Origin: Escherichia phage vB_EcoM_PTE-Eco09
Reading direction: 5' to 3' (one strand)
Sequence record: PQ306574.1
Length of the DNA: 64,000 nt
Shown: positions 1-64,000 of the stretch, in pieces
Position numbering within the stretch: position 1 is the stretch's first letter
Layout: each line of letters begins with the position of its first letter
Program-made: the position numbers and the translations under genes
The notes under the pieces: model-generated
The model's input: the letters and a program-made list of their open reading frames with translations, nothing else
What the model was told of the DNA's origin: nothing
Databases searched by the model: none

Positions 1-17
1 GCTTTCGCCCCCTTTAA

Positions 18-3000
18 TTAGTCTTCCCAGATAAAGTCTACGGTACGAGTCAGATTATTGGCGATGATTTTAACATTACCAACCTTGATCCAGTCACGAA
101 CCGTCATAGAGTTCATTAAACCACCTTCTGCAACAACTGCCCCGATTTCCTGAGCGGTAGGCTTATTCTGTTTGGTGTAAATTTCACCCCATGCGGTCCA
201 TTGACCACCAGTACCGGAACGGATATAATGTTTATGAGTACCATCAGGGGACCAAAGCTGGGTAAGCCCGTCCGCGTCAGTACCCCATTGCATCAGAGTA
301 CCGTTTTTCTTCTCTGGATAAGTTTCTTTGATGTTCTGGGTAGTAACTCGCATATTCCAGAAACCGATGTTACCGATTGCCGGAGCGGTTGCCGCGCTAG
401 CTTCATGCTTAACAGAAACAATAGGCGCATTATCCATAGTCAGCTTGCCGACCATTGTATCGCCAGCATTCTTAACAAACCGACGGTTAAGAACTTCGTC
501 GGCGTTTCCTGCGTGTACGATCTGATATTTCTGTCCGGCGATCTCTGTAGTTAACGTTTGAGAACCTGCCTTGATGTTAACACTTCCACCGTGACCGATA
601 TTCAGCGTACCATCTGGGGAACGAGTCATTGCCGGATTAGACTGGTCAACAATGTATAAACCGCCTTGTTTCGCATACAGGTTACGACCTGCAATAAAGT
701 CTCTATATGCTGTCGCGTCGCCATTGTGTTTCATAGCAAAGGCGTAATGCTCAACGACTCCACCATCATTGATTTTACCGAAAGAGATAGCATCACTATC
801 AACAACTTGCGCTGTTCCAGTACCACCAACGATAATAGACCAAGAGTTTTTCATTCCTTCCGATGCGGTTGTGCCATGCAGAGTAATTCCGGTGTGACCG
901 TCAACTCCACGATCACCCAACACCAGATGACCATTACTCGGAACATCGGTCGAGTTCTTAGTCACAGACAGAGTTTCAAAGGAACCTGATTTTAAGCACT
1001 CTAAATCGCCCTTCACGTTAACGTTTTTATTAAACGTGTAATTGCTCTCTATGGTCTGATCAATGTCTCTACGCGCCCATTTAGAGGCCTCTACGTTACC
1101 CAATTTCAAACTATTCTGAGCGGTTGCCATCTTAGGTAAGAAATTAGCAAGTGCGTAGTTTAATCCTTTAGGGGTAACAGCAATTCCGTCATGCTGGTAG
1201 TTTCCTAGTTCTTGAGTAGAACCTTGCAGATTATCACCAACAAAACAGTTTTCCTGAGTAGCAACTTTCAAGAATCCACGACGCGCTTCGGTTGCTTTCC
1301 ATGTATCCTCTGTCTGAACAACATATTTGAAGTTCTTCGGAGAAATTGCTACATTGTCCATAATACCAGCCACGGTTTCGGCGTGAGTACCAACTCGGAT
1401 AATACCTTCTTTACCTTCGGTGGCCTTTTTGCCTTGCAGCTTTTTAGGCGTGATGATTGTAGTATCATCTTGACCAGCGTCAGTAAGCTGAGTAGTCGCA
1501 ACTTTAGCGACACCTTTTGTATCTTCGGTTGCATCCAGACCGCTGATCATGATACCTTGCCACAAATCACCAGTAAGGTTAAGCCCCTGAGTCGGATCTA
1601 CTTTCAAACGCTGTGCATTCTCAAAGAAGGTTTTAATCTTCAATGGGGTAGAAATGCGATCATCGTCACGACCTGCGTCAAATTCCGGCTGAGTTGCAAT
1701 TTCTGCTAAACCGTGTAAAGTTTCCGTTGCGCGGCGAGTATGCAACTTTTTAGGCGTGATGATATGGTTATCACTTTGACCTAAGTTTGTTTCTTCCTGA
1801 GTTGCAATTTCAGCGATACCAGTGCGCGATTCGGTAGCAGTACGTTTCGTTAGCGTGCGAGTCGTGATTAGTAAAGCATCTTGCGGGGTTGATTCTGTAG
1901 CCCCTTGCACTTCCGCGTCAGTTGCCAGATAGCCAACACCACGGGAAGTTTCGGTCGCCTTGACTTCGTTGATGTTTTGTGGCGTAACAATTTTAGCATG
2001 GTCGTTGATGTTATAGATCCCTGTACCAGCTTCGCCACGTCGAGCGGCAGCACTACCGCCAACCTGAACAATTTCAGCAATACCAGCGAGATCTTCGGAA
2101 GCGCGACGTTCTTCTAATTTCTTAGGAGTTATTGCGCGAGTATCGTCTAAACCTTCATTGGTTTCGTGCTGGGTTGCAATTTCCATCACACCACGACGGG
2201 CTTCGGTAGCAACACAGTCATTTAACTTTTTGGGTGTAACGATAACATCATCCAGGAAGTTGGAACCAGTATCTTGATGCGTTTCCGCTTGAGTCGCAAT
2301 GCGAGCAATACCGCGTCGAGTTTCGTTGGCTGTTTTATTAGACAGCATTTTTGGTGTTACAGCAACTTCGTCGCTAGGATTCTCTTCATGGTTTTTATTC
2401 GTTTCAGTCTGGGTAGCCAGTGCAATTACACCAACACGATCTTTACGAGTCGGATCTACTCGTTCTACAATCGGGTGAGCATGTGCCACCAACCAGTATT
2501 TCTTACCATCATCACCTTCTGAATAAGAGAACTCCAGATAAGGTACATAATCATTTGCAGCGTTGAAAGACAATTCAGACACTCCAGTCCATGTATCGGT
2601 CCCATTGAATGGGTACTCGCTACGCTTAGGAAACTGAACCATGTTTTTCTGCATAAGGATTTTTGTATCCTCTTCTGAGGTAATGATTCGGCAAGTCTGG
2701 TTTCCGTGCATATACTGCATAGAAACTTGAATACGATCACCCGGCTCGACATTGGTCGGCAGCGTCAGAGTAACATCACGACCACCAAATACAGCAACAT
2801 AGCTATTAGGTTGCAAGCGAGTGTCATTGATGATCGGTTTAAGACGAACAGACTGATCACCATCCCACAAACGCCATAAGTTTTCCGTCTTGTCAAAGAT
2901 GAATACACCATGACCGCTACGCTTACCGATAATCTCTTTTAGACCGGACGTGCCAATTGATTGTTCTTCTGCGTGCTCATGAACTTTAACCGTAACGTGG

Positions 3001-3758
3001 TTGGTTGCGGTTAATCCGTCAAGGTCTGTAGTCTGGATCATGTCGCCATTGTTGGCAAACTTAGGAAGCACTAAGGTAATATTACCCAACGAACTACGAC
3101 GAAATACCTGATCACCATTCTGCATTTGAATAGCATCAATCGCTGGCTGTGCGTACACACCGCGTGGCTCTGTTCCTGTCTGATAAACATGCCAACGATT
3201 ACGAACAAAGATGAAATAGTTCATTGCATACGGGGTAGTGCAATACCATTTTCGGTTGTACACATTACCGTTATGGTAAAACTCATGTCCTGTACTCAAA
3301 AACGATAATTCGTTAACACCACACTTGCCACCGATATCTTTTACTGTTATAGTGTCTCCCTCTGCTGGTTTAGTTGGCATAGAGAAAGTCAAGTTTGCAA
3401 ATTGACCATCTGCTGCGATATAATCACCAGACTGTAAAGGAGTATCACCGGAAGTTGCTGCAATATAATCCCAACGTGGGTCCGTGCGCAGTGCTTGCCA
3501 TTTAGTCGGGTCAAAATCACCTGCTGGCTTTGTGATATCTTCTTTTGCATAATACGGACGGTTTTGATAGATTGTAGTTCCGTATTGATCATAACCGCGA
3601 GTTGTGTCATACTGAGTAATGCCATTATGGTAATTGAAAAATTCAACGTTGACCGCATCCGTTGATGTGTTTTTATCTGCGTATGCTACATTGACGACCT
3701 TTTCATTACCAGCGTCAAAGCCAAATGTGGCCTTGAAATGTTGAGAAAAATCTGCCAT
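18..3758 (-). CDS. 34: long tail fiber proximal subunit (gp34-like)
   Basis: 1246-aa ORF; motifs IGGKxGVN, LPKFANNGD, ENLWRLWDGD, VQFPKRSEYP and C-terminal ...NVKIIANNLTRTVDFIWED match the T4 gp34 pattern as recalled; divergent from rnh as in T4. Confidence 0.85.
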   Translation of the reverse strand: MADFSQHFKATFGFDAGNEKVVNVAYADKNTSTDAVNVEFFNYHNGITQYDTTRGYDQYGTTIYQNRPYYAKEDITKPAGDFDPTKWQALRTDPRWDYIAATSGDTPLQSGDYIAADGQFANLTFSMPTKPAEGDTITVKDIGGKCGVNELSFLSTGHEFYHNGNVYNRKWYCTTPYAMNYFIFVRNRWHVYQTGTEPRGVYAQPAIDAIQMQNGDQVFRRSSLGNITLVLPKFANNGDMIQTTDLDGLTATNHVTVKVHEHAEEQSIGTSGLKEIIGKRSGHGVFIFDKTENLWRLWDGDQSVRLKPIINDTRLQPNSYVAVFGGRDVTLTLPTNVEPGDRIQVSMQYMHGNQTCRIITSEEDTKILMQKNMVQFPKRSEYPFNGTDTWTGVSELSFNAANDYVPYLEFSYSEGDDGKKYWLVAHAHPIVERVDPTRKDRVGVIALATQTETNKNHEENPSDEVAVTPKMLSNKTANETRRGIARIATQAETHQDTGSNFLDDVIVTPKKLNDCVATEARRGVMEIATQHETNEGLDDTRAITPKKLEERRASEDLAGIAEIVQVGGSAAARRGEAGTGIYNINDHAKIVTPQNINEVKATETSRGVGYLATDAEVQGATESTPQDALLITTRTLTKRTATESRTGIAEIATQEETNLGQSDNHIITPKKLHTRRATETLHGLAEIATQPEFDAGRDDDRISTPLKIKTFFENAQRLKVDPTQGLNLTGDLWQGIMISGLDATEDTKGVAKVATTQLTDAGQDDTTIITPKKLQGKKATEGKEGIIRVGTHAETVAGIMDNVAISPKNFKYVVQTEDTWKATEARRGFLKVATQENCFVGDNLQGSTQELGNYQHDGIAVTPKGLNYALANFLPKMATAQNSLKLGNVEASKWARRDIDQTIESNYTFNKNVNVKGDLECLKSGSFETLSVTKNSTDVPSNGHLVLGDRGVDGHTGITLHGTTASEGMKNSWSIIVGGTGTAQVVDSDAISFGKINDGGVVEHYAFAMKHNGDATAYRDFIAGRNLYAKQGGLYIVDQSNPAMTRSPDGTLNIGHGGSVNIKAGSQTLTTEIAGQKYQIVHAGNADEVLNRRFVKNAGDTMVGKLTMDNAPIVSVKHEASAATAPAIGNIGFWNMRVTTQNIKETYPEKKNGTLMQWGTDADGLTQLWSPDGTHKHYIRSGTGGQWTAWGEIYTKQNKPTAQEIGAVVAEGGLMNSMTVRDWIKVGNVKIIANNLTRTVDFIWED

Positions 3759-3792
3759 TATTGGGTCTCCTGTTATAATATGAAATTATTTA

Positions 3793-4374
3793 TTGTGTGA
3801 GGTGTTTGTTGTGGCAAAAACAAAATTTTGGGATATCGAGACACAGAAAGCGATAAAAGGTAGATTCTATCATGTCGATGGAATATTATACCATTTAAAG
3901 GATTCTGTAGCTGCTGGATTCCGAAAAGAAGGGTCCATATACAAAAAAGGTGATGTGGTAAGGGTATGTCTCCATAAAGAAGGATATTTATACTTTACAT
4001 TTTACAACAATGGTCATAAACTTAATCTGTTTGTACATAGAGTTGTCTGGTTTTTAGAGTATGGTACTCAGGTTGAACGAATAGATCACATAGACCAAGA
4101 CAAAACTAACAATAGACCGTCAAACATGAGAGAAGCAACCGAACAGCAAAATCAGTTTAACGTCTCAAAGAAAAAGGCTTGCCATAGCAAATATAAAGGT
4201 GTATCATTATCACCAAGCAAGAAAAAGCCGTGGAAGGCGTATATTGTTATCAATCGAAAGAATATACATCTAGGATACTTTGAGACAGAAGTTGAGGCGG
4301 CTAAGGCTTATGACCGTGCAGCACATGAAATAGTTGGCGAGTATGCTTATTTAAATTTTCCAAAAAGAGGATGA
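3793..4374 (+). CDS. HNH homing-endonuclease-like protein with AP2-type DNA-binding domain
   Basis: HNH-like block (IDHIDQDKTNNRPSNMRE) followed by AP2-like block (KPWKAYIVINRKNIHLGYFETEVEAAKAYDRAA); no in-frame ATG at 5' end, probable TTG/GTG start (3793/3802/3811) after SD GAGGTG. Confidence 0.55.
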   Translation: MCEVFVVAKTKFWDIETQKAIKGRFYHVDGILYHLKDSVAAGFRKEGSIYKKGDVVRVCLHKEGYLYFTFYNNGHKLNLFVHRVVWFLEYGTQVERIDHIDQDKTNNRPSNMREATEQQNQFNVSKKKACHSKYKGVSLSPSKKKPWKAYIVINRKNIHLGYFETEVEAAKAYDRAAHEIVGEYAYLNFPKRG

Positions 4375-4380
4375 TATATT

Positions 4381-4566
4381 ATGGTTAAAGTTGATTTGTC
4401 AGAAGGTGCAAAATGGGTAGTTGACAGAATCCCTGATAAGGATTACAATTATTTCCGCGCCGAATTAAACAATGCAATTCTGCGAGTTATGGAGAAGTAC
4501 GGGTATGACCGTGAAGTATCTAACTCGTTTGGCGAATATGTTGTTGTGAGAGTGGAGAGAACTTAA
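4381..4566 (+). CDS. hypothetical small protein
   Basis: 61-aa ORF tightly packed between HNH gene and rnh, ATG start; no recognisable domain. Confidence 0.4.
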   Translation: MVKVDLSEGAKWVVDRIPDKDYNYFRAELNNAILRVMEKYGYDREVSNSFGEYVVVRVERT

Positions 4567-4568
4567 TT

Positions 4569-5516
4569 ATGACGTATAACCCATTTACAAAAACGACCGC
4601 TACACTTAATGATTTCTTCGATGATCCAGAAGATAAACTGCCGGAAGGTGTGCATTTGATTGATATGTCGCAGCTTATGATTGCTACTATCTCACATACC
4701 TTTAAACCGGAAGATCCTATTAATGAAGGTATGATCCGTCATCTTATCCTTGACACCATGCGTTATAATATGACAAAATTCAAAGAGCAATACCCAATTA
4801 CGGTACTTGCCTTTGATTCAAGCAAAGGTTACTGGCGACGTGATATCGCCCCTTACTATAAACGCAACCGTAAGGAAAAACGAGACGCAGATCCGCGTGA
4901 TTGGGAGATGATCTTTGCTGCGATCAATAAGATCACCGAAGAGTTTAAAGAGAACATGCCTTATCACGTTATTAAGGTTGACAAAGTTGAAGCGGATGAT
5001 ATAATCGCTGTATTAACTAAAAAGTTTTCTGTAGAAGGTCGCCAGGTGCTAATCAACTCCGGCGATGGTGACTACACACAGTTGCACAAATACAAAAATG
5101 TGAAACAGTGGGCACCAGTACAGAAAGCGTGGAAGAAATGCAAATATGGTAGCCCTTACAAAGACCTTATGGTAAAATGTGTTAAGGGTGACGCAAAAGA
5201 CGGTGTAGCTTCTATCAAGTGCCGTAGTGATTTCATTATCTCACGACTGGAAGGAGAACGAGCTAAACCAATTGCAACCAAATGGTTAGAGCAAATTTTC
5301 GATGCCGAAGATCCAAAGTCTTTGATGACAGAGGAAGAAGCACGACGCTTTGACGAAAACCGCGAACTTATTGATTTTGAATTTATTCCTGATAACATCG
5401 AATATGAAATTTTGTTAGCATGGGAAAAATCTAAACCAGCACCACGCGGTAAAATTTATAACTATTTTGTAACAAATGCGTTAGTTAAAATGTTGCAGAA
5501 AATTGGTGAGTTCTAA
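4569..5516 (+). CDS. rnh: RNase H (5'-3' exonuclease / flap endonuclease)
   Basis: 315-aa ORF; strong similarity to recalled T4 RNase H (YWRRD..YYK.NR, MPY..., EADD.IAVL.KKFS.EG, GDGD(Y/F)TQLHKY.NVKQW, IPDNI, PPRGKIY.YFV). Confidence 0.9.
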   Translation: MTYNPFTKTTATLNDFFDDPEDKLPEGVHLIDMSQLMIATISHTFKPEDPINEGMIRHLILDTMRYNMTKFKEQYPITVLAFDSSKGYWRRDIAPYYKRNRKEKRDADPRDWEMIFAAINKITEEFKENMPYHVIKVDKVEADDIIAVLTKKFSVEGRQVLINSGDGDYTQLHKYKNVKQWAPVQKAWKKCKYGSPYKDLMVKCVKGDAKDGVASIKCRSDFIISRLEGERAKPIATKWLEQIFDAEDPKSLMTEEEARRFDENRELIDFEFIPDNIEYEILLAWEKSKPAPRGKIYNYFVTNALVKMLQKIGEF

Positions 5517-5526
5517 GGGTTGACAC

Positions 5527-6126
5527 ATGAAAGAACTTGAATTAAAATACTATGCACACTCACAAATTGGCGTCGAAACCATCTGTGATTTGTGGGTGGC
5601 AATGTATGACGGGTACAATCTCTTAGACCGAGATAACATATTAAAACACGAATTTTATTATGATACCGAAGATCATGCGCTACGTCAAAAAGGAATTTAT
5701 GCACGACTTGACTGTAGAAAATCAGAGATCATGGTCAAAATGGGTGATAATGAATCTGGACTATTCAACCGCGAGGAAATGACATTTTCAAATTGGGATG
5801 AGTTCGTCCATTTTATTGATAGTCTAGGGGTAAACTCCGACTATATCACTGCAATAATGCAAGTAATGACATATCGCAAGTCATTGACTCTAGATATGGG
5901 TTGTGGTATAGTGGAAATGTGCAAAGACACTTTCTATTATGGCAAAGTAGGCGAAGGATTGGGAAACACTGCTCATTATGAACTTGAGTTCGAGTTAAAA
6001 TCAGGTGATGAAAAAGCACTTGACATTATCCGAGAAATGATGCTAGAATATGTTGGTGACGATTTAAGTCCTAGCGAAATTTCAAAAGCTGAACGTGGTT
6101 TTCAATTAATGACGAAAGAGGGTTAA
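5527..6126 (+). CDS. CYTH-like (triphosphate tunnel metalloenzyme) domain protein
   Basis: 199-aa ORF beginning MKELELKYY (ExExK signature) with C-terminal acidic HYELEFELK motif; inserted between rnh and dsbA-like gene relative to T4 order. Confidence 0.45.
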   Translation: MKELELKYYAHSQIGVETICDLWVAMYDGYNLLDRDNILKHEFYYDTEDHALRQKGIYARLDCRKSEIMVKMGDNESGLFNREEMTFSNWDEFVHFIDSLGVNSDYITAIMQVMTYRKSLTLDMGCGIVEMCKDTFYYGKVGEGLGNTAHYELEFELKSGDEKALDIIREMMLEYVGDDLSPSEISKAERGFQLMTKEG

Positions 6127-6131
6127 ATATT

Positions 6132-6407
6132 ATGACTGAACAGAAAAAAGAAAAAGTAGTATTCGATGAAAATGTACACGGAAATACCCTGGCACAACTG
6201 ATTAAAGAAGCCAGCGATCAGAAAACCATTCAAGAAGCATATGGCGATAAGATCAAAGAGATCAAACAGCGTGCTAAAGAAGAATTAGGCGTAGATGGTA
6301 AAATGTGGGGCATTCTGTTTAAACTGTATCACCAGCAACAGCGCGAAACCTTCGAAGCAGAACGCGACGAAGCGGTAGAACTCTATGATCGGGTGTTCAA
6401 TGCTTAA
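6132..6407 (+). CDS. dsbA: DsbA-like dsDNA-binding protein (by synteny)
   Basis: 91-aa basic/acidic ORF in the position of T4 dsbA between rnh and 59; assignment by size and synteny only. Confidence 0.35.
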   Translation: MTEQKKEKVVFDENVHGNTLAQLIKEASDQKTIQEAYGDKIKEIKQRAKEELGVDGKMWGILFKLYHQQQRETFEAERDEAVELYDRVFNA

Positions 6408-6654
6408 TGAACATGCGGTAAAAGCCGCGAATAAAACAGCAAACGGTCTTGCAATCGAAAAACTGGTTGTTGAAGAGGGATTGACTTATCTTGAAGCGAC
6501 AACGCAGTTTGTAGAGGAAAACTCTATCGAATATGGTCACTATCAGAAGTATATTCCGGTGTCCATTATTGACAAGATCACACAAGAATGTATAGTAAAT
6601 AGAACACTCAGGAAGGGAGTGATCGACGAACCAACCAACACTCTCGATATTTAA
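6400..6654 (+). CDS. 33: gp33-like late transcription accessory protein (by synteny)
   Basis: ORF immediately upstream of gene 59, overlapping previous ORF; alternative start 6385; assignment by position only. Confidence 0.3.
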   Translation: MLNEHAVKAANKTANGLAIEKLVVEEGLTYLEATTQFVEENSIEYGHYQKYIPVSIIDKITQECIVNRTLRKGVIDEPTNTLDI

Positions 6655-6663
6655 GGGGTATGT

Positions 6664-7344
6664 ATGATCAGAAACCGTCTTCCTCCAGATCCAGATATGC
6701 GAATTAATGCTAAATCTGTGTATATGTTATATTGCATGATGAAAGCTCATATGAACGGGCGTTATGATTGCGTAAAATACAATTGGAGGATGCGGTTGTC
6801 TGATGCCGCATTCAATAAACGCAGAGATAAGTATTATTTCGCAAAATTAGCGGAAAAGTACAATCTAAGAGAATTATACTTCCTATTCCTAAGCAATCTG
6901 GTAGCTAATACCGATGCATGGGTAGGTGAAATCACCGATGTTGACGCATACGGGTTTTACATGGAGTACATCGGTAAAATCACTGATGCGGCAACACGAT
7001 TTGACGATGACATTAAAAGTCTTGTATACTTCTCAGAGAAACGCGGGGTTACTCTTAAAGAGCTAATTACATATAATCCCGCAACCGAAACTAGCGGTAT
7101 CTTTAAACTACTGCAAAATCGGATTATATCGTTTGAGTCGTTTATGTTGTTAGATAGCTTTCTAAATATAATCGACGAACACGACAAGGTAGCCAAAGAC
7201 TTGATTTGGCAAACTTATAGTGTTAAAATGAAGGCGTACAAGAAACTACTTGTTATTGACGCCGCAAAAGCAAGAGCATTATTTGTTAAAGTAGTTAAAG
7301 AGTGTAAAGAAATATCTCAATTAAAAGCCGAAACAAATAGTTGA
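6664..7344 (+). CDS. 59: helicase loader gp59
   Basis: 226-aa ORF; N-terminus (GKSVYxLYxMxKxHMNGxYDxxKYNWxMRxSDAAxxKRRDKYxFxKLxEKYxLxEL...SNLVANxDAWxG) matches recalled T4 gp59. Confidence 0.85.
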   Translation: MIRNRLPPDPDMRINAKSVYMLYCMMKAHMNGRYDCVKYNWRMRLSDAAFNKRRDKYYFAKLAEKYNLRELYFLFLSNLVANTDAWVGEITDVDAYGFYMEYIGKITDAATRFDDDIKSLVYFSEKRGVTLKELITYNPATETSGIFKLLQNRIISFESFMLLDSFLNIIDEHDKVAKDLIWQTYSVKMKAYKKLLVIDAAKARALFVKVVKECKEISQLKAETNS

Positions 7345-7368
7345 CAAGTAAATTTAAATCTGTATAAT
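7341..7368 (+). promoter_or_regulatory. sigma70-like promoter (TTGACA-16-TATAAT) upstream of gene 32
   Basis: TTGACA at 7341-7346, TATAAT at 7363-7368, followed by AT-rich leader before gene 32 (possible translational operator region). Confidence 0.5.
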
Positions 7369-7404
7369 AGTCTAGTAAATTAATCAAAAGAAGGAATAGT
7401 GAAT

Positions 7405-8373
7405 ATGTTTAAACGCCAAGATTCTTCCAAACTGCAAGCTCAACTGGCCGCACTGAAAGGTGGCAACGGTTTCTCCAAAGAAGATCCGAAAGAGTGGAAG
7501 ATTAAGACTGATGCAGCAGGTAACGGTGAAGCCCTGATTCGCTTCCTGCCGTCTAAGACAGAAGACGGTCTGCCGATTGTGAAACTGGTAAACCATTCCT
7601 TCAAAGTTAATGGCAAATGGTATTGGGAAAACTGCTCCAGCACCCACGGTGATTTTGATTCTTGCCCTGTGTGCAAATATATTAACGAAAAAGACTTGTA
7701 CAATACCGATAAAACCGAATGGCAACTGATTAAGCGTAAAGCGTCTTACTACGCAAACATTCTGGTACTGAAAGATCCTCAAGCACCAGAAAATGAAGGT
7801 AAGGTATTCAAATTCCGCTTCGGTCAGAAAATTTATGATAAGATCGTTGCAATGGTGAACGTGAATACCGATATGGGCGAAGTTCCGGTCGATGTAACTT
7901 GTGTGTTCTCTGGTGCTAACTTCCTCCTGAAAGCTAAGAAGGTTGATAAACACCAGAACTATGATGATTCTCGTTTCATGCAGCAATCACAGCTTCCGAA
8001 AATTGAAGACGAAGCATATCAGAAATATCTGATGGAAAACATGGTTGATCTGAGTGAGATTGTAGCGCCTAGCCAGTTTAAACCGTTCGATGAACTGGAA
8101 ACCAAATTTAAGAAAACTATGGGCGTTTCTATGGTAGCTGGTGCTGCGGCTTCCAGTGCTGCGGCAGCGATTAACAGCCAGCTTGACGATTTTGACGCAC
8201 AGATGAATGCATTCGATTCTGGTATGACCGCAGCTAACACTGTAGTTGGTATTAACGCAGCTAGCACGGCGTTAGATTCTTCCGCTGATGACCTGATGGC
8301 ATCTCTGGACCTGGGTGGCGGTACTTCCTCCGCTTCTGATCTGGATGATCTTGACGCTCTGTTAGGGATGTAA
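7405..8373 (+). CDS. 32: single-stranded DNA-binding protein gp32
   Basis: Strong match to recalled T4 gp32 (LPSKxEDG, VNHxFKxNGKWYxExCSSTHGDxDSCPVCxYI, [29 protein letters not shown]); ATG at 7405 preceded by SD AAGGAA. Confidence 0.95.
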
Positions 8374-8384
8374 TGAATTTTACA

Positions 8385-8408
8385 GCCTCCCTCCGGGAGG
8401 CTTTTTTA
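8385..8408 (+). terminator. intrinsic terminator after gene 32
   Basis: GCCTCCC-TCC-GGGAGGC hairpin followed by TTTTTTA. Confidence 0.7.
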
Positions 8409-8433
8409 TTGCCTAAAATTTTATGAAAAGGTG

Positions 8434-8461
8434 TTGACATGCTTATGTGGTAATGTATAAT
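8434..8461 (+). promoter_or_regulatory. early sigma70-like promoter (TTGACA-16-TATAAT) with conserved leader
   Basis: TTGACA 8434-8439, TATAAT 8456-8461, then conserved GCACACATCGAAACA leader and SD. Confidence 0.6.
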
Positions 8462-8491
8462 GCACACATCGAAACAATGGAGGATAAAAAT

Positions 8492-9706
8492 ATGTTAGTA
8501 CGTCAAGCGCATGAAATTGAATGGACTAAGGAGAAACATAATTGTAGAGCGAAAAGCCCAACAGATTTTTATGGTAAAATTTTAGAAATATGTAAAACAG
8601 AAAATTTAGTTTTTGTCGGCTTTGTTGGGGAATGGGAAGGAAACAAAACAAAAATAAAACTTATCTGCGAACATGGTCATGAATGGATATGTTCGATAGA
8701 TAAATTTGTAAGTAAAGGAACAAGATGTTCTCATAAACAATGTAAAGGTAAACGAATATCTAAAAAATTGTCTATATCCGAAACGGAATACAAAACGAGA
8801 ATTTTAGAAATATGTGAAACTGAAAATCTAATTTTCTTAGGTTTTGTTGGTGAATGGAAAGGGTGTGATACTAAAATTCGCATAAAATGCAAATACGGTC
8901 ATGAATGGGATGTATCTATATATAGCTTCACAAAAATGAATACCAGATGCCCTACATGCGCAGGACAGAACAGGACAAAAGACGAATACAAAACGAGAAT
9001 TTTAGAAATATGTGAAACTGAAAATATAATTTTCTTAGGTTTTGTTGGTGAATGGAAAGGATGCCGCACAAAAATAAAACTTAGCTGCAAACACGGTCAT
9101 GAATGGATATCTTCCATATTATGTTTTGTGTATCAAAATACTCGCTGTCCTGTATGTGTTGGTAGATTGTCTATCGACGATAGAATGATACAGATTAATC
9201 AAGTTTGCAATTCTTTAGGTTATGTAATAATTAAGATCCACGAAGAATGGAAAAACACAGAAACTAAAATTGATGTTAAATGTTTATGTGATTATATATG
9301 GACAACAACAATACATAGAGTCATACATGGGACTACAGGTTGCAGAAAGTGTGCTACACATGGATACAATACAAAAAAATCGGGGACTCTTTATATACAG
9401 AAATTAACCAACGATGATTCCTTTGTTGGTGTGAAATTTGGAATAACAAACAGAGACACGAATGAACGAATGAAAAACCAATCATCAAAGTCTAAATTCG
9501 ACCATGAGATCTTTTATGAATTGACTTTACAAGACGGTCAAAAGATCTTAGAATTAGAGAACAAGATCAAGAAAGCGATGAAAGGTAAAACTTCCTATAT
9601 CTCAAAAGAAGATATGCCGGATGGCTGGACCGAAACAGTAGCGCCGTCTGAATTGAGCACTATCATGTATATCGTAAAAACTTTTGAAAAAGAGTTGACA
9701 GCGTAA
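8492..9706 (+). CDS. protein with three tandem Cys/His zinc-ribbon-like repeats and C-terminal T5orf172/GIY-YIG-superfamily-like domain
   Basis: Repeated block YKTRILEICETENxIFLGFVGEWKGCxTKIxxxCKxGHEW...TRCPxC three times; C-terminus LYIQKL...FVGVKFGITNRDTNERMK resembles T5orf172; occupies the segG position between 32 and frd. Confidence 0.5.
   Translation: MLVRQAHEIEWTKEKHNCRAKSPTDFYGKILEICKTENLVFVGFVGEWEGNKTKIKLICEHGHEWICSIDKFVSKGTRCSHKQCKGKRISKKLSISETEYKTRILEICETENLIFLGFVGEWKGCDTKIRIKCKYGHEWDVSIYSFTKMNTRCPTCAGQNRTKDEYKTRILEICETENIIFLGFVGEWKGCRTKIKLSCKHGHEWISSILCFVYQNTRCPVCVGRLSIDDRMIQINQVCNSLGYVIIKIHEEWKNTETKIDVKCLCDYIWTTTIHRVIHGTTGCRKCATHGYNTKKSGTLYIQKLTNDDSFVGVKFGITNRDTNERMKNQSSKSKFDHEIFYELTLQDGQKILELENKIKKAMKGKTSYISKEDMPDGWTETVAPSELSTIMYIVKTFEKELTA
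8578..9150 (+). repeat. intragenic tandem repeats (about 200-225 bp units, 3 copies)
   Basis: Near-identical stretches such as ACGAGAATTTTAGAAATATGTGAAACTGAAAAT...TTTCTTAGGTTTTGTTGGTGAATGGAAAGG at about 8801 and 8999, and a diverged copy at about 8578. Confidence 0.7.
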
Positions 9707-9722
9707 CGCAATAGTGTATAAT
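9695..9722 (+). promoter_or_regulatory. early sigma70-like promoter
   Basis: TTGACA 9695-9700 (inside 3' end of upstream CDS), TATAAT 9717-9722, conserved GCACATATCGAAACA leader. Confidence 0.55.
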
Positions 9723-9751
9723 GCACATATCGAAACAACGGAGGATTAACA

Positions 9752-10081
9752 ATGTTTTTGAATGCCACCCTTTCCCAGAAAAGTGATAAAATCGAACTTC
9801 TGTATGTCATTGCTGATGTGGACGTACAACGAAGAAATATAGATTTAAAAATTCACAAATATTATACTATGAGCGAATATCATGAAATAGAGATCCCACA
9901 TAGTGTGTATCCTGCATTATTGTTAGGAAAAGGAAATCTAAGTGAATATTCTTTGAAAGTCATCAAAGATTCTAAATCAATGCTTGCTCATATGGAAAAA
10001 GATTTTCTTGATGAAGTTTCCGCGCTAGTTATTAAACTGAAAGAAGAAACAGCACCGCTTTTCATGGAACAAAAAGGTTGA
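9752..10081 (+). CDS. hypothetical protein
   Basis: 109-aa ORF with own promoter and SD GGAGGA; no recognisable domain. Confidence 0.45.
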   Translation: MFLNATLSQKSDKIELLYVIADVDVQRRNIDLKIHKYYTMSEYHEIEIPHSVYPALLLGKGNLSEYSLKVIKDSKSMLAHMEKDFLDEVSALVIKLKEETAPLFMEQKG

Positions 10082-10105
10082 CGCCGAACACAGATGATGT
10101 ATAAT
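10078..10105 (+). promoter_or_regulatory. early sigma70-like promoter
   Basis: TTGACG 10078-10083, 16-bp spacer, TATAAT 10100-10105, leader ACAAACATCGAAACA. Confidence 0.55.
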
Positions 10106-10136
10106 ACAAACATCGAAACAAAGAGAGGACTATATT

Positions 10137-10466
10137 ATGTGGACAGTAGAAAAAATCGTTGACGAATCAACCGAAATTGTCTCGTGTGGCACTATTGAAG
10201 AATGTCTTAAAGCCGCTAACCGTGAATGTATTACGGTTTATGAATCCCGTCGCGGTGATGGTAGCTTGATTCAAAGTGATTATCGTTACACCGCACATAA
10301 AATTGTATTCCGTTTCTGGGAAAACGGTGTCAATGTCGGTGTCAGCTTACTGAAAATGTGGCGTGATTATTCCGAACGCTACTATGTTTCTCCTGATGAT
10401 GGTAATGAATTTAAGACAGCAATCACAGAAGAAAATGTAAACGAAAACTATTTCAAACTGATTTGA
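10137..10466 (+). CDS. hypothetical protein
   Basis: 109-aa ORF downstream of promoter; no recognisable domain. Confidence 0.45.
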   Translation: MWTVEKIVDESTEIVSCGTIEECLKAANRECITVYESRRGDGSLIQSDYRYTAHKIVFRFWENGVNVGVSLLKMWRDYSERYYVSPDDGNEFKTAITEENVNENYFKLI

Positions 10467-10481
10467 TGGGAGATTTATATT

Positions 10482-11051
10482 ATGATTCAATGTGTATTTG
10501 CTATTGGTGACACTAAAATGTCAGATGAAAATTGGGCTTTTGGTTTTAAAGGCGGTTTACCGTGGGGGCGTCCAATTAAAAAGGACATGGAAAACTTTAA
10601 AATGCGCACTATGGGAGATGTTGATCTTGCGGCGGTTGTAATGGGACGTAATACCTTTGAAAGTCTGCCTAAAGCACTGGAAGGTCGTCTTAATGTGGTT
10701 ATTAGTACCGATGCCAGCAAGCCGACACCGAAAGCCAAAAACGGCGACCAGCCTAATGTGTATACTGGAATTGAATTAAAGGATCTGTTAAAAGTCCTGG
10801 AGAAAACGCAAGGTTTGGTAAGTGTTATCGGTGGACCTTCCCTGATTGAAAAAGCGGTTGACTTTGCGGATCGTATTGTGTTAACATATGTTCAACGAGC
10901 AGGAATTAATGATCCGTTCGAATATGATGTTGGTATCTCTAAGGAAATGATTCAGGAATTATATTTTGACTTTGCAACAAAAGAAGAACATAATTACTTC
11001 CTTGATGATTACCTGATCAGCGAACAAATTTTAGAACGTAAGAAGGCGTAA
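10482..11051 (+). CDS. frd: dihydrofolate reductase
   Basis: 189-aa ORF in frd position before td; N-terminal region resembles recalled T4 Frd / DHFR fold (GLPWGR, MGRNTFESLP, GRLNVVIS). Confidence 0.8.
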   Translation: MIQCVFAIGDTKMSDENWAFGFKGGLPWGRPIKKDMENFKMRTMGDVDLAAVVMGRNTFESLPKALEGRLNVVISTDASKPTPKAKNGDQPNVYTGIELKDLLKVLEKTQGLVSVIGGPSLIEKAVDFADRIVLTYVQRAGINDPFEYDVGISKEMIQELYFDFATKEEHNYFLDDYLISEQILERKKA

Positions 11052-11144
11052 CATGAAAATTCTGACAGATTATGAGTGCAAACATTGTGGTGAATCTTTG
11101 ATGTTTGCTGGTAGTCGGTGCTTACATTGCGGACGGGAACAATA

Positions 11145-11414
11145 ATGAAAGTCGGTATTATTCAATTATGGACGGCTACCAGTGAAAACTACGCAGTAGC
11201 CGTAGATTATTACGGTTTACAATATCTCTATGATGAAGCGAGCGCATCATGGCTTCCTGTGCAAGAAAATAGCGATATCTCAAGACCTGCTACTATATTC
11301 GACCGTGGCGTTGTCTTTATCGATATTGACGAGACAGTAGCAAAACTGCGTAAGAAAGCAATCAACAAGAAAAAGGTGATGTGGGATGAAAGAATATTTG
11401 AAACTATTGCGTGA
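11145..11414 (+). CDS. hypothetical protein (frd-td intergenic ORF)
   Basis: ORF with ATG at 11145 overlapping td start; no recognisable domain. Confidence 0.35.
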   Translation: MKVGIIQLWTATSENYAVAVDYYGLQYLYDEASASWLPVQENSDISRPATIFDRGVVFIDIDETVAKLRKKAINKKKVMWDERIFETIA

Positions 11415-12606
11415 TGTTCTCGATAATGGCTGGCCTCGTGAAGATCGAACGGGGGTAGGTACGCTCTCTAAATTCGGCGCAGAGATGCGAATTGACTTAA
11501 GCAAGGGTTTCCCATTACTGACCACTAAAAAGATGGCTACAGCCTCTGTAATTGGCGAATTGCTATGGTTTATGGAGGGATCACTTGACCGCCGTCGCTT
11601 ACAGGAAATTACACGCGGTAAGTTTGACGAAGAAGCCTTCGACATTTGGCGCGGCAACTGTCTTGATATGAAAGAAAAGAATCCTTTGCGATTCAATGGT
11701 TATAATGTCGGCAATATGTATGGTATGGCGTGGCGACGCAAACCGATTCATCCACACGGTGAAATCAAAATTAAGCGCGTTAAGAGCAAATATACACATA
11801 CATTTAAGCACCCGTGGGTAGAAGACTTTACGCCAACCAATGAAACAGAAGACCGTTTATGTGCTATCTGGCGTGGTATGCGTTATGAAGAGTTTGATTA
11901 TATTCTGGTAGCAGACCACTGGAAGACTCAATCTAATTTTGTTAATGATGCATATTGCTTGTGGGGATTCCAGGAATGGGTAGATGATGGTTATTTCGGT
12001 TATCTGCTTGATAGTGATTATCTGGGTGGGGATATTATAGCACCGGATACCACGATGTTTGTTAGTATGGACGTAGACACATCAAGCACTAAAGACGATG
12101 AAGAATATGTCTATCGCCCGAAGATTTGGGAAGACCAGTTACAAAACGTGATCGAACAAATTAAAAACAATCCAACGGATCGCCGGATCATTATTGACTC
12201 ATGGAACGTACAAGGAACACATAATGCTGTATTAGGTGTATGTCATCCTTTCGTGCAATTCTACGTCAATGAAGGTAAACTGTCTTGTATGTGGTTTCAG
12301 CGAAGCGTAGACAGCTTTTTAGGCTTGCCCTTTAACGTCGCCAGCTATGCGCTGTTAACTCACATCATAGCGAAAATGTGTGATCTTGAGGTAGGAGAAC
12401 TGATTTTCTCTGGTGGAGATACTCACATTTACAAAAACCATTTTGATCAAGTCATGGAACAGTTAAGCCGTGTTCCGTTTGATAAACCAACAATTGAGTT
12501 GCCGGAATTTAAATCTTTAGATGAGGTATTGACAAAGACTCCGAAAGACTTTAAAATTCACAACTATCAAAGCCATCCAGCGATCACCGCTCAAATGGCA
12601 GTATAA
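11386..12606 (+). CDS. td: thymidylate synthase with large in-frame insertion
   Basis: Canonical ThyA blocks (DRTGVGT, FPLLTTKK, ELLWF, DRRIIIDSWN, CHPFVQFYV, LSCMWFQRSVD, FLGLPFNVASYALL, GDTHIYKNH) but 406 aa versus about 264-286 aa for typical enzymes. Confidence 0.9.
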   Translation: MKEYLKLLRDVLDNGWPREDRTGVGTLSKFGAEMRIDLSKGFPLLTTKKMATASVIGELLWFMEGSLDRRRLQEITRGKFDEEAFDIWRGNCLDMKEKNPLRFNGYNVGNMYGMAWRRKPIHPHGEIKIKRVKSKYTHTFKHPWVEDFTPTNETEDRLCAIWRGMRYEEFDYILVADHWKTQSNFVNDAYCLWGFQEWVDDGYFGYLLDSDYLGGDIIAPDTTMFVSMDVDTSSTKDDEEYVYRPKIWEDQLQNVIEQIKNNPTDRRIIIDSWNVQGTHNAVLGVCHPFVQFYVNEGKLSCMWFQRSVDSFLGLPFNVASYALLTHIIAKMCDLEVGELIFSGGDTHIYKNHFDQVMEQLSRVPFDKPTIELPEFKSLDEVLTKTPKDFKIHNYQSHPAITAQMAV

Positions 12607-12609
12607 ACA

Positions 12610-12629
12610 AAGGGGGCGAAAGCCCCCAA
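12610..12629 (+). other. GC-rich hairpin with GAAA loop (GGGGGCGAAAGCCCCC) between td and nrdA
   Basis: Perfect 6-bp G/C stem with GNRA-type loop; no U-tract on + strand, T-tract on - strand. Confidence 0.5.
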
Positions 12630-12674
12630 TATGGAGGATAAACTTGTTCCTGCTAAAATATGAAGTGAGGTAAT

Positions 12675-14918
12675 ATGATTAAAAATGTTGTTAAGTCTTC
12701 CGGTCTGACTGTTCCGTTTGAAAAAGAAAAAGTAATGAAAATTCTGGAAGCGGCAGCCGAAGGTCATAACGTTGATCCATATGAATTGTTTGATATGGTT
12801 GAACCACTTCTGACAGAAGGTATGTCTACCAATGATATCCAGAAAGTATTGATTAAGGTCGCCGCAGATAACATCACGGTAGAAACACCCGATTATCAAT
12901 ATGTAGCAAGTAACCTTGCAATGTTCGCGCTTCGTAAATCAGTATACGGTCAATTCCAACCTATTGATTTTTATAGCCATATTGAGCGTAATATTGCAAC
13001 CGGAAAATATGATCGCGAAATTCTGCAAAAATATTCCCGTGAAGAAGTGGAATATCTGGAGAAATTCATCGACCATAAACTTGATTTTAAAATGACCTAT
13101 GCTGGTGCGATGCAGTTAAAAGAGAAATATCTTGTTCAGGATCGCAGCACTAAGAAAATCATCGAAACACCGCAATTTGCGTATATGCTGATCGGTATGT
13201 GCTTGCATCAAGAAGAGACCGAAAATCGACTTGAACATGTGATTGATTTTTATAATGCGGTTGCGAATAAGCAAATCTCTCTGCCTACTCCGATTATGGC
13301 AGGTGTGCGTACCCCAACACGCCAATTTAGTTCGTGTGTGGTGATTGAAAGTGATGACTCATTGCAGGGTATTAATGAAACCGCAAATGCAATCATCAAG
13401 TATATTAGCAAGCGTGCTGGTATCGGTATCAACGCTGGCATGATTCGCGCGGAAGGATCTAAGATCGGGCATGGTGAAGTTCGTCATACTGGAGTTATCC
13501 CATTCTGGAAACATTTTCAGACTGCCGTTAAGTCATGCTCACAAGGCGGTATTCGTGGCGGGGCGGCGACTCTCTATTACCCAATGTGGCATTTAGAGTT
13601 TGAAAGTCTGATTGTGTTAAAGAACAATAAGGGGGTGGAAGATAACCGCATTCGTCATCTTGATTACGGCGTACAGATTAATAACCTGATGGTAGAGCGA
13701 TTCCTTAAACGGGATTACATTACTCTGTTTAGTCCAGATGTTGCAGGTGGCTTGTTGTGGGATCTATACTTCCGAGATGAGGAAGGTTTCCGCCAGCTTT
13801 ACGAAAAACTGGAAAAAGATCCGAGTGTTCGTAAAACTCGTGTTAAAGCCGAAGACCTGTTTTTAGCGGTGGCAATTGAACGTTTTAACACTGGTCGAAT
13901 CTACCCAACGTTCACAGACAACATGAACAATCACGGGGCGTTTATTCGTAATGTAGCACCGATTAAACAATCTAACCTGTGTTGTGAAATTGCTCTGCCA
14001 ACAAAACCGATGGGTCGTGATGATTCAGAGATCAGCCTATGCACTTTGGCAGCATATGTTTTAGGTAATTTCGATATCGAAAATATGGAAGAAGTAGAAC
14101 GCATTGCTATGGTTATGGTGCGTGCACTTGACAACCTGTTAGATTATCAGGATTATCCTGTAGAACAAGCTCTGACAGCCAAAAAACGTCGCTCTCTGGG
14201 TGTTGGTGTGACTAACTTTGCATCGTATCTAGCAGATAATTTCTTCACATATGAAGACGCTAGCGAGTTTACGCATAAAACGTTTGAACGCTTGCAATAT
14301 GCTCTGATTAAGGCTAGTGTGCGACTGGCTAAAGAGAAGGGTGCTTGCGAACTGATGCACGAAACACGCTATGGTCGCGGTGAACTTCCTATCGACTGGT
14401 ACAAAAAGACAGTAGATGAACTGGTTGATCCGGTGTATGAGATGGATTGGGAAGAACTGCGCGAAGACCTGAAAAAATATGGCATTCGTAACAGTACGCT
14501 TTCGGCGCTGATGCCCTGTGAGTCATCTTCTCAGGTGTCTAACAGCACAAACGGTATTGAACCGCCTCGCGGGATTGTATCGGTTAAAGGATCGAAAGAA
14601 GGGCAATTTAATCAGGTTATTCCGAACGTAGAGAATAATGCTGATGTTATTGACCTGCTTTGGACACTGATCAAGAAAGGTAACAAGCCCTATCTGACAC
14701 TGGCAGCGATCATGCAGAAGTTTGTAGATCAGGCGATTAGTTCCAATACATCCTATGATCCAAGCACTTATAAGACTGGTAAAGTCGATATTGCTGATGT
14801 GTTAGATGATATGTTGTTCGCTCAACATTACGGTCTGAAAACCCTGTATTATGCGAACGTTCGCGACGGTGCAGATGGTACGGAAGACGCTAGCGAGTGC
14901 TCATCTTGCAAGCTGTAA
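12675..14918 (+). CDS. nrdA: aerobic ribonucleotide reductase large subunit
   Basis: 747-aa ORF with class I RNR alpha features and C-terminal Cys pair (ECSSCKL). Confidence 0.95.
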   Translation: MIKNVVKSSGLTVPFEKEKVMKILEAAAEGHNVDPYELFDMVEPLLTEGMSTNDIQKVLIKVAADNITVETPDYQYVASNLAMFALRKSVYGQFQPIDFYSHIERNIATGKYDREILQKYSREEVEYLEKFIDHKLDFKMTYAGAMQLKEKYLVQDRSTKKIIETPQFAYMLIGMCLHQEETENRLEHVIDFYNAVANKQISLPTPIMAGVRTPTRQFSSCVVIESDDSLQGINETANAIIKYISKRAGIGINAGMIRAEGSKIGHGEVRHTGVIPFWKHFQTAVKSCSQGGIRGGAATLYYPMWHLEFESLIVLKNNKGVEDNRIRHLDYGVQINNLMVERFLKRDYITLFSPDVAGGLLWDLYFRDEEGFRQLYEKLEKDPSVRKTRVKAEDLFLAVAIERFNTGRIYPTFTDNMNNHGAFIRNVAPIKQSNLCCEIALPTKPMGRDDSEISLCTLAAYVLGNFDIENMEEVERIAMVMVRALDNLLDYQDYPVEQALTAKKRRSLGVGVTNFASYLADNFFTYEDASEFTHKTFERLQYALIKASVRLAKEKGACELMHETRYGRGELPIDWYKKTVDELVDPVYEMDWEELREDLKKYGIRNSTLSALMPCESSSQVSNSTNGIEPPRGIVSVKGSKEGQFNQVIPNVENNADVIDLLWTLIKKGNKPYLTLAAIMQKFVDQAISSNTSYDPSTYKTGKVDIADVLDDMLFAQHYGLKTLYYANVRDGADGTEDASECSSCKL

Positions 14919-14926
14919 AATAAGTG

Positions 14927-14955
14927 TTGACGCGGGGAGAAATCCCCGCTATAAT
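14927..14955 (+). promoter_or_regulatory. PeSL-type early promoter (stem-loop in spacer)
   Basis: TTGACG 14927-14932, spacer CGGGGAGAAATCCCCGC (palindrome), TATAAT 14950-14955. Confidence 0.6.
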
Positions 14956-14986
14956 ACAACCATCAAAAACAAGTGAGGATTTTATT

Positions 14987-15154
14987 ATGACCAAATTAAA
15001 ATGTGTTGCTGTAGATTTTGAGCTAGCTGATAGCTTTGTTGTTGGTGATGAATATGATGCTCGACATGATGGGACTTGCTACTACGTCGAGGATGAATAC
15101 GGTGTAGAATGGGCGATTCTTCCTGATGATAAATGTTTTGAGGTTGTCGGATAA
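14987..15154 (+). CDS. hypothetical small acidic protein
   Basis: 55-aa ORF after PeSL promoter and SD GTGAGGA. Confidence 0.4.
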   Translation: MTKLKCVAVDFELADSFVVGDEYDARHDGTCYYVEDEYGVEWAILPDDKCFEVVG

Positions 15155-15330
15155 TGGCTACTGTATGGTTATTGATTGCAATAAGCAATTCAATGTATAA
15201 TTACGGAAATATGTCAAGCATTGAGTTTGCAACAAAGCAGGATTGCGTTAAAGCTCGCGAGATTATCCGCGAAGACAATAAACGCTTTATGAATCTATAT
15301 TGCGTTGAAAAACAAAAGGTGAACTAATGG
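15154..15330 (+). CDS. hypothetical small protein with N-terminal hydrophobic segment (paralog 1)
   Basis: MATVWLLIAISNSMYNYGNMSSIEFATKQDC...; start overlaps upstream stop. Confidence 0.3.
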
Positions 15331-15494
15331 CTACATTATGGTTATTGCTTTCCGTTAGCGTAGGCGTATATAATAAAGGAACTGTTACCAGCGTAGAGTT
15401 TTCATCATATCAAAATTGTTTTGAAGCTGTGCAGGAATTGCAGCAGGATAGCGAAATAAACAGAAATACTAAGTTCTTTTGTGTTAAAAAGTGA
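15327..15494 (+). CDS. hypothetical small protein with N-terminal hydrophobic segment (paralog 2)
   Basis: MATLWLLLSVSVGVYNKGTVTSVEFSSYQNC...; tandem paralog of previous ORF, start overlaps its stop. Confidence 0.3.
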   Translation: MATLWLLLSVSVGVYNKGTVTSVEFSSYQNCFEAVQELQQDSEINRNTKFFCVKK

Positions 15495-15502
15495 TAGTGA
15501 GG

Positions 15503-15562
15503 TGAATTAATCCTTCTTCTGGATACCTGATAAATAATGGTATACAGAAAAGAGGATTAATT
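15503..15562 (+). promoter_or_regulatory. inverted repeat sequestering the RBS of the downstream HNH gene
   Basis: GAATTAATCCT (15503-15513) pairs with AGGATTAATTC (15552-15562); 3' arm contains SD GAGGA, ATG at 15564. Confidence 0.5.
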
Positions 15563-15563
15563 C

Positions 15564-16211
15564 ATGAACTTACAAAAACTACATGACGCAATCATAGAAA
15601 AAGCAAAGACGAGAGGAACCGTTGAAGGGTATAAGGAAACACATCATATTTTACCGCGATCTATGGGTGGCGGTGATGAAGTTGATAACCTGATTGAGTT
15701 GACAGCAAAAGAACATTTCGTGATTCATCATCTGCTAGCAAAAATTCATGGTGGACCTATGGCACAAGCATTTGGTATGATGTGTTTAGCAAAAAATGCG
15801 AAGACCAATAAAAGAGATTATATTGTTTCGTCTAGGGTATATGAACAAGCTAGGGTACTTATCTCTGAACAAAGAAAGGGCAAACCTATGAAAGAAGAAA
15901 CGCGAAGAAAGATTAGCGAATCTTCGAAAGGTGTGTTGAAATCAGAAGAGACAAAAGCTAAAATGCGTAAGCCAAAAACAAAGGAGCACGCGTTAAACAT
16001 TTCAAAAGCTAGAATGGGCAGTAAAAATCCTATGTTTGGGAAACCATCGCCAACTAAAGGAATACCACATAGTGAGGAAATGAGAAAGCTGATTGCACAA
16101 AGGACAAAGGAAGCAACAATGGCAGATCCTTGTCCGCATTGCGGTAAAATTACCAATAAAGGCAATTCTCTACGATGGCACTTTGATAACTGTAAAATGA
16201 GGAATATGTGA
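15564..16211 (+). CDS. mobE: HNH homing endonuclease with NUMOD3-like repeats (mobE-like position)
   Basis: HNH motif (THHILPRSMGGGDEVDNLIELTAKEHFVIHH) and repeated K/R-rich NUMOD-like motifs; located between nrdA and nrdB as T4 mobE. Confidence 0.7.
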   Translation: MNLQKLHDAIIEKAKTRGTVEGYKETHHILPRSMGGGDEVDNLIELTAKEHFVIHHLLAKIHGGPMAQAFGMMCLAKNAKTNKRDYIVSSRVYEQARVLISEQRKGKPMKEETRRKISESSKGVLKSEETKAKMRKPKTKEHALNISKARMGSKNPMFGKPSPTKGIPHSEEMRKLIAQRTKEATMADPCPHCGKITNKGNSLRWHFDNCKMRNM

Positions 16212-17378
16212 ATGGGAAATACGGTATTTAATCGTGAACACGTTGATATTATGAATGAACCGATGTTTCTGGGCAGCGGTTTAGGTATCGCTCGTTATGA
16301 CATTCAGCGTCATCAAGTATTTGAAGAATTAATTGAAAAATCTCTGTCATTTTTTTGGCGCCCCGAAGAAATTTCACTTGCAACCGACCGCATTCAATAT
16401 CTTAATATGGGTGACGTTGAAAAGCGTTTCTTTACTGAAAACTTGAAGTATCAGACATTACTTGATTCTATTCAAGGTCGCGCACCGTCCGCAGCATTTG
16501 GTCCAATTGTATCTGATCCAACTCTCGATACATGGTTGCAAACATGGACATTCAGCGAAACGATTCATAGCCGAAGCTATACACACATTATGCGTAACTG
16601 TTTCATTGATCCGGCTAGTGAGTTCGACCAGATCATCGATAACCCTGCTATCATGAAGCGAGCGGAATCTATCGGGAAATATTATGATGATGTTCTTTAT
16701 TGGATTCGTAAGTATGAGAATGCAAAAGAAGATCTCCGCTATTGGGAAGAACGAGACGACCAGACAGCATTAGATGATGCAAGAAGATTTTTTGAAGATA
16801 CAAAACGAGATCTGATGGCTTCGATTTATCTGTGTGCACACTGCGTAAATGCACTGGAAGCAATCCGTTTTTATGTGTCCTTTGCATGTACTTTCAGCTT
16901 TGCCGAACGTGGTTTACTGGAAGGTAACGCGAAGATCATGAAATTTATTGCGCGTGATGAACAACTTCACTTAAAAGGAACACAATACATTATTCGTCAA
17001 TGGCAAACGGGGGTTGATGGTGATGAGTGGAAACAGATTGCGGAAGAACTTGAAGGCGAAGCAACGAAAATCTTTCTGGATGTTGTCGAGCAAGAAAAAG
17101 AATGGGTAGACCACCTATTCGCAATGGGGGCAATTCCTAACCTGTCACCGGAAATTCTGAAAACCTATGTAGAATACCTGGCAGATTCCCGTATGCGTGC
17201 TGCCGGACTGAAAAGCCCGTTTAGTGTTCGTCGTCATCCGTTACCGTGGATGCGTAAATGGTTGAACTCTGACGAAGTACAGAATGCAGCGCAGGAAGTA
17301 GAGATTATGTATCTGGTATCTCAGGTTAATACCGATTTAACAGACGACGACTACAACCGATTCGGGAAATATCTATGA
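16212..17378 (+). CDS. nrdB: aerobic ribonucleotide reductase small subunit
   Basis: 388-aa ORF with class I RNR beta di-iron/tyrosyl-radical-type fold features; position after nrdA. Confidence 0.9.
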   Translation: MGNTVFNREHVDIMNEPMFLGSGLGIARYDIQRHQVFEELIEKSLSFFWRPEEISLATDRIQYLNMGDVEKRFFTENLKYQTLLDSIQGRAPSAAFGPIVSDPTLDTWLQTWTFSETIHSRSYTHIMRNCFIDPASEFDQIIDNPAIMKRAESIGKYYDDVLYWIRKYENAKEDLRYWEERDDQTALDDARRFFEDTKRDLMASIYLCAHCVNALEAIRFYVSFACTFSFAERGLLEGNAKIMKFIARDEQLHLKGTQYIIRQWQTGVDGDEWKQIAEELEGEATKIFLDVVEQEKEWVDHLFAMGAIPNLSPEILKTYVEYLADSRMRAAGLKSPFSVRRHPLPWMRKWLNSDEVQNAAQEVEIMYLVSQVNTDLTDDDYNRFGKYL

Positions 17379-17851
17379 TATATTTTGTCGATTTAGATTT
17401 TACGATCACAGATCCAACGCATCGACTAGCAAAGATGCCAACCGAAAATCTTGATAAAGTCGAGTCATGGATCGAATATAACAAAGCATGTGGGGGAGAT
17501 TCCCCCATTTACGATGTAATTCGTGTTATTAATGCTCTTTCCGACAACGGGCATTTGATTTACATCCTCACAGGACGAAGTTCACATGCTTACATGGAAA
17601 CAATTGATTGGTTAATTTCTAACGGGGTGTGTTTTGATAAAATCTTTATGAGAGGCCGTACCGATTCCCGTAAAGACTATCACATCAAATTAGAGGTAAT
17701 TAAATCCTTTGATAAAGATGAAGTTGTCGGAGTCTTTGAGGATAACCCAGAAGTGATTAAAGTTTTGCGTGAAAATGGTTATCGTGTCTTTGACGTAGGA
17801 AATCACAAAGATAAGACGCGAGCGGATATTGCAAATCACGGTCATGATTAA
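17375..17851 (+). CDS. HAD-superfamily phosphatase (nucleotidase / 3'-phosphatase-like)
   Basis: N-terminal DxDxT motif (FVDLDFTIT), later ILTGRS and EDNPEV blocks typical of HAD hydrolases; start overlaps nrdB stop. Confidence 0.55.
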   Translation: MIYFVDLDFTITDPTHRLAKMPTENLDKVESWIEYNKACGGDSPIYDVIRVINALSDNGHLIYILTGRSSHAYMETIDWLISNGVCFDKIFMRGRTDSRKDYHIKLEVIKSFDKDEVVGVFEDNPEVIKVLRENGYRVFDVGNHKDKTRADIANHGHD

Positions 17852-17863
17852 TGTTTGTTCAAA

Positions 17864-17888
17864 GTCGCCCATAGTGGCGACTTTTTTG
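17864..17888 (+). terminator. intrinsic terminator
   Basis: GTCGCC-CATAGT-GGCGAC hairpin followed by TTTTTTG. Confidence 0.7.
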
Positions 17889-17898
17889 TTATTGGGTG

Positions 17899-17927
17899 TT
17901 GACAATCGGATCGGGGTATAGCATAAT
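17899..17927 (+). promoter_or_regulatory. PeSL-type early promoter
   Basis: TTGACA 17899-17904, 17-bp spacer, CATAAT 17922-17927, leader GCACCCATCGAAACGGAGG. Confidence 0.55.
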
Positions 17928-17951
17928 GCACCCATCGAAACGGAGGAACAT

Positions 17952-18170
17952 ATGGAAACAGAAGAACAAGTCATTGCATATTTTCATCGTAAAAAGATGA
18001 AACTTAGAATCGAAAAGCAGTACATCAATCACTACATTGACCGAGTTCACTTAACAAGTACACCTTACCTATTCCGGTTGATAAACCCTAGAAAACGGTG
18101 GGAGAAGTTGGATAGAAACACAAAAATAATTGATAAGCTCACCCAGTGGTGGAATGAATACAACAAGTAA
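17952..18170 (+). CDS. hypothetical protein
   Basis: 72-aa ORF after PeSL promoter. Confidence 0.4.
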   Translation: METEEQVIAYFHRKKMKLRIEKQYINHYIDRVHLTSTPYLFRLINPRKRWEKLDRNTKIIDKLTQWWNEYNK

Positions 18171-18177
18171 AAAGTAG

Positions 18178-18206
18178 TTGACACTGAATAACTGGGGTAG
18201 TAAGAT
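18178..18206 (+). promoter_or_regulatory. PeSL-type early promoter
   Basis: TTGACA 18178-18183, 17-bp spacer, TAAGAT, leader ACTCCCATCGAAACGAAA, SD GGAGAATCAAA. Confidence 0.5.
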
Positions 18207-18239
18207 ACTCCCATCGAAACGAAACAAAGGAGAATCAAA

Positions 18240-18458
18240 ATGAAATTTACTTGCACCGACTCTATCAGCAAGCACTTTGTAGTAGGCGAAGTATACGAAT
18301 CTACTACCATTCGCCAGCGTGACCTGATGGGTCGCCTTTACAATCAGCCAGTATTCATTATTGGCGAAGAATTGTTCTACATTGAAAACCGTCCGTGGGT
18401 TGCTTTCAATAAACGAGGACGCAAGGTAGCAAAATTCGAACTTGTCATTAAAAAGTAG
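18240..18458 (+). CDS. hypothetical protein
   Basis: 72-aa ORF after promoter/leader/SD cassette. Confidence 0.4.
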   Translation: MKFTCTDSISKHFVVGEVYESTTIRQRDLMGRLYNQPVFIIGEELFYIENRPWVAFNKRGRKVAKFELVIKK

Positions 18459-18487
18459 TTGACAGCATGAAACGGGGGTAGTAATAT
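18459..18487 (+). promoter_or_regulatory. PeSL-type early promoter
   Basis: TTGACA 18459-18464, spacer with GGGGGTA...TACCCCC palindrome spanning the -10 (TAATAT), conserved leader. Confidence 0.5.
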
Positions 18488-18525
18488 ACCCCCATCGAAA
18501 CGAAATACACTTTAAGGAGAATCAA

Positions 18526-18675
18526 ATGAACAACTTTGACGCGGTACTGAAAATGGCAATCGAAACTTACGCGGAGATCTCCGGCGAGAAAGTAGAGGAC
18601 ATTATCAAAGAATGTCAGAACTTTGAAAGCCAGACAGCCAAGAATGTTCAAATGTTGATGTTTGCGGTTGCATAA
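18526..18675 (+). CDS. hypothetical small protein
   Basis: 49-aa ORF (MNNFDAVLKMAIETYAEISGEK...) after SD GGAGAATCAA. Confidence 0.3.
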   Translation: MNNFDAVLKMAIETYAEISGEKVEDIIKECQNFESQTAKNVQMLMFAVA

Positions 18676-18683
18676 AAAAGCAG

Positions 18684-18712
18684 TTGACAGCATATCACGG
18701 GAGTAGTAAGAT
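18684..18712 (+). promoter_or_regulatory. PeSL-type early promoter
   Basis: TTGACA 18684-18689, 17-bp spacer, TAAGAT 18707-18712. Confidence 0.5.
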
Positions 18713-18745
18713 ACTCCCATCCCAAAACAACTAAGGAGTATCAAG

Positions 18746-19144
18746 ATGATTAAATTTCAAACTCGCAAAGACGTTCTGGACTTCGTTAAAGTTTTCGGTT
18801 ACGCTGCATTGCAACATGCAATGGACAAAATGACCATCTCCCCAGATCAGACTATGCTGATCCGTATGGTTAAAGCAACCGCCTACAAAAACGACATTAC
18901 CCTCTCAGAAATCAACGACGGTAATACTGTCCGCGAGGTAATTGTTTCTTTCGAATCACCGAAAATTGGAGGTTTTCATACCACGATGTTAGGTGAAATC
19001 ACTGTCACTGTATACGGGCAAGGTGGCGGAGTGTTTACCGTCAAAGAAGCAATGGAAAACGGAACACTGAACAAAGAAAAACTGGAATTTGTCCTGAAAA
19101 TCATCAATGAGCGTAACGAAGCTCGCGATATTCTGGAAAGTTAA
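18746..19144 (+). CDS. hypothetical protein
   Basis: 132-aa ORF after promoter cassette; followed by terminator. Confidence 0.45.
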   Translation: MIKFQTRKDVLDFVKVFGYAALQHAMDKMTISPDQTMLIRMVKATAYKNDITLSEINDGNTVREVIVSFESPKIGGFHTTMLGEITVTVYGQGGGVFTVKEAMENGTLNKEKLEFVLKIINERNEARDILES

Positions 19145-19150
19145 TAAGGT

Positions 19151-19176
19151 GGGCGGGAGAAATCCCGCCTTTGTTG
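19151..19176 (+). terminator. intrinsic terminator
   Basis: GGCGGGA-GAAA-TCCCGCC hairpin followed by TTTGTTG. Confidence 0.65.
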
Positions 19177-19194
19177 TGACGTGAGGAAAGGATA

Positions 19195-19656
19195 ATGATT
19201 AATGAGCTAATAGAAAACTATGGATTCGTTAAATATTCATGTTTAGAGTGTAAAGATGGTGACGTGATTCTACCGCCTCAGAAGAACCGTTTAAATGTTC
19301 TTTACGCTATTTCGGTTGATGATGAACTGGTATACATTGGTCAGACTGTCAATCTCAGAAAGCGGATCAATTATTAACGGACTAGCATTAACAGACAAAC
19401 ACCAACAGCGGATACTCGCAAGAGTAAGAATATTCATAAGGCGCTAGAGGAAGGTAAGACAGTAACATTCTATTACCGCCAGTGCTTTGAGTTATATATT
19501 GAGAATCCAACGGGTAAAGATATTATAAGCACTGCCGATATCGAAGAACCTGTTTTGATCACCAAATTTAAACCAGAATGGAACACAAATTATGTCAACA
19601 AAAGAAAACAACAAAAAAGTTTTAGCATTGTTCAAAAATCTGATGGCACTATGTGA
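19195..19656 (+). pseudogene. GIY-YIG endonuclease-like ORF interrupted by an in-frame TAA
   Basis: First 60 codons contain LYAIS...LVYIGQT...LRKRINY; TAA at 19375-19377; same frame stays open another 92 codons containing ...EEPVLITKFKPEWN (GIY-YIG C-terminal Glu/Asn region). Confidence 0.45.
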
Positions 19657-20761
19657 CGGATCTGATACGTTCTATTACAAAGATGAAATTACGGCGATGC
19701 AAACCCGTATGCGCATTTTTAGCTATCTGTACTTGAGCAAACCTGAAATGTGGAATAAACCAGATGCGTTAGAGTGTCGCGGGATCATGTTTGAAATTGA
19801 CGATAAAGGTCGTCCGGTCCGCATCGCATCTCGTCCTATGGAGAAGTTTTTTAATTTGGGTGAGAATGATCGCGCTCGCTTTAAGCCGGAAGATGTGGAA
19901 ATGGTCATGGACAAAATGGACGGTAGTCTAGTAAGCACATACATTGATAACGGCTATGTTCAGTTGAAGTCTAAAGCGGCCTTGTACTCAAGCCAGGCAG
20001 AGAGAGCAAACGGTCTTCTGTATTCAGAGAAGTATGCGGATCTACGCGCTAAGATTGCTGATATTGGGTCTGATTATACTTTCAACTTTGAATATACAGC
20101 GCCCAGCAACCGAATTGTTGTAGAATATTCTGAACCGTCGCTAACACTTCTGAATGTACGCCATAACGTCACAGGAGAGTACGTACCGCATCAAATGCTA
20201 TTTTCTGACGCAATCCTACGTCCTCATCTGGTAAATGCGTTACAGGTTGATTCAGCGCGTTTTAGCAATATTCTTGATGAAGTTCGGACCGCAGAAGGTA
20301 TCGAAGGAATTGTTGCACGCACTAAAGACGGTCAAATGTTCAAAGTGAAGAGTGAATGGTATATTGGTGTGCATAACATTAAAAACACATCGATGTTTCC
20401 TAATAACCTGATCTACTATGTCGTAGAAAGCGAAACCGATGATTTGCGTGCTGCATATGAAGGCGAACCGGAAGCACTGGAACGAATCGAGCTATTCGAG
20501 GAAGCATTCAGGTCTATTCTTCGCAATGCCTTCACGACAGCAACAGAATTTTATAACGCACACGCGGGAGAAGACAGAAAGACATATGCATCAAATGCGA
20601 CTATCGAATCACGTAAACATGGTGATGCACAAGCATATATTTTCATGTGTCTGATGATTGCATTTGATGGTCTTGATTATGACCGTATTCTGGATTCAAT
20701 GAAAACTTACTATCTACGGAATTATAAGAAACTTATTCCGGCTGATAAGATTGATTGGTAA
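19592..20761 (+). CDS. rnlA: RNA ligase 1
   Basis: Strong match to recalled T4 Rnl1/gp63 (PDALECRGIMFE, PVRIASRPMEKFFNL, DGSLVSTY, NFE(F/Y), NRIV, LLNVR.N.TGEY, LRP.LV, NIEG.VA, DGS/Q.FK.KS.WY, DRKTYA, FLKNYKK.IP). Confidence 0.9.
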   Translation: MSTKENNKKVLALFKNLMALCDGSDTFYYKDEITAMQTRMRIFSYLYLSKPEMWNKPDALECRGIMFEIDDKGRPVRIASRPMEKFFNLGENDRARFKPEDVEMVMDKMDGSLVSTYIDNGYVQLKSKAALYSSQAERANGLLYSEKYADLRAKIADIGSDYTFNFEYTAPSNRIVVEYSEPSLTLLNVRHNVTGEYVPHQMLFSDAILRPHLVNALQVDSARFSNILDEVRTAEGIEGIVARTKDGQMFKVKSEWYIGVHNIKNTSMFPNNLIYYVVESETDDLRAAYEGEPEALERIELFEEAFRSILRNAFTTATEFYNAHAGEDRKTYASNATIESRKHGDAQAYIFMCLMIAFDGLDYDRILDSMKTYYLRNYKKLIPADKIDW

Positions 20762-20767
20762 TAATAA

Positions 20768-20791
20768 GCGGGGCTAGTTCCCCGCCTTTTG
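20768..20791 (+). terminator. intrinsic terminator
   Basis: GCGGGG-CTAGTT-CCCCGC hairpin followed by CTTTTG. Confidence 0.6.
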
Positions 20792-20805
20792 TCGTTGGGG
20801 GTAAT

Positions 20806-21129
20806 ATGTCAAAGCTGATATACATTGTTATCATCTCTGTGTTGCTAGGGGTAGGTGGTAATATGTGGTGGGAAAATAAAAAGGAGGTAGATCGACTGAA
20901 TCAGGAATTTACAGAGTATAAGAAAAAGACAGATGAAAAGATGAAGGTCGTAGACTCACTACAAAAGGAGATGTACGGAATAAGAACTAAGTTTGCAGAA
21001 GAACAAAACAAAGCAATGAAAGACGCTACACGAGGCTATGTAGTAGCACAAAAACCAAAGTTGGTAGAGAAACAGCTTAATGATTCATTTAAGGAGTTTA
21101 CCGAAGAATTAAAGGAGGCTACTAAATGA
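20806..21129 (+). CDS. hypothetical membrane/coiled-coil protein
   Basis: N-terminal hydrophobic segment (LIYIVIISVLLGVGGNMWW) then charged coiled-coil-like region. Confidence 0.4.
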   Translation: MSKLIYIVIISVLLGVGGNMWWENKKEVDRLNQEFTEYKKKTDEKMKVVDSLQKEMYGIRTKFAEEQNKAMKDATRGYVVAQKPKLVEKQLNDSFKEFTEELKEATK

Positions 21130-21578
21130 GCATAGAAATATTGCCTACACAAGAGCAGATAAGCAATTTTAATCTGGTTGATTATCTGTGGATAGGTGCA
21201 AGCATTATTATCCTGATGGTGTTTTCAATTTTCGTGATACACTGGATGTTTAAGAAAGCACATAAGAATTTTCAGACCTCCATAATCCATGTCTTCGCTT
21301 TGCCTATTGTATTTGCGCTTTCTTCGTGTACAATGGACCATTATTCACAGGAACCGAAAGTACATCCTCCACTACCAGCACCAATAGAAAAAGTTGACAT
21401 TGACCTGAAAGTGGATACAATAGACGGTAAACCTAGAGTTTCTATGTCGTGGGAGGACTCCCAAAAATTCAGAGTCTGGCTTGCGGATATTAAGAGATAT
21501 ACACTTGAAAGTAAGTTGATCATGTGTTATTATCGAAAAGAACTTAATGAGGAACGGTGCAAACCGAAGGAGAAATAA
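21126..21578 (+). CDS. hypothetical membrane protein
   Basis: 150-aa ORF with hydrophobic helices near N-terminus; start overlaps upstream stop. Confidence 0.4.
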   Translation: MSIEILPTQEQISNFNLVDYLWIGASIIILMVFSIFVIHWMFKKAHKNFQTSIIHVFALPIVFALSSCTMDHYSQEPKVHPPLPAPIEKVDIDLKVDTIDGKPRVSMSWEDSQKFRVWLADIKRYTLESKLIMCYYRKELNEERCKPKEK

Positions 21579-22456
21579 TGCCGAAATGTGAAGTGATTTT
21601 AACCGTTGGTTGTTCTGGGTCCGGTAAAACTACATGGGCGATGGAAACATGTAAACGGTTTAGTAATTATCGTAATGTGAATCGTGATGATCTTCGTCTT
21701 ATGTTGTTTGGTGTTGACTCACATTTGAAATACAAGTATACTAAGGAAAAAGAAAAGCTGGTAGAGTCTATTCAGAGAATGATTGCTCGTGAGACTCTAT
21801 CACGCGGATTGAGTATCATTATCTCCGATACCAACCTGAAAGAAAAACATCGTGTATTCTACAAAGAACTTGCAAAAGAATTTAACGCGGTGTATACTGA
21901 ACAAGTGTTCAATGAATCATTTGAGACACTAAAGAAACGTAATTTCTATCGCGGTGAGAAAGCAATTCCACTTTCTCATTTGCGCAACCAATTTTATCTG
22001 ATGCAGGAATATATGGGTCAAGAAGTATACAAACCGAATACCATGCTGCCAAAGGCAGTGATCTTTGATATTGATGGGACATTAGCGGATAAGGGCGGTC
22101 GTCATCCGTTTGACTGGACAAAGGTCAAAGAAGATAAACCTCGTCCGCAAGTGGTCGAAATGCTTAAACTGTATCGTGATAATGGTTATCGTATCATTAC
22201 ATGCTCAGGGCGTGAGGATGTTTGCGAAGAAGATACTCTGCAATGGTTGCGTGAACAGGGTATTGAACCGAGTGATCACTTTCAACGTGAAACTAATGAT
22301 CGTCGTCCTGATCATGAAGTGAAGAAAGAGATCTTCTTCTCTGAAATTGCACCGCGTTATCATGTTGTTTTGGCGGTAGATGACCGTGATCAAGTGGTTG
22401 ACATGTATCGCTCAATTGGTGTAGAATGTTTTCAGGTTAACTACGGAGACTTTTAA
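21578..22456 (+). CDS. pseT: polynucleotide 5'-kinase / 3'-phosphatase
   Basis: P-loop GCSGSGKTTWA, NRDD, SDTNL, AVPL..LR.Q, HAD-type AVIFDIDGTLA, VVEM, VSGRE, VKKEIF, AVDDRDQVVDMYRSIGVECFQV...GDF match recalled T4 Pnk. Confidence 0.9.
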   Translation: MPKCEVILTVGCSGSGKTTWAMETCKRFSNYRNVNRDDLRLMLFGVDSHLKYKYTKEKEKLVESIQRMIARETLSRGLSIIISDTNLKEKHRVFYKELAKEFNAVYTEQVFNESFETLKKRNFYRGEKAIPLSHLRNQFYLMQEYMGQEVYKPNTMLPKAVIFDIDGTLADKGGRHPFDWTKVKEDKPRPQVVEMLKLYRDNGYRIITCSGREDVCEEDTLQWLREQGIEPSDHFQRETNDRRPDHEVKKEIFFSEIAPRYHVVLAVDDRDQVVDMYRSIGVECFQVNYGDF

Positions 22457-22659
22457 TGTTTACCGATAAACTCAAGCAATTAGGCGAAGCACTTGCTAAA
22501 CGTGGTTTTAGTGTTGATATTGAACCAGCGCCAGTTATGCCGTTTAGCGATGAACGTCGCAGTGTATATGTCATCATGAGAAATAATCATGGTGTGAATA
22601 CATTCAATGTAAAACAGTATAGCGACGGATCAGTAGAATACTTTCGCGTATACGGTTAA
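22456..22659 (+). CDS. hypothetical protein
   Basis: 67-aa ORF, start overlaps pseT stop. Confidence 0.35.
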   Translation: MFTDKLKQLGEALAKRGFSVDIEPAPVMPFSDERRSVYVIMRNNHGVNTFNVKQYSDGSVEYFRVYG

Positions 22660-22680
22660 TTAATATGTGAGGATTATATT

Positions 22681-23187
22681 ATGTTGTCACAAACTTACAT
22701 GCAGATCGCCTATCTGATCGCAAAGAACTCTAAATGTGTTTCGTGGAAGGTAGGCGCACTGATCGAAAAAGACGGGCGAATCATTTCTACTGGATTTAAC
22801 GGAACTCCAGCAGGGCAAGTAAATTGTAGCTGTCATGCACATAAAAACGGTTGGCTGGATGATGACGGCAAAATGATCCCAGAAAAACGACCAGAGCATA
22901 GTGCATGGTCACAGAAAAACGAGATCCACGCTGAATTAAATGCTATTTTGTTTGCTGCCCGTAGCGGTGTATCGATTGAAGGCGCTAGTATGTGGTGTAC
23001 TGCTTCACCGTGTCCAGATTGCGCTAAAGCAATTGCAAACAGTGGAATTAAATATCTATACTATTGCGACACATATGATCGAAATGGTGGGCGTGATTGG
23101 GCTGATATTCTGAATAATGCAGATATTACAATCACGCGTATTCCAAAAGCATTATTGACTGATTTGAAGGGTATTGATAATGACTGA
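22681..23187 (+). CDS. cd: dCMP deaminase
   Basis: CCSWKVGA.IEK.GRIISTG(Y/F)NG.PAG, SEWS.KNEIHAELNAILFAAR.G.SIEGA.M, SPCPDCAKAIA.SGIK match recalled T4 Cd and cytidine/dCMP deaminase zinc motifs. Confidence 0.9.
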   Translation: MLSQTYMQIAYLIAKNSKCVSWKVGALIEKDGRIISTGFNGTPAGQVNCSCHAHKNGWLDDDGKMIPEKRPEHSAWSQKNEIHAELNAILFAARSGVSIEGASMWCTASPCPDCAKAIANSGIKYLYYCDTYDRNGGRDWADILNNADITITRIPKALLTDLKGIDND

Positions 23188-23494
23188 ACAAGTTGATAAT
23201 ATCGCACTTCGTGAAGCACTAAAGAAAATGTTTTCGGTCGGTACTCACTCTTTTCAGTTTACTAAGAAAGATGGTACTGTCCGTGAGATGATCGCCACGC
23301 GAGATCCGGCACTGATGCCGTTTGAAACATACGAAAAGTGGTTAGTTCCGAATGTTGAAAAACCGCGTAAAGAATCAGAAACATCTTTGCCAGTATATGA
23401 AATTGCAGTTGAAGGTTTCCGTAGTTTTGGGCTTGATAGTCTGATTAATGTAGACGGGCTGACTCCAGCGCAGATCGTCGAAATTTATAAATAA
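23174..23494 (+). CDS. hypothetical protein
   Basis: 106-aa ORF overlapping cd stop. Confidence 0.4.
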   Translation: MIMTEQVDNIALREALKKMFSVGTHSFQFTKKDGTVREMIATRDPALMPFETYEKWLVPNVEKPRKESETSLPVYEIAVEGFRSFGLDSLINVDGLTPAQIVEIYK

Positions 23495-23535
23495 TTCATC
23501 ATTAAACTGTATTGATTTGAAGAGGTAATAAAATT

Positions 23536-23859
23536 ATGACCGTTAAAACTCCTAAAGCACTTGGTGACTATGTGATCATTGAAGCTAAAGCAGAAAGCGC
23601 AGGGACAGAAGTAAAAAGCTCTATGGGGATCATTATTGAGCAAAAGCGCACTATGGGCGAGATTCCGCTGGTAGGTAAGATTATTGATATCGGTGAAACG
23701 GTAGATAAAGAATTGCTGGGTAAAACTGTTTTACTGCCACATGGCAAGATGAATAAAGTTCCTCATCCAGACGTTATTAACGGCGTTAAGAAGGAAGAAG
23801 AGATCGACCTGAAATGGACTGTAACACACAAACAGAATATTGTGGTAGTTTACGGTTAA
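23536..23859 (+). CDS. 31: head assembly co-chaperonin (gp31-like)
   Basis: 107-aa ORF; GDYVIIEAK...GIII..K...GEIP..GKII..G..V and KVPHPD resemble recalled T4 gp31; position after cd. Confidence 0.7.
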   Translation: MTVKTPKALGDYVIIEAKAESAGTEVKSSMGIIIEQKRTMGEIPLVGKIIDIGETVDKELLGKTVLLPHGKMNKVPHPDVINGVKKEEEIDLKWTVTHKQNIVVVYG

Positions 23860-23870
23860 TGATTTTAAAC

Positions 23871-23899
23871 GGCGGGAAATAATCCCGCCTATATTTTGG
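23871..23899 (+). terminator. intrinsic terminator
   Basis: GGCGGGA-AATAA-TCCCGCC hairpin followed by T-rich tract. Confidence 0.6.
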
Positions 23900-23940
23900 C
23901 TATATGATTTTGTAAGTTATTGATTATTAAGGAATTTTAT

Positions 23941-24108
23941 TATGAAAACTATGAATGTAAACATCCACGAAATCCATACCGAAGTATTCACCGAAGAAGA
24001 CCAGTTTGGTGTATGGGTAAATCCTCATTCGATTACTATCGATATTCCTAATGACGATTATGATCCGTTCTCTCTGATTAGCGAGATTAGTTTTAATGAC
24101 TTCTGAAA
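23941..24108 (+). CDS. hypothetical small acidic protein
   Basis: 55-aa ORF with SD; overlaps start of next gene. Confidence 0.25.
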
Positions 24109-24575
24109 TTGATATCTATGCGGGTGGACCTTATCCATCGGGTGAATTGAGTAATTTCAATAAAAGACCATTCCGTCTATTTGGTTGCGATATTAACAGC
24201 ACAGAAGGATTTTTACAGGGGCTAAGATTTAAGAACCCTCAGAGACAAAGAGAAATCTTTTTGATGCACGGTGGCAAAGCAAAAAGAACCGGAAGAACTG
24301 AAAAGATTGAGAATCACCTGTTATATTTTCAGGGTCGCCAGATTCATCGAATGAGTGAGCATTATTACAGACTGGTACATCTGGCATTTGTTACGATGGC
24401 ACGGAATAACCCAGAATTTTGTAAAGCATTACTCGCTACCGGAAATAAGAAATTACGTCATAGTATAGGTGGAACTGATCCGTTAAAGACTATATTGACT
24501 GAATCGGAATTTTGTAGTATCCTCAATGATATTCGTGAACGTTTAACAAAACGAGGTGAAAATGTCAATTCTTAA
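24096..24575 (+). CDS. NADAR-domain protein (YbiA-like)
   Basis: GGPYPSGELSNFNKRPF...STEGFLQGLRF...MHGGKAKRTGR...CKALLATGNKKLRHSIGG resembles NADAR/YbiA signature blocks (SNF, SEHYFQAxKF, LLAT). Confidence 0.6.
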   Translation: MTSEIDIYAGGPYPSGELSNFNKRPFRLFGCDINSTEGFLQGLRFKNPQRQREIFLMHGGKAKRTGRTEKIENHLLYFQGRQIHRMSEHYYRLVHLAFVTMARNNPEFCKALLATGNKKLRHSIGGTDPLKTILTESEFCSILNDIRERLTKRGENVNS

Positions 24576-26058
24576 TATCATTAATCAGCTTGCAGCAACA
24601 GACAAAACATCGCTGAAAGAAAAGATTCTGAAAGAATCAGCAAGCAATGAAACGCTGAAAGAATGCTTTTATCTGGCATATTGCAAACAGGTTACGTTTG
24701 GCGTAAAGAAATACGATAAACCGTCTCGCTATTCGTCTGTATTGTCTTTATCCGGTGCATTACAGGTCTTTAAAAATAAACTTGCCACGCGTCAAGTAAC
24801 TGGTAATGCAGCATTACAACTAGTTACCGATACTCTGACTTGCTTGTCAGAGGATGATGCTAAAGTTGCAATGATGGTCCTGAATCGTGATCTGGAATGC
24901 GGCTGTTCCGCTACCACTGCAAACAAGGTATGGAAGAAACTGATCCCCCAGCAACCGTGCCACCTTGCATCGTCATGTTCTGATAAGACTATTGCTAATA
25001 TCAAGTATCCGGCGTATGCACAACTTAAAAGCGATGGCGCTCGTGGTATGGCTGATATTGACGGGGAAACATTAGCAATCTATACCCGCTCAGGTAATAC
25101 CTATCAAGGGCTTGATGATTTGTTTGCGGTTTTAGAGCGTCTACGAGGCCGTGGAATTGTTCTAGATGGCGAATTGGTATATATGCCTACCCTTTCGCAA
25201 ACACCAGCGCAGAACTTCGTTGAAAGCGTTTATGATGGTACTCTGTCATGGATATTTGAAGAAGAGGAAATGCCATTAACGCCAGTAGCGGAAGCAGTGA
25301 AAGAATCCGTTGTTGCAGATCGTCAGACCGGAAATGGTATCCTCAACAAATCACTTAAAGGAACTATTCCAAAAGAAGAAGCCCAATGTATTGTTTACAC
25401 TGTCTGGGATGTTATCGACCGTGATGTGTATTACGGAAACGAGAAAGCAACGAAGCAATATAAAGATCGATTCGAAGAACTAAAACAGATTGTTGAAGAA
25501 CTTAACGATCCTCGTGTTCAGATCATCGAAAACACTGTAGTTAACAATATCGATGAAGCTCGCGAAGTATATCATCGTTATGTCAACATGGGCTTAGAAG
25601 GTATTATCCTTAAAAATTTACATGGTGTATTTGAAGATCGCCGTAGTAAAGATCAGGTTAAATTTAAAGAAGTGATTGACTTCGACGCGGAAATTGTTGA
25701 TGTATATCCGCATAGTAAAGACCCCAATAAGGTAGGCGGTTTTACTGTCCGTAGTGCGTGCGGACGAATGATGACTAACACCGGATCGGGATTAACCGAC
25801 ACTACAACCGAAAAAGGTGATGATGGTATCGAACGTGTAATTCCGTTCGATCGTCGAAATGAACTCGACCGAGAAATGTTATGGGCTGACCGTCATAACC
25901 TGATTGGAAAAGTCATTGAGATGACATGCAACGGGTATATCCGCAGCAAATCACGTAAAGAAGATGAACCGGAGTTCTCTTTATTTCTCCCAATCATCAA
26001 ACGTATTCGCTACGACAAGACCACTGCAAATACAGTAAAAGAGGTATTCGATGTGTGA
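24562..26058 (+). CDS. 30: ATP-dependent DNA ligase
   Basis: Long matches to recalled T4 ligase (LTGNAA, RDLECG, ANKVW..LIP.QP..LASS, PAYAQLKADGAR, GIVLDGELVY, ASNGI.NKSLKGTI.KEEAQC, IENQVVNN.DEA, GLEGIILKN, RSK..FKEVID.D..IV..YPH.KDP.K.GGF, GSGL, LFLPI..R.R.DKT.ANT). Confidence 0.9.
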   Translation: MSILNIINQLAATDKTSLKEKILKESASNETLKECFYLAYCKQVTFGVKKYDKPSRYSSVLSLSGALQVFKNKLATRQVTGNAALQLVTDTLTCLSEDDAKVAMMVLNRDLECGCSATTANKVWKKLIPQQPCHLASSCSDKTIANIKYPAYAQLKSDGARGMADIDGETLAIYTRSGNTYQGLDDLFAVLERLRGRGIVLDGELVYMPTLSQTPAQNFVESVYDGTLSWIFEEEEMPLTPVAEAVKESVVADRQTGNGILNKSLKGTIPKEEAQCIVYTVWDVIDRDVYYGNEKATKQYKDRFEELKQIVEELNDPRVQIIENTVVNNIDEAREVYHRYVNMGLEGIILKNLHGVFEDRRSKDQVKFKEVIDFDAEIVDVYPHSKDPNKVGGFTVRSACGRMMTNTGSGLTDTTTEKGDDGIERVIPFDRRNELDREMLWADRHNLIGKVIEMTCNGYIRSKSRKEDEPEFSLFLPIIKRIRYDKTTANTVKEVFDV

Positions 26059-26527
26059 TAATGAAGGGGCGAAAGCCCCTAAACCTAAAAAATTGTCAAA
26101 GAAAGAGCAACGCCAGATCCTGAAAATGAAATATGGTGGACGTTGTGCCTATTGTGGCGAGGAACTAGGGGATCGCTGGCACGCGGACCACATCAAACCA
26201 GTATTGCGACGCTCAAAGGTAGTCTATGATGAAAATGGACGAATTGCCCGTAATGATGATGGATCATGGAAATATAAGGTTGTAGGAATGCATAAACCGG
26301 AGCATGATATACTTGATAACATGAATCCGGCGTGTGTGCAATGCAATCTTTATAAAAGCTGTATGGGCTTAGAATACTGGCGTAAGTGTATACGCGAGAA
26401 CTTCCAGAAGTACATTCAGCGCAATATGGGATTGCGAGCGGCTAAACGCTTTGGCTTGCTGTCAATCCACGACCAGCCAGTAGAATTTTATTTCGAAAAG
26501 TACGATCGCGAGCATCAAGAAAAATAA
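26051..26527 (+). CDS. HNH endonuclease
   Basis: Cys pairs and HNH core: CAYCG...WHADHIKP...N...CVQCN. Confidence 0.65.
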   Translation: MCDNEGAKAPKPKKLSKKEQRQILKMKYGGRCAYCGEELGDRWHADHIKPVLRRSKVVYDENGRIARNDDGSWKYKVVGMHKPEHDILDNMNPACVQCNLYKSCMGLEYWRKCIRENFQKYIQRNMGLRAAKRFGLLSIHDQPVEFYFEKYDREHQEK

Positions 26528-26539
26528 TTCAAAAAGTTG

Positions 26540-26568
26540 TTGACAGGGGATCGGTGATCCCCTATACT
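26540..26568 (+). promoter_or_regulatory. PeSL-type early promoter
   Basis: TTGACA, spacer GGGGATCGGTGATCCCC (perfect palindrome), TATACT, leader ACACACATCAAAACGAAACA, SD GGAGAATCAAAA. Confidence 0.6.
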
Positions 26569-26613
26569 ACACACATCAAAACGAAACACACTTTCTTAAA
26601 CGGAGAATCAAAA

Positions 26614-26925
26614 ATGAAATACATCGTAACGCTGCCAATGATTGACTTCGACGGAACCATGAACACCCAGAAGACCATGAGCGCGGAGAACCAACTGAAA
26701 AACGCTACCCTGATTCGTGAAGTTCGCAAGGCACTGGCAAAAGAATTTAACACCAAAATTCATTCTGTAACTGGCGAACGTTTCGCGGATCATCTTGATA
26801 TCAACATCAAACCAGTGCGCAACGGTGTTATCTCTGTAACAACCAGCCGCCCACATGCTGACGCTGATAATCTGACCGCTCGCGCAGAAGATGTAATTAT
26901 GACCGTTATCATGGAAAAACTTTAA
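26614..26925 (+). CDS. hypothetical protein
   Basis: 103-aa ORF after PeSL cassette. Confidence 0.45.
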   Translation: MKYIVTLPMIDFDGTMNTQKTMSAENQLKNATLIREVRKALAKEFNTKIHSVTGERFADHLDINIKPVRNGVISVTTSRPHADADNLTARAEDVIMTVIMEKL

Positions 26926-26933
26926 AAAAGTTG

Positions 26934-26962
26934 TTGACAGGGGATCACCGATCCCCTATACT
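26934..26962 (+). promoter_or_regulatory. PeSL-type early promoter
   Basis: TTGACA, spacer GGGGATCACCGATCCCC, TATACT. Confidence 0.6.
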
Positions 26963-26996
26963 ACACACATACCAACGAGATATAGGAGAATCAAAA

Positions 26997-27164
26997 ATGT
27001 TCCAGACTAAAGCAGAATGCGAAGCATACATTGTAGCAAACCACGGCGAAGATTATCTGAAATTTGACATTGTAGTAGCACAGAAGATCACCGGAATGGT
27101 TGCAAAATATCTGGGTGTTAAAGAAGGTTACTATCCGAGCAACGCACCGGAAATCAACAAATAA
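26997..27164 (+). CDS. hypothetical small protein (duplicated family, copy 1)
   Basis: MFQTKAECEAYIVANHGEDYLKFDIVVAQKITGMVAKYLGVKEGYYPSNAPEINK; near-identical copy at 30281. Confidence 0.5.
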   Translation: MFQTKAECEAYIVANHGEDYLKFDIVVAQKITGMVAKYLGVKEGYYPSNAPEINK

Positions 27165-27167
27165 TAG

Positions 27168-27196
27168 TTGACAATGATTAAAGGGAGTAGTAAGAT
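27168..27196 (+). promoter_or_regulatory. PeSL-type early promoter
   Basis: TTGACA 27168-27173, 17-bp spacer, TAAGAT, leader ACTCCCATCAAGACAACAAAC, SD GGAGAATCAAA. Confidence 0.5.
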
Positions 27197-27228
27197 ACTC
27201 CCATCAAGACAACAAACGGAGAATCAAA

Positions 27229-27408
27229 ATGAAAGCTATCGAAGTTCAGAAGTACATGGAAATCATCGTTGAAGGTAAAGCACATACAGTATTGACTACC
27301 CACGTAGGATATGATAAAAATGTGCATATGCTGGTAGACAATATCGGCTGGATGAAGTTTAATCCTAACGAGAACGTACAAGCTCAAGAAATGACCATCC
27401 CTTTCTAA
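27229..27408 (+). CDS. hypothetical small protein
   Basis: 59-aa ORF (MKAIEVQKYMEIIVEGKAHTVLTTHVGYDKNVHMLVDNIGWMKF...) after cassette. Confidence 0.4.
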   Translation: MKAIEVQKYMEIIVEGKAHTVLTTHVGYDKNVHMLVDNIGWMKFNPNENVQAQEMTIPF

Positions 27409-27420
27409 GAGGAATATATT

Positions 27421-27699
27421 ATGATGCGAATTACTGCAACGCTGGATAAGACACACAAAGAAAGATTTTTCGGTATGATCTTAAAAACGCCGATTTTCGA
27501 TAATTACCTTTATGTTGACTATGAAGGTCACATTAGCTATAAATGTAAAAATGATATTCGTGATTCCTTTGGTGATAAATCACAATCTGATATTCATGAC
27601 CACTGGTGGAACCATGACGAACCTTTACGAGTTATCGCAGTTGATGTAAAAACAACAAAAGAAGCTGATAAGGTAGTGAATGATTATGAGCAAATTTAA
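27421..27699 (+). CDS. hypothetical protein, HxxHW-motif family member 1
   Basis: 92 aa; shares YLYVDYEG...IxY, HDHWW and VIAVDV blocks with ORFs at 28123, 28446 and 29147. Confidence 0.45.
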   Translation: MMRITATLDKTHKERFFGMILKTPIFDNYLYVDYEGHISYKCKNDIRDSFGDKSQSDIHDHWWNHDEPLRVIAVDVKTTKEADKVVNDYEQI

Positions 27700-27943
27700 A
27701 GAATACAAAGCATATCAACAGATCCTGCGAGTATACGCACCAGAGTTCGCCGAAAAGATGATGGAAGATGCATCAAAATGCCCGTCCTTTTCTGGAAACA
27801 AAAACCATTATTCTACTCGTATTGTATCATGGAAAGAAACATGCTACACTCAACAGTGGATAAACGTTTTCTCAAAAACAATTGGTTGGAATGGTGTTAA
27901 TTATGGGTATTCAGAGTCAATTCAAAGATTATCGAGTGTATAA
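27680..27943 (+). CDS. hypothetical protein (FKxY...ADKMMxEASxCxSF family, copy 1)
   Basis: 87 aa; paralogous to following ORF. Confidence 0.4.
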   Translation: MIMSKFKEYKAYQQILRVYAPEFAEKMMEDASKCPSFSGNKNHYSTRIVSWKETCYTQQWINVFSKTIGWNGVNYGYSESIQRLSSV

Positions 27944-28121
27944 AGAAATCTGTGCTGTATTTGATGAGAAAACAGCAGATAAAATGATGAAAGAAGCGTC
28001 ACAATGTTCATCTTTTGTTGATAACAAAGATTTAAGAGTAAATGAGATCGTGTGCTGGAGCGACACGAAACATGAAATTGTATGGCGTACCGTGTACTAT
28101 AGCCGCGACCGAGGATTATAA
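27903..28121 (+). CDS. hypothetical protein (FKxY...ADKMMxEASxCxSF family, copy 2)
   Basis: 72 aa from ATG 27903; MGIQSQFKDYRVYKEICAVFDEKTADKMMKEASQCSSF parallels previous ORF. Confidence 0.4.
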   Translation: MGIQSQFKDYRVYKEICAVFDEKTADKMMKEASQCSSFVDNKDLRVNEIVCWSDTKHEIVWRTVYYSRDRGL

Positions 28122-28122
28122 A

Positions 28123-28431
28123 ATGAAATTAACTAAAAAGATTTTCCCAGAATTGCGTAACTGTCTGTTACTGGTTACTGAATATAAGCCGTATACGATC
28201 TACTTGTACGTTGATGAAAATCTGAAAATCCGTTACTATGATTATACGTCTCCAGTGATGCAATCATTTTCTCACTCGATAGCAAATAACTGTATGAATC
28301 ACAATCATTGGGTATCAAAAACGGATGACGATGCGTCAGAAGTTGTAGTGGTTGCATGGAATCTATCACCAGCGGAAGCAGATCAAGCACGCATTCAGCA
28401 TTACGCGAAAAACAACGGTCAAACTTTATAA
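28123..28431 (+). CDS. hypothetical protein, HxxHW-motif family member 2
   Basis: YTIYLYVDENLKIRYYDY...NHNHW...VVVVAWNL; SD GAGGA. Confidence 0.45.
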   Translation: MKLTKKIFPELRNCLLLVTEYKPYTIYLYVDENLKIRYYDYTSPVMQSFSHSIANNCMNHNHWVSKTDDDASEVVVVAWNLSPAEADQARIQHYAKNNGQTL

Positions 28432-28445
28432 GTGAGGAAAATATT

Positions 28446-28724
28446 ATGTTCAAAGTAGGTGATAAGTTTATTCTTAGTCGTGATATTCTCCCTAATCTGA
28501 AAGGTTGTATCATCAATCCTAGTAAAAATTCATGGTTTTATCTGTTTATCGACGACAAACTGAATGTACGCGCAGAATATAAAGAAGGTCTTCGTACTGG
28601 TCTAGGTTTCTTTCACGATCATGATCATAGCCATTGGCTAAACGGTGGATTCGAAGCAACGGTGCTAGCGGTTGATGTGACTTACACGAACATCATAGAA
28701 AAATATCAAAAAATTATTTTATAA
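28446..28724 (+). CDS. hypothetical protein, HxxHW-motif family member 3
   Basis: WFYLFIDDKLNVRAEY...HDHDHSHW...VLAVDVT; SD GTGAGGA. Confidence 0.45.
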   Translation: MFKVGDKFILSRDILPNLKGCIINPSKNSWFYLFIDDKLNVRAEYKEGLRTGLGFFHDHDHSHWLNGGFEATVLAVDVTYTNIIEKYQKIIL

Positions 28725-28730
28725 AAAGTA

Positions 28731-28759
28731 TTGACACCGGATCGGGGATATAGCATAAT
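28731..28759 (+). promoter_or_regulatory. PeSL-type early promoter
   Basis: TTGACA, spacer CCGGATCGGGGATATAG, CATAAT with GGGGATAT/ATATCCCC palindrome spanning -10. Confidence 0.55.
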
Positions 28760-28805
28760 ATCCCCATCGAAACGAGATACACTTTCTAACTAGGAGAATC
28801 AAATT

Positions 28806-29093
28806 ATGGCATACATTACTATCACTCTGAAAGTTAACAAATTCGCTCACGCTGCACACGAAACCGATAATGCAATCCGTAACAACAAGTTCGCACGTCT
28901 GGTACGCGATGCGGTAGCTAAAGAGTTCAACTTCAAATTTGCAGATGGTAAAGTTATCACTAAATGGACTCATGACGGCGAAACTAAAGTAGAACTTGCT
29001 GATAACTTCGCAAATCAGGAATATGCACACCGTCGCATTAATGAAATTATCAGCGATGAACTCTACTACGGTGTACAGGAAGGACTGTTTTAA
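28806..29093 (+). CDS. hypothetical protein
   Basis: 95-aa ORF after PeSL cassette; followed by terminator. Confidence 0.45.
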   Translation: MAYITITLKVNKFAHAAHETDNAIRNNKFARLVRDAVAKEFNFKFADGKVITKWTHDGETKVELADNFANQEYAHRRINEIISDELYYGVQEGLF

Positions 29094-29098
29094 TATAC

Positions 29099-29124
29099 GG
29101 GGCGTTAAGCCCCACCCCTTTTCA
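29099..29124 (+). terminator. intrinsic terminator
   Basis: GGGGC-GTTAA-GCCCC hairpin then CCCTTTTC. Confidence 0.55.
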
Positions 29125-29146
29125 TCCAACTATTGAGGATAATACT

Positions 29147-29455
29147 ATGAAAGATAATATCTTTGAATTTACCCGCGAAAATCTCCCAATGTTCCGAAAG
29201 TCTCTGCTTAAACTAGAGAACAGTAATTATGATGTATATTTTTACATCACCGAAGACCTAGAGATCCTTTACGCAGATTATCCAGGTCCGATCCGTACCT
29301 TCGAAGAAGCATCGCAGTATAAAAATGTTCACGGTCATGAGCACTGGTTACGAGAAAACCCAGGTCGCAAGAAAGCACGCGTTAAAGTGATTGCGATTGA
29401 CGTAACACCAGCATACGCCGACCGGATTGCACTGAATGATTATTTGTCTAAATGA
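29147..29455 (+). CDS. hypothetical protein, HxxHW-motif family member 4
   Basis: YDVYFYITEDLEILYADY...HGHEHW...VIAIDVT. Confidence 0.45.
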   Translation: MKDNIFEFTRENLPMFRKSLLKLENSNYDVYFYITEDLEILYADYPGPIRTFEEASQYKNVHGHEHWLRENPGRKKARVKVIAIDVTPAYADRIALNDYLSK

Positions 29456-29462
29456 TTTTATT

Positions 29463-29487
29463 AGCCGACCTTAGTGTCGGCTTTTTT
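29463..29487 (+). terminator. intrinsic terminator
   Basis: AGCCGAC-CTTAGT-GTCGGCT hairpin followed by TTTTTTA. Confidence 0.7.
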
Positions 29488-29512
29488 ATTGCATAAAATT
29501 TTAAAAAAGTTG

Positions 29513-29541
29513 TTGACACCAGATCACGCCTATAGCATAAT
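29513..29541 (+). promoter_or_regulatory. PeSL-type early promoter
   Basis: TTGACA 29513-29518, 17-bp spacer, CATAAT 29536-29541, conserved leader and SD. Confidence 0.55.
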
Positions 29542-29581
29542 ACACCCATCGAAACGAGATACCACTTAGGAGAATCAAACA

Positions 29582-29851
29582 ATGGCGCTGACTAAAACCA
29601 CTACCAACTTTGCAAAACGTCACGGCTTCGACCTTGAAATCAATAGCTTTAACGATTACACCCTTCTGTGTGTATATGAAATCGAAAATGATTGCGAGTG
29701 GATGTTCAGCTATCGCGTAAACGAAGACGGATCTTTCACTTGGAACGGAAATATCTATCTTGCACAGGAAGTAAAAGAAGAACTACCGGCGACTATCAAA
29801 GATGAGAAGCATTTACGTCAAGTTTTAAAATTTATTTCTGAAAATATCTAA
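29582..29851 (+). CDS. hypothetical protein
   Basis: 89-aa ORF after cassette. Confidence 0.45.
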   Translation: MALTKTTTNFAKRHGFDLEINSFNDYTLLCVYEIENDCEWMFSYRVNEDGSFTWNGNIYLAQEVKEELPATIKDEKHLRQVLKFISENI

Positions 29852-29859
29852 AAAAGTTG

Positions 29860-29888
29860 TTGACACCAAAGTAAGAACATAGCATAAT
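29860..29888 (+). promoter_or_regulatory. PeSL-type early promoter
   Basis: TTGACA 29860-29865, 17-bp spacer, CATAAT 29883-29888. Confidence 0.55.
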
Positions 29889-29921
29889 ACACACATACCG
29901 AAACGAACTGGAGAATCAAAA

Positions 29922-30203
29922 ATGAAATTCATCAAAGCAACCGAAATCCTGAAAAACAAAGAAGCATACATCGGAAACATCGTTGGTATGAACATTCGCG
30001 GCGCTGGTAGCCAGTGGACCAAACTGGTTGATGTTAAAGCTAAAGGCGATAAAATTGAGTTCACTGTAAAAATGCTTACTCATAACGCACATATGGGTAT
30101 CAAGACAAAAACGATGGCAGCAGATAAAAGCATCAACTATCAGGATCTGGGCGATTGGCTGAACTGGTGCAAAATACACAACATCGAAACTAATCACGAA
30201 TAA
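29922..30203 (+). CDS. hypothetical protein
   Basis: 93-aa ORF after cassette. Confidence 0.45.
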   Translation: MKFIKATEILKNKEAYIGNIVGMNIRGAGSQWTKLVDVKAKGDKIEFTVKMLTHNAHMGIKTKTMAADKSINYQDLGDWLNWCKIHNIETNHE

Positions 30204-30217
30204 TTTTAAAAAAGTTG

Positions 30218-30246
30218 TTGACGGGGATCGGGAGATCCCCTATAAT
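30218..30246 (+). promoter_or_regulatory. PeSL-type early promoter
   Basis: TTGACG, spacer GGGATCGGGAGATCCCC, TATAAT. Confidence 0.6.
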
Positions 30247-30280
30247 GCACACATACCAACGAGATATAGGAGAATCAAAA

Positions 30281-30448
30281 ATGTTCCAGACTAAAGCAGA
30301 ATGCGAAGCATATATCATTGAAACCCACGGCGAAGATTATCTGAAATTTGACATTGTAGTAGCACAGAAGATTGTAGGGATGGTTGCGAAATACCTCGGA
30401 GTTAAAGAAGGTTACTATCCTAGCAACGCACCAGAAATTAACAAATAA
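30281..30448 (+). CDS. hypothetical small protein (duplicated family, copy 2)
   Basis: MFQTKAECEAYIIETHGEDYLKFDIVVAQKIVGMVAKYLGVKEGYYPSNAPEINK; differs from 26997 copy at a few residues. Confidence 0.5.
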   Translation: MFQTKAECEAYIIETHGEDYLKFDIVVAQKIVGMVAKYLGVKEGYYPSNAPEINK

Positions 30449-30462
30449 TTTTATAAAAAGTG

Positions 30463-30491
30463 TTGACAGGGGAGGATAACTCCCCTACAAT
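30463..30491 (+). promoter_or_regulatory. PeSL-type early promoter
   Basis: TTGACA, spacer GGGGAGGATAACTCCCC, TACAAT. Confidence 0.55.
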
Positions 30492-30531
30492 ACAACCATC
30501 AAGACGAGATACCACTTAGGAGAATCAAACA

Positions 30532-30783
30532 ATGGCTAACATCGAAACCGCAAAGAAAATCGCTAAAGACCTGAACGTTAAAGGCTTCCGTAAACTGAAA
30601 TTACAGCGTGTACGCTACACCATCGGCAAACAGTGCTCTTTCATGAGCGAAGAAGTTGCTAACAGCCTGATTGATAACCTGATTGCGGCTGGCTGGGAAG
30701 TTGCGGATCTGAAAACTTGCCGCGAACTGGCTAAAAAAGGTCTTTTAGATTCTGTTACTATCAAACCAATGGGGGCAGCGTGA
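30532..30783 (+). CDS. hypothetical protein (first gene of coupled operon)
   Basis: 83-aa ORF after cassette. Confidence 0.45.
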   Translation: MANIETAKKIAKDLNVKGFRKLKLQRVRYTIGKQCSFMSEEVANSLIDNLIAAGWEVADLKTCRELAKKGLLDSVTIKPMGAA

Positions 30784-31025
30784 AAAGAAAATTAATTAAA
30801 CGCAATAAGGAATTTCTTAATAACTGCATTAAGGCCGCTAATGGTTGGCCTTTGTGCCTCTTCCTTTATGATTGGTATTCTAAACAATCAGTTGAGGAAG
30901 CACGACACTATAAGAAGATCAGAAAAGAATCACACACAAAACAAGGTCGCATTAACGGACTTTACTTAATGTGGCACGGTAAAGAACCGACTAAAATCTG
31001 TGCTGGGTTAAAGGGTCGTATATGA
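30780..31025 (+). CDS. hypothetical basic protein
   Basis: 81-aa ORF, GTG start overlapping upstream stop. Confidence 0.35.
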   Translation: MKRKLIKRNKEFLNNCIKAANGWPLCLFLYDWYSKQSVEEARHYKKIRKESHTKQGRINGLYLMWHGKEPTKICAGLKGRI

Positions 31026-31738
31026 AACAAAAATTAATATTCTGCAACTTTGACGGATCGGGAATAATGGGGCTAGAATGGGCTAAAGCAGGTCATAAGG
31101 TAGTCTGCTTTAATGCGGATGACGCCGACCACGGTACATACAAAAAGTATAATACCAGATTTGAACATCCAAACATTACCTATGTAAACACATGGATTGA
31201 TTTGAATTGGCTGGAAAGAGCAATGGACCTTGAATGGGGGAAACCGGATATTATCTTTGCATTCCCACCGTGCACCAATTTAGCTGTTAGTGGCGCTGCG
31301 CACTTTGAACGAAAGAAACTAGAACAAGGACCATTGATTCAAGTTCATGATGTAAGGGCAGCTAAAATAACCGCTTATTTGGGTGAATGGCTAGGAGTTC
31401 CCTACATGATAGAGAATCCTGTAAGCGTTATCTCTAGTATGTGGCGTAAGCCTGATTACATGTTCCATCCGTGGGAATATGGCGGTTATTTGCCGGAAGA
31501 TGATAAACATCCTACTTTTCCTGAGTATATCGCCGCCCGTGATATGTACCCGAAAAAGACTTGCTTATGGACCGGACAAGGCTTTATAATGCCAGAAAAG
31601 AAACCGTTGCAGATTAATAAAGGGTACAGTAAACAGCATTCTAAGCTAGGCGGGAAAGGAACGAAAACAAAGACTATCAGGTCACTTACCCCGCGAGGAT
31701 TCGCAAAGGCAGTATTTGAAGCCAATAAGGATCTATGA
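31022..31738 (+). CDS. short DNA (cytosine-5)-methyltransferase-like protein
   Basis: Motif I-like FCNFDGSG, motif IV-like FPPCTNLAVSGA (PC catalytic dipeptide, T instead of Q), motif VI-like IENPVS; only 238 aa, no obvious target-recognition domain. Confidence 0.5.
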   Translation: MKQKLIFCNFDGSGIMGLEWAKAGHKVVCFNADDADHGTYKKYNTRFEHPNITYVNTWIDLNWLERAMDLEWGKPDIIFAFPPCTNLAVSGAAHFERKKLEQGPLIQVHDVRAAKITAYLGEWLGVPYMIENPVSVISSMWRKPDYMFHPWEYGGYLPEDDKHPTFPEYIAARDMYPKKTCLWTGQGFIMPEKKPLQINKGYSKQHSKLGGKGTKTKTIRSLTPRGFAKAVFEANKDL

Positions 31739-32067
31739 TGAGATTGTTTAAGTATTCGCTAACGTCAAATTACGATAAACAAGGTCATTGCATCCGTTGC
31801 CCTGATTGTCATAGCCATAACATCGAAAGCAAGATCACCGATCATATTGATGGACTTTGGTCGCCAGCAAGTGAAATAGAATACTATTGCGCTGATTGTG
31901 GAATTGTAGTAGCATATTGGGCATACGGATCATATGATCCATACTTCCAGATGGGAGAGCGTTCAATCCCTGCGCTTATCTGGAGAATTAAGAACAATAT
32001 CCGGCATTCATGGGATGAGTTCTTAAAAGATATTGATTTACGTGATGACCCATTCAGGAGACTATAA
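31735..32067 (+). CDS. zinc-ribbon protein
   Basis: CIRCPDCHSHN...CADCG Cys4 arrangement; start overlaps upstream stop (ATGA). Confidence 0.4.
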   Translation: MMRLFKYSLTSNYDKQGHCIRCPDCHSHNIESKITDHIDGLWSPASEIEYYCADCGIVVAYWAYGSYDPYFQMGERSIPALIWRIKNNIRHSWDEFLKDIDLRDDPFRRL

Positions 32068-32068
32068 C

Positions 32069-32587
32069 ATGAACCGTTTAACGCCTAAACGCCGTTACTA
32101 TACCAATACTAAAAACTTTGTCATCTCTGTTTATGATGCATGGTTAGAAGATGGCTATATCAACATGAACCCAGATTATCAGCGTCCTTTAGTATGGGAC
32201 ACCGAAAACAAACGTATGTTTATTGAAAACCTGATTAATGATTTTCCGGTTGGTGCTATCGCAATGGCTAAGATTGATGATGGCTCTCGCTATGAGATCG
32301 AAATCGTGGACGGTAAACAGCGTTTAAACGCAATATTCTCCTTTATGAAGGATGAGTTTAGCATTGCTTGTAATGATGATTCTATGTTGTATTACAGTGA
32401 TTTTACGCCAGCAGAAAAGCGACGTTTCCGAAATCTCGGACTACCCGCGATCATGATGGAAGAGAGCACACGAGAAGACCGATTAGAGTATTTCTACAAA
32501 ACAAACTTTTTCGGTGTACCTCAATCGGAAGAACATCGCCAGCATGTGATTGCATTATTGCAAGATGAACAATTAAAAAATAACTAA
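32069..32587 (+). CDS. DUF262 / ParB-like nucleotide-binding domain protein
   Basis: NPDYQRPLVW and VDGKQRL (DGQQR-type) motifs typical of DUF262/ParB-Srx fold; ATG 1 nt after upstream stop. Confidence 0.5.
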   Translation: MNRLTPKRRYYTNTKNFVISVYDAWLEDGYINMNPDYQRPLVWDTENKRMFIENLINDFPVGAIAMAKIDDGSRYEIEIVDGKQRLNAIFSFMKDEFSIACNDDSMLYYSDFTPAEKRRFRNLGLPAIMMEESTREDRLEYFYKTNFFGVPQSEEHRQHVIALLQDEQLKNN

Positions 32588-32594
32588 AAAGTTG

Positions 32595-32623
32595 TTGACA
32601 GGGGATCGGTGATCCCCTATAAT
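32595..32623 (+). promoter_or_regulatory. PeSL-type early promoter
   Basis: TTGACA, spacer GGGGATCGGTGATCCCC (identical to 26546 copy), TATAAT. Confidence 0.6.
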
Positions 32624-32659
32624 GCACACATACCGAAACGAACTACTAAGGAGTATCAA

Positions 32660-32872
32660 ATGGCTAACATCGAAATCATCATTACCGACGTAACTTATGA
32701 CCGCATTAACGAAATCGGTACTGCATTACTGGAAGATGGAACAACTCGTACCATCAACTACGCAGAATACGTTGAAATGCGTGGTTGTATTAAACGAGTA
32801 GGAAAATATATCCTGATTGAAAAAGACTATTCAGGATACACCTTAGAGCAATTGCTTGATGGTGCATTATAA
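32660..32872 (+). CDS. hypothetical small protein
   Basis: 70-aa ORF (MANIEIIITDVTYDRINEIG...) after cassette; followed by terminator. Confidence 0.4.
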   Translation: MANIEIIITDVTYDRINEIGTALLEDGTTRTINYAEYVEMRGCIKRVGKYILIEKDYSGYTLEQLLDGAL

Positions 32873-32878
32873 TAAAAA

Positions 32879-32900
32879 GGGGCGTTAAGCCCCGTTTTCA
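32879..32900 (+). terminator. intrinsic terminator
   Basis: GGGGC-GTTAA-GCCCC hairpin followed by GTTTTCA. Confidence 0.6.
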
Positions 32901-32939
32901 TAAATATAGGTTTATAGGTTATCAACTAGAGGATATAAA

Positions 32940-34991
32940 ATGTTTAACTTAGAAATCGACGATCTAATGATTGAATCTTTCGAGAAATGGCTGTTGACGG
33001 AAGAGGAAGAAAACTTTGGCAGTATTGCTCCTGTACAGTGCTTAAAGCCTAAGCAGAATCCTAAACAGCTTTTTGCAGTACAGACACGCGATAAAGATGT
33101 GATTGTCCGTCTTTGCAACTTCACCAACAAAACACCTAAAATCATTCGTATGGGTGACAAGACCGCACATGTTGTACTGTGCGAAATGAACAAAAGCGGT
33201 CGTATTGTACAGCTTAAAAATGGTCTAGGCGATAACCCGATTGCAGTTATGTCAAGTGCTTTTGATGTGGTTATGGAAACAGCCCGTAAAGCGCAATTAG
33301 ACGCTGTTATGTTCCGTTTTAACGTATCCCGCATGAAAGGTAAGACCGAACTGGTTAAGCGCGTTATAGAGCGTTTGGTGCGTCGTACACCGAAGTTTGA
33401 AGTATTCCAGCAGGAAGTAATGACCAGCAAAAAGATCGCTTTAGTTGTTGTCAAGCGTCGCGGTATGGCGATTGATAAGATTAAAGGGATTAAACTTGAT
33501 GATTCCTTGTTCACTAAAGTAGAAAGTGATTTAGGTGATCGCTGGGTATCTAAGGCTACTGGTGAATCTCTGACTAAAGATGAGGCATATGCGGCTAGTC
33601 TTGTGTCAGAAGAAGAACGAAACGCGGAAGCGGAACAACGCGTAGCGGCTAAATCTCGTTTGACTAAAGAAGAAATGCTGAAAACTCAAGCGACCTATAA
33701 CAGCGACTATGTGAATCATCCAGAAAAAATTAATCTTAAACCGGAAGAAGATATCACCGAAGCCGAACCTAAGAAACAGTTTAATACTCTGATTGATCGT
33801 CAAGCCTTAGAACGTTCAACCGCCCGTTCTCTGAATGACTGGACAAGTGATATTATCACTCGCTATGGTTTCATGCGTACTATTTTTGAAAGCGAAGCCG
33901 ATGCAAAATACGCAGTAAGCGAACTGGTAAAAGTTCAGGATCAATATGATCCGTTGTCTGCGGAAGTTATCGCAGCATCAATCAAACGCTTAAAAGAAAT
34001 CATGAGCGAGGAAGTATTCGAAAACAAGATCACCGCCCGGGCAATGGATCGAGTAGACCAGTCTATGCCAGCAGATGTAAAAGCTGAAATGCTGCGTAGT
34101 CATATCACCCAGATTAAAACCGATGCCCTACGTAATGTTGCGTCCGGTATGTTTGAAGCAATTGCTAGCAACATGGGTGAAATGATGGCAGATATTGATC
34201 TTGATCTGCCAGGCGCGGAAGGTTTTGTGTTGAGCGAATATGCCGATGCAGCATACATCAATATGAACAACTTCCTAACTGATCGTAAGCTGGAAGAGTT
34301 TGAAGGCATCGCAGATCCAGAAGAATTGGTCAAGATGTGCGATGCACTGGATAATGCCTTCTCCAACTATGGCGTTAAACTTGATCCGGGTACTATTCTG
34401 TATCGTGGTATGGACTTCCGGTCGCAAATGTGGGAAACTGCACGTAAGCAAAAAGCGTTTTACTTTAAAAACTATGTGAGCACTTCCCTTGCACCTAACA
34501 TTTTTGGCGGCTGGAATGCAAACGTGGCTAGTGCCGTTGCTGGTGTTGATTCTATGGCTGGCTCTCGCGGTGAAGGTGGCGCTAATGTTGCTTTCTCCAT
34601 TGCTGGCGCGGAAAACATCCCTGTATTGCCAGTAGGTAACAAAGCATTTGCTTACAAAGAATGCGAGATTTTACTTCCTCGCGGTGTTGTGTTATCCTTT
34701 GATACGGTAACTCGTGCTACGGCATCGACGGATTCACAAGAAACTTATTACATTGAGGCACATATTATGAACAAAAATGAACTGGCAGCATTACAAGAAT
34801 CTGGCGAGATGATCGCGGACGGTGATGCATTCATCCGTGAAGGTGTTATTAAACCTGCTTCTGACCTGTCTTTCTCCAGCTTTATTACCGAAGCTAAAAC
34901 CGAACGTAAGAAAGCAGATAAGGCAACTCTACGTCAGCTTATCGCTGATCTGGTATCTGTAGACGCAATGCCAGATAAATTTAAAATGTAA
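32940..34991 (+). CDS. alt: ADP-ribosyltransferase Alt-like
   Basis: 683 aa (T4 Alt about 682); C-terminal ART triad R (LYRGMDFR), STS (YVSTSL), ExE (KECEILLPRG); position next to baseplate gene 54. Confidence 0.8.
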   Translation: MFNLEIDDLMIESFEKWLLTEEEENFGSIAPVQCLKPKQNPKQLFAVQTRDKDVIVRLCNFTNKTPKIIRMGDKTAHVVLCEMNKSGRIVQLKNGLGDNPIAVMSSAFDVVMETARKAQLDAVMFRFNVSRMKGKTELVKRVIERLVRRTPKFEVFQQEVMTSKKIALVVVKRRGMAIDKIKGIKLDDSLFTKVESDLGDRWVSKATGESLTKDEAYAASLVSEEERNAEAEQRVAAKSRLTKEEMLKTQATYNSDYVNHPEKINLKPEEDITEAEPKKQFNTLIDRQALERSTARSLNDWTSDIITRYGFMRTIFESEADAKYAVSELVKVQDQYDPLSAEVIAASIKRLKEIMSEEVFENKITARAMDRVDQSMPADVKAEMLRSHITQIKTDALRNVASGMFEAIASNMGEMMADIDLDLPGAEGFVLSEYADAAYINMNNFLTDRKLEEFEGIADPEELVKMCDALDNAFSNYGVKLDPGTILYRGMDFRSQMWETARKQKAFYFKNYVSTSLAPNIFGGWNANVASAVAGVDSMAGSRGEGGANVAFSIAGAENIPVLPVGNKAFAYKECEILLPRGVVLSFDTVTRATASTDSQETYYIEAHIMNKNELAALQESGEMIADGDAFIREGVIKPASDLSFSSFITEAKTERKKADKATLRQLIADLVSVDAMPDKFKM

Positions 34992-35007
34992 TTTTAAGAA
35001 ATAATGG

Positions 35008-35036
35008 TTGACTCAAACGGGGACTAGTTTTATACT
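35008..35036 (+). promoter_or_regulatory. PeSL-type promoter doubling as terminator hairpin for alt
   Basis: TTGACT, spacer CAAACGGGGACTAGTTT, TATACT; stem AAACGGGGACTAGT/ACTAGCCCCGTTT followed by TCTG. Confidence 0.5.
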
Positions 35037-35068
35037 AGCCCCGTTTTCTGTTATATGGGAGGCTTAAA

Positions 35069-35893
35069 ATGTTCAAGAAATTACAGGATTTTCGTATTTC
35101 AGAAGAATCACGCGAATCAATGATGGAACGTATGGATAATTACATCGAAACATATGACATTGAGGGGATTAATGGTTACATGATCACTGAGATGATCAGT
35201 GATCAGATTAACTTTGATGATTATGTGAAGGTTATCCGCTTCCTTGAGCGCGAGACACAAGATTATGGATTTGTCAAGAAAATCATTAATGTGATGTATG
35301 AAGTACACTCCGAAGAATTTGGAGATAATGTATTCAAACATTACAAACATAACAACATAACCCCAGCAGAATATAATGCAATCTGTGATTATGTGTCTGA
35401 ACAATACGAATGGGTAAATGGTGCTCTCTTAGGGGAAGAAGACATGACCGATGAGATATCAGAGATTGTCGATTTGATGGATTGCGTCATGGATAAAACC
35501 GAAAAGTTAAACGGTACTCTTTATCGAGGTCAACATCTTGACATTCAGACAATAGAGCGTATCATTGAAGATAAGGAGTTTACCTTTAAAAACTTTGTAT
35601 CTACCAGCATGACACCGATCATATTTGGAGGATGGCTATCAAACAGCACTAGCCTTTATTGTGAGAATCGATATGAATCAATGACCGGAAAGATGCAACA
35701 TTCTTGTAATGTATCATGGGTAATTGACGTAAAAGATCATAAAGGTTTTGTTGTTGGGTCAATTGCATGGAACCCTTGCGAATGTGAAGTAATTTTACCG
35801 CGAGGGACTTGCGTCAAGGTAAACGACGTAGTAGAATCTTTCGGCGATGAGAATCGTAGACAATTTACAATTTTCGGTGAGGTGACTAAATGA
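35069..35893 (+). CDS. second ADP-ribosyltransferase (Alt/Mod-like paralog)
   Basis: 274 aa; R (LYRGQHL), STS (FVSTSM), ExE (CECEVILPRG); catalytic region similar to C-terminus of upstream Alt. Confidence 0.7.
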   Translation: MFKKLQDFRISEESRESMMERMDNYIETYDIEGINGYMITEMISDQINFDDYVKVIRFLERETQDYGFVKKIINVMYEVHSEEFGDNVFKHYKHNNITPAEYNAICDYVSEQYEWVNGALLGEEDMTDEISEIVDLMDCVMDKTEKLNGTLYRGQHLDIQTIERIIEDKEFTFKNFVSTSMTPIIFGGWLSNSTSLYCENRYESMTGKMQHSCNVSWVIDVKDHKGFVVGSIAWNPCECEVILPRGTCVKVNDVVESFGDENRRQFTIFGEVTK

Positions 35894-36402
35894 AAATGAT
35901 TAAACTGATTGGTCTTGCGGCTTTGGTTGCTATGCTTAATGGGTGCGCTGTACATGAACTGGCACTGGCATCTAAGAATACACACGAGTTTGTACGGTCA
36001 TGTGAACGATGGCAGAAAGAGTCACGTTTTCCATTTAATAGCGTTGAAGATTGCGTGATTGACTACCTTGAAAAGAAAGACGCCTCATTACAGCGTTTAG
36101 GTCGTCAACCGGAATCAGCAGAACAGATCGCAAAGATTAAGGCAGATAAAGAAGCAGAGAAGAAACGCATTTACGAATATTATTATGGTCGTGAAAATTC
36201 AATTGAAGAAATGAATCGCAAAGCAATGGAAGATGCCGACCGTCGTAGACAATTTGGAGTATGTGTAATCGGGACGGAAGCAGCATATCAAGATGATCTT
36301 AATAGTGCGTATGATAACGGAGACTACGAAAAAGTTAAAATGCTGCGGTCTAAAGAATACCGTTATAAGCTACGTAAACAATGCGAACAGTTATTAAAAT
36401 AA
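35890..36402 (+). CDS. putative lipoprotein
   Basis: Signal peptide with lipobox-like LNGC (MKMIKLIGLAALVAMLNGC), charged remainder. Confidence 0.5.
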   Translation: MKMIKLIGLAALVAMLNGCAVHELALASKNTHEFVRSCERWQKESRFPFNSVEDCVIDYLEKKDASLQRLGRQPESAEQIAKIKADKEAEKKRIYEYYYGRENSIEEMNRKAMEDADRRRQFGVCVIGTEAAYQDDLNSAYDNGDYEKVKMLRSKEYRYKLRKQCEQLLK

Positions 36403-36403
36403 T

Positions 36404-36432
36404 AAAAGGGGGTATAATCCCCCTTTACATTT
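36404..36432. terminator. bidirectional terminator between convergent genes
   Basis: GGGGGTATAATCCCCC hairpin flanked by AAAA upstream and TTTACATTT downstream. Confidence 0.6.
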
Positions 36433-37360
36433 AGAATAACCTAGTAATAGAGTTGACTATCCTACCACCAACACCCTGTAATCTTGACAATGCACTACCA
36501 GCAAAGGTCAACGAACTTTTTTTACCCTCACCAACAGTATTTTGAATAAGATTTATTGCCTTATCCTCAATCCATTCTCGCGCGGCTTGCTCTCCTACTG
36601 CACCAGTTTGCATAGAACGATATGCGAAAGTAACATCGAATGTTGTGATCTCGTTGTTATTTTCATAACTCAATTCAGGAGAACTAACACCAACTGGAAT
36701 ACATCCACTAAACATCATAATTGTATGTGGTACACCCATTCGGTTATGTAAGTTAACCTGAATATCGGCTTCAACGTCAACAGGAAGCGCACGAAGCCCT
36801 GTAACGGGGTCTTCTACTGAGTTAACCCAATCCTGCATCGCACGGTAATTTGATGCGCTAGCGTCCATTCTAAAGCTCAACACAATCGGATCAAAATCAC
36901 GTCCGGTAATTCGAATGTTTGGCGCATTGTGGTTACGGTCCATTTCATAATTCAATCTGTTTTCTGGAACCTTAACAGCATACACCAGAAGACCGCTTGT
37001 CTTATATGCCATATTGAACCAATCCATGACATATGTACCAACTTCAAATTGCCCCAAAAGAGATTGAACTACTCGTGATGACATTGCACCCAACAAATAT
37101 TTTTTAACACCGGACGAGCTAACAGCTTTACGCACACCACCAATAGCAAGATTTGCTACCGCGTCAGTATAATCCCCACGAGTAATACCAAAATAATCAT
37201 TTAGTTTACCTGGTATAATATCATATACAGCACCACCAAAATTTTCTAGAATTTGCTGCGTCTTGCTACTAGGAACGGTGGCAAACGCCACCGAAAATAG
37301 ATTAGAACGCTGGAAGTCTAGATTAGCGGCTTGTTCATTGAAATCGTTTAAATCAAACAT
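36431..37360 (-). CDS. 54: baseplate tail tube initiator (gp54-like)
   Basis: 309 aa (T4 gp54 about 320); first gene of the 54-48-29-28-27-51 block adjacent to alt; assignment mainly by synteny and size. Confidence 0.65.
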   Translation of the reverse strand: MFDLNDFNEQAANLDFQRSNLFSVAFATVPSSKTQQILENFGGAVYDIIPGKLNDYFGITRGDYTDAVANLAIGGVRKAVSSSGVKKYLLGAMSSRVVQSLLGQFEVGTYVMDWFNMAYKTSGLLVYAVKVPENRLNYEMDRNHNAPNIRITGRDFDPIVLSFRMDASASNYRAMQDWVNSVEDPVTGLRALPVDVEADIQVNLHNRMGVPHTIMMFSGCIPVGVSSPELSYENNNEITTFDVTFAYRSMQTGAVGEQAAREWIEDKAINLIQNTVGEGKKSSLTFAGSALSRLQGVGGRIVNSITRLF

Positions 37361-38418
37361 TATAATTGACTCCCAAATACAGTACCACGGGAAAGAGTAA
37401 GAATCTCCCTGAACGATACTTCCAAAACAAAAGTGCTCGGTAAATTAGGAGATATTGCAAGCCCACCAAATTTACCATCTGGGGATTTATCAAGTCTTAC
37501 GTTAGAAATTTGCGCTGGTCCGAAAACATCACTTCTTCCCTCATATTCAGAACGTTTTCCAAAGTTTGATATCATCCATATAGTAGGATTCGATACAGTG
37601 GTTACGTTTGTCAAAAAGTCAGTTATTCCCTCAAATACAGTACCCGTTGTATCAGCACCTTCTGGAACCGTTTTAGAAAGAATTGTCTTTTTATACCATG
37701 CGTCAACTTCCGCTTTTAATTGTTTTGCGGTACTGGAAATACCACTAGACCCATAAGATAACTCTACAAACGTCTCATAGATAATCAGGATATTTCGTAG
37801 GTCTTCAATACTGCGTGGGGTTAAGTTCCAAACATAGTTTTTAGTTCTAGGATCTGCCCCAGCATACATGCTACGAGCGGTATTATAGATTTGCTCGTTT
37901 TTATCCGCAAGATAACCACCCGTCAAACTTTCCAACCCACCAAATACTGCGGTCGATGCCATAGTAGATAATGCGCCAGAAATAGTGCCACCGCCACGCG
38001 TAACGAGAGATTCACCAACATCATTAAACTTGTGACTTACCGCATCAACATCTGATTGACTACGAGGAAGTAGAATATTAGCAACGGCCTCACGTTCAAA
38101 TCCAACTCCCCTATTACTCGTATATTCTGCCTTACCACCATTAGAAATAGATAGACCAAACCCCTTGATCGTGTTTCCTTTATTTCTGAAATCTCGTAGA
38201 GAGTCGGTAACACGACTTTTATAATCATAGGCAGTAAACAACAAGCCGTTATTATAAAGGTCATTTATGTATATACCAGATGAATCATTGCCGCTAGCTC
38301 GTTCAGATGGAAATTGAGCGGTTAAAGTTGACTTGTCTTGTTTTTGAGTAAAACCAGCAGACGCTTTGACGCCTTTGTTAAAGGCGTCTTTAGCATCATC
38401 CAAAATTTGAATTTTCAT
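37360..38418 (-). CDS. 48: baseplate tail tube cap (gp48-like)
   Basis: 352 aa (T4 about 364); synteny. Confidence 0.6.
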   Translation of the reverse strand: MKIQILDDAKDAFNKGVKASAGFTQKQDKSTLTAQFPSERASGNDSSGIYINDLYNNGLLFTAYDYKSRVTDSLRDFRNKGNTIKGFGLSISNGGKAEYTSNRGVGFEREAVANILLPRSQSDVDAVSHKFNDVGESLVTRGGGTISGALSTMASTAVFGGLESLTGGYLADKNEQIYNTARSMYAGADPRTKNYVWNLTPRSIEDLRNILIIYETFVELSYGSSGISSTAKQLKAEVDAWYKKTILSKTVPEGADTTGTVFEGITDFLTNVTTVSNPTIWMISNFGKRSEYEGRSDVFGPAQISNVRLDKSPDGKFGGLAISPNLPSTFVLEVSFREILTLSRGTVFGSQL

Positions 38419-38419
38419 A

Positions 38420-40105
38420 TTAAACTATTCCTTTCTGTAATAGACCGGGAGAAGGTGTACTAGTTTGAGGTCTGGTTATCTGAACCGTTCTATTATTGTT
38501 ATAGATCTGCGTGTTTGCAACGTTGGCAGTATTAGTAACAGTATTATCGTTTCTAATATTTTGTAGCTGACCTTGTTCTATAGACTTAGCTTGTTTTGCT
38601 GTATCGGTTTCATCCGGTGGCGGTGGAGTAACAGCAGGTGCGTTCTTAGTAATACGAATCTTGTCGTATTGGTCAAGAAGTTCTTTAATTTTCTGTCTGT
38701 CTGTAGAAAGAAGGTCTGGATTGTCCAACACTTTACGCTGTTCATTAACATCATTATCAAGCGCAGCTAATTTATCTGGAAGAGTACCCGGTTTTACGGT
38801 CTTTAACATAGAGATATTTCGAACCATGTCACCCTCAACGTCAATAGTGATATTGCTACTCTTTCTATAGGCATCATCACTAACAGATTTTAGCTCTTTC
38901 ATCCTAGTAACTTCATATTTTTCCTGTTCAGTTAAAATAGGCTCTACTTGCATACTTGCCATACTGCTATATTGCTGATTAGCAAGTTTTGCTTGAGTCT
39001 GCATACCTTTCTGAATTTCTTCTTCTTTCTTCATACGGGCGTACAACTCTTTTTCTCGTTCATCCATTTTAACACCGCTACGCGCTTGTGCTTGTTTTAA
39101 AGCACCATATTCCAGAGTATCAGCCAACGAACCCATACCAGGAATAGAACGAAGTACCGACGCAAGACCTTTAGTTATTATTCTATCAAGCTGAAAAAAC
39201 GCATCAACCAACACATCAGCCAAACCACTAACAAGCTCGGTTACAAGTTCACCATATTCTTTATTTTCCCAATAGTTTTGTATACTTTCAACGGAAGTTA
39301 AAACTTTATCTAATGTAGAACCCCAATTTCCTGCCTTCCTCATAAACTCGCCAAAGTTCTCGTCAAACTGCTTACTCCAGTATCTAAAATGAATCATTAG
39401 AGTATCAACAGCAACAACGATCCCCAGAAGAATAGCTCCCCATTTGACAACCTCAAACATTGCGGTCACCGTCATTTTAAACAGCATAGAGAATATCTTG
39501 TTGGATACACCAACAGTCTCTTTAAATCCACCGCGAACCGCTTTGAGTAGCAGTTGCATATTATTGTCACGGTCGCTATTCTTATCTTTCTTTTTCTTTT
39601 TATTATCGTCTTTAGGCTTCTTAGGTAACGTAGGGTAGTTATCGTTATTTTGTTGTTCCGGTACACTCGGCAAAACTGGTTGCGGTGATGGCATAGTTTG
39701 TTCCGGCTGTTTATCATCCTTGATGGCATTTTCGATTGCATCGAGACCACTGGTGATCTTAGAAACGACGCTGAATCGACGTTCCATCATGACACCAAAA
39801 CCGCGTAATTTCTCATTCATTTGAGAAGAAAAGCTATTCAACTTCTGCAATTCTTCATAGGTTTTTTGAGTATTGCCAGCGGTAGATTGTGTGTTTTCTG
39901 CCGTTAATTCGTTGGCTGCGGTGTTATCCTCCACCGCTCCAATAACTTCATTAGATTTTTGTTCTACTGTCTCCGCCACCAATTCACTTGCAGCTTGAAG
40001 ATTATCAATAGAATCAAGTTTATCTAATTTGTTAAGTTTATCAATCGGGTTTTCTTCCGCTTCCTTGCGCATCCCGCGAAATGATGTTAATGCGTCATTA
40101 TTCAT
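38420..40105 (-). CDS. 29: baseplate hub / tail length determinator (gp29-like)
   Basis: 561 aa (T4 about 590), coiled-coil-rich with hydrophobic central segment; synteny. Confidence 0.6.
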   Translation of the reverse strand: MNNDALTSFRGMRKEAEENPIDKLNKLDKLDSIDNLQAASELVAETVEQKSNEVIGAVEDNTAANELTAENTQSTAGNTQKTYEELQKLNSFSSQMNEKLRGFGVMMERRFSVVSKITSGLDAIENAIKDDKQPEQTMPSPQPVLPSVPEQQNNDNYPTLPKKPKDDNKKKKKDKNSDRDNNMQLLLKAVRGGFKETVGVSNKIFSMLFKMTVTAMFEVVKWGAILLGIVVAVDTLMIHFRYWSKQFDENFGEFMRKAGNWGSTLDKVLTSVESIQNYWENKEYGELVTELVSGLADVLVDAFFQLDRIITKGLASVLRSIPGMGSLADTLEYGALKQAQARSGVKMDEREKELYARMKKEEEIQKGMQTQAKLANQQYSSMASMQVEPILTEQEKYEVTRMKELKSVSDDAYRKSSNITIDVEGDMVRNISMLKTVKPGTLPDKLAALDNDVNEQRKVLDNPDLLSTDRQKIKELLDQYDKIRITKNAPAVTPPPPDETDTAKQAKSIEQGQLQNIRNDNTVTNTANVANTQIYNNNRTVQITRPQTSTPSPGLLQKGIV

Positions 40106-40623
40106 GATAGGAGATCCAATATGTTAATGCCACCATAGATAGTACCTTCTGGAGTATCTAAGGCAACGGTTTTTCTTAATCCTGTAGCCCAATTCATAAT
40201 AAACGCTGGGAATTTATGAAAGTCTACACTAGGATCGTGATAGTGATTGCTTAGGAAATTTGCATCATCATGTGTATATTCAGAAGAGAGCATAGGAGGC
40301 GTGAACTTGAATTTCTCGCCATTAAATTCAAACTCCGATTCTGTACAGATATAAACATCATCCAATCGCAAACCATCTTTTTCTTCTAGGCATTTGCCAT
40401 TAAAAGAGCATAAGTGAAGCATAACATATTCTGCTTCGGCTGCATTTAGTCCTGGGTGAATGGAATCAAGTAGAATTTTTAAAGTATCTTCACAGCTACG
40501 AACATCTTTTAATAATCTGTGCTGTTTGATCCCCATTTTAGGGATCTTGATATGTTTCCCGTTAACGGTAATATTTTTAACAGGAACAACAAATTTTAGA
40601 GATGGTTTAGTATCAGTCATCAT
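40102..40623 (-). CDS. 28: baseplate hub distal subunit (gp28-like)
   Basis: 173 aa (T4 about 177); synteny. Confidence 0.55.
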   Translation of the reverse strand: MMTDTKPSLKFVVPVKNITVNGKHIKIPKMGIKQHRLLKDVRSCEDTLKILLDSIHPGLNAAEAEYVMLHLCSFNGKCLEEKDGLRLDDVYICTESEFEFNGEKFKFTPPMLSSEYTHDDANFLSNHYHDPSVDFHKFPAFIMNWATGLRKTVALDTPEGTIYGGINILDLLS

Positions 40624-41729
40624 ATTTTACCTTCAAATTGTACATCTTTCAAAATCTCACTATGACTAAACATGTGAATATGTGTTAATGATTGTTCTCG
40701 ACAAATTTCATGAACAACTTCATCGACAATAAAATCGGTGCGAATTTGCTGTTTAGCATCAAAGAATCTTAGCTTTTGTGCTGGACGTAGAGAGAAATTA
40801 CCATGACACACCGCGCTGGCATAGGAATCAAATTGTCCAAAAGTTGCCAGTTTAGAACCTTCAAGATACGCGTTTTTATATGTCAAATTACCATAAGCGC
40901 CACCATGAGCAAAATGAGCTATGTTATCACCATTACCCACTACAATCTTGTTATACTGCTTCGTGATGAAATCAATTGTTGTGTAAGTGACATTAGCGAA
41001 TGAGTTTTTTGTTACCGCATTACTCTTAGTATCCCACTCAAAGTTAAACACCATCAAATATTCGCTCATATCCATGAATTGTCCTGTTAGGGTAGGCTCG
41101 GTGACGATAGCAGGAATTGGATCACCCTGCATCAGTAGTTTATGATCGGTGATCTTGATCCCGTCAAAGTCCTCCCAACAATAAACGAACGATTCGTTGT
41201 CTACACTCTGACCATGCGTTCTCACATATTCAAAATAATCGTTAACGGTGTTCACCCACGGACACTTAGGAATGAATACGTTTACTCCCGTAATGGCAGG
41301 TTTCCACAATGGAACATTTTTATAGATCGCGTCTATCATACTGGTGATGTTATTCACCGCGTTAGTGTCGGTAGCGCGAGAAAACTTTAGATTCAGCGTT
41401 TCATGGTAGCTCTTTAACTGGAAGGTTATTATATTATCGGCCTTAGAGTCAACCGTCACATTACTATGCGCGATACCATATATCCGGTTGAATACTTGTT
41501 CAGTATTAGCCGTTGATAATGAAATTTGTATAATCTCTGTTCCTGCTAATTTCGTATGAAGCGCCTTAGAATCATATATTTGTAACAATCCTTCATTGAC
41601 ACCACGAAGAGAATCACGTAATGTCATTGTAATGAAGGTAGCACCCAATTCAACAAATCTATTTTCCAAAAATGCTTCATAATCTTGATATAGCTTTATA
41701 GAGACGTTAGGAAATCCGGGTCTTTGCAT
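40620..41729 (-). CDS. 27: baseplate hub subunit (gp27-like)
   Basis: 369 aa (T4 about 391); synteny. Confidence 0.6.
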   Translation of the reverse strand: MQRPGFPNVSIKLYQDYEAFLENRFVELGATFITMTLRDSLRGVNEGLLQIYDSKALHTKLAGTEIIQISLSTANTEQVFNRIYGIAHSNVTVDSKADNIITFQLKSYHETLNLKFSRATDTNAVNNITSMIDAIYKNVPLWKPAITGVNVFIPKCPWVNTVNDYFEYVRTHGQSVDNESFVYCWEDFDGIKITDHKLLMQGDPIPAIVTEPTLTGQFMDMSEYLMVFNFEWDTKSNAVTKNSFANVTYTTIDFITKQYNKIVVGNGDNIAHFAHGGAYGNLTYKNAYLEGSKLATFGQFDSYASAVCHGNFSLRPAQKLRFFDAKQQIRTDFIVDEVVHEICREQSLTHIHMFSHSEILKDVQFEGKI

Positions 41730-42480
41730 TATTTGCCTCTTTAACGTCTTTTTCTACTAATGTTAGGGCGATATTTCTTTCTACTGGCAACATATCCATT
41801 AGATCACCAAACGAATAACTACTTTTCACAAGCAGATGATTAATCCTATAAAAAGTAAAAAGCTCATCTGGATTAAGGATTAGTTTATATAACCCCAACA
41901 AATCGGTATATCTTAATTCGTGTGTATCACAGCATTTGATCTTCTGCTCAATCAAAATGGTGTGCATTTTCTTTACTATGGTTTCAAATTCTGAGAAGGA
42001 TATCGAATCTATAACCTGATCGCGCACTTCCTCCGGCAATTCGGTCCATGCATACTCATTATCACCATCAGAAACGCTCTCAATCGCTTCTAGAAACGTT
42101 TTTGCGTAGTCGGTTGATGGTTTCACATACTTAAACTTAATTTTAAGTCCAGCCGTTTCTAGGACGATTGGTTGCAGTGCCGGAACAGCAAGGTTTAACA
42201 ATATTCGCTTTTCCTTACCGCAGGTCGGACACTTAAAAGAAAGTGGTAATTTTGTTTTACCTATTGAGCTAGTAAAAACGTTCAGGAAAATATATTCTCG
42301 GAATATCGGGTCCACATCAGGGTATAATTCCTCCAACAATTCATCTAGAATCAATTGTTCCTCCGATGGATTGCCCTTCATATCAGCCGAAACTAAAAGA
42401 AAATCACGATAATCTTTTACAGTGAATGGCTTAAAACGTTTAGCCCCGCCATCTGGCATTTTAATTCGTATAACATTCAT
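41707..42480 (-). CDS. 51: baseplate hub assembly catalyst (gp51-like)
   Basis: 257 aa (T4 about 249); synteny; TATAAATA late promoter 21 nt upstream. Confidence 0.55.
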   Translation of the reverse strand: MNVIRIKMPDGGAKRFKPFTVKDYRDFLLVSADMKGNPSEEQLILDELLEELYPDVDPIFREYIFLNVFTSSIGKTKLPLSFKCPTCGKEKRILLNLAVPALQPIVLETAGLKIKFKYVKPSTDYAKTFLEAIESVSDGDNEYAWTELPEEVRDQVIDSISFSEFETIVKKMHTILIEQKIKCCDTHELRYTDLLGLYKLILNPDELFTFYRINHLLVKSSYSFGDLMDMLPVERNIALTLVEKDVKEANNAKTRIS

Positions 42481-42500
42481 AATACAATCCCCCTTTCGGG

Positions 42501-42508
42501 TATTTATA
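42501..42508 (-). promoter_or_regulatory. T4-type late promoter (TATAAATA) for gene 51
   Basis: TATTTATA on + strand = TATAAATA on - strand just upstream of gene 51 start. Confidence 0.55.
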
Positions 42509-42540
42509 AAATACTAAATAATTTCTATGTATCATAAGAG

Positions 42541-43179
42541 GTGTATACTATGCAACATATTTTCAAGATTAAGTTAGGTGATAAGACGATCACCGCTAGA
42601 GCATTCACCTATGAAGAATTTCAGAAACTAGTAGAATATAAGAGCACCGGACGTCTTAAGGAAGCGGTATTAGACATTATCAATGATTGCACAGGAATTA
42701 ACGCATTAGAGTTAGAGAAATGCGAGGCTGAATACCTATTCCTTATGCTATGGTGTCATAGCCTAGCAAAAGAAAATTTCAAATCTACGTGGGTGTGTGG
42801 AGTATGTAACAAAGAGAAAGAATATAATCTTAATGTTGAACGGACACAGATCCCAGACACAGAACCATATCTGTTAGATTTAGGAGGGGTTAAAATCAAA
42901 TTCCGTCCTCCGCGTTTTACAGAAGATGACGATATCATGCAGATGGTAATTGCTTGTATTGATTATATTGTCATTGATAATCAGGAATTTGATATTCATG
43001 ACCTAAACGAACAAGACTTCGACACCATACTAAGTATGTTGACAACAGAACACGTAGAGACTATCATCGATGAATTGACAGGTCCACAAATCACACTGGC
43101 AGTACCGATCAAGTGTGATTGCGGGGAGTCCGGTATTCATTCGATCAGGGGTCTTAATGAATTTCTGACGATCCTTTGA
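42541..43179 (+). CDS. 26: baseplate hub subunit (gp26-like)
   Basis: 212 aa (T4 about 208), divergent from gene 51 and directly upstream of confirmed gene 25. Confidence 0.6.
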   Translation: MYTMQHIFKIKLGDKTITARAFTYEEFQKLVEYKSTGRLKEAVLDIINDCTGINALELEKCEAEYLFLMLWCHSLAKENFKSTWVCGVCNKEKEYNLNVERTQIPDTEPYLLDLGGVKIKFRPPRFTEDDDIMQMVIACIDYIVIDNQEFDIHDLNEQDFDTILSMLTTEHVETIIDELTGPQITLAVPIKCDCGESGIHSIRGLNEFLTIL

Positions 43180-43186
43180 GGTAGTT

Positions 43187-43573
43187 ATGACAACAGTTAA
43201 CCAGATGTACACTGACTTAAACCTAGAGTTTAAGCTAGCATGGAACAACGATATTAAAAAGAACACAGGGATTAAAGCGATTAAAGATTCCATATTGCTG
43301 ATCATAACCACGGCTAAGGGATCTCGCCCGTTTGATCCGAACTTTGGATGCGATCTAAACCGCGCACTATTCGAAAACATCAACCCATTGACTGTGGATA
43401 CCTTGTCTAAGAACATAACCGAATCGATAAGAAACTACGAACCACGAGTAAAAAGGCTTGACGTAGACGTCACTCCGCAGTATGATGAGAACTCGATTAT
43501 AGTAACGGTTTATTTTTCTGTTATAGACAATCCAGATGAGTTAGAACAACTTAGAGTTAGATTGTCTAAATGA
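43187..43573 (+). CDS. 25: baseplate wedge subunit gp25
   Basis: Strong match to recalled T4 gp25 (IITT.KGSRPFDP.FGCDL...LFEN..PLT.DT....I..S.RNYEPR...L.V.V.P.YD...I.V...FSVIDNPD..EQ). Confidence 0.9.
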   Translation: MTTVNQMYTDLNLEFKLAWNNDIKKNTGIKAIKDSILLIITTAKGSRPFDPNFGCDLNRALFENINPLTVDTLSKNITESIRNYEPRVKRLDVDVTPQYDENSIIVTVYFSVIDNPDELEQLRVRLSK

Positions 43574-43588
43574 TTGAGGTGTTTTATT

Positions 43589-43996
43589 ATGGATCTGAAT
43601 GAACTAAAAGACCAGCTTGACGCTGACGTCAAGATCGACGCAACAAAGCTACAATGGGAAGCACTTAATAACCCTGTAGTTTACTCTAAATGGCTGCGTG
43701 TGTATAGTGAAGCAAAGCGCGAGATCATTGCGCTGGAAGCAAAGAAAAAGAAAGCCACAAAAAATAAACTTGACTTTTACACTAATCGTAGTGATGAATG
43801 GTGTAGAGTGGAGTACGCCACATCAGAATTGAAAGTTGTGATGGCGGCAGATGATGATATCCTACCATTGGATACAAAAATTGCTTATTATCAAATGGTT
43901 ATGGATTTTGCTGGCAAGGCTCTTGATATAATCAAATCACGAGGATTCGCGATCAAGAATGCTATAGAGTTGCGTATGCTTGAGTCTGGAAAGTAA
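43589..43996 (+). CDS. uvsY: recombination mediator UvsY
   Basis: Matches recalled T4 UvsY (D.TKLQ.EA.NN...YSKWL, DEW, LDF...ALD.IKSRGFAIK, E.GK at C-terminus); ATG 43589 after SD GAGGTG. Confidence 0.85.
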   Translation: MDLNELKDQLDADVKIDATKLQWEALNNPVVYSKWLRVYSEAKREIIALEAKKKKATKNKLDFYTNRSDEWCRVEYATSELKVVMAADDDILPLDTKIAYYQMVMDFAGKALDIIKSRGFAIKNAIELRMLESGK

Positions 43997-44008
43997 GACA
44001 CTAAATAT

Positions 44009-44200
44009 ATGCAGGAGGAAGGATTTATGACTTGTATTTGTGCTGTATGTAAACAGCCAATCGAAATGGCGTTGGCTGTTAAAATCGAAAATCATGTTGT
44101 TCATCCGGGATATTGCGAAGAATTTGCAAGCCGGAATCATTTGAGCGAATCAAGTGCAGAAGAACAAGAACAACTGGTAGAAACTACTTTGATTCTCTAA
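44009..44200 (+). CDS. hypothetical Cys-rich small protein
   Basis: 63-aa ORF with CICAVCKQ...C motif after uvsY. Confidence 0.35.
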   Translation: MQEEGFMTCICAVCKQPIEMALAVKIENHVVHPGYCEEFASRNHLSESSAEEQEQLVETTLIL

Positions 44201-44238
44201 AGGAATTTGTTGATAACCGATTTTAATTGGTTTATTTC

Positions 44239-44264
44239 GCCCCATCAATGATGGGGCTTTTTTG
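44239..44264 (+). terminator. intrinsic terminator
   Basis: GCCCCAT-CAATG-ATGGGGC hairpin followed by TTTTTTG. Confidence 0.7.
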
Positions 44265-44278
44265 TATCCGATGATTTA

Positions 44279-44515
44279 TTAAAAATCCTCTTCCGGCTCC
44301 TCTTCCGGCTCATTTTCACTCTCTAACTGTTTTCTTCGACCTGCGATTGCATCACGAATAGAGATATCATCTGACGGTTTGAGATCGGTCTCTTTCTTGC
44401 GCTTTTCATAATATTTTTCAAGCTCGTCCAAACCTTCCATAGTATTACAAGAATAGATTTTATTCATGAAACCATCAATAACCGCCTCGGCTAAGAATCG
44501 TTTAAAACTAATCAT
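44279..44515 (-). CDS. uvsW.1: UvsW.1-like small acidic protein
   Basis: 78-aa ORF immediately downstream of uvsW (T4 UvsW.1 about 76 aa); assignment by position and size. Confidence 0.4.
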   Translation of the reverse strand: MISFKRFLAEAVIDGFMNKIYSCNTMEGLDELEKYYEKRKKETDLKPSDDISIRDAIAGRRKQLESENEPEEEPEEDF

Positions 44516-44536
44516 TTTTAATCTCCGTAAAAATAA

Positions 44537-44556
44537 GGGGCATACAGCCCCTATTT
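44537..44556 (-). terminator. hairpin/attenuator between uvsW and uvsW.1
   Basis: GGGGC-ATACA-GCCCC hairpin with T-rich flank on - strand. Confidence 0.45.
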
Positions 44557-44557
44557 A

Positions 44558-46060
44558 TTAAATTTCGATTGTTTTGGTTGAATAATCGAATTTATCTTCG
44601 TTGTACACTCGAACCCTTTCTATGCCGTGCTTAGTTGCGTAATTGAGATGACTATATTGCTTCTTAGCGGTCTTACTCTTTGTCTTTATACCCAACAAAT
44701 CAATAATATCCCATACATAAGCAATATCCTTAGAACCATGCTTACGCAATGCACGACCAATACTTTGACGAACAATAGTAGACTCTTTGACAGGATGACC
44801 GAAAATTACATGGTGTAAGTTCTTGATAGAAACGCCAGTAGAGAAAACGCCGTAGGAGGCGACGCAAATGATCCCGGTCTCTCCTTCCGCTAATTTTTTG
44901 AACTCGTCTCGTTCCGCAGTCTTAACCCCACCATCAATGTAGTAAACCTTATCATGTACCTTCTGTAAGGCTTCATACATCATTTTTCCGTGTTTAGTGT
45001 TGCGAAACATTAAAAAGACGTTTTCGTTCTTCTTAGCGAGTTTTAGTGCCAAATTACACACAAACTTATTCCGTCTGCCGTGTGAAGTTATATATTTGAT
45101 CTCTTCCGCGTATTCTTTCCCCTTAATAGCCGCGCATTCATCATCAGCATATTTTAGGAATAGACAGTTGATTTTCAGTTTTGTAACTTGTCCTTCATCC
45201 ATAAGACGATCAATACTTACGATCCTAGATATATCTCCAAACAATCCAACGTATTGCAAAGCATTACACTTACCCTCACGAGGTGAACCAGTCATACCAA
45301 TCTTAAATTGGCAATGAGTCATATCATTTACAATATTTTGAAGGTTTTTAGCGGTTGCTTTGTGACATTCATCGACAATAACCATTCCGTATTGCTGGAA
45401 CCACTCTTTAGGCATCTTACATGCAGATTGCCAAGTTGAAACAGTTATCAATCGTTCCCCCGGATGTTTTTGGCTACCACTCATCATTGTATGGATAGCC
45501 TCAAAAGGGAATAGCCTATAATCAATGAAGTCATCACGCATCTGGAGAACAAGAGAAGTAGTTGGAACAATGATTAACACCTTTCCCTCGTAGTTTTCCA
45601 GATACCATCGAGATAATAAACAAGCAATCAAACTTTTACCAGCAGAAGTAGGCAAAACTAACATTCTACGACGATTATGTATACCCTGAAATACAGCTTC
45701 ACTTTGATACCAGTGAGGGGTGATCTTATTAGCGCCAGAATATATCGCCAACGAACCGATCCAACTGTCAATGTCTTCTTTAGTGATTTTCTCCTTTTCC
45801 AGAAGACGGGGATCAATCCAAACAGAATAGCTCATATTCTTAGCAAAGATACCCAAAGTTTTGATCAGTCCGATAGGAAGAGTGTTTTCATAGGTAAATA
45901 GCCGGATTCGCCCATCCCATTGCCCGTAGCGATAACGAGGATTAAATCTTGCACCTTCAATCTCAAAAGAAAAATAGTCTCGTAGTTCCATAGATATTGA
46001 ATCAGAGCATTCAATTTTAACAAAACTATAATTCATAAAATGCACATGAATATCTTGCAT
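44558..46060 (-). CDS. uvsW: DNA helicase UvsW
   Basis: Extensive match to recalled T4 UvsW (HWYQ, NRRR.L.LPTSAGKSLI, YLENYEGK.LIIVPTT, DEC, GSPR.GK.N..QYVG.FG.I, KLKIN, HG..NK..., VASYGVFSTG.S.KNLHHV, KHGSK.IA.VWD.ID, Y.HLNY..KHGI.R). Confidence 0.9.
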   Translation of the reverse strand: MQDIHVHFMNYSFVKIECSDSISMELRDYFSFEIEGARFNPRYRYGQWDGRIRLFTYENTLPIGLIKTLGIFAKNMSYSVWIDPRLLEKEKITKEDIDSWIGSLAIYSGANKITPHWYQSEAVFQGIHNRRRMLVLPTSAGKSLIACLLSRWYLENYEGKVLIIVPTTSLVLQMRDDFIDYRLFPFEAIHTMMSGSQKHPGERLITVSTWQSACKMPKEWFQQYGMVIVDECHKATAKNLQNIVNDMTHCQFKIGMTGSPREGKCNALQYVGLFGDISRIVSIDRLMDEGQVTKLKINCLFLKYADDECAAIKGKEYAEEIKYITSHGRRNKFVCNLALKLAKKNENVFLMFRNTKHGKMMYEALQKVHDKVYYIDGGVKTAERDEFKKLAEGETGIICVASYGVFSTGVSIKNLHHVIFGHPVKESTIVRQSIGRALRKHGSKDIAYVWDIIDLLGIKTKSKTAKKQYSHLNYATKHGIERVRVYNEDKFDYSTKTIEI

Positions 46061-46064
46061 CACA

Positions 46065-46796
46065 TCACCTTTTAACAAGTTTTCCAAGAACAAAACCATC
46101 AGGAGGGGTGTCACCGCGTTTCACGACCTTATTAACTACCCCGTTGTTATACCACTTACTACCAGTATGAAAATCGTTAAGCCTTGCTACACGCTCGGCG
46201 AGAGCACCGGACTCACGATCCTTTTGGACTTGTCTTAGACACATTTCCCTGTTAGCGGCTTTGCGTTCCTCCGTCCATTCTATATGGTCCCACCCAACAT
46301 GTAAATTACCCTTGACGAATCCGTCAGGTGGAGTTTCTCCATCTCGAACTCGTATAGATTTAACACCGTCGTTGTACCATGTGCTGCCGGAAACACTATC
46401 TCGCATACCTACTATTGCTTTTTTTAGTTTTCCAGTTTTCATATCACGTTCTACGCGCTCTTTGGCAGAAGAAGACATTTTAGCGCGTACAGAGTCTGAG
46501 TATACCTGGTCTCCGTCATAACGACCGCCAGTAACTACATTATAATAATTGGGATCTTTTACAATGTCAACAGTGACAAGTTCTTTTTCGTATAGGTAAG
46601 CATCTTGCTCGGTATCAAACATTTTTAATATGCGCTTCTCGAAGTTCTCAATGCCATATTTTTCAAATGCAGCACGAAGAAGGTCACCAGACCCCATATA
46701 TCCATCATGCATATTGTTAGTAGAATGTTTACCTATATACAATTTGCCGTTTACAAGATTCTTTATCTCATAAACATAATGAAATCTTTTAGCCAT
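46065..46796 (-). CDS. GIY-YIG homing endonuclease (Seg-like)
   Basis: N-terminal FHYVYEIKNLVNGKLYIGKHS GIY-YIG motif; C-terminal repeated DNA-binding modules (GSTWYNDGVKSIRVRDGETPPDGFVKG / GSKWYNNGVVNKVVKRGDTPPDGFVLG). Confidence 0.75.
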   Translation of the reverse strand: MAKRFHYVYEIKNLVNGKLYIGKHSTNNMHDGYMGSGDLLRAAFEKYGIENFEKRILKMFDTEQDAYLYEKELVTVDIVKDPNYYNVVTGGRYDGDQVYSDSVRAKMSSSAKERVERDMKTGKLKKAIVGMRDSVSGSTWYNDGVKSIRVRDGETPPDGFVKGNLHVGWDHIEWTEERKAANREMCLRQVQKDRESGALAERVARLNDFHTGSKWYNNGVVNKVVKRGDTPPDGFVLGKLVKR

Positions 46797-46868
46797 AGTA
46801 AAAATCTCCGTATGCAATAAATACAGTATACAAATATTTATACAAACACCCCCAATCAGGAGAATAAC

Positions 46869-47597
46869 ATGTTTGATAAAGAATATTTCGAAGAACTCCG
46901 CGCTATTGCGGCGTCCGACGACAAAGAATCACAGAAAGCCACTAAAACAGAATTAGCGGACTACGCAAAACAATTTGATATAAAGGTCAAAAAGACGCTC
47001 TCGCTAGAGAACATGATCGAGTTCGTAGAAACAGAATTAACTAAACTGGCTTCCGAAATGGAAGAAGAAACTCCGGCAGAAGGAACCAGTATTAACGATC
47101 TTATTCTGGCAGCAGACACCGCAGATGATAAAGTGGTATTCGACGAAGTTGATCCGTCTCTGGTTGAAGCAATGAAAGAACCAGAACAAAAAGAAGAACC
47201 AATTACAATTGAAGTTGTAGAAGAAGCCAAACCACACACAGTACCAGTTACAATTGAAGTTGTAGATGTACCGGAAGTTAAAGTGGAATCTCCGGTAGCC
47301 AACCTTTTCTCTGACGAAGCAGATCATCGTTCCCCAGCACATGACACTGATTCATTTTGCGATCTTACTGGCTTCCGTCCGACCATTTGCTTGATCGGTG
47401 GCGGTCGTGGTTACTACTCCTGCCCGTGGTGGATTTTCGACTGGATCGTTAATACTCCAGATTGGAAGAAGTATCCAGAGCGTTTCCCGCACGCGTATGT
47501 ACACGACACCCTCAAGTCACTGATCTATTATATCAAACGCGATGGGTCTGTCAAGGTGCGAGAGACTAAACATAGCCAATTCCACACACTCAAGTAA
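46869..47597 (+). CDS. acidic repeat protein with Hoc-like C-terminal WW(I/V)FD motif (possible Inh-like capsid protein)
   Basis: 242 aa; internal repeat PITIEVVEEAKP/VPVTIEVVDVPEV; C-terminal GYYSCPWWIFDWIVN resembles Hoc C-terminal IGWWVFDEIVK; occupies the inh position between uvsW side and hoc. Confidence 0.4.
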   Translation: MFDKEYFEELRAIAASDDKESQKATKTELADYAKQFDIKVKKTLSLENMIEFVETELTKLASEMEEETPAEGTSINDLILAADTADDKVVFDEVDPSLVEAMKEPEQKEEPITIEVVEEAKPHTVPVTIEVVDVPEVKVESPVANLFSDEADHRSPAHDTDSFCDLTGFRPTICLIGGGRGYYSCPWWIFDWIVNTPDWKKYPERFPHAYVHDTLKSLIYYIKRDGSVKVRETKHSQFHTLK

Positions 47598-47862
47598 TTT
47601 TTGGGTGATAAAAGTTGTGAAATATTTGTTATAATTTTAATTGTAGTTCCGTTATGCAATTAAAAAGAGGATACTACATGTCTAACAAAATCAATGTATT
47701 ACATCAAACAGAACAAATACCCAGACGAGATCGATACTATTTCGGCCTCGTTGCATCACTATTCTAATACTCATGTATTGGAATCTCGCAATGGTTATCT
47801 GGTTGATGGCAATCAACTATTTCAATTAATTAAATTCGGATTTTCTATGGGAGTGGCTTTAT

Positions 47863-49077
47863 ATGGCTTTCACAGTATCAATTAAATCTGACAAAAGATG
47901 TTTTCTTGCTGGAGATGGTTTCACCTTAACGGCGACTGTAGCGGGTGACGAACCATTACCCAGCAATTTGACATATACATGGACAAAAGACGACCAACCA
48001 CATGAAAATAGCACAGCTACGCTATCTGTAGTAGGTGCAACAAGTGAAAATGCGGGTAGCTATAAAGTAACGGTACAGGATACCGATACGATGGAATCAG
48101 TAGAATCTGAAGTTTTCCTCATGGAAGAAGCTGAATTAATCGTAAATATCACCGAACCGCAGCATTTCTACGTATCATCACAAACAGACGTAGAATTACA
48201 TGCAACAGTAAAATTTTCTGGTGGGAAGACTCCAGCAGACAACTATGAACTACATTATAGTTGGAGTAAGGGCGAAGACGTTATAGACACAACACAGGAT
48301 ATTACGATCCAAAAATTTACAGCAGATAAAAACGGCGTGTATACTGTAAAAGTGTGGGGTGAGTCGGAAGATTCAGCCGCTAGCGCATCGACTAAAATCA
48401 TGCTGGCAACAATGAACGTAGATCAGGATGTGGTGGAATCAAAGACCGTGGCACTAGGTAAGGAGATCTTACTTAATTATGTTGTGTCAGAGGACATTGT
48501 AGGCGATTCTAGCGGTATGCCTAAATTGACGATCAAACATAACTGGTATTTGCAGCGCGAAGGGCAACCGTCACCGACTCTGATCGGTAGTGAGGACGGC
48601 GAAGCACTGGAAGGATTTTCTATCATGCCAGACGGTCATCTGTTCAAAGAGAGTGCTACTTACGATGACACAGCCAAATTCTGGTGTGTTGCTAAACTAT
48701 ATCAACAGATTGAAGATGAACCAGTAGAAGTTGCAACAAGTACAAGTAGAAAATGTTCAATGGAAGTTGTTAAAATGTTTCGTTACGTACACCCGATCCC
48801 GTGGCGCAAAACTTCATTTATCTACATTGGATGGTGGGTATTTGACGAGATTGTTAAATTCAATGAGGCTGGGTTAGAGTGGCGTGACCGAGAAGTTTAT
48901 TCTACCAGCAAGTACGCCAAAGATCTGGAGACAATCGCGGCAGCGGAAGAAAAATATAGTGATTGCACTTGCATGGAATCTCGCAATGGTTTCATGTATC
49001 ATTCCAAAGAGTTACATAAACTGGACCGAGATACGTTAGAGCGAGTTCTACGCATTCGTGAAACGCATCCTGCTTAA
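47863..49077 (+). CDS. hoc: highly immunogenic outer capsid protein Hoc
   Basis: Ig-like repeat signatures (LTYTWTKDD...AGSYKVTVQD) and C-terminal capsid-binding region matching recalled T4 Hoc (YVHP.P.R.S..YI.GWWV.DEI.K..E.G..W......ESRNG...H). Confidence 0.8.
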   Translation: MAFTVSIKSDKRCFLAGDGFTLTATVAGDEPLPSNLTYTWTKDDQPHENSTATLSVVGATSENAGSYKVTVQDTDTMESVESEVFLMEEAELIVNITEPQHFYVSSQTDVELHATVKFSGGKTPADNYELHYSWSKGEDVIDTTQDITIQKFTADKNGVYTVKVWGESEDSAASASTKIMLATMNVDQDVVESKTVALGKEILLNYVVSEDIVGDSSGMPKLTIKHNWYLQREGQPSPTLIGSEDGEALEGFSIMPDGHLFKESATYDDTAKFWCVAKLYQQIEDEPVEVATSTSRKCSMEVVKMFRYVHPIPWRKTSFIYIGWWVFDEIVKFNEAGLEWRDREVYSTSKYAKDLETIAAAEEKYSDCTCMESRNGFMYHSKELHKLDRDTLERVLRIRETHPA

Positions 49078-49088
49078 TGAAATCTATC

Positions 49089-49115
49089 AGCCATCCTTCG
49101 GGGTGGCTTTTTTGT
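49089..49115 (+). terminator. intrinsic terminator after hoc
   Basis: GCCATCC-TTCG-GGGTGGC hairpin (UUCG loop) followed by TTTTTTGTTTTT. Confidence 0.7.
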
Positions 49116-49124
49116 TTTTAGTGC

Positions 49125-49152
49125 TTGACAGAGCGATTTAGATGCCTATAAT
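49125..49152 (+). promoter_or_regulatory. sigma70-like promoter (TTGACA-16-TATAAT)
   Basis: TTGACA 49125-49130, TATAAT 49147-49152. Confidence 0.5.
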
Positions 49153-49279
49153 GGCACGCATCGACATGCTACTGTCCATAGTGAGGCGAATAAAATATTA
49201 TGAATATGGGGGTTGAAATGGCGTTGATAACTGTTACTGTATTATTCGTTGTTGTGTTTATGAATGTATGAGGTGAAGT

Positions 49280-49477
49280 ATGAATGAGATTGTACGATTG
49301 ATCAAAGAAGCACCAATCGAGATGTATTTTCTGGCTTTGGTTGCAACAATGGTCTATCAGCTAGTCGCATGTCATGTGTGGAAGTCGGAAAATGCTTTTA
49401 TCCGGTTTTTTGGTACTGTCATGATCCAGTTTCCGGTACTGATCACTATCCTGTTAATCGTCAATGGGGCGAAGTGA
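49280..49477 (+). CDS. hypothetical small membrane protein
   Basis: 65-aa ORF with two hydrophobic segments. Confidence 0.4.
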   Translation: MNEIVRLIKEAPIEMYFLALVATMVYQLVACHVWKSENAFIRFFGTVMIQFPVLITILLIVNGAK

Positions 49478-49752
49478 TGGACAAGAAAACAGCGTTAATG
49501 GTTTACATGCTACGAGAAGACCACGGTCTTAATTTTGTTGATATTGCTAAAAAGATTGGCGGGATCAGCGGACAAGATGCGGCTAAGGCATGGTTGATGG
49601 TAAAAGATGCACGCGAGGCTTACGCCAGCCGCGAAAAGGTTGTTTATCGTAAACACCATATCAACAAAAAATTTAAAAATAAAGTTCAAAAACGTGTTGA
49701 CAAGCCAAATAACACTGTTATAATGGACGCATTCAAACGGGCAATGTCCTGA
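49477..49752 (+). CDS. hypothetical basic protein
   Basis: 91-aa ORF, ATG overlapping upstream stop (TGATG). Confidence 0.4.
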   Translation: MDKKTALMVYMLREDHGLNFVDIAKKIGGISGQDAAKAWLMVKDAREAYASREKVVYRKHHINKKFKNKVQKRVDKPNNTVIMDAFKRAMS

Positions 49753-49798
49753 TTTGTAATTAATATTCTGAATAACTAATCAATAGAGGTGACTAATT

Positions 49799-50236
49799 AT
49801 GAAATTCCGTAAAAACCACGTAGCAATGAAAAAGGCAATGTTCGAAGCATTCAAAGCAGTTGATCAGGGCGGTGTTACTCTGATTGAGCAAATTAATGTT
49901 GATGTTTGGCAATCTCCGGCGATCACCTGCTCCCGTCTTGCTACGGCTGGCCTTCTGAAAGTTCACAGCTCTACCGCATACGACGAAGCATTGCAAGTCA
50001 TTAAGGCTTTTGCGGGAGACGTTACCAGCAAGTGGGTCTATGTGAATAAAGGTGAAATTGCGGTTGCTCACGTAGGCAACAATATTCAGATGGAAATCAA
50101 GATTAAGGAAGGGTCTAAACGCAATCAGATGCTTGTTCGATTCCAACCATACAAAACTAACGTAGTGCCGGATGATCTGATCATCTCTAAGAGTAATGTT
50201 ACCATTCGCCGAAATCAGATCGTTATCAACAAATAA
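49799..50236 (+). CDS. hypothetical protein
   Basis: 145-aa ORF with SD GAGGTG; followed by terminator. Confidence 0.45.
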   Translation: MKFRKNHVAMKKAMFEAFKAVDQGGVTLIEQINVDVWQSPAITCSRLATAGLLKVHSSTAYDEALQVIKAFAGDVTSKWVYVNKGEIAVAHVGNNIQMEIKIKEGSKRNQMLVRFQPYKTNVVPDDLIISKSNVTIRRNQIVINK

Positions 50237-50244
50237 TTAACATT

Positions 50245-50271
50245 AGCCGTCCTTCGGGGCGGCTTTTTTGT
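50245..50271 (+). terminator. intrinsic terminator
   Basis: AGCCGTCC-TTCG-GGGCGGCT hairpin followed by TTTTTTG. Confidence 0.7.
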
Positions 50272-50322
50272 ATATGTTATTAACATAATTTTAGTTTACA
50301 TGTGCACAATATTAATACTGTT

Positions 50323-50497
50323 TGATTAAATTATGATCAAAACGAAGAAAGATCTTTAGAACATAGAAAATGTATCTTTGGTTAATTATTAATCACTACA
50401 TATTGTAACACAAATGTTATACTCCGTAGGAGTTCGCGAAGCGATATCCTTTTGTGTAGTTTTTACATGTATGATTAAATTATGATCAAAACGAAGA
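50323..50497 (+). repeat. pair of 26-bp direct repeats in a 380-bp non-coding region
   Basis: TGATTAAATTATGATCAAAACGAAGA at 50323-50348 and 50472-50497, each preceded by TTTACATGT and containing TGAT/ATCA dyad elements. Confidence 0.7.
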
Positions 50498-50650
50498 CTT
50501 ATCTTATAGAATAATAAAAATTTGTTTCGAACATTTATTAATCAATTACTGGAAGTGTTTTTAATGCTCGCTGTGCTCGCTTCCGCTACGCGGATACTTG
50601 TATTTGTTATTAACTTGTAGTATGATATTGCTTTCTATGGAGGAAATATT

Positions 50651-51238
50651 ATGTTTGACCAGTTACAAGATCTATTTGGAGTAAAACCACTTCGTAGATG
50701 TGCTTTAATCGGCTCTAGAAAAGCGCCTAGCGACATTTTGATAATGGCTAGTACCATTGGGAGGGTATTGTCAGAAAATCGCGTTGTAGCGCATTCTGGA
50801 GGGGCTTACGGTATGGACAATGCTTTCATGAAGTATTACGATCCAGAGTATAGAAAAATTTTCATTCCAAATTGGAAGTTTTATGACCACAAGCATAACG
50901 GTCATGATGTGATTGCATGGCAAACCTTAGAACAAAAAAATCTGGCGATGGATGAATTAGAACACGTTTATGATAATCCTCGTTCTATACCGTTATACAT
51001 GCAAAATCTGTTTTCTAGAAATGTTGCTCAAGTCTTAGGTGAGACACTTGATGATCCTGTAGATTGTGTGATATTCTGGGCGAAAGAAGTTAATGGAATC
51101 GTTTCTGGAGGAACTAGAATTGCTGTTTATGTTGCCCGTAGACATGGGATACCATGTTTTAACTTATATCATCAAGAAAATAGATCCGCCGTCGAAAAAA
51201 TCTTGGGCGGATCTGACTTGTCTTGGTTAGATATTTAG
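50651..51238 (+). CDS. DprA/Smf-like Rossmann-fold (SLOG superfamily) protein
   Basis: ALIGSRKAP, VAHSGGAYGMDNA, LFSRNVAQVLG and IVSGGTRIAVYVARRHGIPCF blocks parallel DprA signature (GSR ... SGxAxGxD ... FxxRN ... SGxxxTAxxA ... G). Confidence 0.5.
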   Translation: MFDQLQDLFGVKPLRRCALIGSRKAPSDILIMASTIGRVLSENRVVAHSGGAYGMDNAFMKYYDPEYRKIFIPNWKFYDHKHNGHDVIAWQTLEQKNLAMDELEHVYDNPRSIPLYMQNLFSRNVAQVLGETLDDPVDCVIFWAKEVNGIVSGGTRIAVYVARRHGIPCFNLYHQENRSAVEKILGGSDLSWLDI

Positions 51239-52480
51239 TTAAGCGTTGTCAATCTCAAGCGGTGGCAGTTCGATTCCTAAAATGTAGGACATTTCTGAAC
51301 GTCCAGCCATTTTACCCCAATCGTCACCCTTGATGACCTGGTGTTCTTCCTGATCAACTTTTGATGTATATGGGTTGACAGAGAGTGAATAACGATTCAT
51401 AATAGCTACATGATGCTGGAAGCTATTAGGGTCAATTACACTCTTATACGCGCCAGCGCCGTCGGCTTCTGTATATGGGGAGTAGAACAGAGAACCTACA
51501 CTCTCCATATCACCGATCATGTGCTTACAACCAACGAGCATATAATCGAAAGGTGTTGTCGTGTCTGCGTACACTTCCAGACCGCAACGTAGACGACCTT
51601 CGCTTAGAGCATTGTCGGTTTCTTCCATCCAACCGGAAGATTGCAGGAGGCCAACCACGCGAGAAGACGCCAAAACGTATGTACCAGCAAAGGAGGAAGT
51701 CCGCAACATTTGATTGCTCATTTCGCAAGCATAGCGGTAAAGTTCACGCGCTTGTGTTGGTGCATCCTGAACGCTAACGAGAGAAAGTACGCCATCAGGG
51801 GTGATCCCTTTAATTTTATAGCGAGATGATACAGTGATCAACTTCTGAATAATATCTTTGTTGATCTCTTCGGAAGCAACAGTAGCCAGAAGATCAATTA
51901 CAGAGTTTTCAGAGTTGATTTGGCTTGCCTCAAGATCCTGCATCAATTCGGTCGTGAATGAGGTTTTCAGTTTACGAGAACCTACATTAACTTGCCACTT
52001 GTCAAACTGCATAGAGGTAGACGCAATTTCGGTGTTTTTATCTTCAAAGTATTCTACCGATGCACAATCGCTATAGAAACGAATTTTGTTTGTCATTACG
52101 CCTTTAAAGATCGCAGCTTCTGGAGTTGCGGCATCTTCACCGACTGTACCAGCGGTCACAACTTCGTATACAACATCGCCTGATTTGAATAGTGCGCCTT
52201 CGTCATAAGATTTTTCTTTTGAAAACTCTTCAATCTCTGTGCGATCACCAACCGCGCCACCGTAGGTTGCAGCAGTTCGGAAAGTCATCTGACCATCATG
52301 ATTAAGATAACGTAGGCCGTACAATGCAGATACTGGTTGATCCGTTGGCTGGATTGCTACCAGATCAGAGAAAATCAGGTTGTTTACCGCGCGAGTTAAT
52401 GATAATAGTTGCGGTCGCGCTGTCTGGTTAGCTACTGAGGAAGTAGATTCCCGCAACAGTTCAGTAAAAATATGAGTCAT
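51239..52480 (-). CDS. 24: head vertex protein gp24
   Basis: Matches recalled T4 gp24 (ELLRESTS...RP.L..LTRA...LI.SD.VA.Q.T.QPV.A.YG..YLN, KWQ..V.SRKLKT..T.EL.QDLEA, DLLAT....EINKDI.Q.LITVS.RYK..GIT, LYR..CEM, SIFY.PYTE, NPYT, DKMAGRS); ATG taken at MTHIF (52480). Confidence 0.85.
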   Translation of the reverse strand: MTHIFTELLRESTSSVANQTARPQLLSLTRAVNNLIFSDLVAIQPTDQPVSALYGLRYLNHDGQMTFRTAATYGGAVGDRTEIEEFSKEKSYDEGALFKSGDVVYEVVTAGTVGEDAATPEAAIFKGVMTNKIRFYSDCASVEYFEDKNTEIASTSMQFDKWQVNVGSRKLKTSFTTELMQDLEASQINSENSVIDLLATVASEEINKDIIQKLITVSSRYKIKGITPDGVLSLVSVQDAPTQARELYRYACEMSNQMLRTSSFAGTYVLASSRVVGLLQSSGWMEETDNALSEGRLRCGLEVYADTTTPFDYMLVGCKHMIGDMESVGSLFYSPYTEADGAGAYKSVIDPNSFQHHVAIMNRYSLSVNPYTSKVDQEEHQVIKGDDWGKMAGRSEMSYILGIELPPLEIDNA

Positions 52481-52517
52481 GTTTATGAATCCTGTATTTG
52501 CCTTAATGGATATATCA

Positions 52518-52525
52518 TATTTATA
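52518..52525 (-). promoter_or_regulatory. T4-type late promoter (TATAAATA) for gene 24
   Basis: TATTTATA on + strand about 40 nt upstream of gene 24 ATG on - strand. Confidence 0.55.
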
Positions 52526-52564
52526 CAAAAAGAAAAAGGAATCCAAAGGATTCCAAAAATAAAC

Positions 52565-52717
52565 TTACTTCTTCCTAGAAACATTATCAACGCTACGGTT
52601 AACTTTGTTTACCAGATTAATTGCATGATCAGAACGAATAATTGCATAAGCTAATGCTAACATCAATTCGTTGTATTCCTTACGAGTCATAACATAGCTG
52701 TTTTCTTTCTTACTCAT
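52565..52717 (-). CDS. hypothetical small protein
   Basis: 50-codon ORF (MSKKENSYVMTRKEYNELMLALAYAIIRSDH...) with strong SD AAGGAGG 5 nt upstream of ATG. Confidence 0.35.
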   Translation of the reverse strand: MSKKENSYVMTRKEYNELMLALAYAIIRSDHAINLVNKVNRSVDNVSRKK

Positions 52718-52974
52718 GCATTCCTCCTTATGGAGAATTTTGGGTTAGTTCAGGGAACAGCGTACCAAAACCAAAAATTACCGCTAGCGTCACGCTGGAA
52801 TGCCATAACAAGGTCCGTCATACACCAGATCTTGTATATCTATCAAATCTATCCGACCCAACATCAGCATGAACGCTCATTTCATTCATTGGTCCCTTTG
52901 CCATGCAGTTACTACGAAAATTGGTGGAATTGTTTGTTGTGTGTATCTATTTTCGCTCCCAATAGAATATAGGC

Positions 52975-53108
52975 TTGCAACCTTATTTATGACGGGTTAT
53001 AATACGCAAAAAGGGAAGACCCTTTCGAGTCTTCCCTTTGGAATTAACACTTTACACTGTCATAAGGTTTATGATAGGTCGGGTATTGCACCCGACCGGA
53101 GTTTTTCA
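52975..53108 (+). ncRNA. candidate small RNA (promoter to terminator unit, antisense to gene 23 3' region)
   Basis: TTGCAA (52975-52980)-17 bp-TATAAT (52998-53003), then about 95 nt with two stable hairpins, the second (GGTCGGGT...ACCCGACC) followed by GGAGTTTTT; no ORF with RBS inside. Confidence 0.3.
53005..53036 (-). terminator. intrinsic terminator downstream of gene 23
   Basis: GGGAAGAC...GTCTTCCC hairpin followed on - strand by TTTTTGCG. Confidence 0.6.
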
Positions 53109-53121
53109 GGAATTGCTTATA

Positions 53122-54705
53122 TTAGCAACCTTTAACCCAAACACGACGGAAGTATGCGTTTTTACCTACGCTGTCTTTGCTCAACATACCGGAGGTGATG
53201 CGAGCGGACGGTGACTGGGATTTGCTGTCTGCAAACGGGTTAATACCGATGCCGTAGCGAGTCTTGAAGCCAAGAACCGGGTGGAAAGACTGCGGGTCAG
53301 TTGCACGCAGCGGAGTCAGAGCAACATACGGAGCATAGTAGATACCAGCATCCATTTCGTTATCGCCTTTGTAACCTACGGTGAAGTAGTCCTGACGAGC
53401 ATACTGGTCGATGAATACTTTGTACTTACCAGCCAGAACACCAGCGAAAACAGCTTTAGTGGTGTCGGTATTCAGACCCTGTGCAGCACCCTGCATAGCA
53501 AGACTGATACCCTGATCAGCAGAAGCCAGAATGTTTACAACGTTACGGGAAGCGATAATAAAGTTACCAGCACCGCGACCAGTCTGACGAGCGATTTCAG
53601 CAGCTTCTTTGTCGATCTGGTAGATCAGAGATTTGAAGGATTCACCAGCCCAACGAGCACCGCGAGTATCGATCGGGTCTTGCAGGTCAAATACACCAGC
53701 TTTAGAACCAACGGTCTGAGTCATACCAGTCTTACCAACCTGAGCGGTAAAGTTGATCACATCAACGATTTCGCGGTTGATTTCCAGCAGAACTTCGTTA
53801 GCCAGGATAGCATTCAGTTCGGCATCAGCATCCATACCGTGTACAGCACGCAGATCCTGCGCAACTTCGATAGAGTAACGAGCTTTCAGTTGGCGAGATT
53901 TCGCTTCAACAACCTGTTTGTCAATACGCATTGACATTTCGTTCCACGGGTTATTCTGAGAACCATTAAACCCTTGCTGCAATTCAGCGATGGAAGTAGC
54001 CATACCAGCAGCAATTTCAGCCAGTTCGCCTTTTTCGATCAGCTTCATTACGCATTCATCAAGGGTATCTCCCGCCTGAGTAGGTGTTACGGTAGAACCT
54101 TTAACGTTTTGCAGATATGCAATACCAGTCTGTTCGAATACGTGATATACAATATCACCTTCGTTGATTGCTTGGCTGTTTTGCAGTTTCTGGAATGCAG
54201 TACCAGTCGGAGAGCTTGCGGTTGCGTCTTTAGCGGCAAGAGAGCTATGATATACATCCGGCGCAAACATCGGGTGGAATGCTTCGCGAGCATCGGATTT
54301 CAGCGGATCGCCACCGTATACAGAACGGATTGCAAAGATCTGGCTAGTCGGAGTGCTCATCGGCTGAACGCCACAAATATCAAATGCGATCAGGTTAGGG
54401 ATAGCACGGCGAACCATACCGATAACAGCCGGACCTACGTTGGTGATTGCACCAGTGGTCTGACCTGCGGCGATTTTGGATGCATCGTAACCGTGGTCGC
54501 CAGCAACTTCTGCTTCGGTGATAAAGCCACCAAATGCTTCAACAACTTTTTCATCCTTATAGATCGGGTCTACAGCAAAATCCGCTTCCTGAGATTCCAG
54601 AATTTTAGCAACCAGTTTCTGCTTAGACGCAGTTGCGATTTCCGGCAGTTTTTCGTTCTCCAGCAGCGGGGACCATTTTTCCATCAGTTCTTTGGTAGTT
54701 TTCAT
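53122..54705 (-). CDS. 23: major capsid protein gp23
   Basis: Strong match to recalled T4 gp23 (KW.PLLE.E.LPEIA, GGDHGY.A..IAAGQT.GA.T..GPAV.GMVRRAIPNLIAFDICGVQPM..PT.Q.FA.R.VYG.DP). Confidence 0.95.
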   Translation of the reverse strand: MKTTKELMEKWSPLLENEKLPEIATASKQKLVAKILESQEADFAVDPIYKDEKVVEAFGGFITEAEVAGDHGYDASKIAAGQTTGAITNVGPAVIGMVRRAIPNLIAFDICGVQPMSTPTSQIFAIRSVYGGDPLKSDAREAFHPMFAPDVYHSSLAAKDATASSPTGTAFQKLQNSQAINEGDIVYHVFEQTGIAYLQNVKGSTVTPTQAGDTLDECVMKLIEKGELAEIAAGMATSIAELQQGFNGSQNNPWNEMSMRIDKQVVEAKSRQLKARYSIEVAQDLRAVHGMDADAELNAILANEVLLEINREIVDVINFTAQVGKTGMTQTVGSKAGVFDLQDPIDTRGARWAGESFKSLIYQIDKEAAEIARQTGRGAGNFIIASRNVVNILASADQGISLAMQGAAQGLNTDTTKAVFAGVLAGKYKVFIDQYARQDYFTVGYKGDNEMDAGIYYAPYVALTPLRATDPQSFHPVLGFKTRYGIGINPFADSKSQSPSARITSGMLSKDSVGKNAYFRRVWVKGC

Positions 54706-54738
54706 GTTCTTTAAACCTTGTTTGTTGTTAACCTAAAG

Positions 54739-54746
54739 TATTTATA
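54739..54746 (-). promoter_or_regulatory. T4-type late promoter (TATAAATA) for gene 23
   Basis: TATTTATA on + strand about 34 nt upstream of gene 23 ATG. Confidence 0.6.
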
Positions 54747-54764
54747 AAGTAGATTTGAATTACA

Positions 54765-55559
54765 TTAGATGAAATTCAGGTAGCGGGATACGCCGGAATC
54801 TACAGTTGCCTTTTTCTCTGATTCTTCGACAGCTTCTGCAATAACATTCAGCTTGTCGGCATCAGTATTTAGTGATTCTTCAATCTTCGCTGGTTTGTCT
54901 TCTTTCTTAGCAACCATTTCGACAATTGCAGTTAATTTCTTATCGAAAGTTTCGCTATATTCCAGACCTTCAATCAGCGCGGTTACTTTTTCTTTCTGAG
55001 TATCGGAAAGATCACGAGTGCTTTCATTGATCGCTTGTTCTCGCTTCATGCCACGAATTTCGCTTTCAAGTTGCAGTTTGGCATCAAAGAGTTCAGAGGT
55101 TTTTTCTTTTTCTTCTTTGAGTGCTTCGTCAAGTTCAGCAACAACGTCTACAGATTCTTCCGGTACTACAACATTGTGAGTAACGAAAACATCTTTCAGA
55201 GAACCAATCAGGGATTCGCACAGATCCGCTTTAATATTACGGGTGACGGCTTCTTTATTTTCTGCCAGCCATTTAGCGCCTAAGTGATTCAGGAATTTGT
55301 CTGCATCTTCGTACAGTTTGGTTTCAATCTCGGTGCGTGCTTCTTCGACCTTTGATTCTACCAGTTCATCGGCTTTAGCGGCGATTTTTTCAATGTGGCT
55401 TTCTGCCAGAGCAACAGCATTAGCTTTTACCGCCTGAGCGTAGATAGTACCAAAATTTTCTTTTACTTCCGGCGACAGTTCGACGGATTCAAACAGGTCA
55501 TCGAGAGCAACGTCTACGGTGATCTGTTTTGCTTCTTCGAGCAGCATTTCTTTAAGCAT
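54765..55559 (-). CDS. 22: prohead core scaffold protein gp22
   Basis: 264-aa Glu/Lys/Ala-rich coiled-coil protein (T4 gp22 about 269 aa) between 21 and 23. Confidence 0.75.
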   Translation of the reverse strand: MLKEMLLEEAKQITVDVALDDLFESVELSPEVKENFGTIYAQAVKANAVALAESHIEKIAAKADELVESKVEEARTEIETKLYEDADKFLNHLGAKWLAENKEAVTRNIKADLCESLIGSLKDVFVTHNVVVPEESVDVVAELDEALKEEKEKTSELFDAKLQLESEIRGMKREQAINESTRDLSDTQKEKVTALIEGLEYSETFDKKLTAIVEMVAKKEDKPAKIEESLNTDADKLNVIAEAVEESEKKATVDSGVSRYLNFI

Positions 55560-55590
55560 GGTTATAACCTTCTTGTTGATAACGACGTTA

Positions 55591-56286
55591 TTATTTATAG
55601 CGTTTAGATAACGCTTCTGCGAGCGCCATAAACGCGCTATTATTCGATTCTACGATGTTTTGTTGTGAGGCTGTAGGGTTAGTCACTTTTTCGGTTTTGT
55701 CGCTTTCTGGTGCGTCTGACGAGCTAGAATCGCTATCCGTTGACTCAACCACCGGAGTTACCCACGCATCAGGTGCGCTCGGACCCCATACAACATCAAC
55801 ACCAACCGTCAACACAAAACCTTCCTGTACAATATTGTATCCGCGACCGGAGTCTTTCAACCGACCCAACCCACGGGAGGAAACGCCAGGAATCCAGCCA
55901 GCGCGAATCAGTGCAGCAAGTTTATCACCTGCGCCTTTATCCCCTTCAATAACACGGGCTTTACCCATCACGTTATTACCTTCCCACCATAATTTTTCAA
56001 TTATGATGCAAGCATTAGATGGATCTGGCATTGCTCTTGCTGGGTGATTAAGTTCGCCTAGAGCTTGATGTGTCTCAACTTGTTCATGTATGTATTTAGT
56101 AACCGCATTTTCTAGAACACTGCGAGGATACCAGCGTTTATTGCGGTTTACTGTTTCGGCTTGCAGGAAAATCCCTTGAATATAGAGATTTCCTGTAGCC
56201 TTATCATCAAATGATTCAAGCAATGACGAACTACCGCGAGCACAAGGAACGCCCCATTGTTCGATCAGTAATTCGTTCTTTTCCAT
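55591..56286 (-). CDS. 21: prohead core protease gp21
   Basis: LLIE.WG, N.NKR.YP, GELNHP blocks match recalled T4 gp21; position between 68 and 22. Confidence 0.8.
   Translation of the reverse strand: MEKNELLIEQWGVPCARGSSSLLESFDDKATGNLYIQGIFLQAETVNRNKRWYPRSVLENAVTKYIHEQVETHQALGELNHPARAMPDPSNACIIIEKLWWEGNNVMGKARVIEGDKGAGDKLAALIRAGWIPGVSSRGLGRLKDSGRGYNIVQEGFVLTVGVDVVWGPSAPDAWVTPVVESTDSDSSSSDAPESDKTEKVTNPTASQQNIVESNNSAFMALAEALSKRYK
55592..55599 (-). promoter_or_regulatory. T4-type late promoter (TATAAATA) for gene 22
   Basis: TATTTATA on + strand about 33 nt upstream of gene 22 ATG, within the 3' end of gene 21. Confidence 0.5.
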
Positions 56287-56297
56287 GTTGTTTCCTG

Positions 56298-56705
56298 TTA
56301 TAATCCTAACGCCTTACGTTTACGCATTGCTTTTTTGCGCTTACGTTCCGCATGACGTTCGATAGATGGATTTGCACGTTTGGTTTTTGCAGCACGACGG
56401 GCAATTTGACGGCGTTTAGCTTTGCTTAGGCCAGTAGTCATGTAAGCATTACGCTCACGGGTTTTGCGATCTTTCTTACGTGCAACTTCCCCGCGTGCGT
56501 TTACATGTTTAACCATTGCTTCATTTACAGTAATTCCGTCGATGATAGACAGCATTGCTACCGCCAGTTCCGGCTCATCCTCGGAGATACCTTCAACGAT
56601 TTTCAATAGTTCTTCTGACTCAAACATAGCCAACATGTCCAATTTTTCCTGTGCTTCCGGCAGAAAAGTTTCTAAGTCAGCTTTAGGAGTAAAATCTTTA
56701 ATCAT
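56298..56705 (-). CDS. 68: prohead core protein gp68-like
   Basis: 135 aa (T4 about 141), basic C-terminus; synteny. Confidence 0.6.
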   Translation of the reverse strand: MIKDFTPKADLETFLPEAQEKLDMLAMFESEELLKIVEGISEDEPELAVAMLSIIDGITVNEAMVKHVNARGEVARKKDRKTRERNAYMTTGLSKAKRRQIARRAAKTKRANPSIERHAERKRKKAMRKRKALGL

Positions 56706-56717
56706 GTTGGCTTCCTA

Positions 56718-56957
56718 TTATTCGTCGTCTTCTTTATCTTTTTTATCGTCTTTGCGATCTTCGTCTTCGTCGTCCTCATAATCCATATCTTCATCATCGC
56801 GGTCTTTTTCTTCTTCGCCTTCGATCATGATACTGGATGCGATTTCGACACGCTGAGATTCGATGATCTGGGCTTTTTTAGCCTCCATGATCTTATCAAA
56901 TTCTTTTTCGATCAGCGTTAGATCGCGAGTTTTAATTGCTTCGATAAATTGTTTCAT
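56718..56957 (-). CDS. 67: prohead core protein gp67-like
   Basis: 79-aa ORF with highly acidic C-terminal tail (T4 gp67 about 80 aa); synteny. Confidence 0.6.
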   Translation of the reverse strand: MKQFIEAIKTRDLTLIEKEFDKIMEAKKAQIIESQRVEIASSIMIEGEEEKDRDDEDMDYEDDEDEDRKDDKKDKEDDE

Positions 56958-58523
56958 TTAAAAATCCTCTATTTCATCGGGAGTTTGTTTAAAGCGCGGA
57001 TCGTTCGCTTCTTCTTCGATCTGTTTCTTCTCGGTGTCCATCTGGTCATCGGTATATTTCAGAATGTCACGCATCACTGTCTGGTTAGAGAAATATTTAC
57101 CAATGTAAGGTGTAATACGTTCGATTAGACCGATTCGACGTTCTAAAATTTCCGCGTCTTTAACTTCTGTATAATAAGAGTCCCGATGGAAAACCACCTT
57201 GATATTATTTATTTCACGATCCCAATCGTCTTCCGTAATTACATTTTTGAGAATCAGATTATATTTCAGAGGATCGCGCAATACTTCCGAAAACTGTGAT
57301 TGCAGAGTTCTAATGAATTTCGAAAATTCCAACTCATCGCGAGTAATTTCTGAACCGTCACCACCGATCACCATATTAGCATCGGAGAGATTACTGCGTG
57401 ACAATGGCACACGCAACGCTTCATACAATTTACGGTTAAAGTAGCGAATATCATCGATATCACTCATACCGGATGCACCGGGTAAAGTAGTAACGTCGGT
57501 GATTGCTTTACCATCTCGACGCTGTAACCAGTAGTCCTCTGTCATTGATAGATTTGCTTGCTGGTTTTTAAGTTTACCAGTCGATGCATCATAAACAACG
57601 CGGTTTTTAAAAGACTGTGCCACTGAGTTCATGTGCTGTGCAGCCTTGCGGTTGTTCATGTTTCCGGTATCAATAAAGAACACTCGGCGTTCCGGTGCAC
57701 GCGTGATACGATAAACGACCATTGCGTCTTCCAACAATTTAAGCTGGTTTGCTGGCTTAACAGCCCGATGCAAATAACCAATGATATATTTATCATCGCA
57801 ATCCATCAAGCCGCTGTGAGCGTATGTAATAGCACTACGCGGGATTTTAACGCGACTATTAGGAGAGAATACTTGACCACCTGCGCAATAAGAGCTATTG
57901 CCTACAGTGTAAATGAAATATTCTTTCGTTGCTTTATAAATTTTACCTTCCGGTGTGTCTTCTGTAATGATCTCTCGAACGTATTCAAGATTACGTGGGT
58001 CAAGCTGGCGTAATTCTACGATACCATCTTTTGGATTTTTGCCGATGATTTTATGGAAGAAAATACGCGAATCGACATACCAGCGACGGAACATATCCTG
58101 ACCGCGCCTATCAAACTGGATAGTGTTTAAAAGATCTTTAAATTCTTCATGAATGCGCTCTTTTACAGATTCACTAAAGCCAGTCGCCTCAAGATTTAAT
58201 GAAACAACTTCATGACCTTCTTCAAATACAATCGCATCGTTAACGATATTTTGTACAGCGTTTTCGACTTCATGGTTATTCATCAAACCGCGATATGTGT
58301 TAACTAATTGCTTAGTTGTGCTGATTTTCTGGTCGGTGCTGTAAAATTGCTGGGTAAGAGAGTTCCACGCGCTAGCAGGTAAATTATCATTAATTTCTAC
58401 TTCCGTAGCACCATCATTGTTTTTAGGTGCGGCGATAGACTCTGCTTTATCTTTAATTTGTTCTTCGTATTTGTCGTTGTCAAAATCAGCCCAACGCGCA
58501 AGCATTTTTAATCTACTAAACAT
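56958..58523 (-). CDS. 20: portal vertex protein gp20
   Basis: 521 aa (T4 about 524); position upstream of 67/68/21; portal-sized acidic protein. Confidence 0.8.
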   Translation of the reverse strand: MFSRLKMLARWADFDNDKYEEQIKDKAESIAAPKNNDGATEVEINDNLPASAWNSLTQQFYSTDQKISTTKQLVNTYRGLMNNHEVENAVQNIVNDAIVFEEGHEVVSLNLEATGFSESVKERIHEEFKDLLNTIQFDRRGQDMFRRWYVDSRIFFHKIIGKNPKDGIVELRQLDPRNLEYVREIITEDTPEGKIYKATKEYFIYTVGNSSYCAGGQVFSPNSRVKIPRSAITYAHSGLMDCDDKYIIGYLHRAVKPANQLKLLEDAMVVYRITRAPERRVFFIDTGNMNNRKAAQHMNSVAQSFKNRVVYDASTGKLKNQQANLSMTEDYWLQRRDGKAITDVTTLPGASGMSDIDDIRYFNRKLYEALRVPLSRSNLSDANMVIGGDGSEITRDELEFSKFIRTLQSQFSEVLRDPLKYNLILKNVITEDDWDREINNIKVVFHRDSYYTEVKDAEILERRIGLIERITPYIGKYFSNQTVMRDILKYTDDQMDTEKKQIEEEANDPRFKQTPDEIEDF

Positions 58524-58539
58524 TATTCACCTCGAATTG

Positions 58540-58562
58540 GGAGAAATTAGGCGGGGAACTTC
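58540..58562 (-). terminator. hairpin between gene 19 and gene 20
   Basis: GCGGGGA-ACTTC-TCCCCGC hairpin. Confidence 0.4.
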
Positions 58563-58581
58563 TCCCCGCATGATAATATAT

Positions 58582-59076
58582 TTATTCTACCCAATCGATA
58601 GCAAAAGTAACTTCAAACGTTTCAACTTCGTTGTTTTGTTCCCAATCGAGGGTTACTTCACCAACGTTGGTCGGGAAAATACCGTACAATGTTTTTTCGC
58701 TAGTTGATTCGGTGTTACGGTTAAGTTGACGAACAATAGCTTGTTTCTTATATTGTGCAGGAGTTGCACCAGTGATCGCCGAACCAGTGCCGTGTGTCTG
58801 ATCGCTCCATGCAACGATAGCATCACGGATCTTGTGTGCGTCATCGTTGAATACAGTGATGGTCCAGTCGTCGTATACACGGTCGCCAGCGATGTTAATT
58901 TTACGGTTTTGATAGCCTATAGCAATTTTTTCTACGGTAGCAGCCGGGACAGTCGCAGCCTTACACATCAGCTTAAAGTTTTGCCCCAGATACGGGATCT
59001 CAACTTCAAACAGGTTAGGACGAGCAAAATCGCCAGACTCGAAACCGCGTGTAATATCATTCAAATCGAGTGCCAT
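58582..59076 (-). CDS. 19: tail tube protein gp19
   Basis: Strong match to recalled T4 gp19 (FESGDFARPNLF.VEI.YLGQNF...CKA...PA..VEKI..G..NRKIN.AGDR..DDWT.TV.ND.AH, AEYKK.AIVRQ, WPTNVGE..LDW..NNE..TFEVT). Confidence 0.9.
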   Translation of the reverse strand: MALDLNDITRGFESGDFARPNLFEVEIPYLGQNFKLMCKAATVPAATVEKIAIGYQNRKINIAGDRVYDDWTITVFNDDAHKIRDAIVAWSDQTHGTGSAITGATPAQYKKQAIVRQLNRNTESTSEKTLYGIFPTNVGEVTLDWEQNNEVETFEVTFAIDWVE

Positions 59077-59096
59077 AATTGATATTCCTTAATAGA

Positions 59097-59120
59097 GCGG
59101 GGATTTTCTCCCCGCTTGAT
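59097..59120 (-). terminator. hairpin/attenuator between gene 18 and gene 19
   Basis: GAGCGGGGA-TTTTC-TCCCCGCTT hairpin downstream of gene 18 stop. Confidence 0.45.
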
Positions 59121-59149
59121 TTAACTTTTAATCTATGCTAATTTACTGA

Positions 59150-61153
59150 TTATGCCTGGTTAGCTGGACCGATAATTTCGTCAAAATCAGAACCAGTTGC
59201 AACAGCAGTGAAATTGAGCATGATATAGTTGATCGATTTTGCTGGTTTGATGAACATACTAGCAACAAATTCGTTACGATCAATTACATCCGGCGTGTTA
59301 TTCGTGGTGTCGCATTGTACTCGGAAGTCATAAATGCCACCCAGAGAGCGAATCGTGCTGAGATATTGCGAAACCTCCATACGGAAGGAAGCGCGAGTAA
59401 AGTTATCGTTGTTTTCAAACAGTTTGTATTTGCTTGAATCGCCGATATTCTTTTTCAGCATGTTAAACAGACGACGAACGTTAATGCGGTCAAACGGGCT
59501 AGGAACAGTCGTAGCGGTTTTATCACCCATCAGGATAAAACCTTCACCACCAGCACCGATTACCGGGTTAATTGCGGCCTGATACAGACGATCGCGGTGC
59601 GCCTTGCGAGGCTCAATTGCCAGTTTAACCACGTTCATGATCTGACCACGGTTATAACCTGCCGGACTCATCCACGGCTGGGATACAGCATCAGTACGAG
59701 CGCACAAACCAGCAATATCAGCAGCCAACGGAACCCAACGGTTTACGTCGTTGTATTTGTCATACTGATATTTGTAGTTACCATCAATAACCGCGTAAGT
59801 GGTATTAATGTTCATGTTGTTTTCATTATAGTTTCCTGAACCTTCGCGCCATGCAATCAGGTTATCAATTGCGGTAGTCACCGGAATATTAACAACAGTG
59901 CTACGCGGCGGAGAAACCATTACTAAGCAATCCTGACGCTCATCACCGATGGAAACAGCATGTTTCTGTACGGTAGAGAACGCATCGCCTTCGCCAGCAC
60001 ATGCACCAGCGATCAACAGGTTTACGTGAATAGATTCTCGTTCAGCAAACAGATCCCAACCTTGCATCATCGCACCGATGAACGGATCAGCACCAACTCC
60101 ACCAGTCGTTGCTTCGTTAGCAGAAACACCACCAGCAAGAGAGATAATACCACTGAAACCATCTACCCACCCTTGAGCGGTTGCATAGATGTACTGGCTA
60201 GAACCACGAGCAAAGAAGTCGTCCATGTAGATAGAATTGCCGTATACGTCTTTATCCCCTTTCAGAGTAGACAGTACATAGGATTCTACCACAACACCAT
60301 CACGACGAACAATAAATGCATATTGATTATCATTCTGCGGTGCATATGGAATCAGGTTGCGTGCTGCGGCACGAGTTCCGCCGAACGGATACATAGTTAA
60401 TTCAGGTGCTACCGCGCCACTGAACGCGCTACGTGCCAGAATTTCAACTTCCAGCGAGTTGCCAATCTCACCAGCATAGATCGCGCTTACCGCTGGCATA
60501 TCATACTTCTGGAGTTTAGTCAAGAAAGTCTGATTTGTGATATTGGCGCGGGAAGTTTCCAGATCCGTTAACAGAAGACCGGAATCAGTAACAATTTTAG
60601 TTACTGACAGCGCCGCACTACCGTTACCTGACGAAGAAGTGAACTCTGCCGTCCAACCGCCATCAAGTTCTGGATATACACCGATTGCTTTAGCGTGAGC
60701 GATAATTTTACCAGATGGGATAAATACGCCCTTAACTTTACCATCACCATCAACTTTAGTTACTTTACCAGCAGTTTCAATATCTTGACGGTTATGTTTA
60801 ATCTTGATGGTATCGCCTACTTCATAGTTTGAACCTTCGTTTGTGATTTCAAACTCGATGTTACCAGCTAGGGCAGTTGCGTTTTTCGCTTTTTCTTTAT
60901 TCAATACACGAACAACACGCAGGTCATTGCCATACTGGAGGAAGTTAGCCCCGCTCATGAAATAGTCTGCGGTGTTATTATCCGGCTGACCAAATTTATT
61001 AACTAATTCAACTTCATTAGTTACTTGAATAATCTGGAAAGCTGGACCCCATTGGAATTTACCTACCAGTGCAGCGCGACCAGTCGCAGATTGCACAATG
61101 GTAGTGGAGAGAGTAGTTTCTTTCGTTTCGAAACCCGGTGATAATAGAGTCAT
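59150..61153 (-). CDS. 18: tail sheath protein gp18
   Basis: 667 aa (T4 about 659); position between 17 and 19. Confidence 0.85.
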   Translation of the reverse strand: MTLLSPGFETKETTLSTTIVQSATGRAALVGKFQWGPAFQIIQVTNEVELVNKFGQPDNNTADYFMSGANFLQYGNDLRVVRVLNKEKAKNATALAGNIEFEITNEGSNYEVGDTIKIKHNRQDIETAGKVTKVDGDGKVKGVFIPSGKIIAHAKAIGVYPELDGGWTAEFTSSSGNGSAALSVTKIVTDSGLLLTDLETSRANITNQTFLTKLQKYDMPAVSAIYAGEIGNSLEVEILARSAFSGAVAPELTMYPFGGTRAAARNLIPYAPQNDNQYAFIVRRDGVVVESYVLSTLKGDKDVYGNSIYMDDFFARGSSQYIYATAQGWVDGFSGIISLAGGVSANEATTGGVGADPFIGAMMQGWDLFAERESIHVNLLIAGACAGEGDAFSTVQKHAVSIGDERQDCLVMVSPPRSTVVNIPVTTAIDNLIAWREGSGNYNENNMNINTTYAVIDGNYKYQYDKYNDVNRWVPLAADIAGLCARTDAVSQPWMSPAGYNRGQIMNVVKLAIEPRKAHRDRLYQAAINPVIGAGGEGFILMGDKTATTVPSPFDRINVRRLFNMLKKNIGDSSKYKLFENNDNFTRASFRMEVSQYLSTIRSLGGIYDFRVQCDTTNNTPDVIDRNEFVASMFIKPAKSINYIMLNFTAVATGSDFDEIIGPANQA

Positions 61154-61184
61154 TAGAATTTCCTCATCTTTTTATGCATTATCG

Positions 61185-64000
<2,816 letters not shown>

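Follow-up and report, generated by a model that had tools for sequence, protein, structure and literature searches.

The interval 26540–32623 of Escherichia phage vB_EcoM_PTE-Eco09 (PQ306574.1; positions refer to the whole 64,000-nucleotide stretch analysed, here called the window) is very probably the hyperplastic region HPR3 of a Krischvirus, punctuated by nine PeSL (promoter-early stem-loop) cassettes that would serve as early promoters, as hairpins attenuating read-through and as dispersed homology for recombination. Publications of 2010 and 2014 already cover PeSLs at this locus and in this phage group, together with the promoter and terminator functions and modular shuffling, and the finding is a known one.

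All 63 phage records that match the window are of the Krischvirus type (RB49, phi1, JSE, GEC-3S and others; best identity 99.2%), and RB43- or RB16-type relatives are absent from these 63. On sequence comparison the window belongs to Krischvirus, i.e. to an RB49/phi1-type T4-like coliphage. From ligase to alt the genes run in the same order as in Phi1 and RB49 (ligase-HNH-ORF210...ORF185-alt), which identifies the interval, by sequence, as the ligase-to-alt hyperplastic region HPR3 (gene 30 to alt; ORF212 to ORF185), orthologous to the RB49/phi1 locus. An HNH endonuclease gene adjoins the region. PeSLs were defined and tested experimentally in RB49/phi1 (Arbiol et al. 2010, PMC2839356) at the locus orthologous to this one, so the PeSL architecture recognised in the original prediction holds. 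Its attribution to RB43-group phages was rejected: the PeSL description concerns RB49 and phi1, no RB43/RB16-type record matches the window, and RB43 appears once in PMC2839356, for 'PeSL-like sequences' near gene 43, with no mention in Comeau et al. 2014 (PMC4122927).

Nine cassettes lie within the interval, with -35 elements starting at 26540, 26934, 27168, 28731, 29513, 29860, 30218, 30463 and 32595 (Table 1). At least 15 had been predicted there. That number requires the six copies predicted outside the interval to be counted too; all six are present (-35 at 14927, 17899, 18178, 18459, 18684 and 35008). Weaker relatives of the cassette occur at 8434, 9695 and 10078. The repetition is real and far above chance. 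The window contains 29 instances of TTGACA-N15-19-TANNNT (5.5 expected), 13 of the Shine-Dalgarno (SD) motif GGAGAATCAAA with at most one mismatch (1.7 expected; 11 of the 13 inside cassettes), and 14 of AAAAAGTTGTTGAC with at most two mismatches (1.2 expected). An nhmmer profile recovered 12 strong copies (E-values 1e-13 to 5e-21) and five weaker ones, all on the + strand.

Table 1. Cassettes and related features of the window.
Feature	Coordinates	Strand	Details
PeSL before ORF210 homologue	26515..26616	+	Equivalent to phi1 PeSL212/210, same as Phi1 locus; TTGACA 26540; spacer hairpin GGGGATCGGTGATCCCC, -13.8 kcal/mol; -10 TATACT; SD GGAGAATCAAA; ATG 26614
Recombinant PeSL at ORF209-206 deletion junction	26909..26999	+	Spacer hairpin GGGGATCACCGATCCCC; ATG 26997
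Gene-conversion patch inside ORF205	27047..27071	+	Six consecutive ORF191-type diagnostic bases
PeSL heading six-gene block ORF204 to ORF199 (27229-28724)	27143..27231	+	Hairpin GGGAGTAGTAAGATACTCCC across -10 TAAGAT, -12.2 kcal/mol
PeSL heading ORF198 and ORF197	28706..28808	+	Hairpin GGGGATATAGCATAATATCCCC across -10 CATAAT, -14.3 kcal/mol
Canonical terminator, then hairpin-less cassette heading ORF194	29463..29584	+	Terminator 29463-29482 plus T6 run; -35 29513; -10 CATAAT
Promoter cassette without stem-loop, heading ORF193	29836..29924	+	-35 29860; -10 CATAAT; -2.0 kcal/mol, z = +0.24
PeSL before ORF191 (phi1-type PeSL193/191)	30193..30283	+	-35 TTGACG; spacer hairpin GGGGATCGGGAGATCCCC; -10 TATAAT
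PeSL with strongest fold of the nine	30438..30534	+	Spacer hairpin GGGGAGGATAACTCCCC, -19.4 kcal/mol, z = -5.8; heads five-gene operon ORF190 to ORF187, including a DNA methyltransferase and a GmrSD_N-domain protein
Chimeric PeSL heading ORF185, at ORF186 deletion	32570..32662	+	
Outlying PeSL	14902..14986	+	TTGACG 14927; spacer hairpin GCGGGGAGAAATCCCCGC, -19.0 kcal/mol; -10 TATAAT
Second cluster, four cassettes	17874..18748	+	-35 17899, 18178, 18459, 18684; 18459 and 18684 with clear hairpins across -10, 17899 (z +0.05) and 18178 (z -0.41) with marginal ones
Divergent cassette behind alt	34983..35071	+	TTGACT 35008; long hairpin spanning -10, -20.6 kcal/mol, then TTTTCTGTT

The architecture of the cassettes was observed directly. 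An A-rich upstream tract is followed by TTGAC(A/G), a 17-bp spacer (9/9), a -10 hexamer, a loose leader, GGAG(A/T)ATCAA and ATG; the last two elements are present in every cassette. The preceding gene has its stop codon 3-30 bp upstream, within the AT-rich tract, as the PeSL definition requires, and the tract AAAAAGTTGTTGAC upstream of the -35 element is exact in six cassettes. The two hexamers match TTGACA/TATAAT at 10 to 12 of 12 positions in all nine. When 12 kb were scanned for promoters, eight of the nine sites scoring 11 or more of 12 were cassettes (cassette 27168 scores 10). In the alignment of the cassettes, the hexamers and the SD are the most invariant columns. The predicted conserved leader CAYMCATCGAAACGA is recognisable in eight of nine cassettes at up to three mismatches, but exact only once (29543). 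Similarly, a small ORF had been predicted behind each cassette: the first gene is indeed small (55-103 aa), but 19 genes are served by the nine, and three cassettes head operons of 2 to 6 genes, with a 238-aa methyltransferase among the products. The downstream genes are ORFans without a Pfam match, in PHROG families of unknown function.

Each cassette combines a predicted early promoter close to the sigma-70 consensus with an A-rich upstream tract, a short conserved 5' leader and a strong GGAG ribosome-binding site. Given this combination, host RNA polymerase would start an independent early transcript at each one. The GEC-3S record has a promoter annotated at every homologous cassette, and in RB49 the 5' ends mapped for early transcripts are in agreement with the early promoter consensus (PMC1524935). 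Promoter and terminator activity was assayed with lacZ on PeSL206/205, 193/192 and 211/210 (PMC2839356). By homology, promoter use and termination are presumed in this phage also, and expression timing and the termination efficiency of each copy are likewise presumed; promoter activity, terminator activity and mini-circle formation are carried over from the literature on orthologous PeSLs (PMC2839356).

The hairpins are more variable in location than the original prediction, which placed a GC-rich palindrome in the spacer, had suggested. Five of nine cassettes (26540, 26934, 30218, 30463, 32595) agree with it, but in two (27168, 28731) the hairpin lies across the -10 hexamer, and 29513 and 29860 have none of their own. 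Five hairpin positions have been described for PeSLs (PMC2839356), whose stem-loop may sit between the two hexamers, overlap one of them, or immediately precede or follow them. Cassette 29513 is preceded at about 30 bp by a separate terminator hairpin of different sequence, which fits the published 'upstream' class by position only. In seven of the nine cassettes the folding energy is -12 to -19 kcal/mol and the z-score between -1.9 and -5.8. The stem sequences vary while pairing is kept (GGGGATC/GATCCCC, GGGGAG/CTCCCC, GGGAGTA/TACTCCC, GCGGGGA/TCCCCGC). A scan for canonical intrinsic terminators reported none of the seven in-promoter hairpins: the T-run is absent, and TATAAT, TATACT, or ATC and A-rich sequence follows instead. 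The only canonical-looking terminators in 24000-36000 are 29463-29482 and 32879-32893.

Because the hairpin lies upstream of the presumed start of its own cassette, it would be transcribed only by polymerases arriving from upstream. It may therefore attenuate or terminate read-through, with the -10 hexamer acting as a weak U/A-rich tail, and it is probably also a 3'-end cap for the upstream mRNA. That the palindromes instead work as double-stranded DNA, either as operators for a sequence-specific protein or as Dam-methylation switches (via GATC) tuning the promoters, is highly improbable. Cassette spacers have about 7 times the GATC density of the whole window, and Arbiol et al. (PMC2839356) speculate that a GGGG...CCCC-binding protein may exist. 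However, the GATC copies are not independent, as all are members of one stem family. Window-wide GATC is neither depleted nor unusual (observed/expected 1.0), and the strongest hairpins (30463, 14927) and all hairpins across the -10 lack it. The maintenance of pairing despite changes in stem sequence and position fits a structural role better than a sequence-specific one, and a PeSL hairpin on its own was sufficient to terminate transcription of lacZ in vivo (PMC2839356).

Besides directing transcription, the cassettes would act in recombination. Because some 50-100 bp are common between cassettes, homologous recombination of the phage would use them as dispersed homology, and exchange between them would delete, insert, duplicate and convert small gene modules. 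The interval is the shortest version among 13 compared, lacking ORF211, ORF209-206, ORF195/196, ORF192 and ORF186. Loss of ORF209-206 was a 1.1-kb deletion with the crossover inside an approximately 50-bp identical tract common to two PeSLs (zone ~26925-26974). The resulting PeSL is composite, its upstream flank coming from PeSL210/209 and its leader and SD from PeSL206/205, and this ORF210-to-ORF205 junction is carried by none of 58 database relatives. In the ORF186 deletion, also present in PHB13 and KFS-EC, the crossover lies in the 14-bp leader tract CATACCGAAACGAA. The chimeric PeSL at 32595 took its promoter and spacer hairpin from PeSL187/186 and its distal leader and SD (GGAGTATCAA) from PeSL186/185, and the promoter of ORF185 changed from the hairpin-across-the-10 type to the hairpin-in-spacer type.

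Comparison with 12 relatives located eight indel loci. Six of these touch a cassette, three of them with a PeSL at both ends, in agreement with the predicted modular gene shuffling; two JSE-specific changes are not cassette-bounded. For the ORF211 and ORF192 indels a recognisable PeSL is found at one end only. At the upstream edge of the PeSL at 30193..30283 ORF192 is inserted in relatives, and in JSE a different ORF. In RB49 the terminator-plus-PeSL unit (29463..29584 in the window) occurs twice, flanking ORF195/196. Of the 50 differences from FL15, a relative of 99% identity, 39 are concentrated at or beside PeSLs, and the hairpin loop type at orthologous positions varies from relative to relative. 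The ORF205 and ORF191 modules, 3.3 kb apart, are connected by two ectopic conversion patches, as confirmed with 18 diagnostic columns that are fixed in 12 relatives. One lies inside ORF205 (Table 1), and in the other the leader of the PeSL at 30193..30283 and the first ORF191 codons are converted to the ORF205 type. Like the orthology with the published locus, the cassette-bounded indels, the chimeric cassettes and the conversion patches were observed directly.

Co-localisation of indels and cassettes does not by itself prove that cassettes drive recombination, since viable indels need intergenic DNA and this is mostly cassette. The cassettes could be strong early promoters only, alike through functional convergence under selection for expression and with no special recombination role, the indels falling there for want of other intergenic DNA. 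The most invariant columns are indeed promoter hexamers and SD, the intergenic DNA of the region is almost wholly cassettes, and two indels are not cassette-bounded. Nevertheless, this explanation is very unlikely. The likeness extends to non-promoter positions (the upstream AAAAAGTTG tract, the leader and the SD spacer), and non-adjacent cassettes have exact tracts of 31-36 bp in common. The junctions have 42-97 bp of overlapping homology and are clean chimeras (two in the window), the conversion patches reach into paralogous coding sequence, and sequenced circular excision products have crossovers inside PeSLs (PMC2839356).

These circles, mini-circles for ORF192 and ORF210 that consist of an ORF plus its cassette, raise another alternative, in which the cassettes are sites of a dedicated site-specific recombinase rather than passive homology for general recombination. 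Arbiol et al. (PMC2839356) draw an analogy to integrons and point out a likeness between RB49 ORF211 and an integron ORF, and the gene next to the region encodes an HNH endonuclease. Yet the crossover positions vary from event to event: at the A-rich edge, in a promoter-spanning 50-bp zone or in the 14-bp leader tract here; in the loop, between -10 and SD, and between stem and AT-rich tract in PMC2839356. The window itself lacks ORF211, and no integrase-type protein or domain was found among the scanned products of the region. An integron-like site-specific system was rejected on the variable crossover zones and the lack of such a domain in the scanned products, and has scarcely any probability.

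General recombination at passive homology remains the preferred reading. It is unlikely, though conceivable, that the hairpins are in addition active hot spots through their DNA structure. Hairpin or cruciform extrusion would then be followed by template switching or by structure-specific cleavage, e.g. by an endonuclease VII-type enzyme. Four observations would fit this. On identical arms, the spacer loops GGT and ACC are each the exact reverse complement of the other, suggestive of a loop flip; orthologous cassettes of relatives differ in hairpin loop type; one published crossover lies in the loop; and the differences from the 99%-identical relative accumulate at the cassettes. If true, PeSLs would be self-renewing, concertedly evolving recombination sites.

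The PeSL region is real but ordinary for the RB49/phi1 group, with nothing new in kind. The new local detail (the ORF209-206 and ORF186 deletions, the chimeric PeSL, the conversion patches and the six of eight indel loci that touch a cassette) supports the published recombination model. The window is a clean natural example and offers useful supporting cases for a comparative study of Krischvirus genome plasticity, leaving the picture unchanged.

The closest known system is the set of HPR3 PeSLs of RB49/phi1 (PMC2839356), with the same genus, locus, ORFan context and cassette-bounded indels and the same anatomy: A-rich tract, TTGACA-N17-TATAAT, a G(n)-loop-C(n) hairpin at one of several places, then SD and ATG. 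Only the arrangement differs (the missing ORFs, the ORF210-ORF205 junction and the two ORF205/ORF191 conversion patches). The PeSLs of T4/PST and KVP40/nt-1 (PMC4122927) are likewise composite promoter-terminator motifs in hyperplastic regions and associated with indels that distinguish close relatives, but their consensus is TTTACW or TTGYVH with AT-richer stems, whereas the window has the RB49-type near-perfect sigma-70 promoter and G/C stems. PeSL modules resemble integron gene cassettes and phage 'morons' in being small accessory genes that form units with regulatory signals of their own, and integron cassettes also have circular excision intermediates. Unlike integrons, PeSLs have no fixed crossover point, and no integrase was found among the scanned products of the region; unlike in morons, the regulatory sequences of PeSLs themselves provide the homology for movement.

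The repeated intergenic unit seen on inspection of 26400-32800 lies on the + strand and runs in the order A-rich tract (AAAAAGTTG in many copies), TTGACA, 17-bp spacer, -10 hexamer, leader of ~25-45 nt, GGAG(A/T)ATCAA and ATG. One cassette there carries TTGACG and the others TTGACA, while the -10 hexamers comprise TATAAT, TATACT, TACAAT, CATAAT and TAAGAT. These elements are far above chance frequency: TTGACA-N15-19-TANNNT was counted 29 times in the window (5.5 expected), GGAGAATCAAA with at most one mismatch 13 times, 11 of them within cassettes (1.7 expected), and AAAAAGTTGTTGAC with at most two mismatches 14 times (1.2 expected). A search with an nhmmer profile of clear cassette copies yielded 12 strong matches, with E from 1e-13 to 5e-21, besides five weaker ones; every match is on the + strand. 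A MAFFT multiple alignment of 18 copies displays conserved hexamers, leader CAT and Shine-Dalgarno sequence (SD): TTGAC and the A/T positions of the -10 are invariant, and the A-rich tract, the CAT and the GAG of the SD nearly so. The repeated cassettes are real. In the GEC-3S record every homologous cassette is annotated as a promoter, with both -35 and -10 signals marked. No Rfam family matched anywhere in the window at gathering thresholds, so the cassettes do not belong to a curated RNA family.

The original prediction placed at least 15 cassettes in 26540-32623. There are actually nine, serving 19 genes, and 15 is reached only by adding six copies listed elsewhere, which are also genuine. 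Three cassettes head operons: 27168 (six genes), 28731 (two) and 30463 (five). A palindrome in the spacer, predicted for the unit as a whole, is present in five of the nine; two have it across the -10 instead, and two have none of their own. The proposed leader consensus occurs exactly once, but eight of the nine match it with at most three mismatches.

Cassettes, indel loci and other features (cassettes are named by the start of the -35 hexamer; PeSL, promoter-early stem-loop)
Feature	Position	Occurrence	Detail
Cassettes (+), hairpin in spacer	26540, 26934, 30218, 30463, 32595		-13.8 to -19.4 kcal/mol (folding)
Cassettes (+), hairpin across -10 hexamer	27168, 28731		-12.2, -14.3 kcal/mol (folding)
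Cassettes (+), without hairpin of own	29513, 29860		-0.8, -2.0 kcal/mol (folding)
Outlying copies	14927, 17899, 18178, 18459, 18684, 35008
Weaker cassette relatives	8434, 9695, 10078
Canonical terminator	29463-29482		T6 run; just before cassette 29513
GGGGATC-GGT-GATCCCC / GGGGATC-ACC-GATCCCC	26546-26562, 26940-26956, 32601-32617		spacer hairpins
GGGGCGTTAAGCCCC hairpin	32879-32893		T-runs on both strands; between ORF185 and alt
Similar GGGGCGTTAAGCCCC hairpin	29099-29113		between ORF198 and ORF197
TGATCACTGA-GATGA-TCAGTGATCA	35181-35205		palindrome, 10-bp stem; within 274-aa ORF after cassette 35008
DNA ligase gene	24556-26058
HNH endonuclease gene	26051-26527		adjoins first cassette
ORF205	26997-27164		ORF191 base at six consecutive sites, 27047-27071
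ORF191	30281-30448		ORF205 base at first two sites, 30287 and 30300
Tandem paralogues, 55-57 aa	15154-15494		downstream of cassette 14927
ORF211, ~350 bp		missing in the window, Phi1, FL38, SFHK24 (GEC-3S locus stops short)	A-rich edge of cassette 26540
ORF210		missing in SFHK24, Whisky	PeSL both ends (SFHK24), right end only (Whisky)
ORF209-206, 1.1-1.4 kb		in 12/12 relatives, missing only in the window	PeSL both ends
ORF195/196		RB49 only	duplicated terminator-plus-PeSL unit on both flanks
ORF192 (different ORF in JSE)		some relatives	upstream edge, cassette 30218
ORF186		missing in the window, PHB13, KFS-EC	PeSL both ends
Replacement	27905-28689	JSE only	not cassette-bounded
ORF189.1 loss		JSE only	not cassette-bounded

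The inferred transcription start of each such promoter is downstream of its hairpin, which would therefore act only on transcripts coming from upstream, with the -10 hexamer providing just a short U/A-rich tail behind it. Classification of the promoter-embedded hairpins as canonical terminators was rejected: they lack a T-run, and a scan for canonical terminators did not report them. In view of the lacZ results in the literature the weaker wording "attenuator/terminator" seems apt, and their strength is presumed from that published for a hairpin with closely similar arms. In that work the PeSL211/210 hairpin (between ORF211 and ORF210) reduced read-through to much the same extent as rrnB T1, and PeSL206/205 gave strong lacZ expression (PMC2839356).

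The stem sequences are few and related, and vary among copies with pairing preserved. GATC is 7-fold enriched in the cassette spacers and not unusual window-wide; it was discarded as an independent Dam-related signal, since the enrichment reflects one related stem family. Variable stems with pairing kept, together with this single origin of GATC, speak for a structural role rather than for a sequence-specific operator. The loop type (GGT, ACC, GGGA, ACG) varies among relatives at orthologous cassettes. The GGT and ACC spacer hairpins of the window are exact reverse complements, as if the loop had been flipped, and the same difference separates RB49 from other relatives at the orthologous PeSL206/205. 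Either a template switch across the hairpin or conversion by a different copy could produce it. Outside the cassettes, the hairpin between ORF185 and alt looks like a bidirectional terminator.

Megablast against phage records returned 63 matches, all of Krischvirus type and including RB49, Phi1, JSE, GEC-3S and KFS-EC, the best with 99.2% identity over 92% of the query; the attribution to the RB43 group was therefore wrong. Compared with annotated Phi1 and RB49, the gene order is gene 30 (DNA ligase), ORF212 (HNH), ORF210, ORF205 ... ORF185, alt, which identifies the locus as the ligase-to-alt hyperplastic region.

The ligase-to-alt interval was compared by BLAST with 12 relatives (GEC-3S, FL37, PHB13, FL15, Phi1, RB49, G2494, FL38, SFHK24, JSE, Whisky, KFS-EC), and eight indel or replacement loci were found. 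The ORF210-to-ORF205 junction of the window is found in none of 58 matching records (query 26750-27150), all of which break at 26994-26999. The HNH gene and the 3' end of the ligase gene have 8 bp in common. The ORF211 indel, which 8/12 relatives carry, falls exactly between the HNH gene and the first cassette.

Since the region is gene-dense and its intergenic DNA is almost all cassette, selection alone would put viable indel junctions there. The case for recombination at the cassettes is made by the overlapping homology, the chimeras and the conversion patches. Base-level inspection revealed two clean chimeras. Cassette 26934 joins the PeSL210/209 upstream flank to the PeSL206/205 leader, with the crossover somewhere within the common tract AAAAAAGTTGTTGACAGGGGATCACCGATCCCCTATACTACACACATACC. 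Cassette 32595 has the PeSL187/186 promoter and spacer hairpin, continuing via CATACCGAAACGAA into the PeSL186/185 distal leader and SD; the ORF185 promoter has thus exchanged a hairpin across the -10 for one in the spacer. Crossover positions differ from event to event; integron-like site-specific recombination was rejected on this ground, and general homologous recombination is favoured. The modular shuffling originally predicted is borne out against the 12 relatives by cassette-bounded indels and the two chimeras, with the exception of the two JSE changes.

ORF205 and ORF191 encode 93% identical proteins and have homologous cassettes. Of the 50 differences from FL15 (99.1% identity over 5.7 kb), 39 are clustered within or next to PeSLs and the two ORFs. 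At 18 alignment columns fixed and different between the two ORFs in all 12 relatives, the ORF191-type patch within ORF205 has ORF205-type sites on either side, and the leader of ORF191 is ORF205-type. Such conversion patches and the loop variation fit frequent exchange among cassettes, as the published model expects.

The small genes between cassettes at 26614-29455 fall into families of paralogues: phrog_7474 includes both ORF210 and ORF198, ORF203, 200, 199 and 197 constitute one family, and ORF202 and 201 another. The region therefore grew through duplication as well as acquisition. The tandem paralogues after cassette 14927 share 38% identity (E = 3e-14). The 30463 operon (31022-32587) encodes a 238-aa protein annotated in relatives as DNA methyltransferase or Dcm, for which no Pfam match was obtained here, and a 172-aa protein with a stand-alone GmrSD_N/DUF262 domain (Pfam E = 5.9e-20); unusually, this ParB-like nuclease domain lacks the C-terminal partner that normally accompanies it. 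Across 1-64000 GGCC is strongly depleted (19 observed, ~67 expected, ratio 0.29) and other 4-bp palindromes have ratios of 0.7-1.05; avoidance of a restriction system specific for GGCC is a possible cause.

The PeSL interpretation was right, as the anatomy and locus are those of Arbiol et al. 2010 (PMC2839356), who defined PeSLs in phi1 and RB49. They described five classes of hairpin position and ~52 copies in each genome, most of which precede ORFans in hyperplastic regions, assigned RB49 ORFan192 at this same locus to "HPR3", and found ORF192 and ORF210 excised as circles with crossovers within flanking PeSLs (PMC2839356). In the window ORF210 lies between the near-identical PeSLs 26540 and 26934. 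According to Nolan et al. (PMC1524935), the RB49 early promoter consensus agrees with the mapped 5' ends of early transcripts (Desplats 2002). Comeau et al. 2014 (PMC4122927) applied the concept also to T4/PST and KVP40/nt-1, which they contrasted with the RB49 type, where the stems are G(n)-loop-C(n) and the sigma-70 consensus is near-perfect. The 2010 paper names RB43 a single time, in connection with PeSL-like sequences near gene 43 (PMC2839356), and the 2014 paper never does (PMC4122927); the concept was thus correct and the phage group mistaken. PeSLs at this very locus were already known, and the rearrangements specific to the window are tidy new cases of a known mechanism.

Follow-up and report, generated by a model that had tools for sequence, protein, structure and literature searches.

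Among the closest described systems are the promoter-early stem-loop (PeSL) plus ORFan cassettes of coliphages RB49 and phi1, treated by Arbiol et al. 2010 (PMC2839356) and Comeau et al. 2014 (PMC4122927). In a lacZ fusion, the orthologous PeSL206/205 behaved as a very strong promoter, reaching ~13,000 Miller units, while a terminator assay has been published for the PeSL211/210 stem-loop only (PMC2839356). The same work detected by inverse PCR a mini-circle of ORF191-194, ORF191 included, and identified no integrase in RB49/phi1 (PMC2839356). The words paralog, gene duplication and gene conversion are absent from both papers, and neither appears to note the paralogy of ORF205 and ORF191 (PMC2839356, PMC4122927).

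The window analyzed here comprises 64,000 nt of Escherichia phage vB_EcoM_PTE-Eco09 (PQ306574.1). Krischvirus genomes match the region at 94-99% identity, and sequence similarity identifies the source as a Krischvirus, an RB49/phi1-like T4-type coliphage. Two similar promoter-plus-gene units, hereafter copy A and copy B, lie within a hyperplastic early-gene region between DNA ligase (gp30) and Alt, where they form part of a same-strand cassette array; synteny with RB49 and phi1 equates copy A with ORF205 and copy B with ORF191. Eight near-consensus sigma-70 promoters with a 17-nt spacer occur on the + strand between 26.5 and 32.6 kb, and the PeSL stems of the region fold at -13 to -16 kcal/mol; a search for structured RNA gave no Rfam match in 24-34 kb at E <= 0.1. 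The gene at 26614-26925 is the ORF210 ortholog (blastn against RB49) and precedes copy A because ORF209-206 are absent from the window. A suspected relationship between this gene and the one at 28806-29093 was not significant by blastp.

The coordinates of all features are listed in Table 1. Both units display the full set of PeSL cassette elements, namely an AT-rich tract containing the upstream gene's stop codon, a promoter with its spacer, a stem-loop, and a Shine-Dalgarno sequence followed by a small ORFan. Each promoter has a 17-nt spacer and agrees with the consensus at 11 of 12 hexamer positions, the AT fraction over the 20 nt 5' of the -35 is 0.80-0.85 in both copies, GGAG stands 8 nt ahead of the ATG, and the leader GGAGAATCAAA-ATG is conserved. 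When folded as 61-nt segments, the stem-loops reached -14.5 kcal/mol (z -3.7) in copy A and -16.2 kcal/mol (z -2.4) in copy B. No T-run follows either PeSL stem, and a terminator scan lists neither; a terminator or attenuator function of both stems is suggested by analogy with the published assay of a different PeSL.

Table 1. Coordinates of the two PeSL cassettes, the block between them and the mosaic patches in the 64,000-nt window.
Feature	Position	Strand	Details
Copy A PeSL promoter cassette	26916..26996	+	AT-rich tract, promoter, stem-loop, leader
Upstream gene's stop codon in copy A AT-rich tract	26923-26925	+	TAA
Copy A -35	26934-26939	+	TTGACA
Copy A stem-loop	26940-26956	+	GGGGATC-ACC-GATCCCC; occupies entire 17-nt spacer
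Copy A -10	26957-26962	+	TATACT
Copy A Shine-Dalgarno	26985-26988	+	GGAG, in leader
Copy A coding sequence	26997..27164	+	55 aa, MFQTKAECEAYIVANHGEDY..., ortholog of RB49/phi1 ORF205
48-nt run identical to copy B	27041-27088	+	Encloses copy A patch
B-type (ORF191-type) patch in copy A	27047..27071	+	6 consecutive diagnostic synonymous sites, +51..+75
Inter-copy block	27165..30217	+	Orthologs of RB49 ORF204, 203, 202, 201, 200, 199, 198, 197, 194, 193
ORF204-ortholog promoter	27168..27196	+	Begins 4 nt past copy A stop codon; 3' limit of cassette A
PeSL promoters inside inter-copy block	27168, 28731, 29513, 29860	+	
Copy B PeSL promoter cassette	30199..30280	+	Same element order as copy A cassette
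ORF193-ortholog stop codon in copy B cassette	30201-30203	+	TAA
Copy B -35	30218-30223	+	TTGACG
Copy B stem-loop	30223-30240	+	GGGGATC-GGGA-GATCCCC
Copy B -10	30241-30246	+	TATAAT
65-nt run identical to copy A 26964-27028	30248-30312	+	Encloses copy B patch
A-type (ORF205-type) patch in copy B	30258..30304	+	9 consecutive diagnostic sites, -23..+24
Copy B Shine-Dalgarno	30269-30272	+	GGAG
Copy B coding sequence	30281..30448	+	55 aa, MFQTKAECEAYIIETHGEDY..., ortholog of RB49/phi1 ORF191
ORF190-ortholog PeSL promoter	30463..30491	+	3' limit of cassette B

The original prediction, which placed two nearly identical units about 3.3 kb apart, agrees with these coordinates: the units run from -35 elements starting at 26934 and 30218 to the last stop-codon bases at 27164 and 30448, an offset of 3284 nt. 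The proposed 56-aa length counts the stop codon, so that each protein has 55 residues, and the expected near-identity of the products was borne out at 51 of 55 positions. Of the 168 coding nucleotides, 18 distinguish the copies, changing 11 codons synonymously and replacing the residue in four (V13I, A14E, N15T, T32V), as anticipated from the few substitutions and synonymous changes described. Pairwise alignment of 26920-27170 against the window (blastn) returned 30205-30449 at 89.8% identity over 246 nt (E = 4e-91), far beyond chance. The pair-specific homology runs from the promoter through the stop codon, where the next promoter cassette starts, and the flanking genes are dissimilar (ORF210 versus ORF193 orthologs upstream, ORF204 versus ORF190 orthologs downstream). 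A larger segmental duplication was rejected, given that the neighbouring genes of the two copies have no similarity. The suggestion of a recent cassette-mediated duplication thus stands as regards the unit, a single module of promoter plus ORF that stops where the following one starts, and fails as regards its recency, in view of the clustering by slot, the dS values and the presence of both copies in most of the genus.

Of 15 related genomes examined, 11 carry the two copies in the same pair of syntenic slots, and 53 of 58 database records have the ORF191 (copy B) slot. Across genomes, the mean number of differences per 168 nt is 4.1 between A copies, 3.3 between B copies and 23.8 between A and B copies, so that the sequences cluster by slot and not by genome; measured against its counterparts in the same slot, each of the window's two copies averages ~4 differences per 168 nt. 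While orthologs diverge by about 2%, the paralog dS is 0.93-1.05 in RB49, phi1, JSE, GEC-3S and PHB13, which is near saturation, and 0.55 in the window. Such a value, together with the presence of both copies in most of the genus, does not describe a recent segmental duplication. The slot-wise clustering, the wide presence in the genus and the near-saturated dS therefore show that the pair is old. The paralog dN/dS ratio is 0.05-0.07, and both copies are judged on their substitution pattern to be under strong purifying selection. Six residue differences between the A and B proteins are fixed, at positions 3, 7, 13-15 and 32.

The lower divergence of the pair in the window is limited to a mosaic of two patches. 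Among 38 diagnostic columns, copy A carries the A-type state at all but six contiguous B-type sites, and copy B carries the B-type state at all but nine contiguous A-type sites; by our arithmetic, contiguity of this kind would arise by chance with a probability of ~1e-5 for the six sites and ~2e-7 for the nine. The copy B patch includes leader positions, an extra A ahead of the ATG, and sites in codons 3, 7 and 8. The longest identical runs between the copies are 65 nt and 48 nt in the window, compared with 20-28 nt in most other genomes. Two short conversion tracts, one in each copy, account for the unusual similarity of this pair and its low count of 18 differences. The copy A patch is common to phage Brandy and is partly shared with LF73P4; since Brandy has it too, it could derive from recombination between phages rather than from this lineage. 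The full copy B patch is absent from every other B copy examined, and the B copy of Whisky contains a shorter A-type patch at -23..-16. Mis-phasing of variants between the repeats during assembly is an unlikely source of the mosaic, because copy-specific sites flank each patch within ~85 nt.

Exchange between the two slots is also visible as deletion alleles. Cognac and FL04 each possess a single hybrid copy, lying between the orthologs of ORF206 (upstream) and ORF190 (downstream), and the 3.3 kb between the copies is gone. In Cognac the crossover falls within the interval from -16 to -4, in FL04 somewhere from the stem-loop to -23; the structure of both alleles identifies them as apparent deletions by A x B crossover. 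Copy B alone is missing in Brandy, MIZ4, MIZ5, JK32 and UPWr_E1. Removal of ORFs by recombination between cassettes, as expected of PeSL elements, is thus found here as natural alleles, in Cognac and FL04 and in the copy B loss of Brandy and four further records. Separately, an IMG/VR contig (L006) encodes a protein identical to that of copy A and carries a different deletion, equivalent to 28647-30620.

Taken together, we consider it very probable that copies A and B are an old PeSL-cassette paralog pair (ORF205/ORF191) maintained by purifying selection, with ongoing conversion and deleting crossover. Recent copying of the cassette within the genome of this phage lineage would suit the 93% identity of the proteins, the almost identical promoter and leader, and the fact that the pair in the window is more alike than that in any other genome examined. 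It is nevertheless very improbable: both copies fill the same slots across the genus and group by slot, dS is 0.55 here and ~1 elsewhere, and the extra similarity is limited to two contiguous patches. The idea that one copy is an assembly artefact, whether by repeat expansion or collapse, has a practically negligible probability in the face of 23 differing positions over 246 nt, unique flanks and the recurrence of the two-copy arrangement in the 11 related genomes noted above.

The stretches perfectly identical between the copies (from the leader through codon 10, and across codons 16-31) might alternatively have been kept alike by selection on RNA structure or on the start of translation, and the leader GGAGAATCAAA is indeed conserved in many cassettes of the region. 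This reading is scarcely credible, as most of the sites are either leader positions or synonymous. Nine of 11 further B copies examined have fixed B-type states there, the single copy of FL04 is likewise B-type, and A copies have fixed A-type states at the same positions. Because A and B copies fix different states, both are tolerated and the state in the window is a derived contiguous swap. A further possibility concerns the origin step only: the second copy could be a xenolog, acquired when a PeSL cassette or mini-circle bearing a diverged homolog from another phage entered a resident PeSL. We regard this as possible but on the whole unlikely. The paralog dS of ~1 against ~2% divergence among orthologs is consistent with import, as are the occurrence of the gene family in swi2, a lambdoid NinG neighbourhood and bacterial islands, and the report of PeSL mini-circles inside virions (PMC2839356). 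However, searches outside Krischvirus turned up no potential donor lineage of an A-type or B-type copy, and A and B are alike in promoter, leader and codon style.

The product of copy A matches phrog_8009, whose annotation carries no function, at E = 1e-38; the 55-aa protein had no Pfam match, and PADLOC returned nothing for either copy. An AlphaFold model predicts a hairpin of two helices (pLDDT 81), for which the GEC-3S ortholog was the sole match in PDB and BFVD. The family is very small: a word-indexed search found five proteins and an exhaustive profile search nine, with P0002, P0006 and P0007 as the only apparent full-length relatives. IMG/VR contributed two loci, a search of GTDB representative genomes found no member, and the chromosomal P0006 locus had no match among complete E. 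coli genomes. Its members also occur in unrelated phage settings, comprising siphovirus swi2, the lambdoid NinG neighbourhood and bacterial chromosome islands. The protein is probably a dispensable early accessory factor in host takeover or anti-defence.

In the history that we propose, the second copy would have been placed as a single cassette at another PeSL, from the same genome or a diverged relative, and it may have originated by duplication within the genome, by uptake of a diverged homolog, or as half of an ancient tandem pair that insertions subsequently separated. Since they form ~240-bp direct repeats and the phage recombines homologous sequences very actively, the copies keep interacting. 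Non-reciprocal short conversion tracts carry sequence between them, and A x B crossing-over removes the 3.3-kb block and leaves one hybrid copy, the state of Cognac and FL04, while the reciprocal product would be a circle like those that Arbiol et al. detected; the exchange would presumably be carried out by the T4-type recombination system. Judging from orthologous and neighbouring PeSLs, host RNA polymerase should fire both promoters right after infection, with the spacer stem-loop serving as a putative attenuator of upstream read-through, as Arbiol et al. proposed. It is conceivable, though rather improbable, that the gene-length repeat pair brackets the 3.3-kb, ten-gene block as a discrete module, which could be excised as a circle, re-inserted and moved between co-infecting Krischviruses, and that recurrent conversion renews the extended identity (runs of 65 and 48 nt) needed for efficient T4-type recombination. 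If so, a second tier of cassette-pair modules would be added to the published model of single-PeSL shuffling, and the pair would be kept for more than its protein.

This locus is a clear-cut case from nature of the reshuffling of accessory early genes in T4-type phages: whole promoter-gene cassettes persist as dispersed repeats, swap short patches and act as crossover sites that delete multi-gene blocks. For annotation, it underscores that conversion can locally inflate the similarity of dispersed phage paralogs, and that similarity does not equal duplication age. The wider consequences are limited, since the element type and the loci have already been published; what is added here, namely the ORF205/ORF191 paralogy, the mosaic left by conversion and the deletion alleles, is modest.

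Compared with known systems, both units share with the PeSL cassettes of RB49 and phi1 the succession of AT-rich tract, TTGACA-N17-TATAAT promoter, GGGG...CCCC stem-loop between -35 and -10, Shine-Dalgarno sequence and ORFan ATG, as well as the same genome region and orthologous loci. They depart from the PeSL model in that the recombining homology is the whole ~240-bp cassette, promoter and gene, rather than the PeSL alone, and from RB49/phi1 in that copy A follows the ORF210 ortholog. Each copy contains a short contiguous patch in which the diagnostic sites are those of its counterpart; this resembles interlocus (ectopic) gene conversion between dispersed paralogs, although here the setting is a lytic phage genome and the tracts are only ~25-85 nt; the hybrid single copies of Cognac and FL04, with their distinct crossover points, resemble direct-repeat deletion by homologous recombination. 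Arbiol et al. likened PeSL cassettes to integron gene cassettes and phage morons: in each case small genes travel singly as units, carry or acquire their own expression signals, and build up in arrays; unlike integron cassettes, PeSL cassettes have no attC site, and unlike in morons, the conserved promoter element itself provides the recombination homology.

Copy A (26934-27164) and copy B (30218-30448) are both known promoter-early stem-loop (PeSL) cassettes at experimentally studied loci; the Krischvirus variant that carries them is new, and features of this kind already have an explanation. The sequence at 24.5-33 kb matches Krischvirus genomes (RB49, phi1, JSE, GEC-3S and about 50 more) at 94-99%, and the hyperplastic early region between ligase and Alt was the subject of Arbiol et al. 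2010 (PMC2839356). Synteny identifies ORF205 and ORF191 of RB49/phi1 as the respective orthologs of copies A and B. Both promoters show the published PeSL anatomy, with the upstream gene's stop codon inside an AT-rich tract, sigma-70 hexamers near consensus (11/12 matches), a spacer filled by a GGGGATC...GATCCCC stem-loop, and the conserved leader GGAGAATCAAA. Within 26.5-32.6 kb there are eight promoters that match the consensus at 11/12 positions or more, all on the + strand with 17-nt spacers. PeSL206/205, the ortholog of the copy A promoter, has been cloned and measured at ~13,000 Miller units, and a mini-circle with ORF191-194 was detected via inverse PCR (PMC2839356). When searched as text, neither that paper nor its 2014 follow-up (Comeau et al., PMC4122927) speaks of paralogs, duplicated genes or gene conversion; the ORF205/ORF191 paralogy therefore seems to have gone unremarked. 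Our analysis adds this explicit paralogy, a window-specific conversion mosaic, and natural deletion alleles with mapped junctions.

Coordinates of the two cassettes, the bounds of their region, and distant homologs of the 55-aa protein
Feature	Position	Strand	Detail
Copy A -35	TTGACA from 26934	+	17 nt, then TATACT
Copy A ORF	ATG 26997, stop codon ends 27164	+	GGAG-bearing leader precedes ATG
Copy B -35	TTGACG from 30218	+	17 nt, then TATAAT
Copy B ORF	ATG 30281, stop codon ends 30448	+	GGAG-bearing leader precedes ATG
DNA ligase	24556-26058		upstream bound of region holding both copies
Alt	32940-34991		downstream bound of region holding both copies
Homolog, siphovirus vB_EcoS_swi2	L005 4021-4176	opposite	adjoins large terminase
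Homolog P0006, island in bacterial chromosome contigs	L018-L020 4001-4162		adjoins 2-hydroxyacid dehydrogenase gene
Homolog P0007, small phage-like contig	L021 680-871		adjoins NinG

The units lie where the original prediction had placed them, as hexamers, start codons and stop codons confirm. Searched against the whole window with blastn, 30205-30449 matches 26920-27170 at 89.8% over 246 nt (E = 4e-91), and a repeat finder also recovered the pair, at a spacing of 3284 nt. The proteins are near-identical, with few substitutions and additional synonymous changes, as had been proposed: 51/55 residues agree, and the 18/168 differing nucleotides of the coding sequences amount to 11 codons changed synonymously and 4 replacements. 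Their length is 55 aa rather than 56, the latter being the number of codons counting the stop. Similarity specific to the pair extends from within the promoter as far as the stop codon, and the genes flanking copy A are unrelated to those flanking copy B.

The duplication had also been called recent, which the relatives contradict. Among 15 relatives from which the region was gathered (L001-L016), 11 carry both copies, Cognac and FL04 carry one hybrid copy only, and Brandy and the metagenomic contig L006 carry copy A only. Using copy B plus its downstream junction as the query, we found the full B slot in 53/58 records, the exceptions being Brandy, MIZ4, MIZ5, JK32 and UPWr_E1. Copies cluster by slot and not by genome, with mean differences over 168 nt of 4.1 (A-A), 3.3 (B-B) and 23.8 (A-B). 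Within-genome Nei-Gojobori estimates for RB49, phi1, JSE, GEC-3S and PHB13 gave dS = 0.93-1.05 and dN/dS = 0.05-0.07; dS in the window is 0.55. Slot-wise clustering and these dS values place the split between A and B far before the radiation of the sampled genus, and strong purifying selection acts on both copies. For practical purposes, an assembly artefact is excluded.

The A (ORF205-type) and B (ORF191-type) consensus sequences are separated by 38 alignment columns, numbered here relative to the ATG. Copy A of the window is A-type throughout but for six consecutive B-type sites at +51..+75 (27047-27071), all six synonymous; this patch is common to Brandy, and half of it occurs in LF73P4. 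Copy B is B-type in the stem-loop and from +33 on, and carries nine consecutive A-type sites at -23..+24 (30258-30304), spanning the leader, the additional A that precedes the ATG, and codons 3, 7 and 8. The full -23..+24 patch is absent from every other B copy examined, Whisky having a shorter one (-23..-16). By our own arithmetic, such contiguity would arise by chance with probability 30/C(38,9), ~2e-7, for nine sites and 33/C(38,6), ~1e-5, for six. Because of the two patches, the window contains identical A/B runs of 65 nt (26964-27028 = 30248-30312) and 48 nt; these runs are 20-28 nt in most other genomes, and the window has the highest A-B identity among 12 two-copy genomes. Constraint alone was rejected as the cause, since other genomes tolerate the alternative states and have them fixed. 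Short gene-conversion tracts passing both ways between the copies would account for these sequence patterns most simply.

The 55-aa protein is predicted to form a two-helix hairpin (helices 5-16 and 18-39; pLDDT 81) with a flexible GYYPSNAPEINK tail, and no informative relatives were found by sequence or fold. At six positions (3, 7, 13-15, 32) the A orthologs are consistently distinct from the B orthologs, which hints that two protein variants are being maintained and not just a higher dose of one. Distant homologs occupy three settings outside T4-type phages, and the gene therefore moves among enterobacterial phages; in swi2, the one inspected, no GGGG...CCCC PeSL promoter lies upstream. We infer a dispensable early accessory factor. 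Two metagenome-derived proteins (P0004, P0005) open with the N-terminal 52 or 22 residues of copy A, after which the sequence is unrelated (a histidine-kinase ATPase fragment in P0005); short chimeric contigs are their probable source, rather than genuine fusions.

Immediately upstream of copy A, the gene at 26614-26925 (103 aa; noted region 26505-26996) is the ortholog of RB49 ORF210 and not of ORF206; ORF210 is an ORFan whose mini-circles were detected by Arbiol et al. (PMC2839356). Relative to RB49, the window is without ORF211, ORF209-206, ORF196.1-195 and ORF192, every gap falling between promoter cassettes, and the 212-210-205 arrangement occurs in one piece in 0/58 database records. Older paralog families occupy the block between the copies (27421-29455). 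One pairs the orthologs of ORF202 (27686-27943) and ORF201 (27906-28121), at 39% identity (E = 5e-15); another joins those of ORF203, 200, 199 and 197 (27421-27699, 28123-28431, 28446-28724, 29147-29455), at 27-31% identity and with a common H-x-H-W ... (A/I)(V/I)DV motif. The ORF190 ortholog (30532-30783, 83 aa) weakly matches the C-terminal part of PADLOC RT_UG35, a defence-associated reverse transcriptase model (E = 2.9e-5, 64 residues), which may reflect chance or a small shared domain.

Consensus match and the published assay of the ortholog suggest that host sigma-70 RNA polymerase would transcribe each cassette as an early unit in its own right. The PeSL stem-loop has been proposed in the literature as an attenuator of read-through; no T-run follows the stem of copy A or copy B and the terminator scan lists neither, so this role stays a proposal for these two stems. 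Canonical intrinsic terminators, each a GC stem with a T-run, occur twice in the array, at 29463-29482 after the ORF197 ortholog and at 32879-32893 following the gene at 32660-32872; an ordinary terminator, not a PeSL stem, thus closes some cassettes. The leader GGAGAATCAAA(N0-5)ATG is near-identical in at least seven cassettes (26602, 27218, 28793, 29569, 29910, 30269, 30519), and PeSL conservation therefore reaches well beyond the -10 element, which gives each element further homology for recombination at its 3' end.

A repeat that spans exactly one cassette is equally consistent with two kinds of origin for the second copy: PeSL-mediated insertion of a one-gene circle, from the same genome or a diverged relative, at another PeSL, or an old tandem duplication that arose by unequal exchange between PeSLs and was afterwards broken up by insertions and internal duplications. 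The copies double as crossover sites, as Cognac and FL04 illustrate. Both phages lack the ~3.3 kb holding ORF204-193, and one 55-aa gene alone separates the orthologs of ORF206 (upstream) and ORF190 (downstream). That this single-copy state is ancestral is less parsimonious, given two copies in all four named species with records retrieved (RB49, georgiaone/phi1, jse, gec3s) and in most records. In each phage the single copy is a hybrid: in Cognac it is A-type up to -16 and B-type from -4, while in FL04 the -35 and stem-loop are of A-slot type (TTGACA-GGGGATCGGGAGATCCCC, matching the FL15 A slot) and B-type sequence begins at -23. Since the junctions differ, A x B crossover appears to have happened twice, independently. 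Each such crossover would release a reciprocal circle comprising the block and one hybrid cassette; Arbiol et al. detected the same kind of circle, but for smaller PeSL intervals.

Follow-up and report, generated by a model that had tools for sequence, protein, structure and literature searches.

The window analysed here, a 64-kb stretch of DNA from Escherichia phage vB_EcoM_PTE-Eco09, derives from a Krischvirus, i.e., an RB49-like T4-type coliphage, and carries four small genes (A to D) in a hyperplastic region with DNA ligase on one side and dcm/alt on the other. A sequence-only reading had proposed these four open reading frames, and all are present at the proposed starts on the plus strand, each with a GAGGA Shine-Dalgarno sequence 6–9 nt upstream. 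The ATG of B is internal to a longer mechanical ORF beginning at 28042, and the start of C to one beginning at 28356. The array and its signals are arranged as follows.

26908–26994, plus strand: chimeric PeSL, scar of a PeSL × PeSL deletion
27158–27236, plus strand: PeSL cassette (TTGACA, 17 nt, TAAGAT) with a stem-loop across the −10 box
27421–27699, plus strand: paralogue A, 92 aa, RB49 ORF203, phrog_15972, HDHW codons at 27595–27606
28123–28431, plus strand: paralogue B, 102 aa, RB49 ORF200, phrog_9345, HNHW codons at 28300–28311
28446–28724, plus strand: paralogue C, 92 aa, RB49 ORF199, phrog_17255, HSHW codons at 28626–28637
28705–28775, plus strand: PeSL cassette (TTGACA, 17 nt, CATAAT) with a stem-loop
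29099–29113, plus strand: GC-rich hairpin GGGGC-GUUAA-GCCCC between ORF 28806 and D (−11.4 kcal/mol, z −2.7)
29147–29455, plus strand: paralogue D, 102 aa, RB49 ORF197, phrog_9345, HEHW codons at 29336–29347
29463–29492, plus strand: intrinsic-terminator-like hairpin and T-run immediately 3′ of D
29487–29557: next PeSL promoter, after the terminator-like hairpin of D

A, B, and C, the latter two a plain tandem pair with a 14-nt gap, lie in one transcription unit. Their nearest upstream promoter, shared with ORFs 27680 and 27891, is the PeSL at 27158–27236, whose stem-loop (−15.2 kcal/mol, z −5.05) is followed by the Shine-Dalgarno sequence and ATG of ORF 27229. The PeSL at 28705–28775 ends this unit and serves ORF 28806 and D as promoter, D being in the next unit, with the terminator at its end. 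The GC-rich hairpin 5′ of D, which has no proper T-run, is a possible attenuator.

The four PeSL promoters are intergenic and preceded by an A/T-rich tract, with boxes of the form TTGACA-17-TATACT/CATAAT/TAAGAT at 26934, 27168, 28731, and 29513 that match 10–11 of 12 consensus positions. Their stems read GGGGATC..GATCCCC or GGGAGTA..TACTCCC (−14 to −15 kcal/mol, z −2.6 to −5.1), and GGAGAATCAAA-ATG lies 3′ of the stem-loops. In RB49 and phi1, promoter and terminator activity of PeSLs has been demonstrated experimentally (Arbiol et al., 2010; PMC2839356). Given that the only promoters upstream of A–D are PeSLs of sigma-70 type, host RNA polymerase should transcribe these genes right after infection. 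No T4 late-promoter motif was found between about 23.5 and 42.5 kb, and the earlier label "early" holds in the sense of this promoter context, i.e., near-consensus sigma-70 PeSLs upstream and no late-promoter motif.

Paralogy, selection, and gene content within Krischvirus

In a pairwise test of A–D, comparing Smith-Waterman scores with those of 2000 shuffles, z was 20.0 for B-D, 9.5 for A-C, 9.4 for C-D, 8.6 for B-C, and 8.1 for A-D, and none of the 2000 shuffles reached the observed score for any of these pairs. The weakest pair was A-B (z 3.5; 18 of 2000 shuffles reached the observed score). However, the A and B subfamily profiles aligned over 60 columns in hhalign with 89% probability and an E value of 2.3e-6, and because of this profile-profile match we accept the paralogy of A and B despite the low z. 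The shared blocks on which the sequence-only reading had relied therefore exceed what composition would give, with five of the six pairs at z 8–20 and A-B linked through profiles. Full-length PHROG models point the same way: A matched phrog_15972 (E 2e-58), C matched phrog_17255 (E 2e-65), and B and D both matched phrog_9345 (E 3e-50 and 5e-49, respectively), which also cross-matched C at 7e-5 and A at 3e-3.

By these alignment and profile comparisons, A–D are true paralogues that belong to a single protein family and diverged long ago, with mutual identities of 22–31%. A diverged metagenomic relative, L002, groups with several of the subfamilies in a tree built from distances and lacking support values, which suggests that the duplications within the family may be older than the L002 split. 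Both the identities and this placement bear out the repeated duplication and divergence proposed earlier. A search of the whole window with the family HMM gave no fifth copy.

The family comprises six subfamilies, four of which PTE-Eco09 retains, and occurs in 56 of 50,697 phage records, all Krischvirus. Among 1.84 billion representative proteins it formed 14 clusters, one of them probably a spurious match to a repeat protein; a library-wide HMMER search gave no relative beyond Krischvirus-like contigs, and D alone as query for related loci recovered one IMG/VR contig. By these searches, the family is limited to Krischvirus-like (RB49-like) T4-type phages.

Across 11–13 genomes, orthologue dN/dS was 0.20 for A (13 genomes), 0.16 for B, 0.09 for C, and 0.25 for D, values that resemble those of neighbouring genes. 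A–D are real protein-coding genes under purifying selection among orthologues. The term "diversifying", applied to them earlier, consequently fits the old split between paralogues and not the evolution of each gene.

These values also bear on the rival view that A–D bring the phage no benefit and travel as neutral or selfish cargo on mobile PeSL cassettes, or that the ORFs look alike by chance of composition. PeSL recombination freely inserts and deletes ORFans in this region (PMC2839356), and some genomes lack individual members, as cargo would predict. However, the alignment scores far above shuffles and the profile-profile match argue against chance, dN/dS indicates selection at the protein level, D is kept in 56 of the 58 Krischvirus records with a match to the region, and confident, concordant AlphaFold models (see below) indicate folded proteins. 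Cargo or chance is therefore extremely improbable, and largely refuted by the shuffle scores, dN/dS, and profile-profile match.

Gene content varies within the genus. Two additional members, of the ORF208 and ORF206 types, are carried by kaaroe, RB49, and the majority of the other relatives examined, while PTE-Eco09 lacks both through a deletion of ∼1.1 kb. The PeSL at 26908–26994 is a chimera of the two kaaroe PeSLs that border the absent 1.1-kb segment, and the loss is the product of PeSL × PeSL recombination. Phage phiS also lacks the ORF208- and ORF206-type members, and in JSE divergent family members occupy the positions of B and C. Given these losses and the divergent JSE members, A–D are likely accessory and dispensable genes. 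Frameshifts of D in JSE and kvi were set aside as unreliable evidence of dispensability, each being the loss of 1 nt from a homopolymer, with the codons downstream of it intact. A conserved two-gene module, consisting of a 60-aa partner and an HxHW gene, was likewise rejected, since the small upstream ORFs are mutually non-homologous.

The H-x-H-W motif, predicted fold, and searches for relatives

The sole invariant across the family is H-x-H-W, read as HDHW, HNHW, HSHW, and HEHW in A–D and given incorrectly as HxxHW in the sequence-only reading. The Y-x-Y-(V/I)-D-E and (I/L)-x-Y-x-D-Y blocks of that reading are exact in B and D only and looser in A and C. Two loops whose length varies among subfamilies flank H-x-H-W. 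Only two His are invariant, with no third or fourth conserved ligand, and one ORF206 subtype has S-x-H-W, with Ser in place of the first His. We propose H-[TEDNS]-H-W-hydrophobic as the family signature.

A–D share one predicted fold, in which four beta strands and then a helix precede H-x-H-W, and a further beta strand and the C-terminal helix follow it. The AlphaFold model of C had a pLDDT of 87.6 and a pTM of 0.81, and the D model 83.9 and 0.78, the latter being least confident around H-x-H-W (pLDDT about 67). The products of A–D are predicted to be soluble single-domain proteins of 10–12 kDa, with negative GRAVY, no signal peptide or membrane segment evident by eye, and a pI of 5.6–6.9 (4.1 to 9.1 across the family). 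In P0058, from a related phage, two family domains are naturally fused, which suggests that these domains act side by side.

Searches for characterised relatives gave no consistent match. Pfam searches with A–D and 30 family members returned scattered sub-threshold matches (PROCT, DUF5601, Strep_his_triad, Cupin_2, T4_Y03C), and PADLOC, whose scope is defence and not anti-defence proteins, returned none. The top matches of a sequence profile search of the PDB (E 0.11) and of a Foldseek search of the PDB with the C model (E 0.5) were not significant, and significant matches in a BFVD structure search were family members only. The predicted fold therefore appears unlike any solved structure. In these searches, no characterised anti-defence inhibitor, sponge, or phosphodiesterase resembled the family in sequence or fold. 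A DNA-mimic anti-restriction role of the Ocr/ArdA/Arn type was rejected on pI and on the absence of a fold match. The family HMM did not match the T4 gene 27-cd.5 region (including 30.1–30.9, alt, and 31.1), and T4 gp31.1, an SH3-barrel protein, and gp30.3, presumably Pfam T4_Y03C, were rejected as relatives (hhalign probability below 1%). Functional data were found neither in literature on HxHW, on anti-defence in Krischvirus/RB49, or on the paralogues, nor, for Krischvirus/RB49, in two phage gene-essentiality preprints, nor, for the family, in the supplements of one accessory-gene screen.

The invariant HxH could equally indicate a catalytic site. A–D might be small enzymes that depend on a metal, or might bind nucleotide signals as sponges or hydrolases, with the paralogues handling different small molecules, e.g., different immune second messengers; His-x-His would then coordinate a metal or phosphate and Trp would stack on the base. 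The metallo-beta-lactamase signature is HxHxDH in a fold of about 200 aa or more, and the HIT triad is HφHφHφφ, where φ is hydrophobic. As in these proteins, an HxH element follows a beta strand in A–D, and C reads HDHDHSHW and D HGHEHW. However, the family departs from the metallo-beta-lactamase features (HxHxDH, distal His/Asp ligands, alpha-beta/beta-alpha sandwich) and from the HIT triad, and 2H patterns are absent as well. At about 100 aa and with only two conserved polar residues, the proteins would be very small enzymes, Ser is tolerated at the first His in one subfamily, and neither the solved structures nor the BFVD viral models, which should cover deposited phage sponges and phosphodiesterases, include a fold match. 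On this balance, enzymes or sponges are unlikely. It is decidedly improbable that A–D are regulators binding nucleic acid, RNA polymerase, or the ribosome through a small SH3/KOW-like beta barrel, and so tuning host or phage expression early; the KOW profile gave no match, and no SH3-like barrel of the Spt5/NusG type matched significantly in structure.

Proposed role and comparison with known systems

Our best guess, at low confidence (probability about 0.35), is that A–D encode early accessory proteins which the phage can do without and which bind targets in the host or its defences. Each would be individually dispensable and would act by binding, not catalysis. His-x-His-Trp may provide the common contact, for a metal ion or for a phosphate- or nucleotide-type ligand, possibly split across a homo- or heterodimer interface, while the length-variable loops beside it would set the host or defence target specific to each paralogue. 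The array as a whole would widen the range of hosts or defences that the phage can neutralise. The earlier suggestions, a part in host takeover or anti-defence and a metal site formed by the His cluster, are plausible but putative. Against the accessory-binder reading stand the lack of an arms-race sign in orthologue dN/dS, the presence of only two invariant His, one of them replaced in the S-x-H-W subtype, and the failure of our searches to find a characterised homologue, domain, or structural relative.

A bolder version, quite unlikely as a whole, would have A–D form homo- or hetero-oligomers of a new fold, in which an interface H-x-H-W chelates a metal or captures nucleotide-derived immune signals and each paralogue has its own targets, the array being a multi-specific anti-defence set left by an ancient gene accordion. 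Oligomer assembly is included here because of the natural two-domain fusion P0058.

The family is typical of genus-specific "dark matter" accessory genes and is not a new kind of system. The result so far is chiefly annotation tidying: "hypothetical proteins" in six sets, of which PHROGs keeps three apart, now form a single superfamily whose signature can be tested. Should A–D indeed neutralise host functions or defences, they would bring the anti-defence repertoire a new fold together with a new conserved motif. Krischvirus phages, including phi1, JSE, GEC-3S, and others, have been used or proposed for therapy; given that the copy number of the block differs among these therapy-relevant phages, it is a candidate host-range determinant.

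In PHROGs, phrog_9345, phrog_15972, and phrog_17255 are separate and all listed as "unknown function", whereas here they form one superfamily, with a common fold and H-x-H-W, that also includes the ORF208 and ORF206 types. In 2014, Comeau et al. reportedly described PeSL-flanked ORFan cassettes in the hyperplastic regions of RB49 and phi1. The array resembles these cassettes in genus and region, in its upstream PeSLs, and in the PeSL × PeSL loss of two members; in contrast to them, PeSLs do not flank A, B, and C individually. PeSL × PeSL recombination is known to generate both insertions and deletions of ORFans in RB49 and phi1, in a study whose text, when searched, gave no mention of ORFs 203, 200, 199, and 197 or of a family relationship (Arbiol et al., 2010; PMC2839356).

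When under pressure from host defences, T-even phages are reported to multiply their anti-defence loci as tandem repeats, in the tifA/dmd region (PMC9391042) and through SegB-driven amplification (PMC13096335). A–D, too, are small, predicted early accessory genes arrayed by local duplication in a T4-type phage, and by analogy these cases offer a demonstrated route to such arrays and a selective reason for them. While the amplifications presented there are recent, identical, and laboratory-selected repeats, the copies in A–D are ancient, at 22–31% identity, and the array, if A–D do neutralise host functions or defences, would be a natural case of T4-type phages converting tandem amplifications into a diversified gene array.

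Four paralogous ORFs under purifying selection

The 5-kb stretch around four small ORFs (A-D) was 94-99% identical to genomes of Krischvirus (RB49-like T4-type coliphages), with Escherichia phages kaaroe and FL37 as top full-length matches (97.7%). ORFs within the match were annotated as hypothetical proteins, the exceptions being a DNA ligase and HNH endonuclease on the upstream side and a Dcm-type methyltransferase downstream. All four ORFs were located where the sequence-only reading had placed them, each preceded at 6-9 nt by a GAGGA ribosome-binding site, and their RB49 counterparts are ORFs 203, 200, 199, and 197, respectively.

27421-27699, + strand, A, 92 aa
28123-28431, + strand, B, 102 aa
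28446-28724, + strand, C, 92 aa
29147-29455, + strand, D, 102 aa

In a MAFFT alignment, identity to A was 22-26%, and Y29, H59, H61, W62, V71, A73, and Y89 (A numbering) were invariant; the motif first read as HxxHW is actually H-x-H-W, and the Tyr-rich blocks described as common to all four were exact in B and D, not in A and C. Of the six pairs, all but A-B reached z = 8.1-20.0 in local alignment, with the real score matched by none of 2000 shuffles. The weak pair, A-B (z 3.5), was joined by profile-profile comparison of the two subfamilies (89% probability, E 2.3e-6, 60 columns), and PHROGs assigned B and D to the same family, phrog_9345, which C matched at 7e-5 and A at 3e-3. These three lines of evidence indicate that the similarity reflects real homology, not composition, bearing out the claim of four paralogues. 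A family HMM scan of the 64-kb window found no copy besides A-D.

Pooled Nei-Gojobori dN/dS, computed from codon-aligned orthologues of 11-13 genomes, was 0.20 for A, 0.16 for B, 0.09 for C, and 0.25 for D; adjacent ORFs and dcm (0.10) lie in the same range, and A-D therefore encode proteins under purifying selection. The proteins had been called diversifying, which holds for the old divergence among paralogues and not for orthologues (dN/dS 0.09-0.25). That the array is neutral cargo or a chance similarity is contradicted by these ratios, the shuffle z-scores, and the profile-profile match, and is hardly credible. Amino-acid variation among 36 D-type clusters was scattered across the N-terminal strand and loops, sparing H-x-H-W-L-R-E. 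Annotations of JSE (L013 3501-3808) and kvi (L008 3501-3825) give the orthologue of D as split or truncated, through single-nucleotide deletions (A5 to A4 and C3 to C2, respectively) with downstream codons otherwise intact; these homopolymer frameshifts may reflect sequencing error and not pseudogenes, and were set aside as evidence. B ends in ...KNNGQTL (102 aa; 28123-28431), versus ...KNNWLDLVSED (106 aa) in relatives (kaaroe locus L001, 4748-5068), a difference suggestive of an indel or frameshift close to the gene's 3' end. The 95-aa ORF just 5' of D (28806-29093) was nearly invariant in protein sequence among 13 Krischvirus genomes (dN/dS 0.01, dS 0.14), a constraint far above that of its neighbours.

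When three different members were searched by tblastn against 50,697 phage genomes, 56 records matched, all of them Krischvirus with E. coli or Shigella as host. When 1.84 billion representative proteins were searched exhaustively with an HMMER profile, 14 clusters matched, one of them probably a spurious repeat protein, and no additional domain was found in them; word-indexed searches of 5.8 billion proteins matched only on short contigs or contigs of 163-176 kb. This distribution thus indicates a lineage-specific expansion, and A-D belong to one lineage-restricted superfamily of genuine genes.

PeSL cassettes, expression, and copy number

A-D lie among PeSL cassettes, sigma-70-type promoter/stem-loop repeats of RB49/phi1-type phages. 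Each has an A/T-rich tract ahead of TTGACA, a 17-nt spacer within or beside which a GC-rich stem-loop lies, and a -10 box; GGAGAATCAAA-ATG follows.

26522, 26916, 27158, 28713, 29495, 29842, 30200, 30445, and 32577, PeSL repeats
26908-26994, chimeric PeSL
29099-29113, hairpin 5' of D
29463-29492, hairpin and T-run at the end of the D unit

Behind the PeSL at 27158 follow A, B, C, and ORFs at 27229, 27680, and 27891, while ORF 28806 and D follow that at 28713; the hairpin 5' of D may attenuate read-through into it. The T4 late-promoter motif (TATAAATA) was absent from about 23.5 to 42.5 kb, and lacZ reporters have shown promoter and terminator activities of PeSLs in the RB49/phi1 system (PMC2839356). 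Together, these observations support early expression of A-D at the level of promoter context, and to that extent their description as early proteins. A second cluster of four PeSL-type repeats, 225-281 nt apart, occurs at 17881-18720, a spacing that implies very short ORFan cassettes.

When twelve loci from related genomes and one contig from a metagenome were scanned with the family HMM, two more distant subfamilies emerged upstream in most relatives: the RB49 ORF208 type (100-106 aa; ...GHTHWL...VEVLAVDV...; E about 5e-10) and the ORF206 type (97-100 aa; ...THNHWY...LAVVLASDV...; E 1e-4 to 1e-10). Both are missing from the window phage. Comparison with kaaroe (L001 2400-2520 and 3540-3640) shows that the PeSL of this phage at 26908-26994 is cleanly chimeric: in its left half it matches the kaaroe PeSL that precedes gene 233, and in its right half the one that precedes gene 237; therefore, the ∼1.1 kb in between, with four ORFs including two H-x-H-W family members, was lost via PeSL x PeSL recombination, a mechanism described for RB49/phi1 (Arbiol et al., 2010; PMC2839356). 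Phage phiS carries a separate, different deletion, yet both types are gone there too, and in JSE the B and C positions are occupied by divergent family members (P0056 and P0053 types). Family copy number thus varies through PeSL recombination.

The metagenomic contig (L002, 2.1 kb) is syntenic with the region, only about 45-55% identical, and holds five family domains in four consecutive ORFs. Among these, P0058 (823-1434, 203 aa) is a natural fusion of a C-like and an ORF206-like domain, directly followed by two single-domain members. The five domains clustered with the A, ORF208, B, C, and ORF206 subfamilies in a neighbour-joining distance tree without support values, which suggests that the duplications predate the split from the L002 lineage, and the proposed duplication and divergence of these ORFs is supported.

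The same hyperplastic region contains three other paralogue pairs: 55-aa ORFs at 26994-27164 and 30278-30448 (91% identical DNA over 216 nt, implying recent duplication or homogenisation), 87/76-aa ORFs at 27680-27943 and 27891-28121 (z 22.8), and 103/95-aa ORFs at 26614-26925 and 28806-29093 (z 6.1). Several small families, each duplicated, make this region a mosaic. Elsewhere, three tandem 123-nt repeats at 8564-9106, inside a 419-aa ORF (8447-9706), encode repeated Cys/His modules (...GFVGEW.G..TKI...C..GHEW...S.....TRCP.C...); this ORF is directly 3' of a 324-aa ORF (7399-8373) taken, on the basis of its sequence, to be the gp32 single-stranded-DNA-binding protein.

Predicted fold, candidate functions, and known systems

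Family proteins are hydrophilic (negative GRAVY), with no signal peptide or membrane segment evident by eye. Their pI (5.6-6.9 for A-D; 4.1-9.1 across the family) rules out uniformly acidic DNA mimics. AlphaFold2 gave confident models of D (pLDDT 83.9, pTM 0.78) and C (pLDDT 87.6, pTM 0.81). Both run through the same elements in turn: beta strands one to four, the first followed by a short helix; a variable loop that may or may not include a short helix; H-x-H-W, which opens a short helix; another variable loop; strand five (V-x-V-[IL]-A-x-D-V); and a C-terminal helix starting ...P-x-E-A-D.... Among 30 diverged members, only the H and W of the motif were invariant; the first His was kept in at least 90% (two ORF206-type clusters read S-N-H-W), the middle residue was always polar, and a hydrophobic residue followed W.

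Nothing significant was found in Pfam (scattered sub-threshold matches), PDB sequences (best E 0.11), or PDB structures by Foldseek (best E 0.5); PADLOC gave no match, significant BFVD matches were limited to the family's own members, and no counterpart was found in the T4 gene 27-cd.5 region. One metagenome submitter had given a C-type member the label "KOW2-KOW3 of Spt5", and the N-termini of C and the ORF208 type look KOW-like; neither a KOW profile match nor a significant SH3-barrel match was obtained. An SH3/KOW-like binder of nucleic acid or of polymerase/ribosome is improbable. A small enzyme or sponge that depends on a metal or nucleotide is somewhat less improbable, though still unlikely. 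We tentatively propose, with a probability of roughly 0.35, that the family comprises dispensable accessory proteins whose mode of action would be to bind components of the host or of its defences. In this reading, all members would use H-x-H-W to contact a ligand or metal, possibly where two subunits of a dimer meet, as hinted at by the two-domain fusion P0058, and the flanking loops would set target specificity. The remaining probability falls to some other explanation.

More than 50 deposited genomes already contain A-D, labelled as hypothetical proteins, and their region is the very one used in defining PeSL cassettes; a search of the 2010 paper (PMC2839356) for "paralog" and the RB49 ORF numbers of A-D found no mention, and literature searches on RB49 paralogues and anti-defence yielded no functional data. 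Small lineage-specific ORFan families are already a known feature of T4-type hyperplastic regions. What is new is a cleanly delimited H-x-H-W family with a sharp motif and a predicted fold without a solved relative, whose modest significance would be raised by a demonstrated target, metal/ligand site, or host-range phenotype. According to two reports (PMC9391042, PMC13096335), T-even phages under selection undergo tandem amplification of anti-defence loci, a possible route to such an array by analogy only.

Follow-up and report, generated by a model that had tools for sequence, protein, structure and literature searches.

An ancient tandem gene pair in the ligase-alt region of a Krischvirus phage and its relatives in podovirus early regions

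Introduction

Two short reading frames that stand side by side and begin with much the same pattern raise a simple set of questions: are they genes, are they duplicates of each other, how long ago did the duplication take place, and what might the products do for the phage? We addressed these questions for such a pair in a 64-kb window (the whole stretch of DNA that was analysed). The window belongs to Krischvirus, the RB49-like T4-type phages of E. coli and Shigella, with a 4-kb query matching 58 phage records at 92–98% identity. The pair is situated in a block of small ORFs that lies downstream of the genes for DNA ligase gp30 and an HNH endonuclease and reaches up to a DNA methyltransferase gene and alt. 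Blocks of this kind in RB49 and Phi1 have been described as hyperplastic regions in which ORFans and PeSL cassettes abound (Arbiol et al. 2010, PMC2839356). A PeSL is a strong sigma-70-like early promoter joined to a transcription-terminating stem-loop, and both activities are reported in that study. Most novel ORFs of T4-like phages belong to the early class, and toxicity on cloning has been seen for some of them (PMC1524935).

Results

The two ORFs are paralogous, protein-coding genes

The pair consists of the following reading frames:

27680-27943, plus strand: ORF1 (copy 1), 87 aa; protein 100% identical to RB49p202
27903-28121, plus strand: ORF2 (copy 2), 72 aa from its ATG; 100% identical to RB49p201; RB49-type allele

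The span 27680-28121, singled out in an earlier note as a local duplication of two adjacent ORFs with a common N-terminal pattern, runs exactly from the ORF1 start to the ORF2 stop. Pairwise comparison bears the claim out. BLASTP aligns ORF1 and ORF2 with 25/63 identities (40%), 63% positives and no gaps (E=1e-16), and the score of 53.9 bits, obtained with composition correction off, stands against 200 shuffles that averaged 5.1 bits and never exceeded 21.2. Because the alignment covers residues 2-64 of ~70, the similarity is not confined to the N-terminal pattern. Both proteins also match one and the same profile, phrog_8471 (71 positions, 'unknown function'), ORF1 with E=3.3e-36 over profile positions 1-71/71 and ORF2 with E=2e-33 over positions 2-69/71, in keeping with a local duplication that left adjacent same-strand paralogs. 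Within ORF1, the core (approximately residues 1-68) represents the family domain, while residues 67-87 form a frameshift-derived tail. A family HMM run against the six-frame translation of the 64-kb window found no further copies, the next match having E=0.4.

Start sites can be read in more than one way. The ORF1 start that is conserved genus-wide is the second ATG, at 27686 (MSKFK...); the ATG at 27680 is better spaced than 27686 from an AAGG Shine-Dalgarno sequence at 27670-27673. Ahead of ORF2, a Shine-Dalgarno-like GGTG occupies 27893-27896. Starting instead from the in-frame ATG at 27891 gives the 76-aa call used for phage kvi, and a mechanical ORF list extended the frame to a TTG at 27882.

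A search for homologues in related phages was likewise positive: nearly all of 56 sequenced Krischvirus genomes contain the pair, with the matches confined to Krischvirus records, so that it is not particular to the window. It is already known, annotated in RB49 (RB49p202/RB49p201) and relatives and grouped in a single PHROG. Could the similarity nonetheless be due to chance, or the ORFs not be genes at all? Their small size leaves room for the suspicion, as does missing annotation in a few records (e.g., ORF1 is unannotated in Brandy). Against it stand the BLASTP result with its shuffle control, the strong purifying selection described below, and homologues in unrelated phage families detected by profile-profile alignment (hhalign), which together refute this reading and leave it a negligible probability. 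Both ORFs are genuine protein-coding genes and descend from the ancient tandem duplication of one gene, whose product is an apparently soluble protein of ~70 residues that is predicted to be all-helical.

The pair lies inside a putative early unit bounded by PeSLs

ORF1 and ORF2 are the third and fourth of six genes (27229-28724) that are located between two PeSLs. The remaining elements of the unit are as follows:

27168-27202, plus strand: PeSL-type early promoter; TTGACA at 27168-27173, 17-nt spacer, TAAGAT at 27191-27196; 10/12 matches in the promoter scan
27229-27408, plus strand: first gene of the unit, 59 aa, RB49p204 homologue, phrog_15082, function unknown
27421-27699, plus strand: upstream neighbour B1, 92 aa, RB49p203, phrog_15972; its final 14-20 nt overlap the start of ORF1
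28123-28431, plus strand: downstream neighbour B2, 102 aa, RB49p200, phrog_9345; starts 1 nt after the ORF2 stop
28446-28724, plus strand: B3, last gene of the unit, 92 aa, RB49p199, phrog_17255
28731-28767, plus strand: next PeSL; TTGACA, 17-nt spacer, CATAAT, stem GGGGATAT/ATATCCCC

In the 27168 PeSL, a stem-loop formed by GGGAGTA (27183-27189) and TACTCCC (27196-27202) covers the -10 element and is followed by a conserved leader and ribosome-binding site, GGAGAATCAAAATG. Sites homologous to the 27168 and 28731 PeSLs are annotated as promoters in GEC-3S. Judging from its sequence, the 28731 PeSL is probably a terminator or attenuator of this unit as well as the promoter of the next. The unit is tightly packed, its genes either overlapping or lying no more than 14 nt apart, and each internal gene has its own Shine-Dalgarno-like sequence. 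From this layout, host sigma-70 RNA polymerase would be expected to transcribe ORF1 and ORF2 early, starting at the 27168 PeSL, and their translation may be coupled.

The PeSL repeat family has 7-8 members in the window, with the pattern TTGACA-GGGGATC....GATCCCC-TATACT. Its repeats are 55-71 nt long and comprise TTGACA, a G-rich hairpin, TATACT or CATAAT, a conserved leader and the ribosome-binding site GGAGAATCAAA:

26540, 26934, 28731, 29513, 29860, 30218, 30463 and 32595, plus strand: PeSLs found by repeat and promoter scan
27168, plus strand: variant PeSL

No PeSL lies directly upstream of ORF1 or ORF2, the nearest being those at 27168 and 28731; both genes are internal and have no intergenic space. 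A search of 26000-31000 gave no Rfam match at E<=1.

Other duplications are found in the same block. Four paralogs of a separate family, which we call B (27421-27699, 28123-28431, 28446-28724 and 29147-29455; phrog_9345/15972/17255), flank the pair with 27-35% identity and share the motifs Y.Y[VI]D, a histidine-rich H.HW, and V[IV]A[VW][DN][VL]; on sequence grounds the histidine motif might bind metal. Comparison of the ORF1/ORF2 family with these interleaved HxHW proteins detected no sequence similarity. A 216-nt direct repeat of 91% identity (26950-27165 and 30234-30449) contains part of a PeSL and a 56-aa gene (MFQTKAECEAY...) whose two copies, RB49p205 and RB49p191, are 93% identical in amino acid sequence, a duplication much younger than that of ORF1 and ORF2. 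A third pair of paralogs (26614-26925 and 28806-29093) is linked by phrog_7474, which both members match with E ~1e-43, and is not linked by BLASTP at 1e-2. Upstream of the block, the HNH endonuclease gene (26051-26527) overlaps the 3' end of the DNA ligase gene (24556-26058) by 8 nt, an arrangement conserved in RB49, and a divergent relative (L019) carries a 166-aa gene at the endonuclease position, with 78% DNA identity.

The duplication is old, and both copies are under purifying selection

We extracted the pair from 13 other genomes or contigs and estimated selection by the Nei-Gojobori method. The dN/dS ratio is 0.10 for ORF1 of the window against Phi1, 0.13 between the two ORF2 alleles, 0.16 between the paralogs of Phi1, and 0.03-0.20 within alleles; with all comparisons between 0.03 and 0.20, purifying selection on both copies is strong. 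Of the two, ORF1 is better conserved, with 91% identity and a dN/dS of 0.03-0.10 across the genus.

Between the paralogs, DNA identity is 51% and third-codon identity 33%, and the synonymous difference is saturated (pS 0.74-0.86). A repeat search found no DNA repeat between the two copies, so that neither a shared repeat nor a low dS marks the event as recent. Saturated synonymous sites, low third-codon identity and the lack of a DNA repeat therefore point to an ancient duplication of a functional gene and not to a recent local event; judged by this divergence, the tandem duplication is old.

The overlap of ORF1 and ORF2 arose by a later frameshift

The 41-nt overlap between the two genes is explained by two features at the end of ORF1:

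27881-27885, plus strand: 5-nt insertion ATTGG relative to Phi1, ECD7, JSE and G2248 (DNA alignment columns 246-250)
27886-27900, plus strand: relic of the ancestral ORF1 end, TTG GAA TGG TGT TAA (LEWC*), now out of frame

The insertion is carried by the window, RB49 and FL37. Frame 1 reads '...NNWLEWC*' in the window, whereas Phi1, ECD7, JSE and G2248 read '...SKTLEWC*' in frame. In eight genomes (Phi1, ECD7, GEC-3S, JK32, SFHK24, Whisky, Brandy and G2248), ORF1 is 69 aa long and ends in ...SKTLEW[C/S]*, and ORF2 starts two bases after the ORF1 stop (TAA-TT-ATG). The ancestral layout is that of two non-overlapping genes with a TAA-TT-ATG junction, kept in Phi1, ECD7, GEC-3S and G2248. By inserting five nucleotides near ORF1 codon 67, the RB49-type sequence bypasses the old stop, replaces LEWC with a 21-residue tail and runs 41 nt into ORF2. 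On the alignment, then, the overlap and the long ORF1 C-terminus represent a secondary frameshift of the RB49 sub-lineage and were not part of the original duplication.

The added residues look different from the rest of the protein. In the AF2 model the tail has a pLDDT of ~50 (residues 71-87) versus 83-95 for blocks of residues 1-70, and the 16-residue extension of the 87-aa ORF1 falls outside the phrog_8471 profile. By tblastn, all 87 residues are covered in 25/56 records at >=95% identity and only residues 1-70 in the other 31, the extended form being assigned in this count by identity band and coverage; a form present in that many records is therefore a stable lineage variant. A single T-to-C change in G2248 is silent in ORF2 (ATT to ATC) and would turn a Ser of the tail into Pro in the +5-nt frame, and the tail of the protein P0004 carries exactly that Pro. 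Anecdotally, the change fits constraint on the ORF2 frame only.

We also considered a programmed frameshift that would fuse ORF1 to ORF2 and rejected it. Relative to ORF1, ORF2 lies in the +1 frame in the window and in the -1 frame in Phi1-type genomes, with start-to-start distances of 217 nt and 212 nt, respectively, so that no frame relationship is conserved; moreover, the ancestral form has a proper junction of stop, Shine-Dalgarno sequence and ATG. On a small scale, the locus illustrates cleanly how an indel of 5 nt can make neighbouring genes overlap while destroying neither.

ORF2 alleles recombine, and copy number varies within Krischvirus

ORF2 exists as two old, deeply diverged alleles with 64% amino-acid identity and a dS of ~1.9. 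The RB49-type allele reads MGIQSQFKDYRVY...SRDRGL, and the Phi1-type allele reads MSKFKDYRAYKAICDIF...GELEYEIN. Against Phi1-type phages, sliding identity of the window stays at 95-100% in the flanks and drops to 62-72% across 27820-28139. The sequence of G2248 changes from Phi1-type to RB49-type exactly at the junction of ORF1 with ORF2, and P0003, a protein from a metagenome, is chimeric inside ORF2. ORF2 alleles have evidently been exchanged by recombination, with breakpoints in ORF1, at the junction and in ORF2.

None of the pair's breakpoints lies at a PeSL: they fall at ~27820 (in ORF1), at the TAATTATG junction (G2248, JSE) and in ORF2 (P0003). Differences between the window and RB49 follow another pattern. 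The window is without ORF211, ORF209-206, ORF196.1/196/195 and ORF192, and all junctions are at PeSLs, as in the published modular-shuffling model:

26511-26520: junction in the RB49 comparison, at a PeSL
26994/26927: junction in the RB49 comparison, at a PeSL
29560/29464: junction in the RB49 comparison, at a PeSL
30203/30199: junction in the RB49 comparison, at a PeSL

Allele exchange within genes complements this published model of PeSL-mediated shuffling.

In JSE (L003, 2501-3042) ORF1 is the only copy, and what follows it directly, across the same TAATTATG junction, is a homologue of the next gene that has diverged strongly (~40-60% DNA identity). From sequence, this arrangement resembles a module acquired from a lineage further away. 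In a metagenomic lineage represented by six contigs (L014 1501-1701, ERZ28614124; L015), ORF1 carries an additional A within a run of A (AAACAAAAAC to AAACAAAAAAT) that breaks its frame, and ORF2 is intact; ORF1 could be a real pseudogene here, or the extra A could be a homopolymer assembly error. Given JSE without ORF2 and the metagenomic disruption of ORF1, each copy appears to be dispensable in some background. A deeply diverged allele is also found for the gene upstream of the pair: the RB49p203 homologue (27420-27700) of Phi1 (L004) and GEC-3S (L008) has a DNA identity of 52-88% per 40-nt block (most blocks 52-72%), with flanks at 95-100%.

These variants invite the reading that the duplicates are redundant and one of them is decaying, the ORF1 frameshift being the first step of pseudogenisation and one functional copy sufficing. 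The 5-nt insertion in the window, the second and independent ORF1 frameshift in the metagenomic lineage, an ORF2 that is lost or was never present in JSE, and the single copy in every phage outside Krischvirus among the loci fetched (see below) all point in that direction. Yet the window frameshift costs the domain only its last 3-4 residues, the core still matching the profile with E=3e-36; ORF1 is more, not less, conserved than ORF2; the extended ORF1 is kept in 25 records; and the copies are just 38-45% identical, a distance that speaks for different roles and against redundancy. We therefore regard decay of a redundant copy as unlikely and treat both genes as functional.

The family extends to early genes of podoviruses

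Word-seeded searches returned close relatives only. IMG/VR contributed two loci, both Krischvirus-like by sequence, one of which duplicates ECD7, and a scan of GTDB genomes by pattern and tblastn found no family member. A HMMER profile search of 1.84 billion representatives recovered nine proteins at E<=1e-3, five of them distant members (P0011-P0015, E 3.6e-11 to 9.9e-6). P0012 comes from an uncultured Krischvirus-like phage, strongly diverged and likewise equipped with PeSLs, where it occurs once, in the ligase-alt region. P0013 and P0015 lie in small-gene clusters of podovirus early regions, and both match PHROG 8471 with E ~1e-14. Using P0015 as a tblastn query, we found the gene in cultured Autographiviridae, namely Yersinia phages fHe-Yen3-01 and ISAO8, Klebsiella phages GP-4 and 6937, Enterobacter phage SDFMU_Pec and the Aeromonas Atoyac phages. 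In fHe-Yen3-01 it is gp5 (YP_009788906), at genome 3069-3344, and in four phages whose records start at the left end it lies within the first ~4 kb.

The relationship is supported by profile and by structure. Alignment of the Krischvirus set with the podovirus set by hhalign gives 99.1% probability and E=1e-18 over 60 columns, with the shared motif [FW]K[DE][YW]..[FY]..I....[YF]G....A..MM.DA.....F...IV.W.[DE]T.Y...W. A Foldseek search of BFVD with the ORF2 model retrieved uncharacterised proteins of ~90 aa from Aeromonas phiAS7, Yersinia fHe-Yen3-01 and Providencia PR1 at TM 0.64-0.73 and probability 0.87-0.98, with phiAS7 and fHe-Yen3-01 at TM 0.68-0.73.

The surroundings of the podovirus genes are themselves conserved across loci, as an early neighbourhood of uncharacterised small genes:

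L017, 3212-3610 and 4913-5287: podovirus early neighbourhood
L022, 3093-3308 and 4109-4513: podovirus early neighbourhood
L023, 3413-3640 and 4443-4835: podovirus early neighbourhood

The order is family member, then DUF7267 or a pentapeptide-repeat protein, then an S-AdoMet lyase family gene (PF23780), which lies 1-2 kb downstream of P0013 and P0015 and does so in all three of these loci; in L022 a primase follows further downstream. The lyase-family gene of fHe-Yen3-01 is known solely by its PHROG-linked product name and is annotated 'SAM-dependent methyltransferase'. S-AdoMet lyase is known from T3 as an anti-restriction function.

Every fetched locus outside Krischvirus has a single copy; therefore, among the fetched loci, the tandem duplication is found in Krischvirus alone. 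This distribution bears on the possibility that ORF1 and ORF2 are obligate heterodimer partners made from translationally coupled genes. Adjacency, a 2-nt spacer or overlap, and an order conserved in the examined Krischvirus loci except JSE are what such partners would show. Obligate partnership is hard to reconcile, however, with single-copy genomes (JSE, the divergent relative L019 and all podoviruses), with the disruption of ORF1 in one lineage, and with ORF2 alleles that are swapped independently of ORF1, and we consider it quite unlikely.

Predicted structure and possible function

AF2 models of ORF1 (pLDDT 82.4, pTM 0.72) and ORF2 (pLDDT 78.9, pTM 0.67), built on shallow alignments of 7-8 sequences, contain the same four helices with a one-residue offset (H10-16/H21-32/H45-48/H57-67 and H11-17/H22-33/H46-49/H58-69). 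Both proteins are hydrophilic (GRAVY ~-0.65), and no membrane-spanning or signal-peptide-like stretch was seen on reading by eye. The ORF1 core has a pI of 9.2, and ORF2 a pI of 6.55. Neither Pfam, NCBIfam, a PDB sequence search nor a PDB Foldseek search with both models gave a significant match. Homology to a characterised anti-defence protein or host-takeover inhibitor was not detected in Pfam, NCBIfam or PDB, and the BFVD matches are all uncharacterised. In the literature we found no mention of ORF201/202 or their paralogy and nothing for Krischvirus in combination with anti-defense; papers on fHe-Yen3-01 give no function for gp5.

Small helical proteins with a basic ORF1 core could be nucleic-acid-binding regulators, i.e., transcription or translation factors for phage early genes. 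The near-neutral pI of ORF2, the absence of HTH, zinc or other DNA-binding families among Pfam/NCBIfam results, and the lack of a structural neighbour in PDB speak against such a role, which we judge very unlikely.

Our best guess, though one that we think less likely than not to be right, is that ORF1 and ORF2 act by stoichiometric binding of a host or defence protein. Each protein would then be an accessory factor of takeover or counter-defence, the duplicate and its allelic variants would broaden or shift target specificity, and either copy would be dispensable in some backgrounds. Several observations lead us to propose this role: an early unit that is apparently sigma-70-driven, small products, the loss of one or the other copy in some genomes, divergence between the copies and exchange of alleles. 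Furthermore, the podovirus homologues lie among early genes near an S-AdoMet lyase gene, and novel ORFs of T4-like phages are generally early and in some cases toxic on cloning (PMC1524935). The binder or counter-defence idea draws only on size, early location and neighbourhood, and the proximity of the S-AdoMet lyase gene could simply reflect the clustering of all podovirus early genes. The structural and evolutionary statements on ORF1 and ORF2 are much firmer than this proposed role.

Discussion

The closest known counterparts of the pair are RB49 ORF202 (RB49p202, NP_891773) and ORF201 (RB49p201, NP_891772), which are 100% identical to it and have the same position, overlap and neighbours; the pair itself does not differ, and both RB49 proteins are annotated 'hypothetical protein'. 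Phi1 ORF202/ORF201 and ECD7 gp198/gp197 are orthologous tandem pairs in the same unit, but they are non-overlapping (69 aa + 71 aa, TAA-TT-ATG) and their ORF2 is the other, 64% identical allele. With PHROG 8471 as a whole, both ORFs agree end to end, ORF1 adding the 16-residue extension made by the frameshift. Early proteins of Autographiviridae (fHe-Yen3-01 gp5 and those of Pokrovskaiavirus, Koutsourovirus and phiAS7-like Aeromonas phages) share the motif and the early location, whereas they are encoded in single copy in another virus family, are ~90 aa long with a basic N-terminal extension, and have 16-38% identity.

With respect to genome organisation, the pair resembles the PeSL-bounded ORFan cassettes of RB49 and Phi1 in that it is part of a PeSL-bounded unit of the same hyperplastic region, and this region shows PeSL-bounded insertions and deletions relative to RB49, like the published cassettes (PMC2839356). 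Unlike those cassettes, neither ORF is directly flanked by PeSLs, and the pair's breakpoints lie in coding sequence or at a gene junction. A functional parallel may be drawn with T4 gp55.2, described in PMC4396842 as an inhibitor of E. coli topoisomerase I: like the pair, it is a small, non-essential, early ORFan with a mode of action, proposed or demonstrated, through contact with a host protein. The parallel is one of analogy only, with no sequence or structural relationship between gp55.2 and the ORF1/ORF2 family.

As a feature, the pair is ordinary, since duplication of small genes is expected in the hyperplastic regions of T4-like phages. What the present analysis contributes is an estimate of how old the duplication is, the explanation of the overlap by a frameshift, the sub-genic mosaic of alleles, and the link to early genes of Autographiviridae. 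The explanation that, as a whole, combines a host- or defence-binding role with early co-expression and ancient tandem duplication is one towards which we lean slightly. A bolder version strikes us as possible but doubtful: PHROG 8471 would be an early counter-defence or host-takeover module transferred horizontally between T4-like myoviruses (Krischvirus) and several Autographiviridae, in which it lies near the S-AdoMet lyase gene, and the duplication and the recombining ORF2 alleles would be traces of an arms race against host targets that vary.

Membership of the family extends beyond a single genus, and it links the variable ligase-alt region of Krischvirus to the left-end early region of T7-like podoviruses. 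In view of this link, the family is a reasonable candidate for screens for host-takeover and anti-defence genes.
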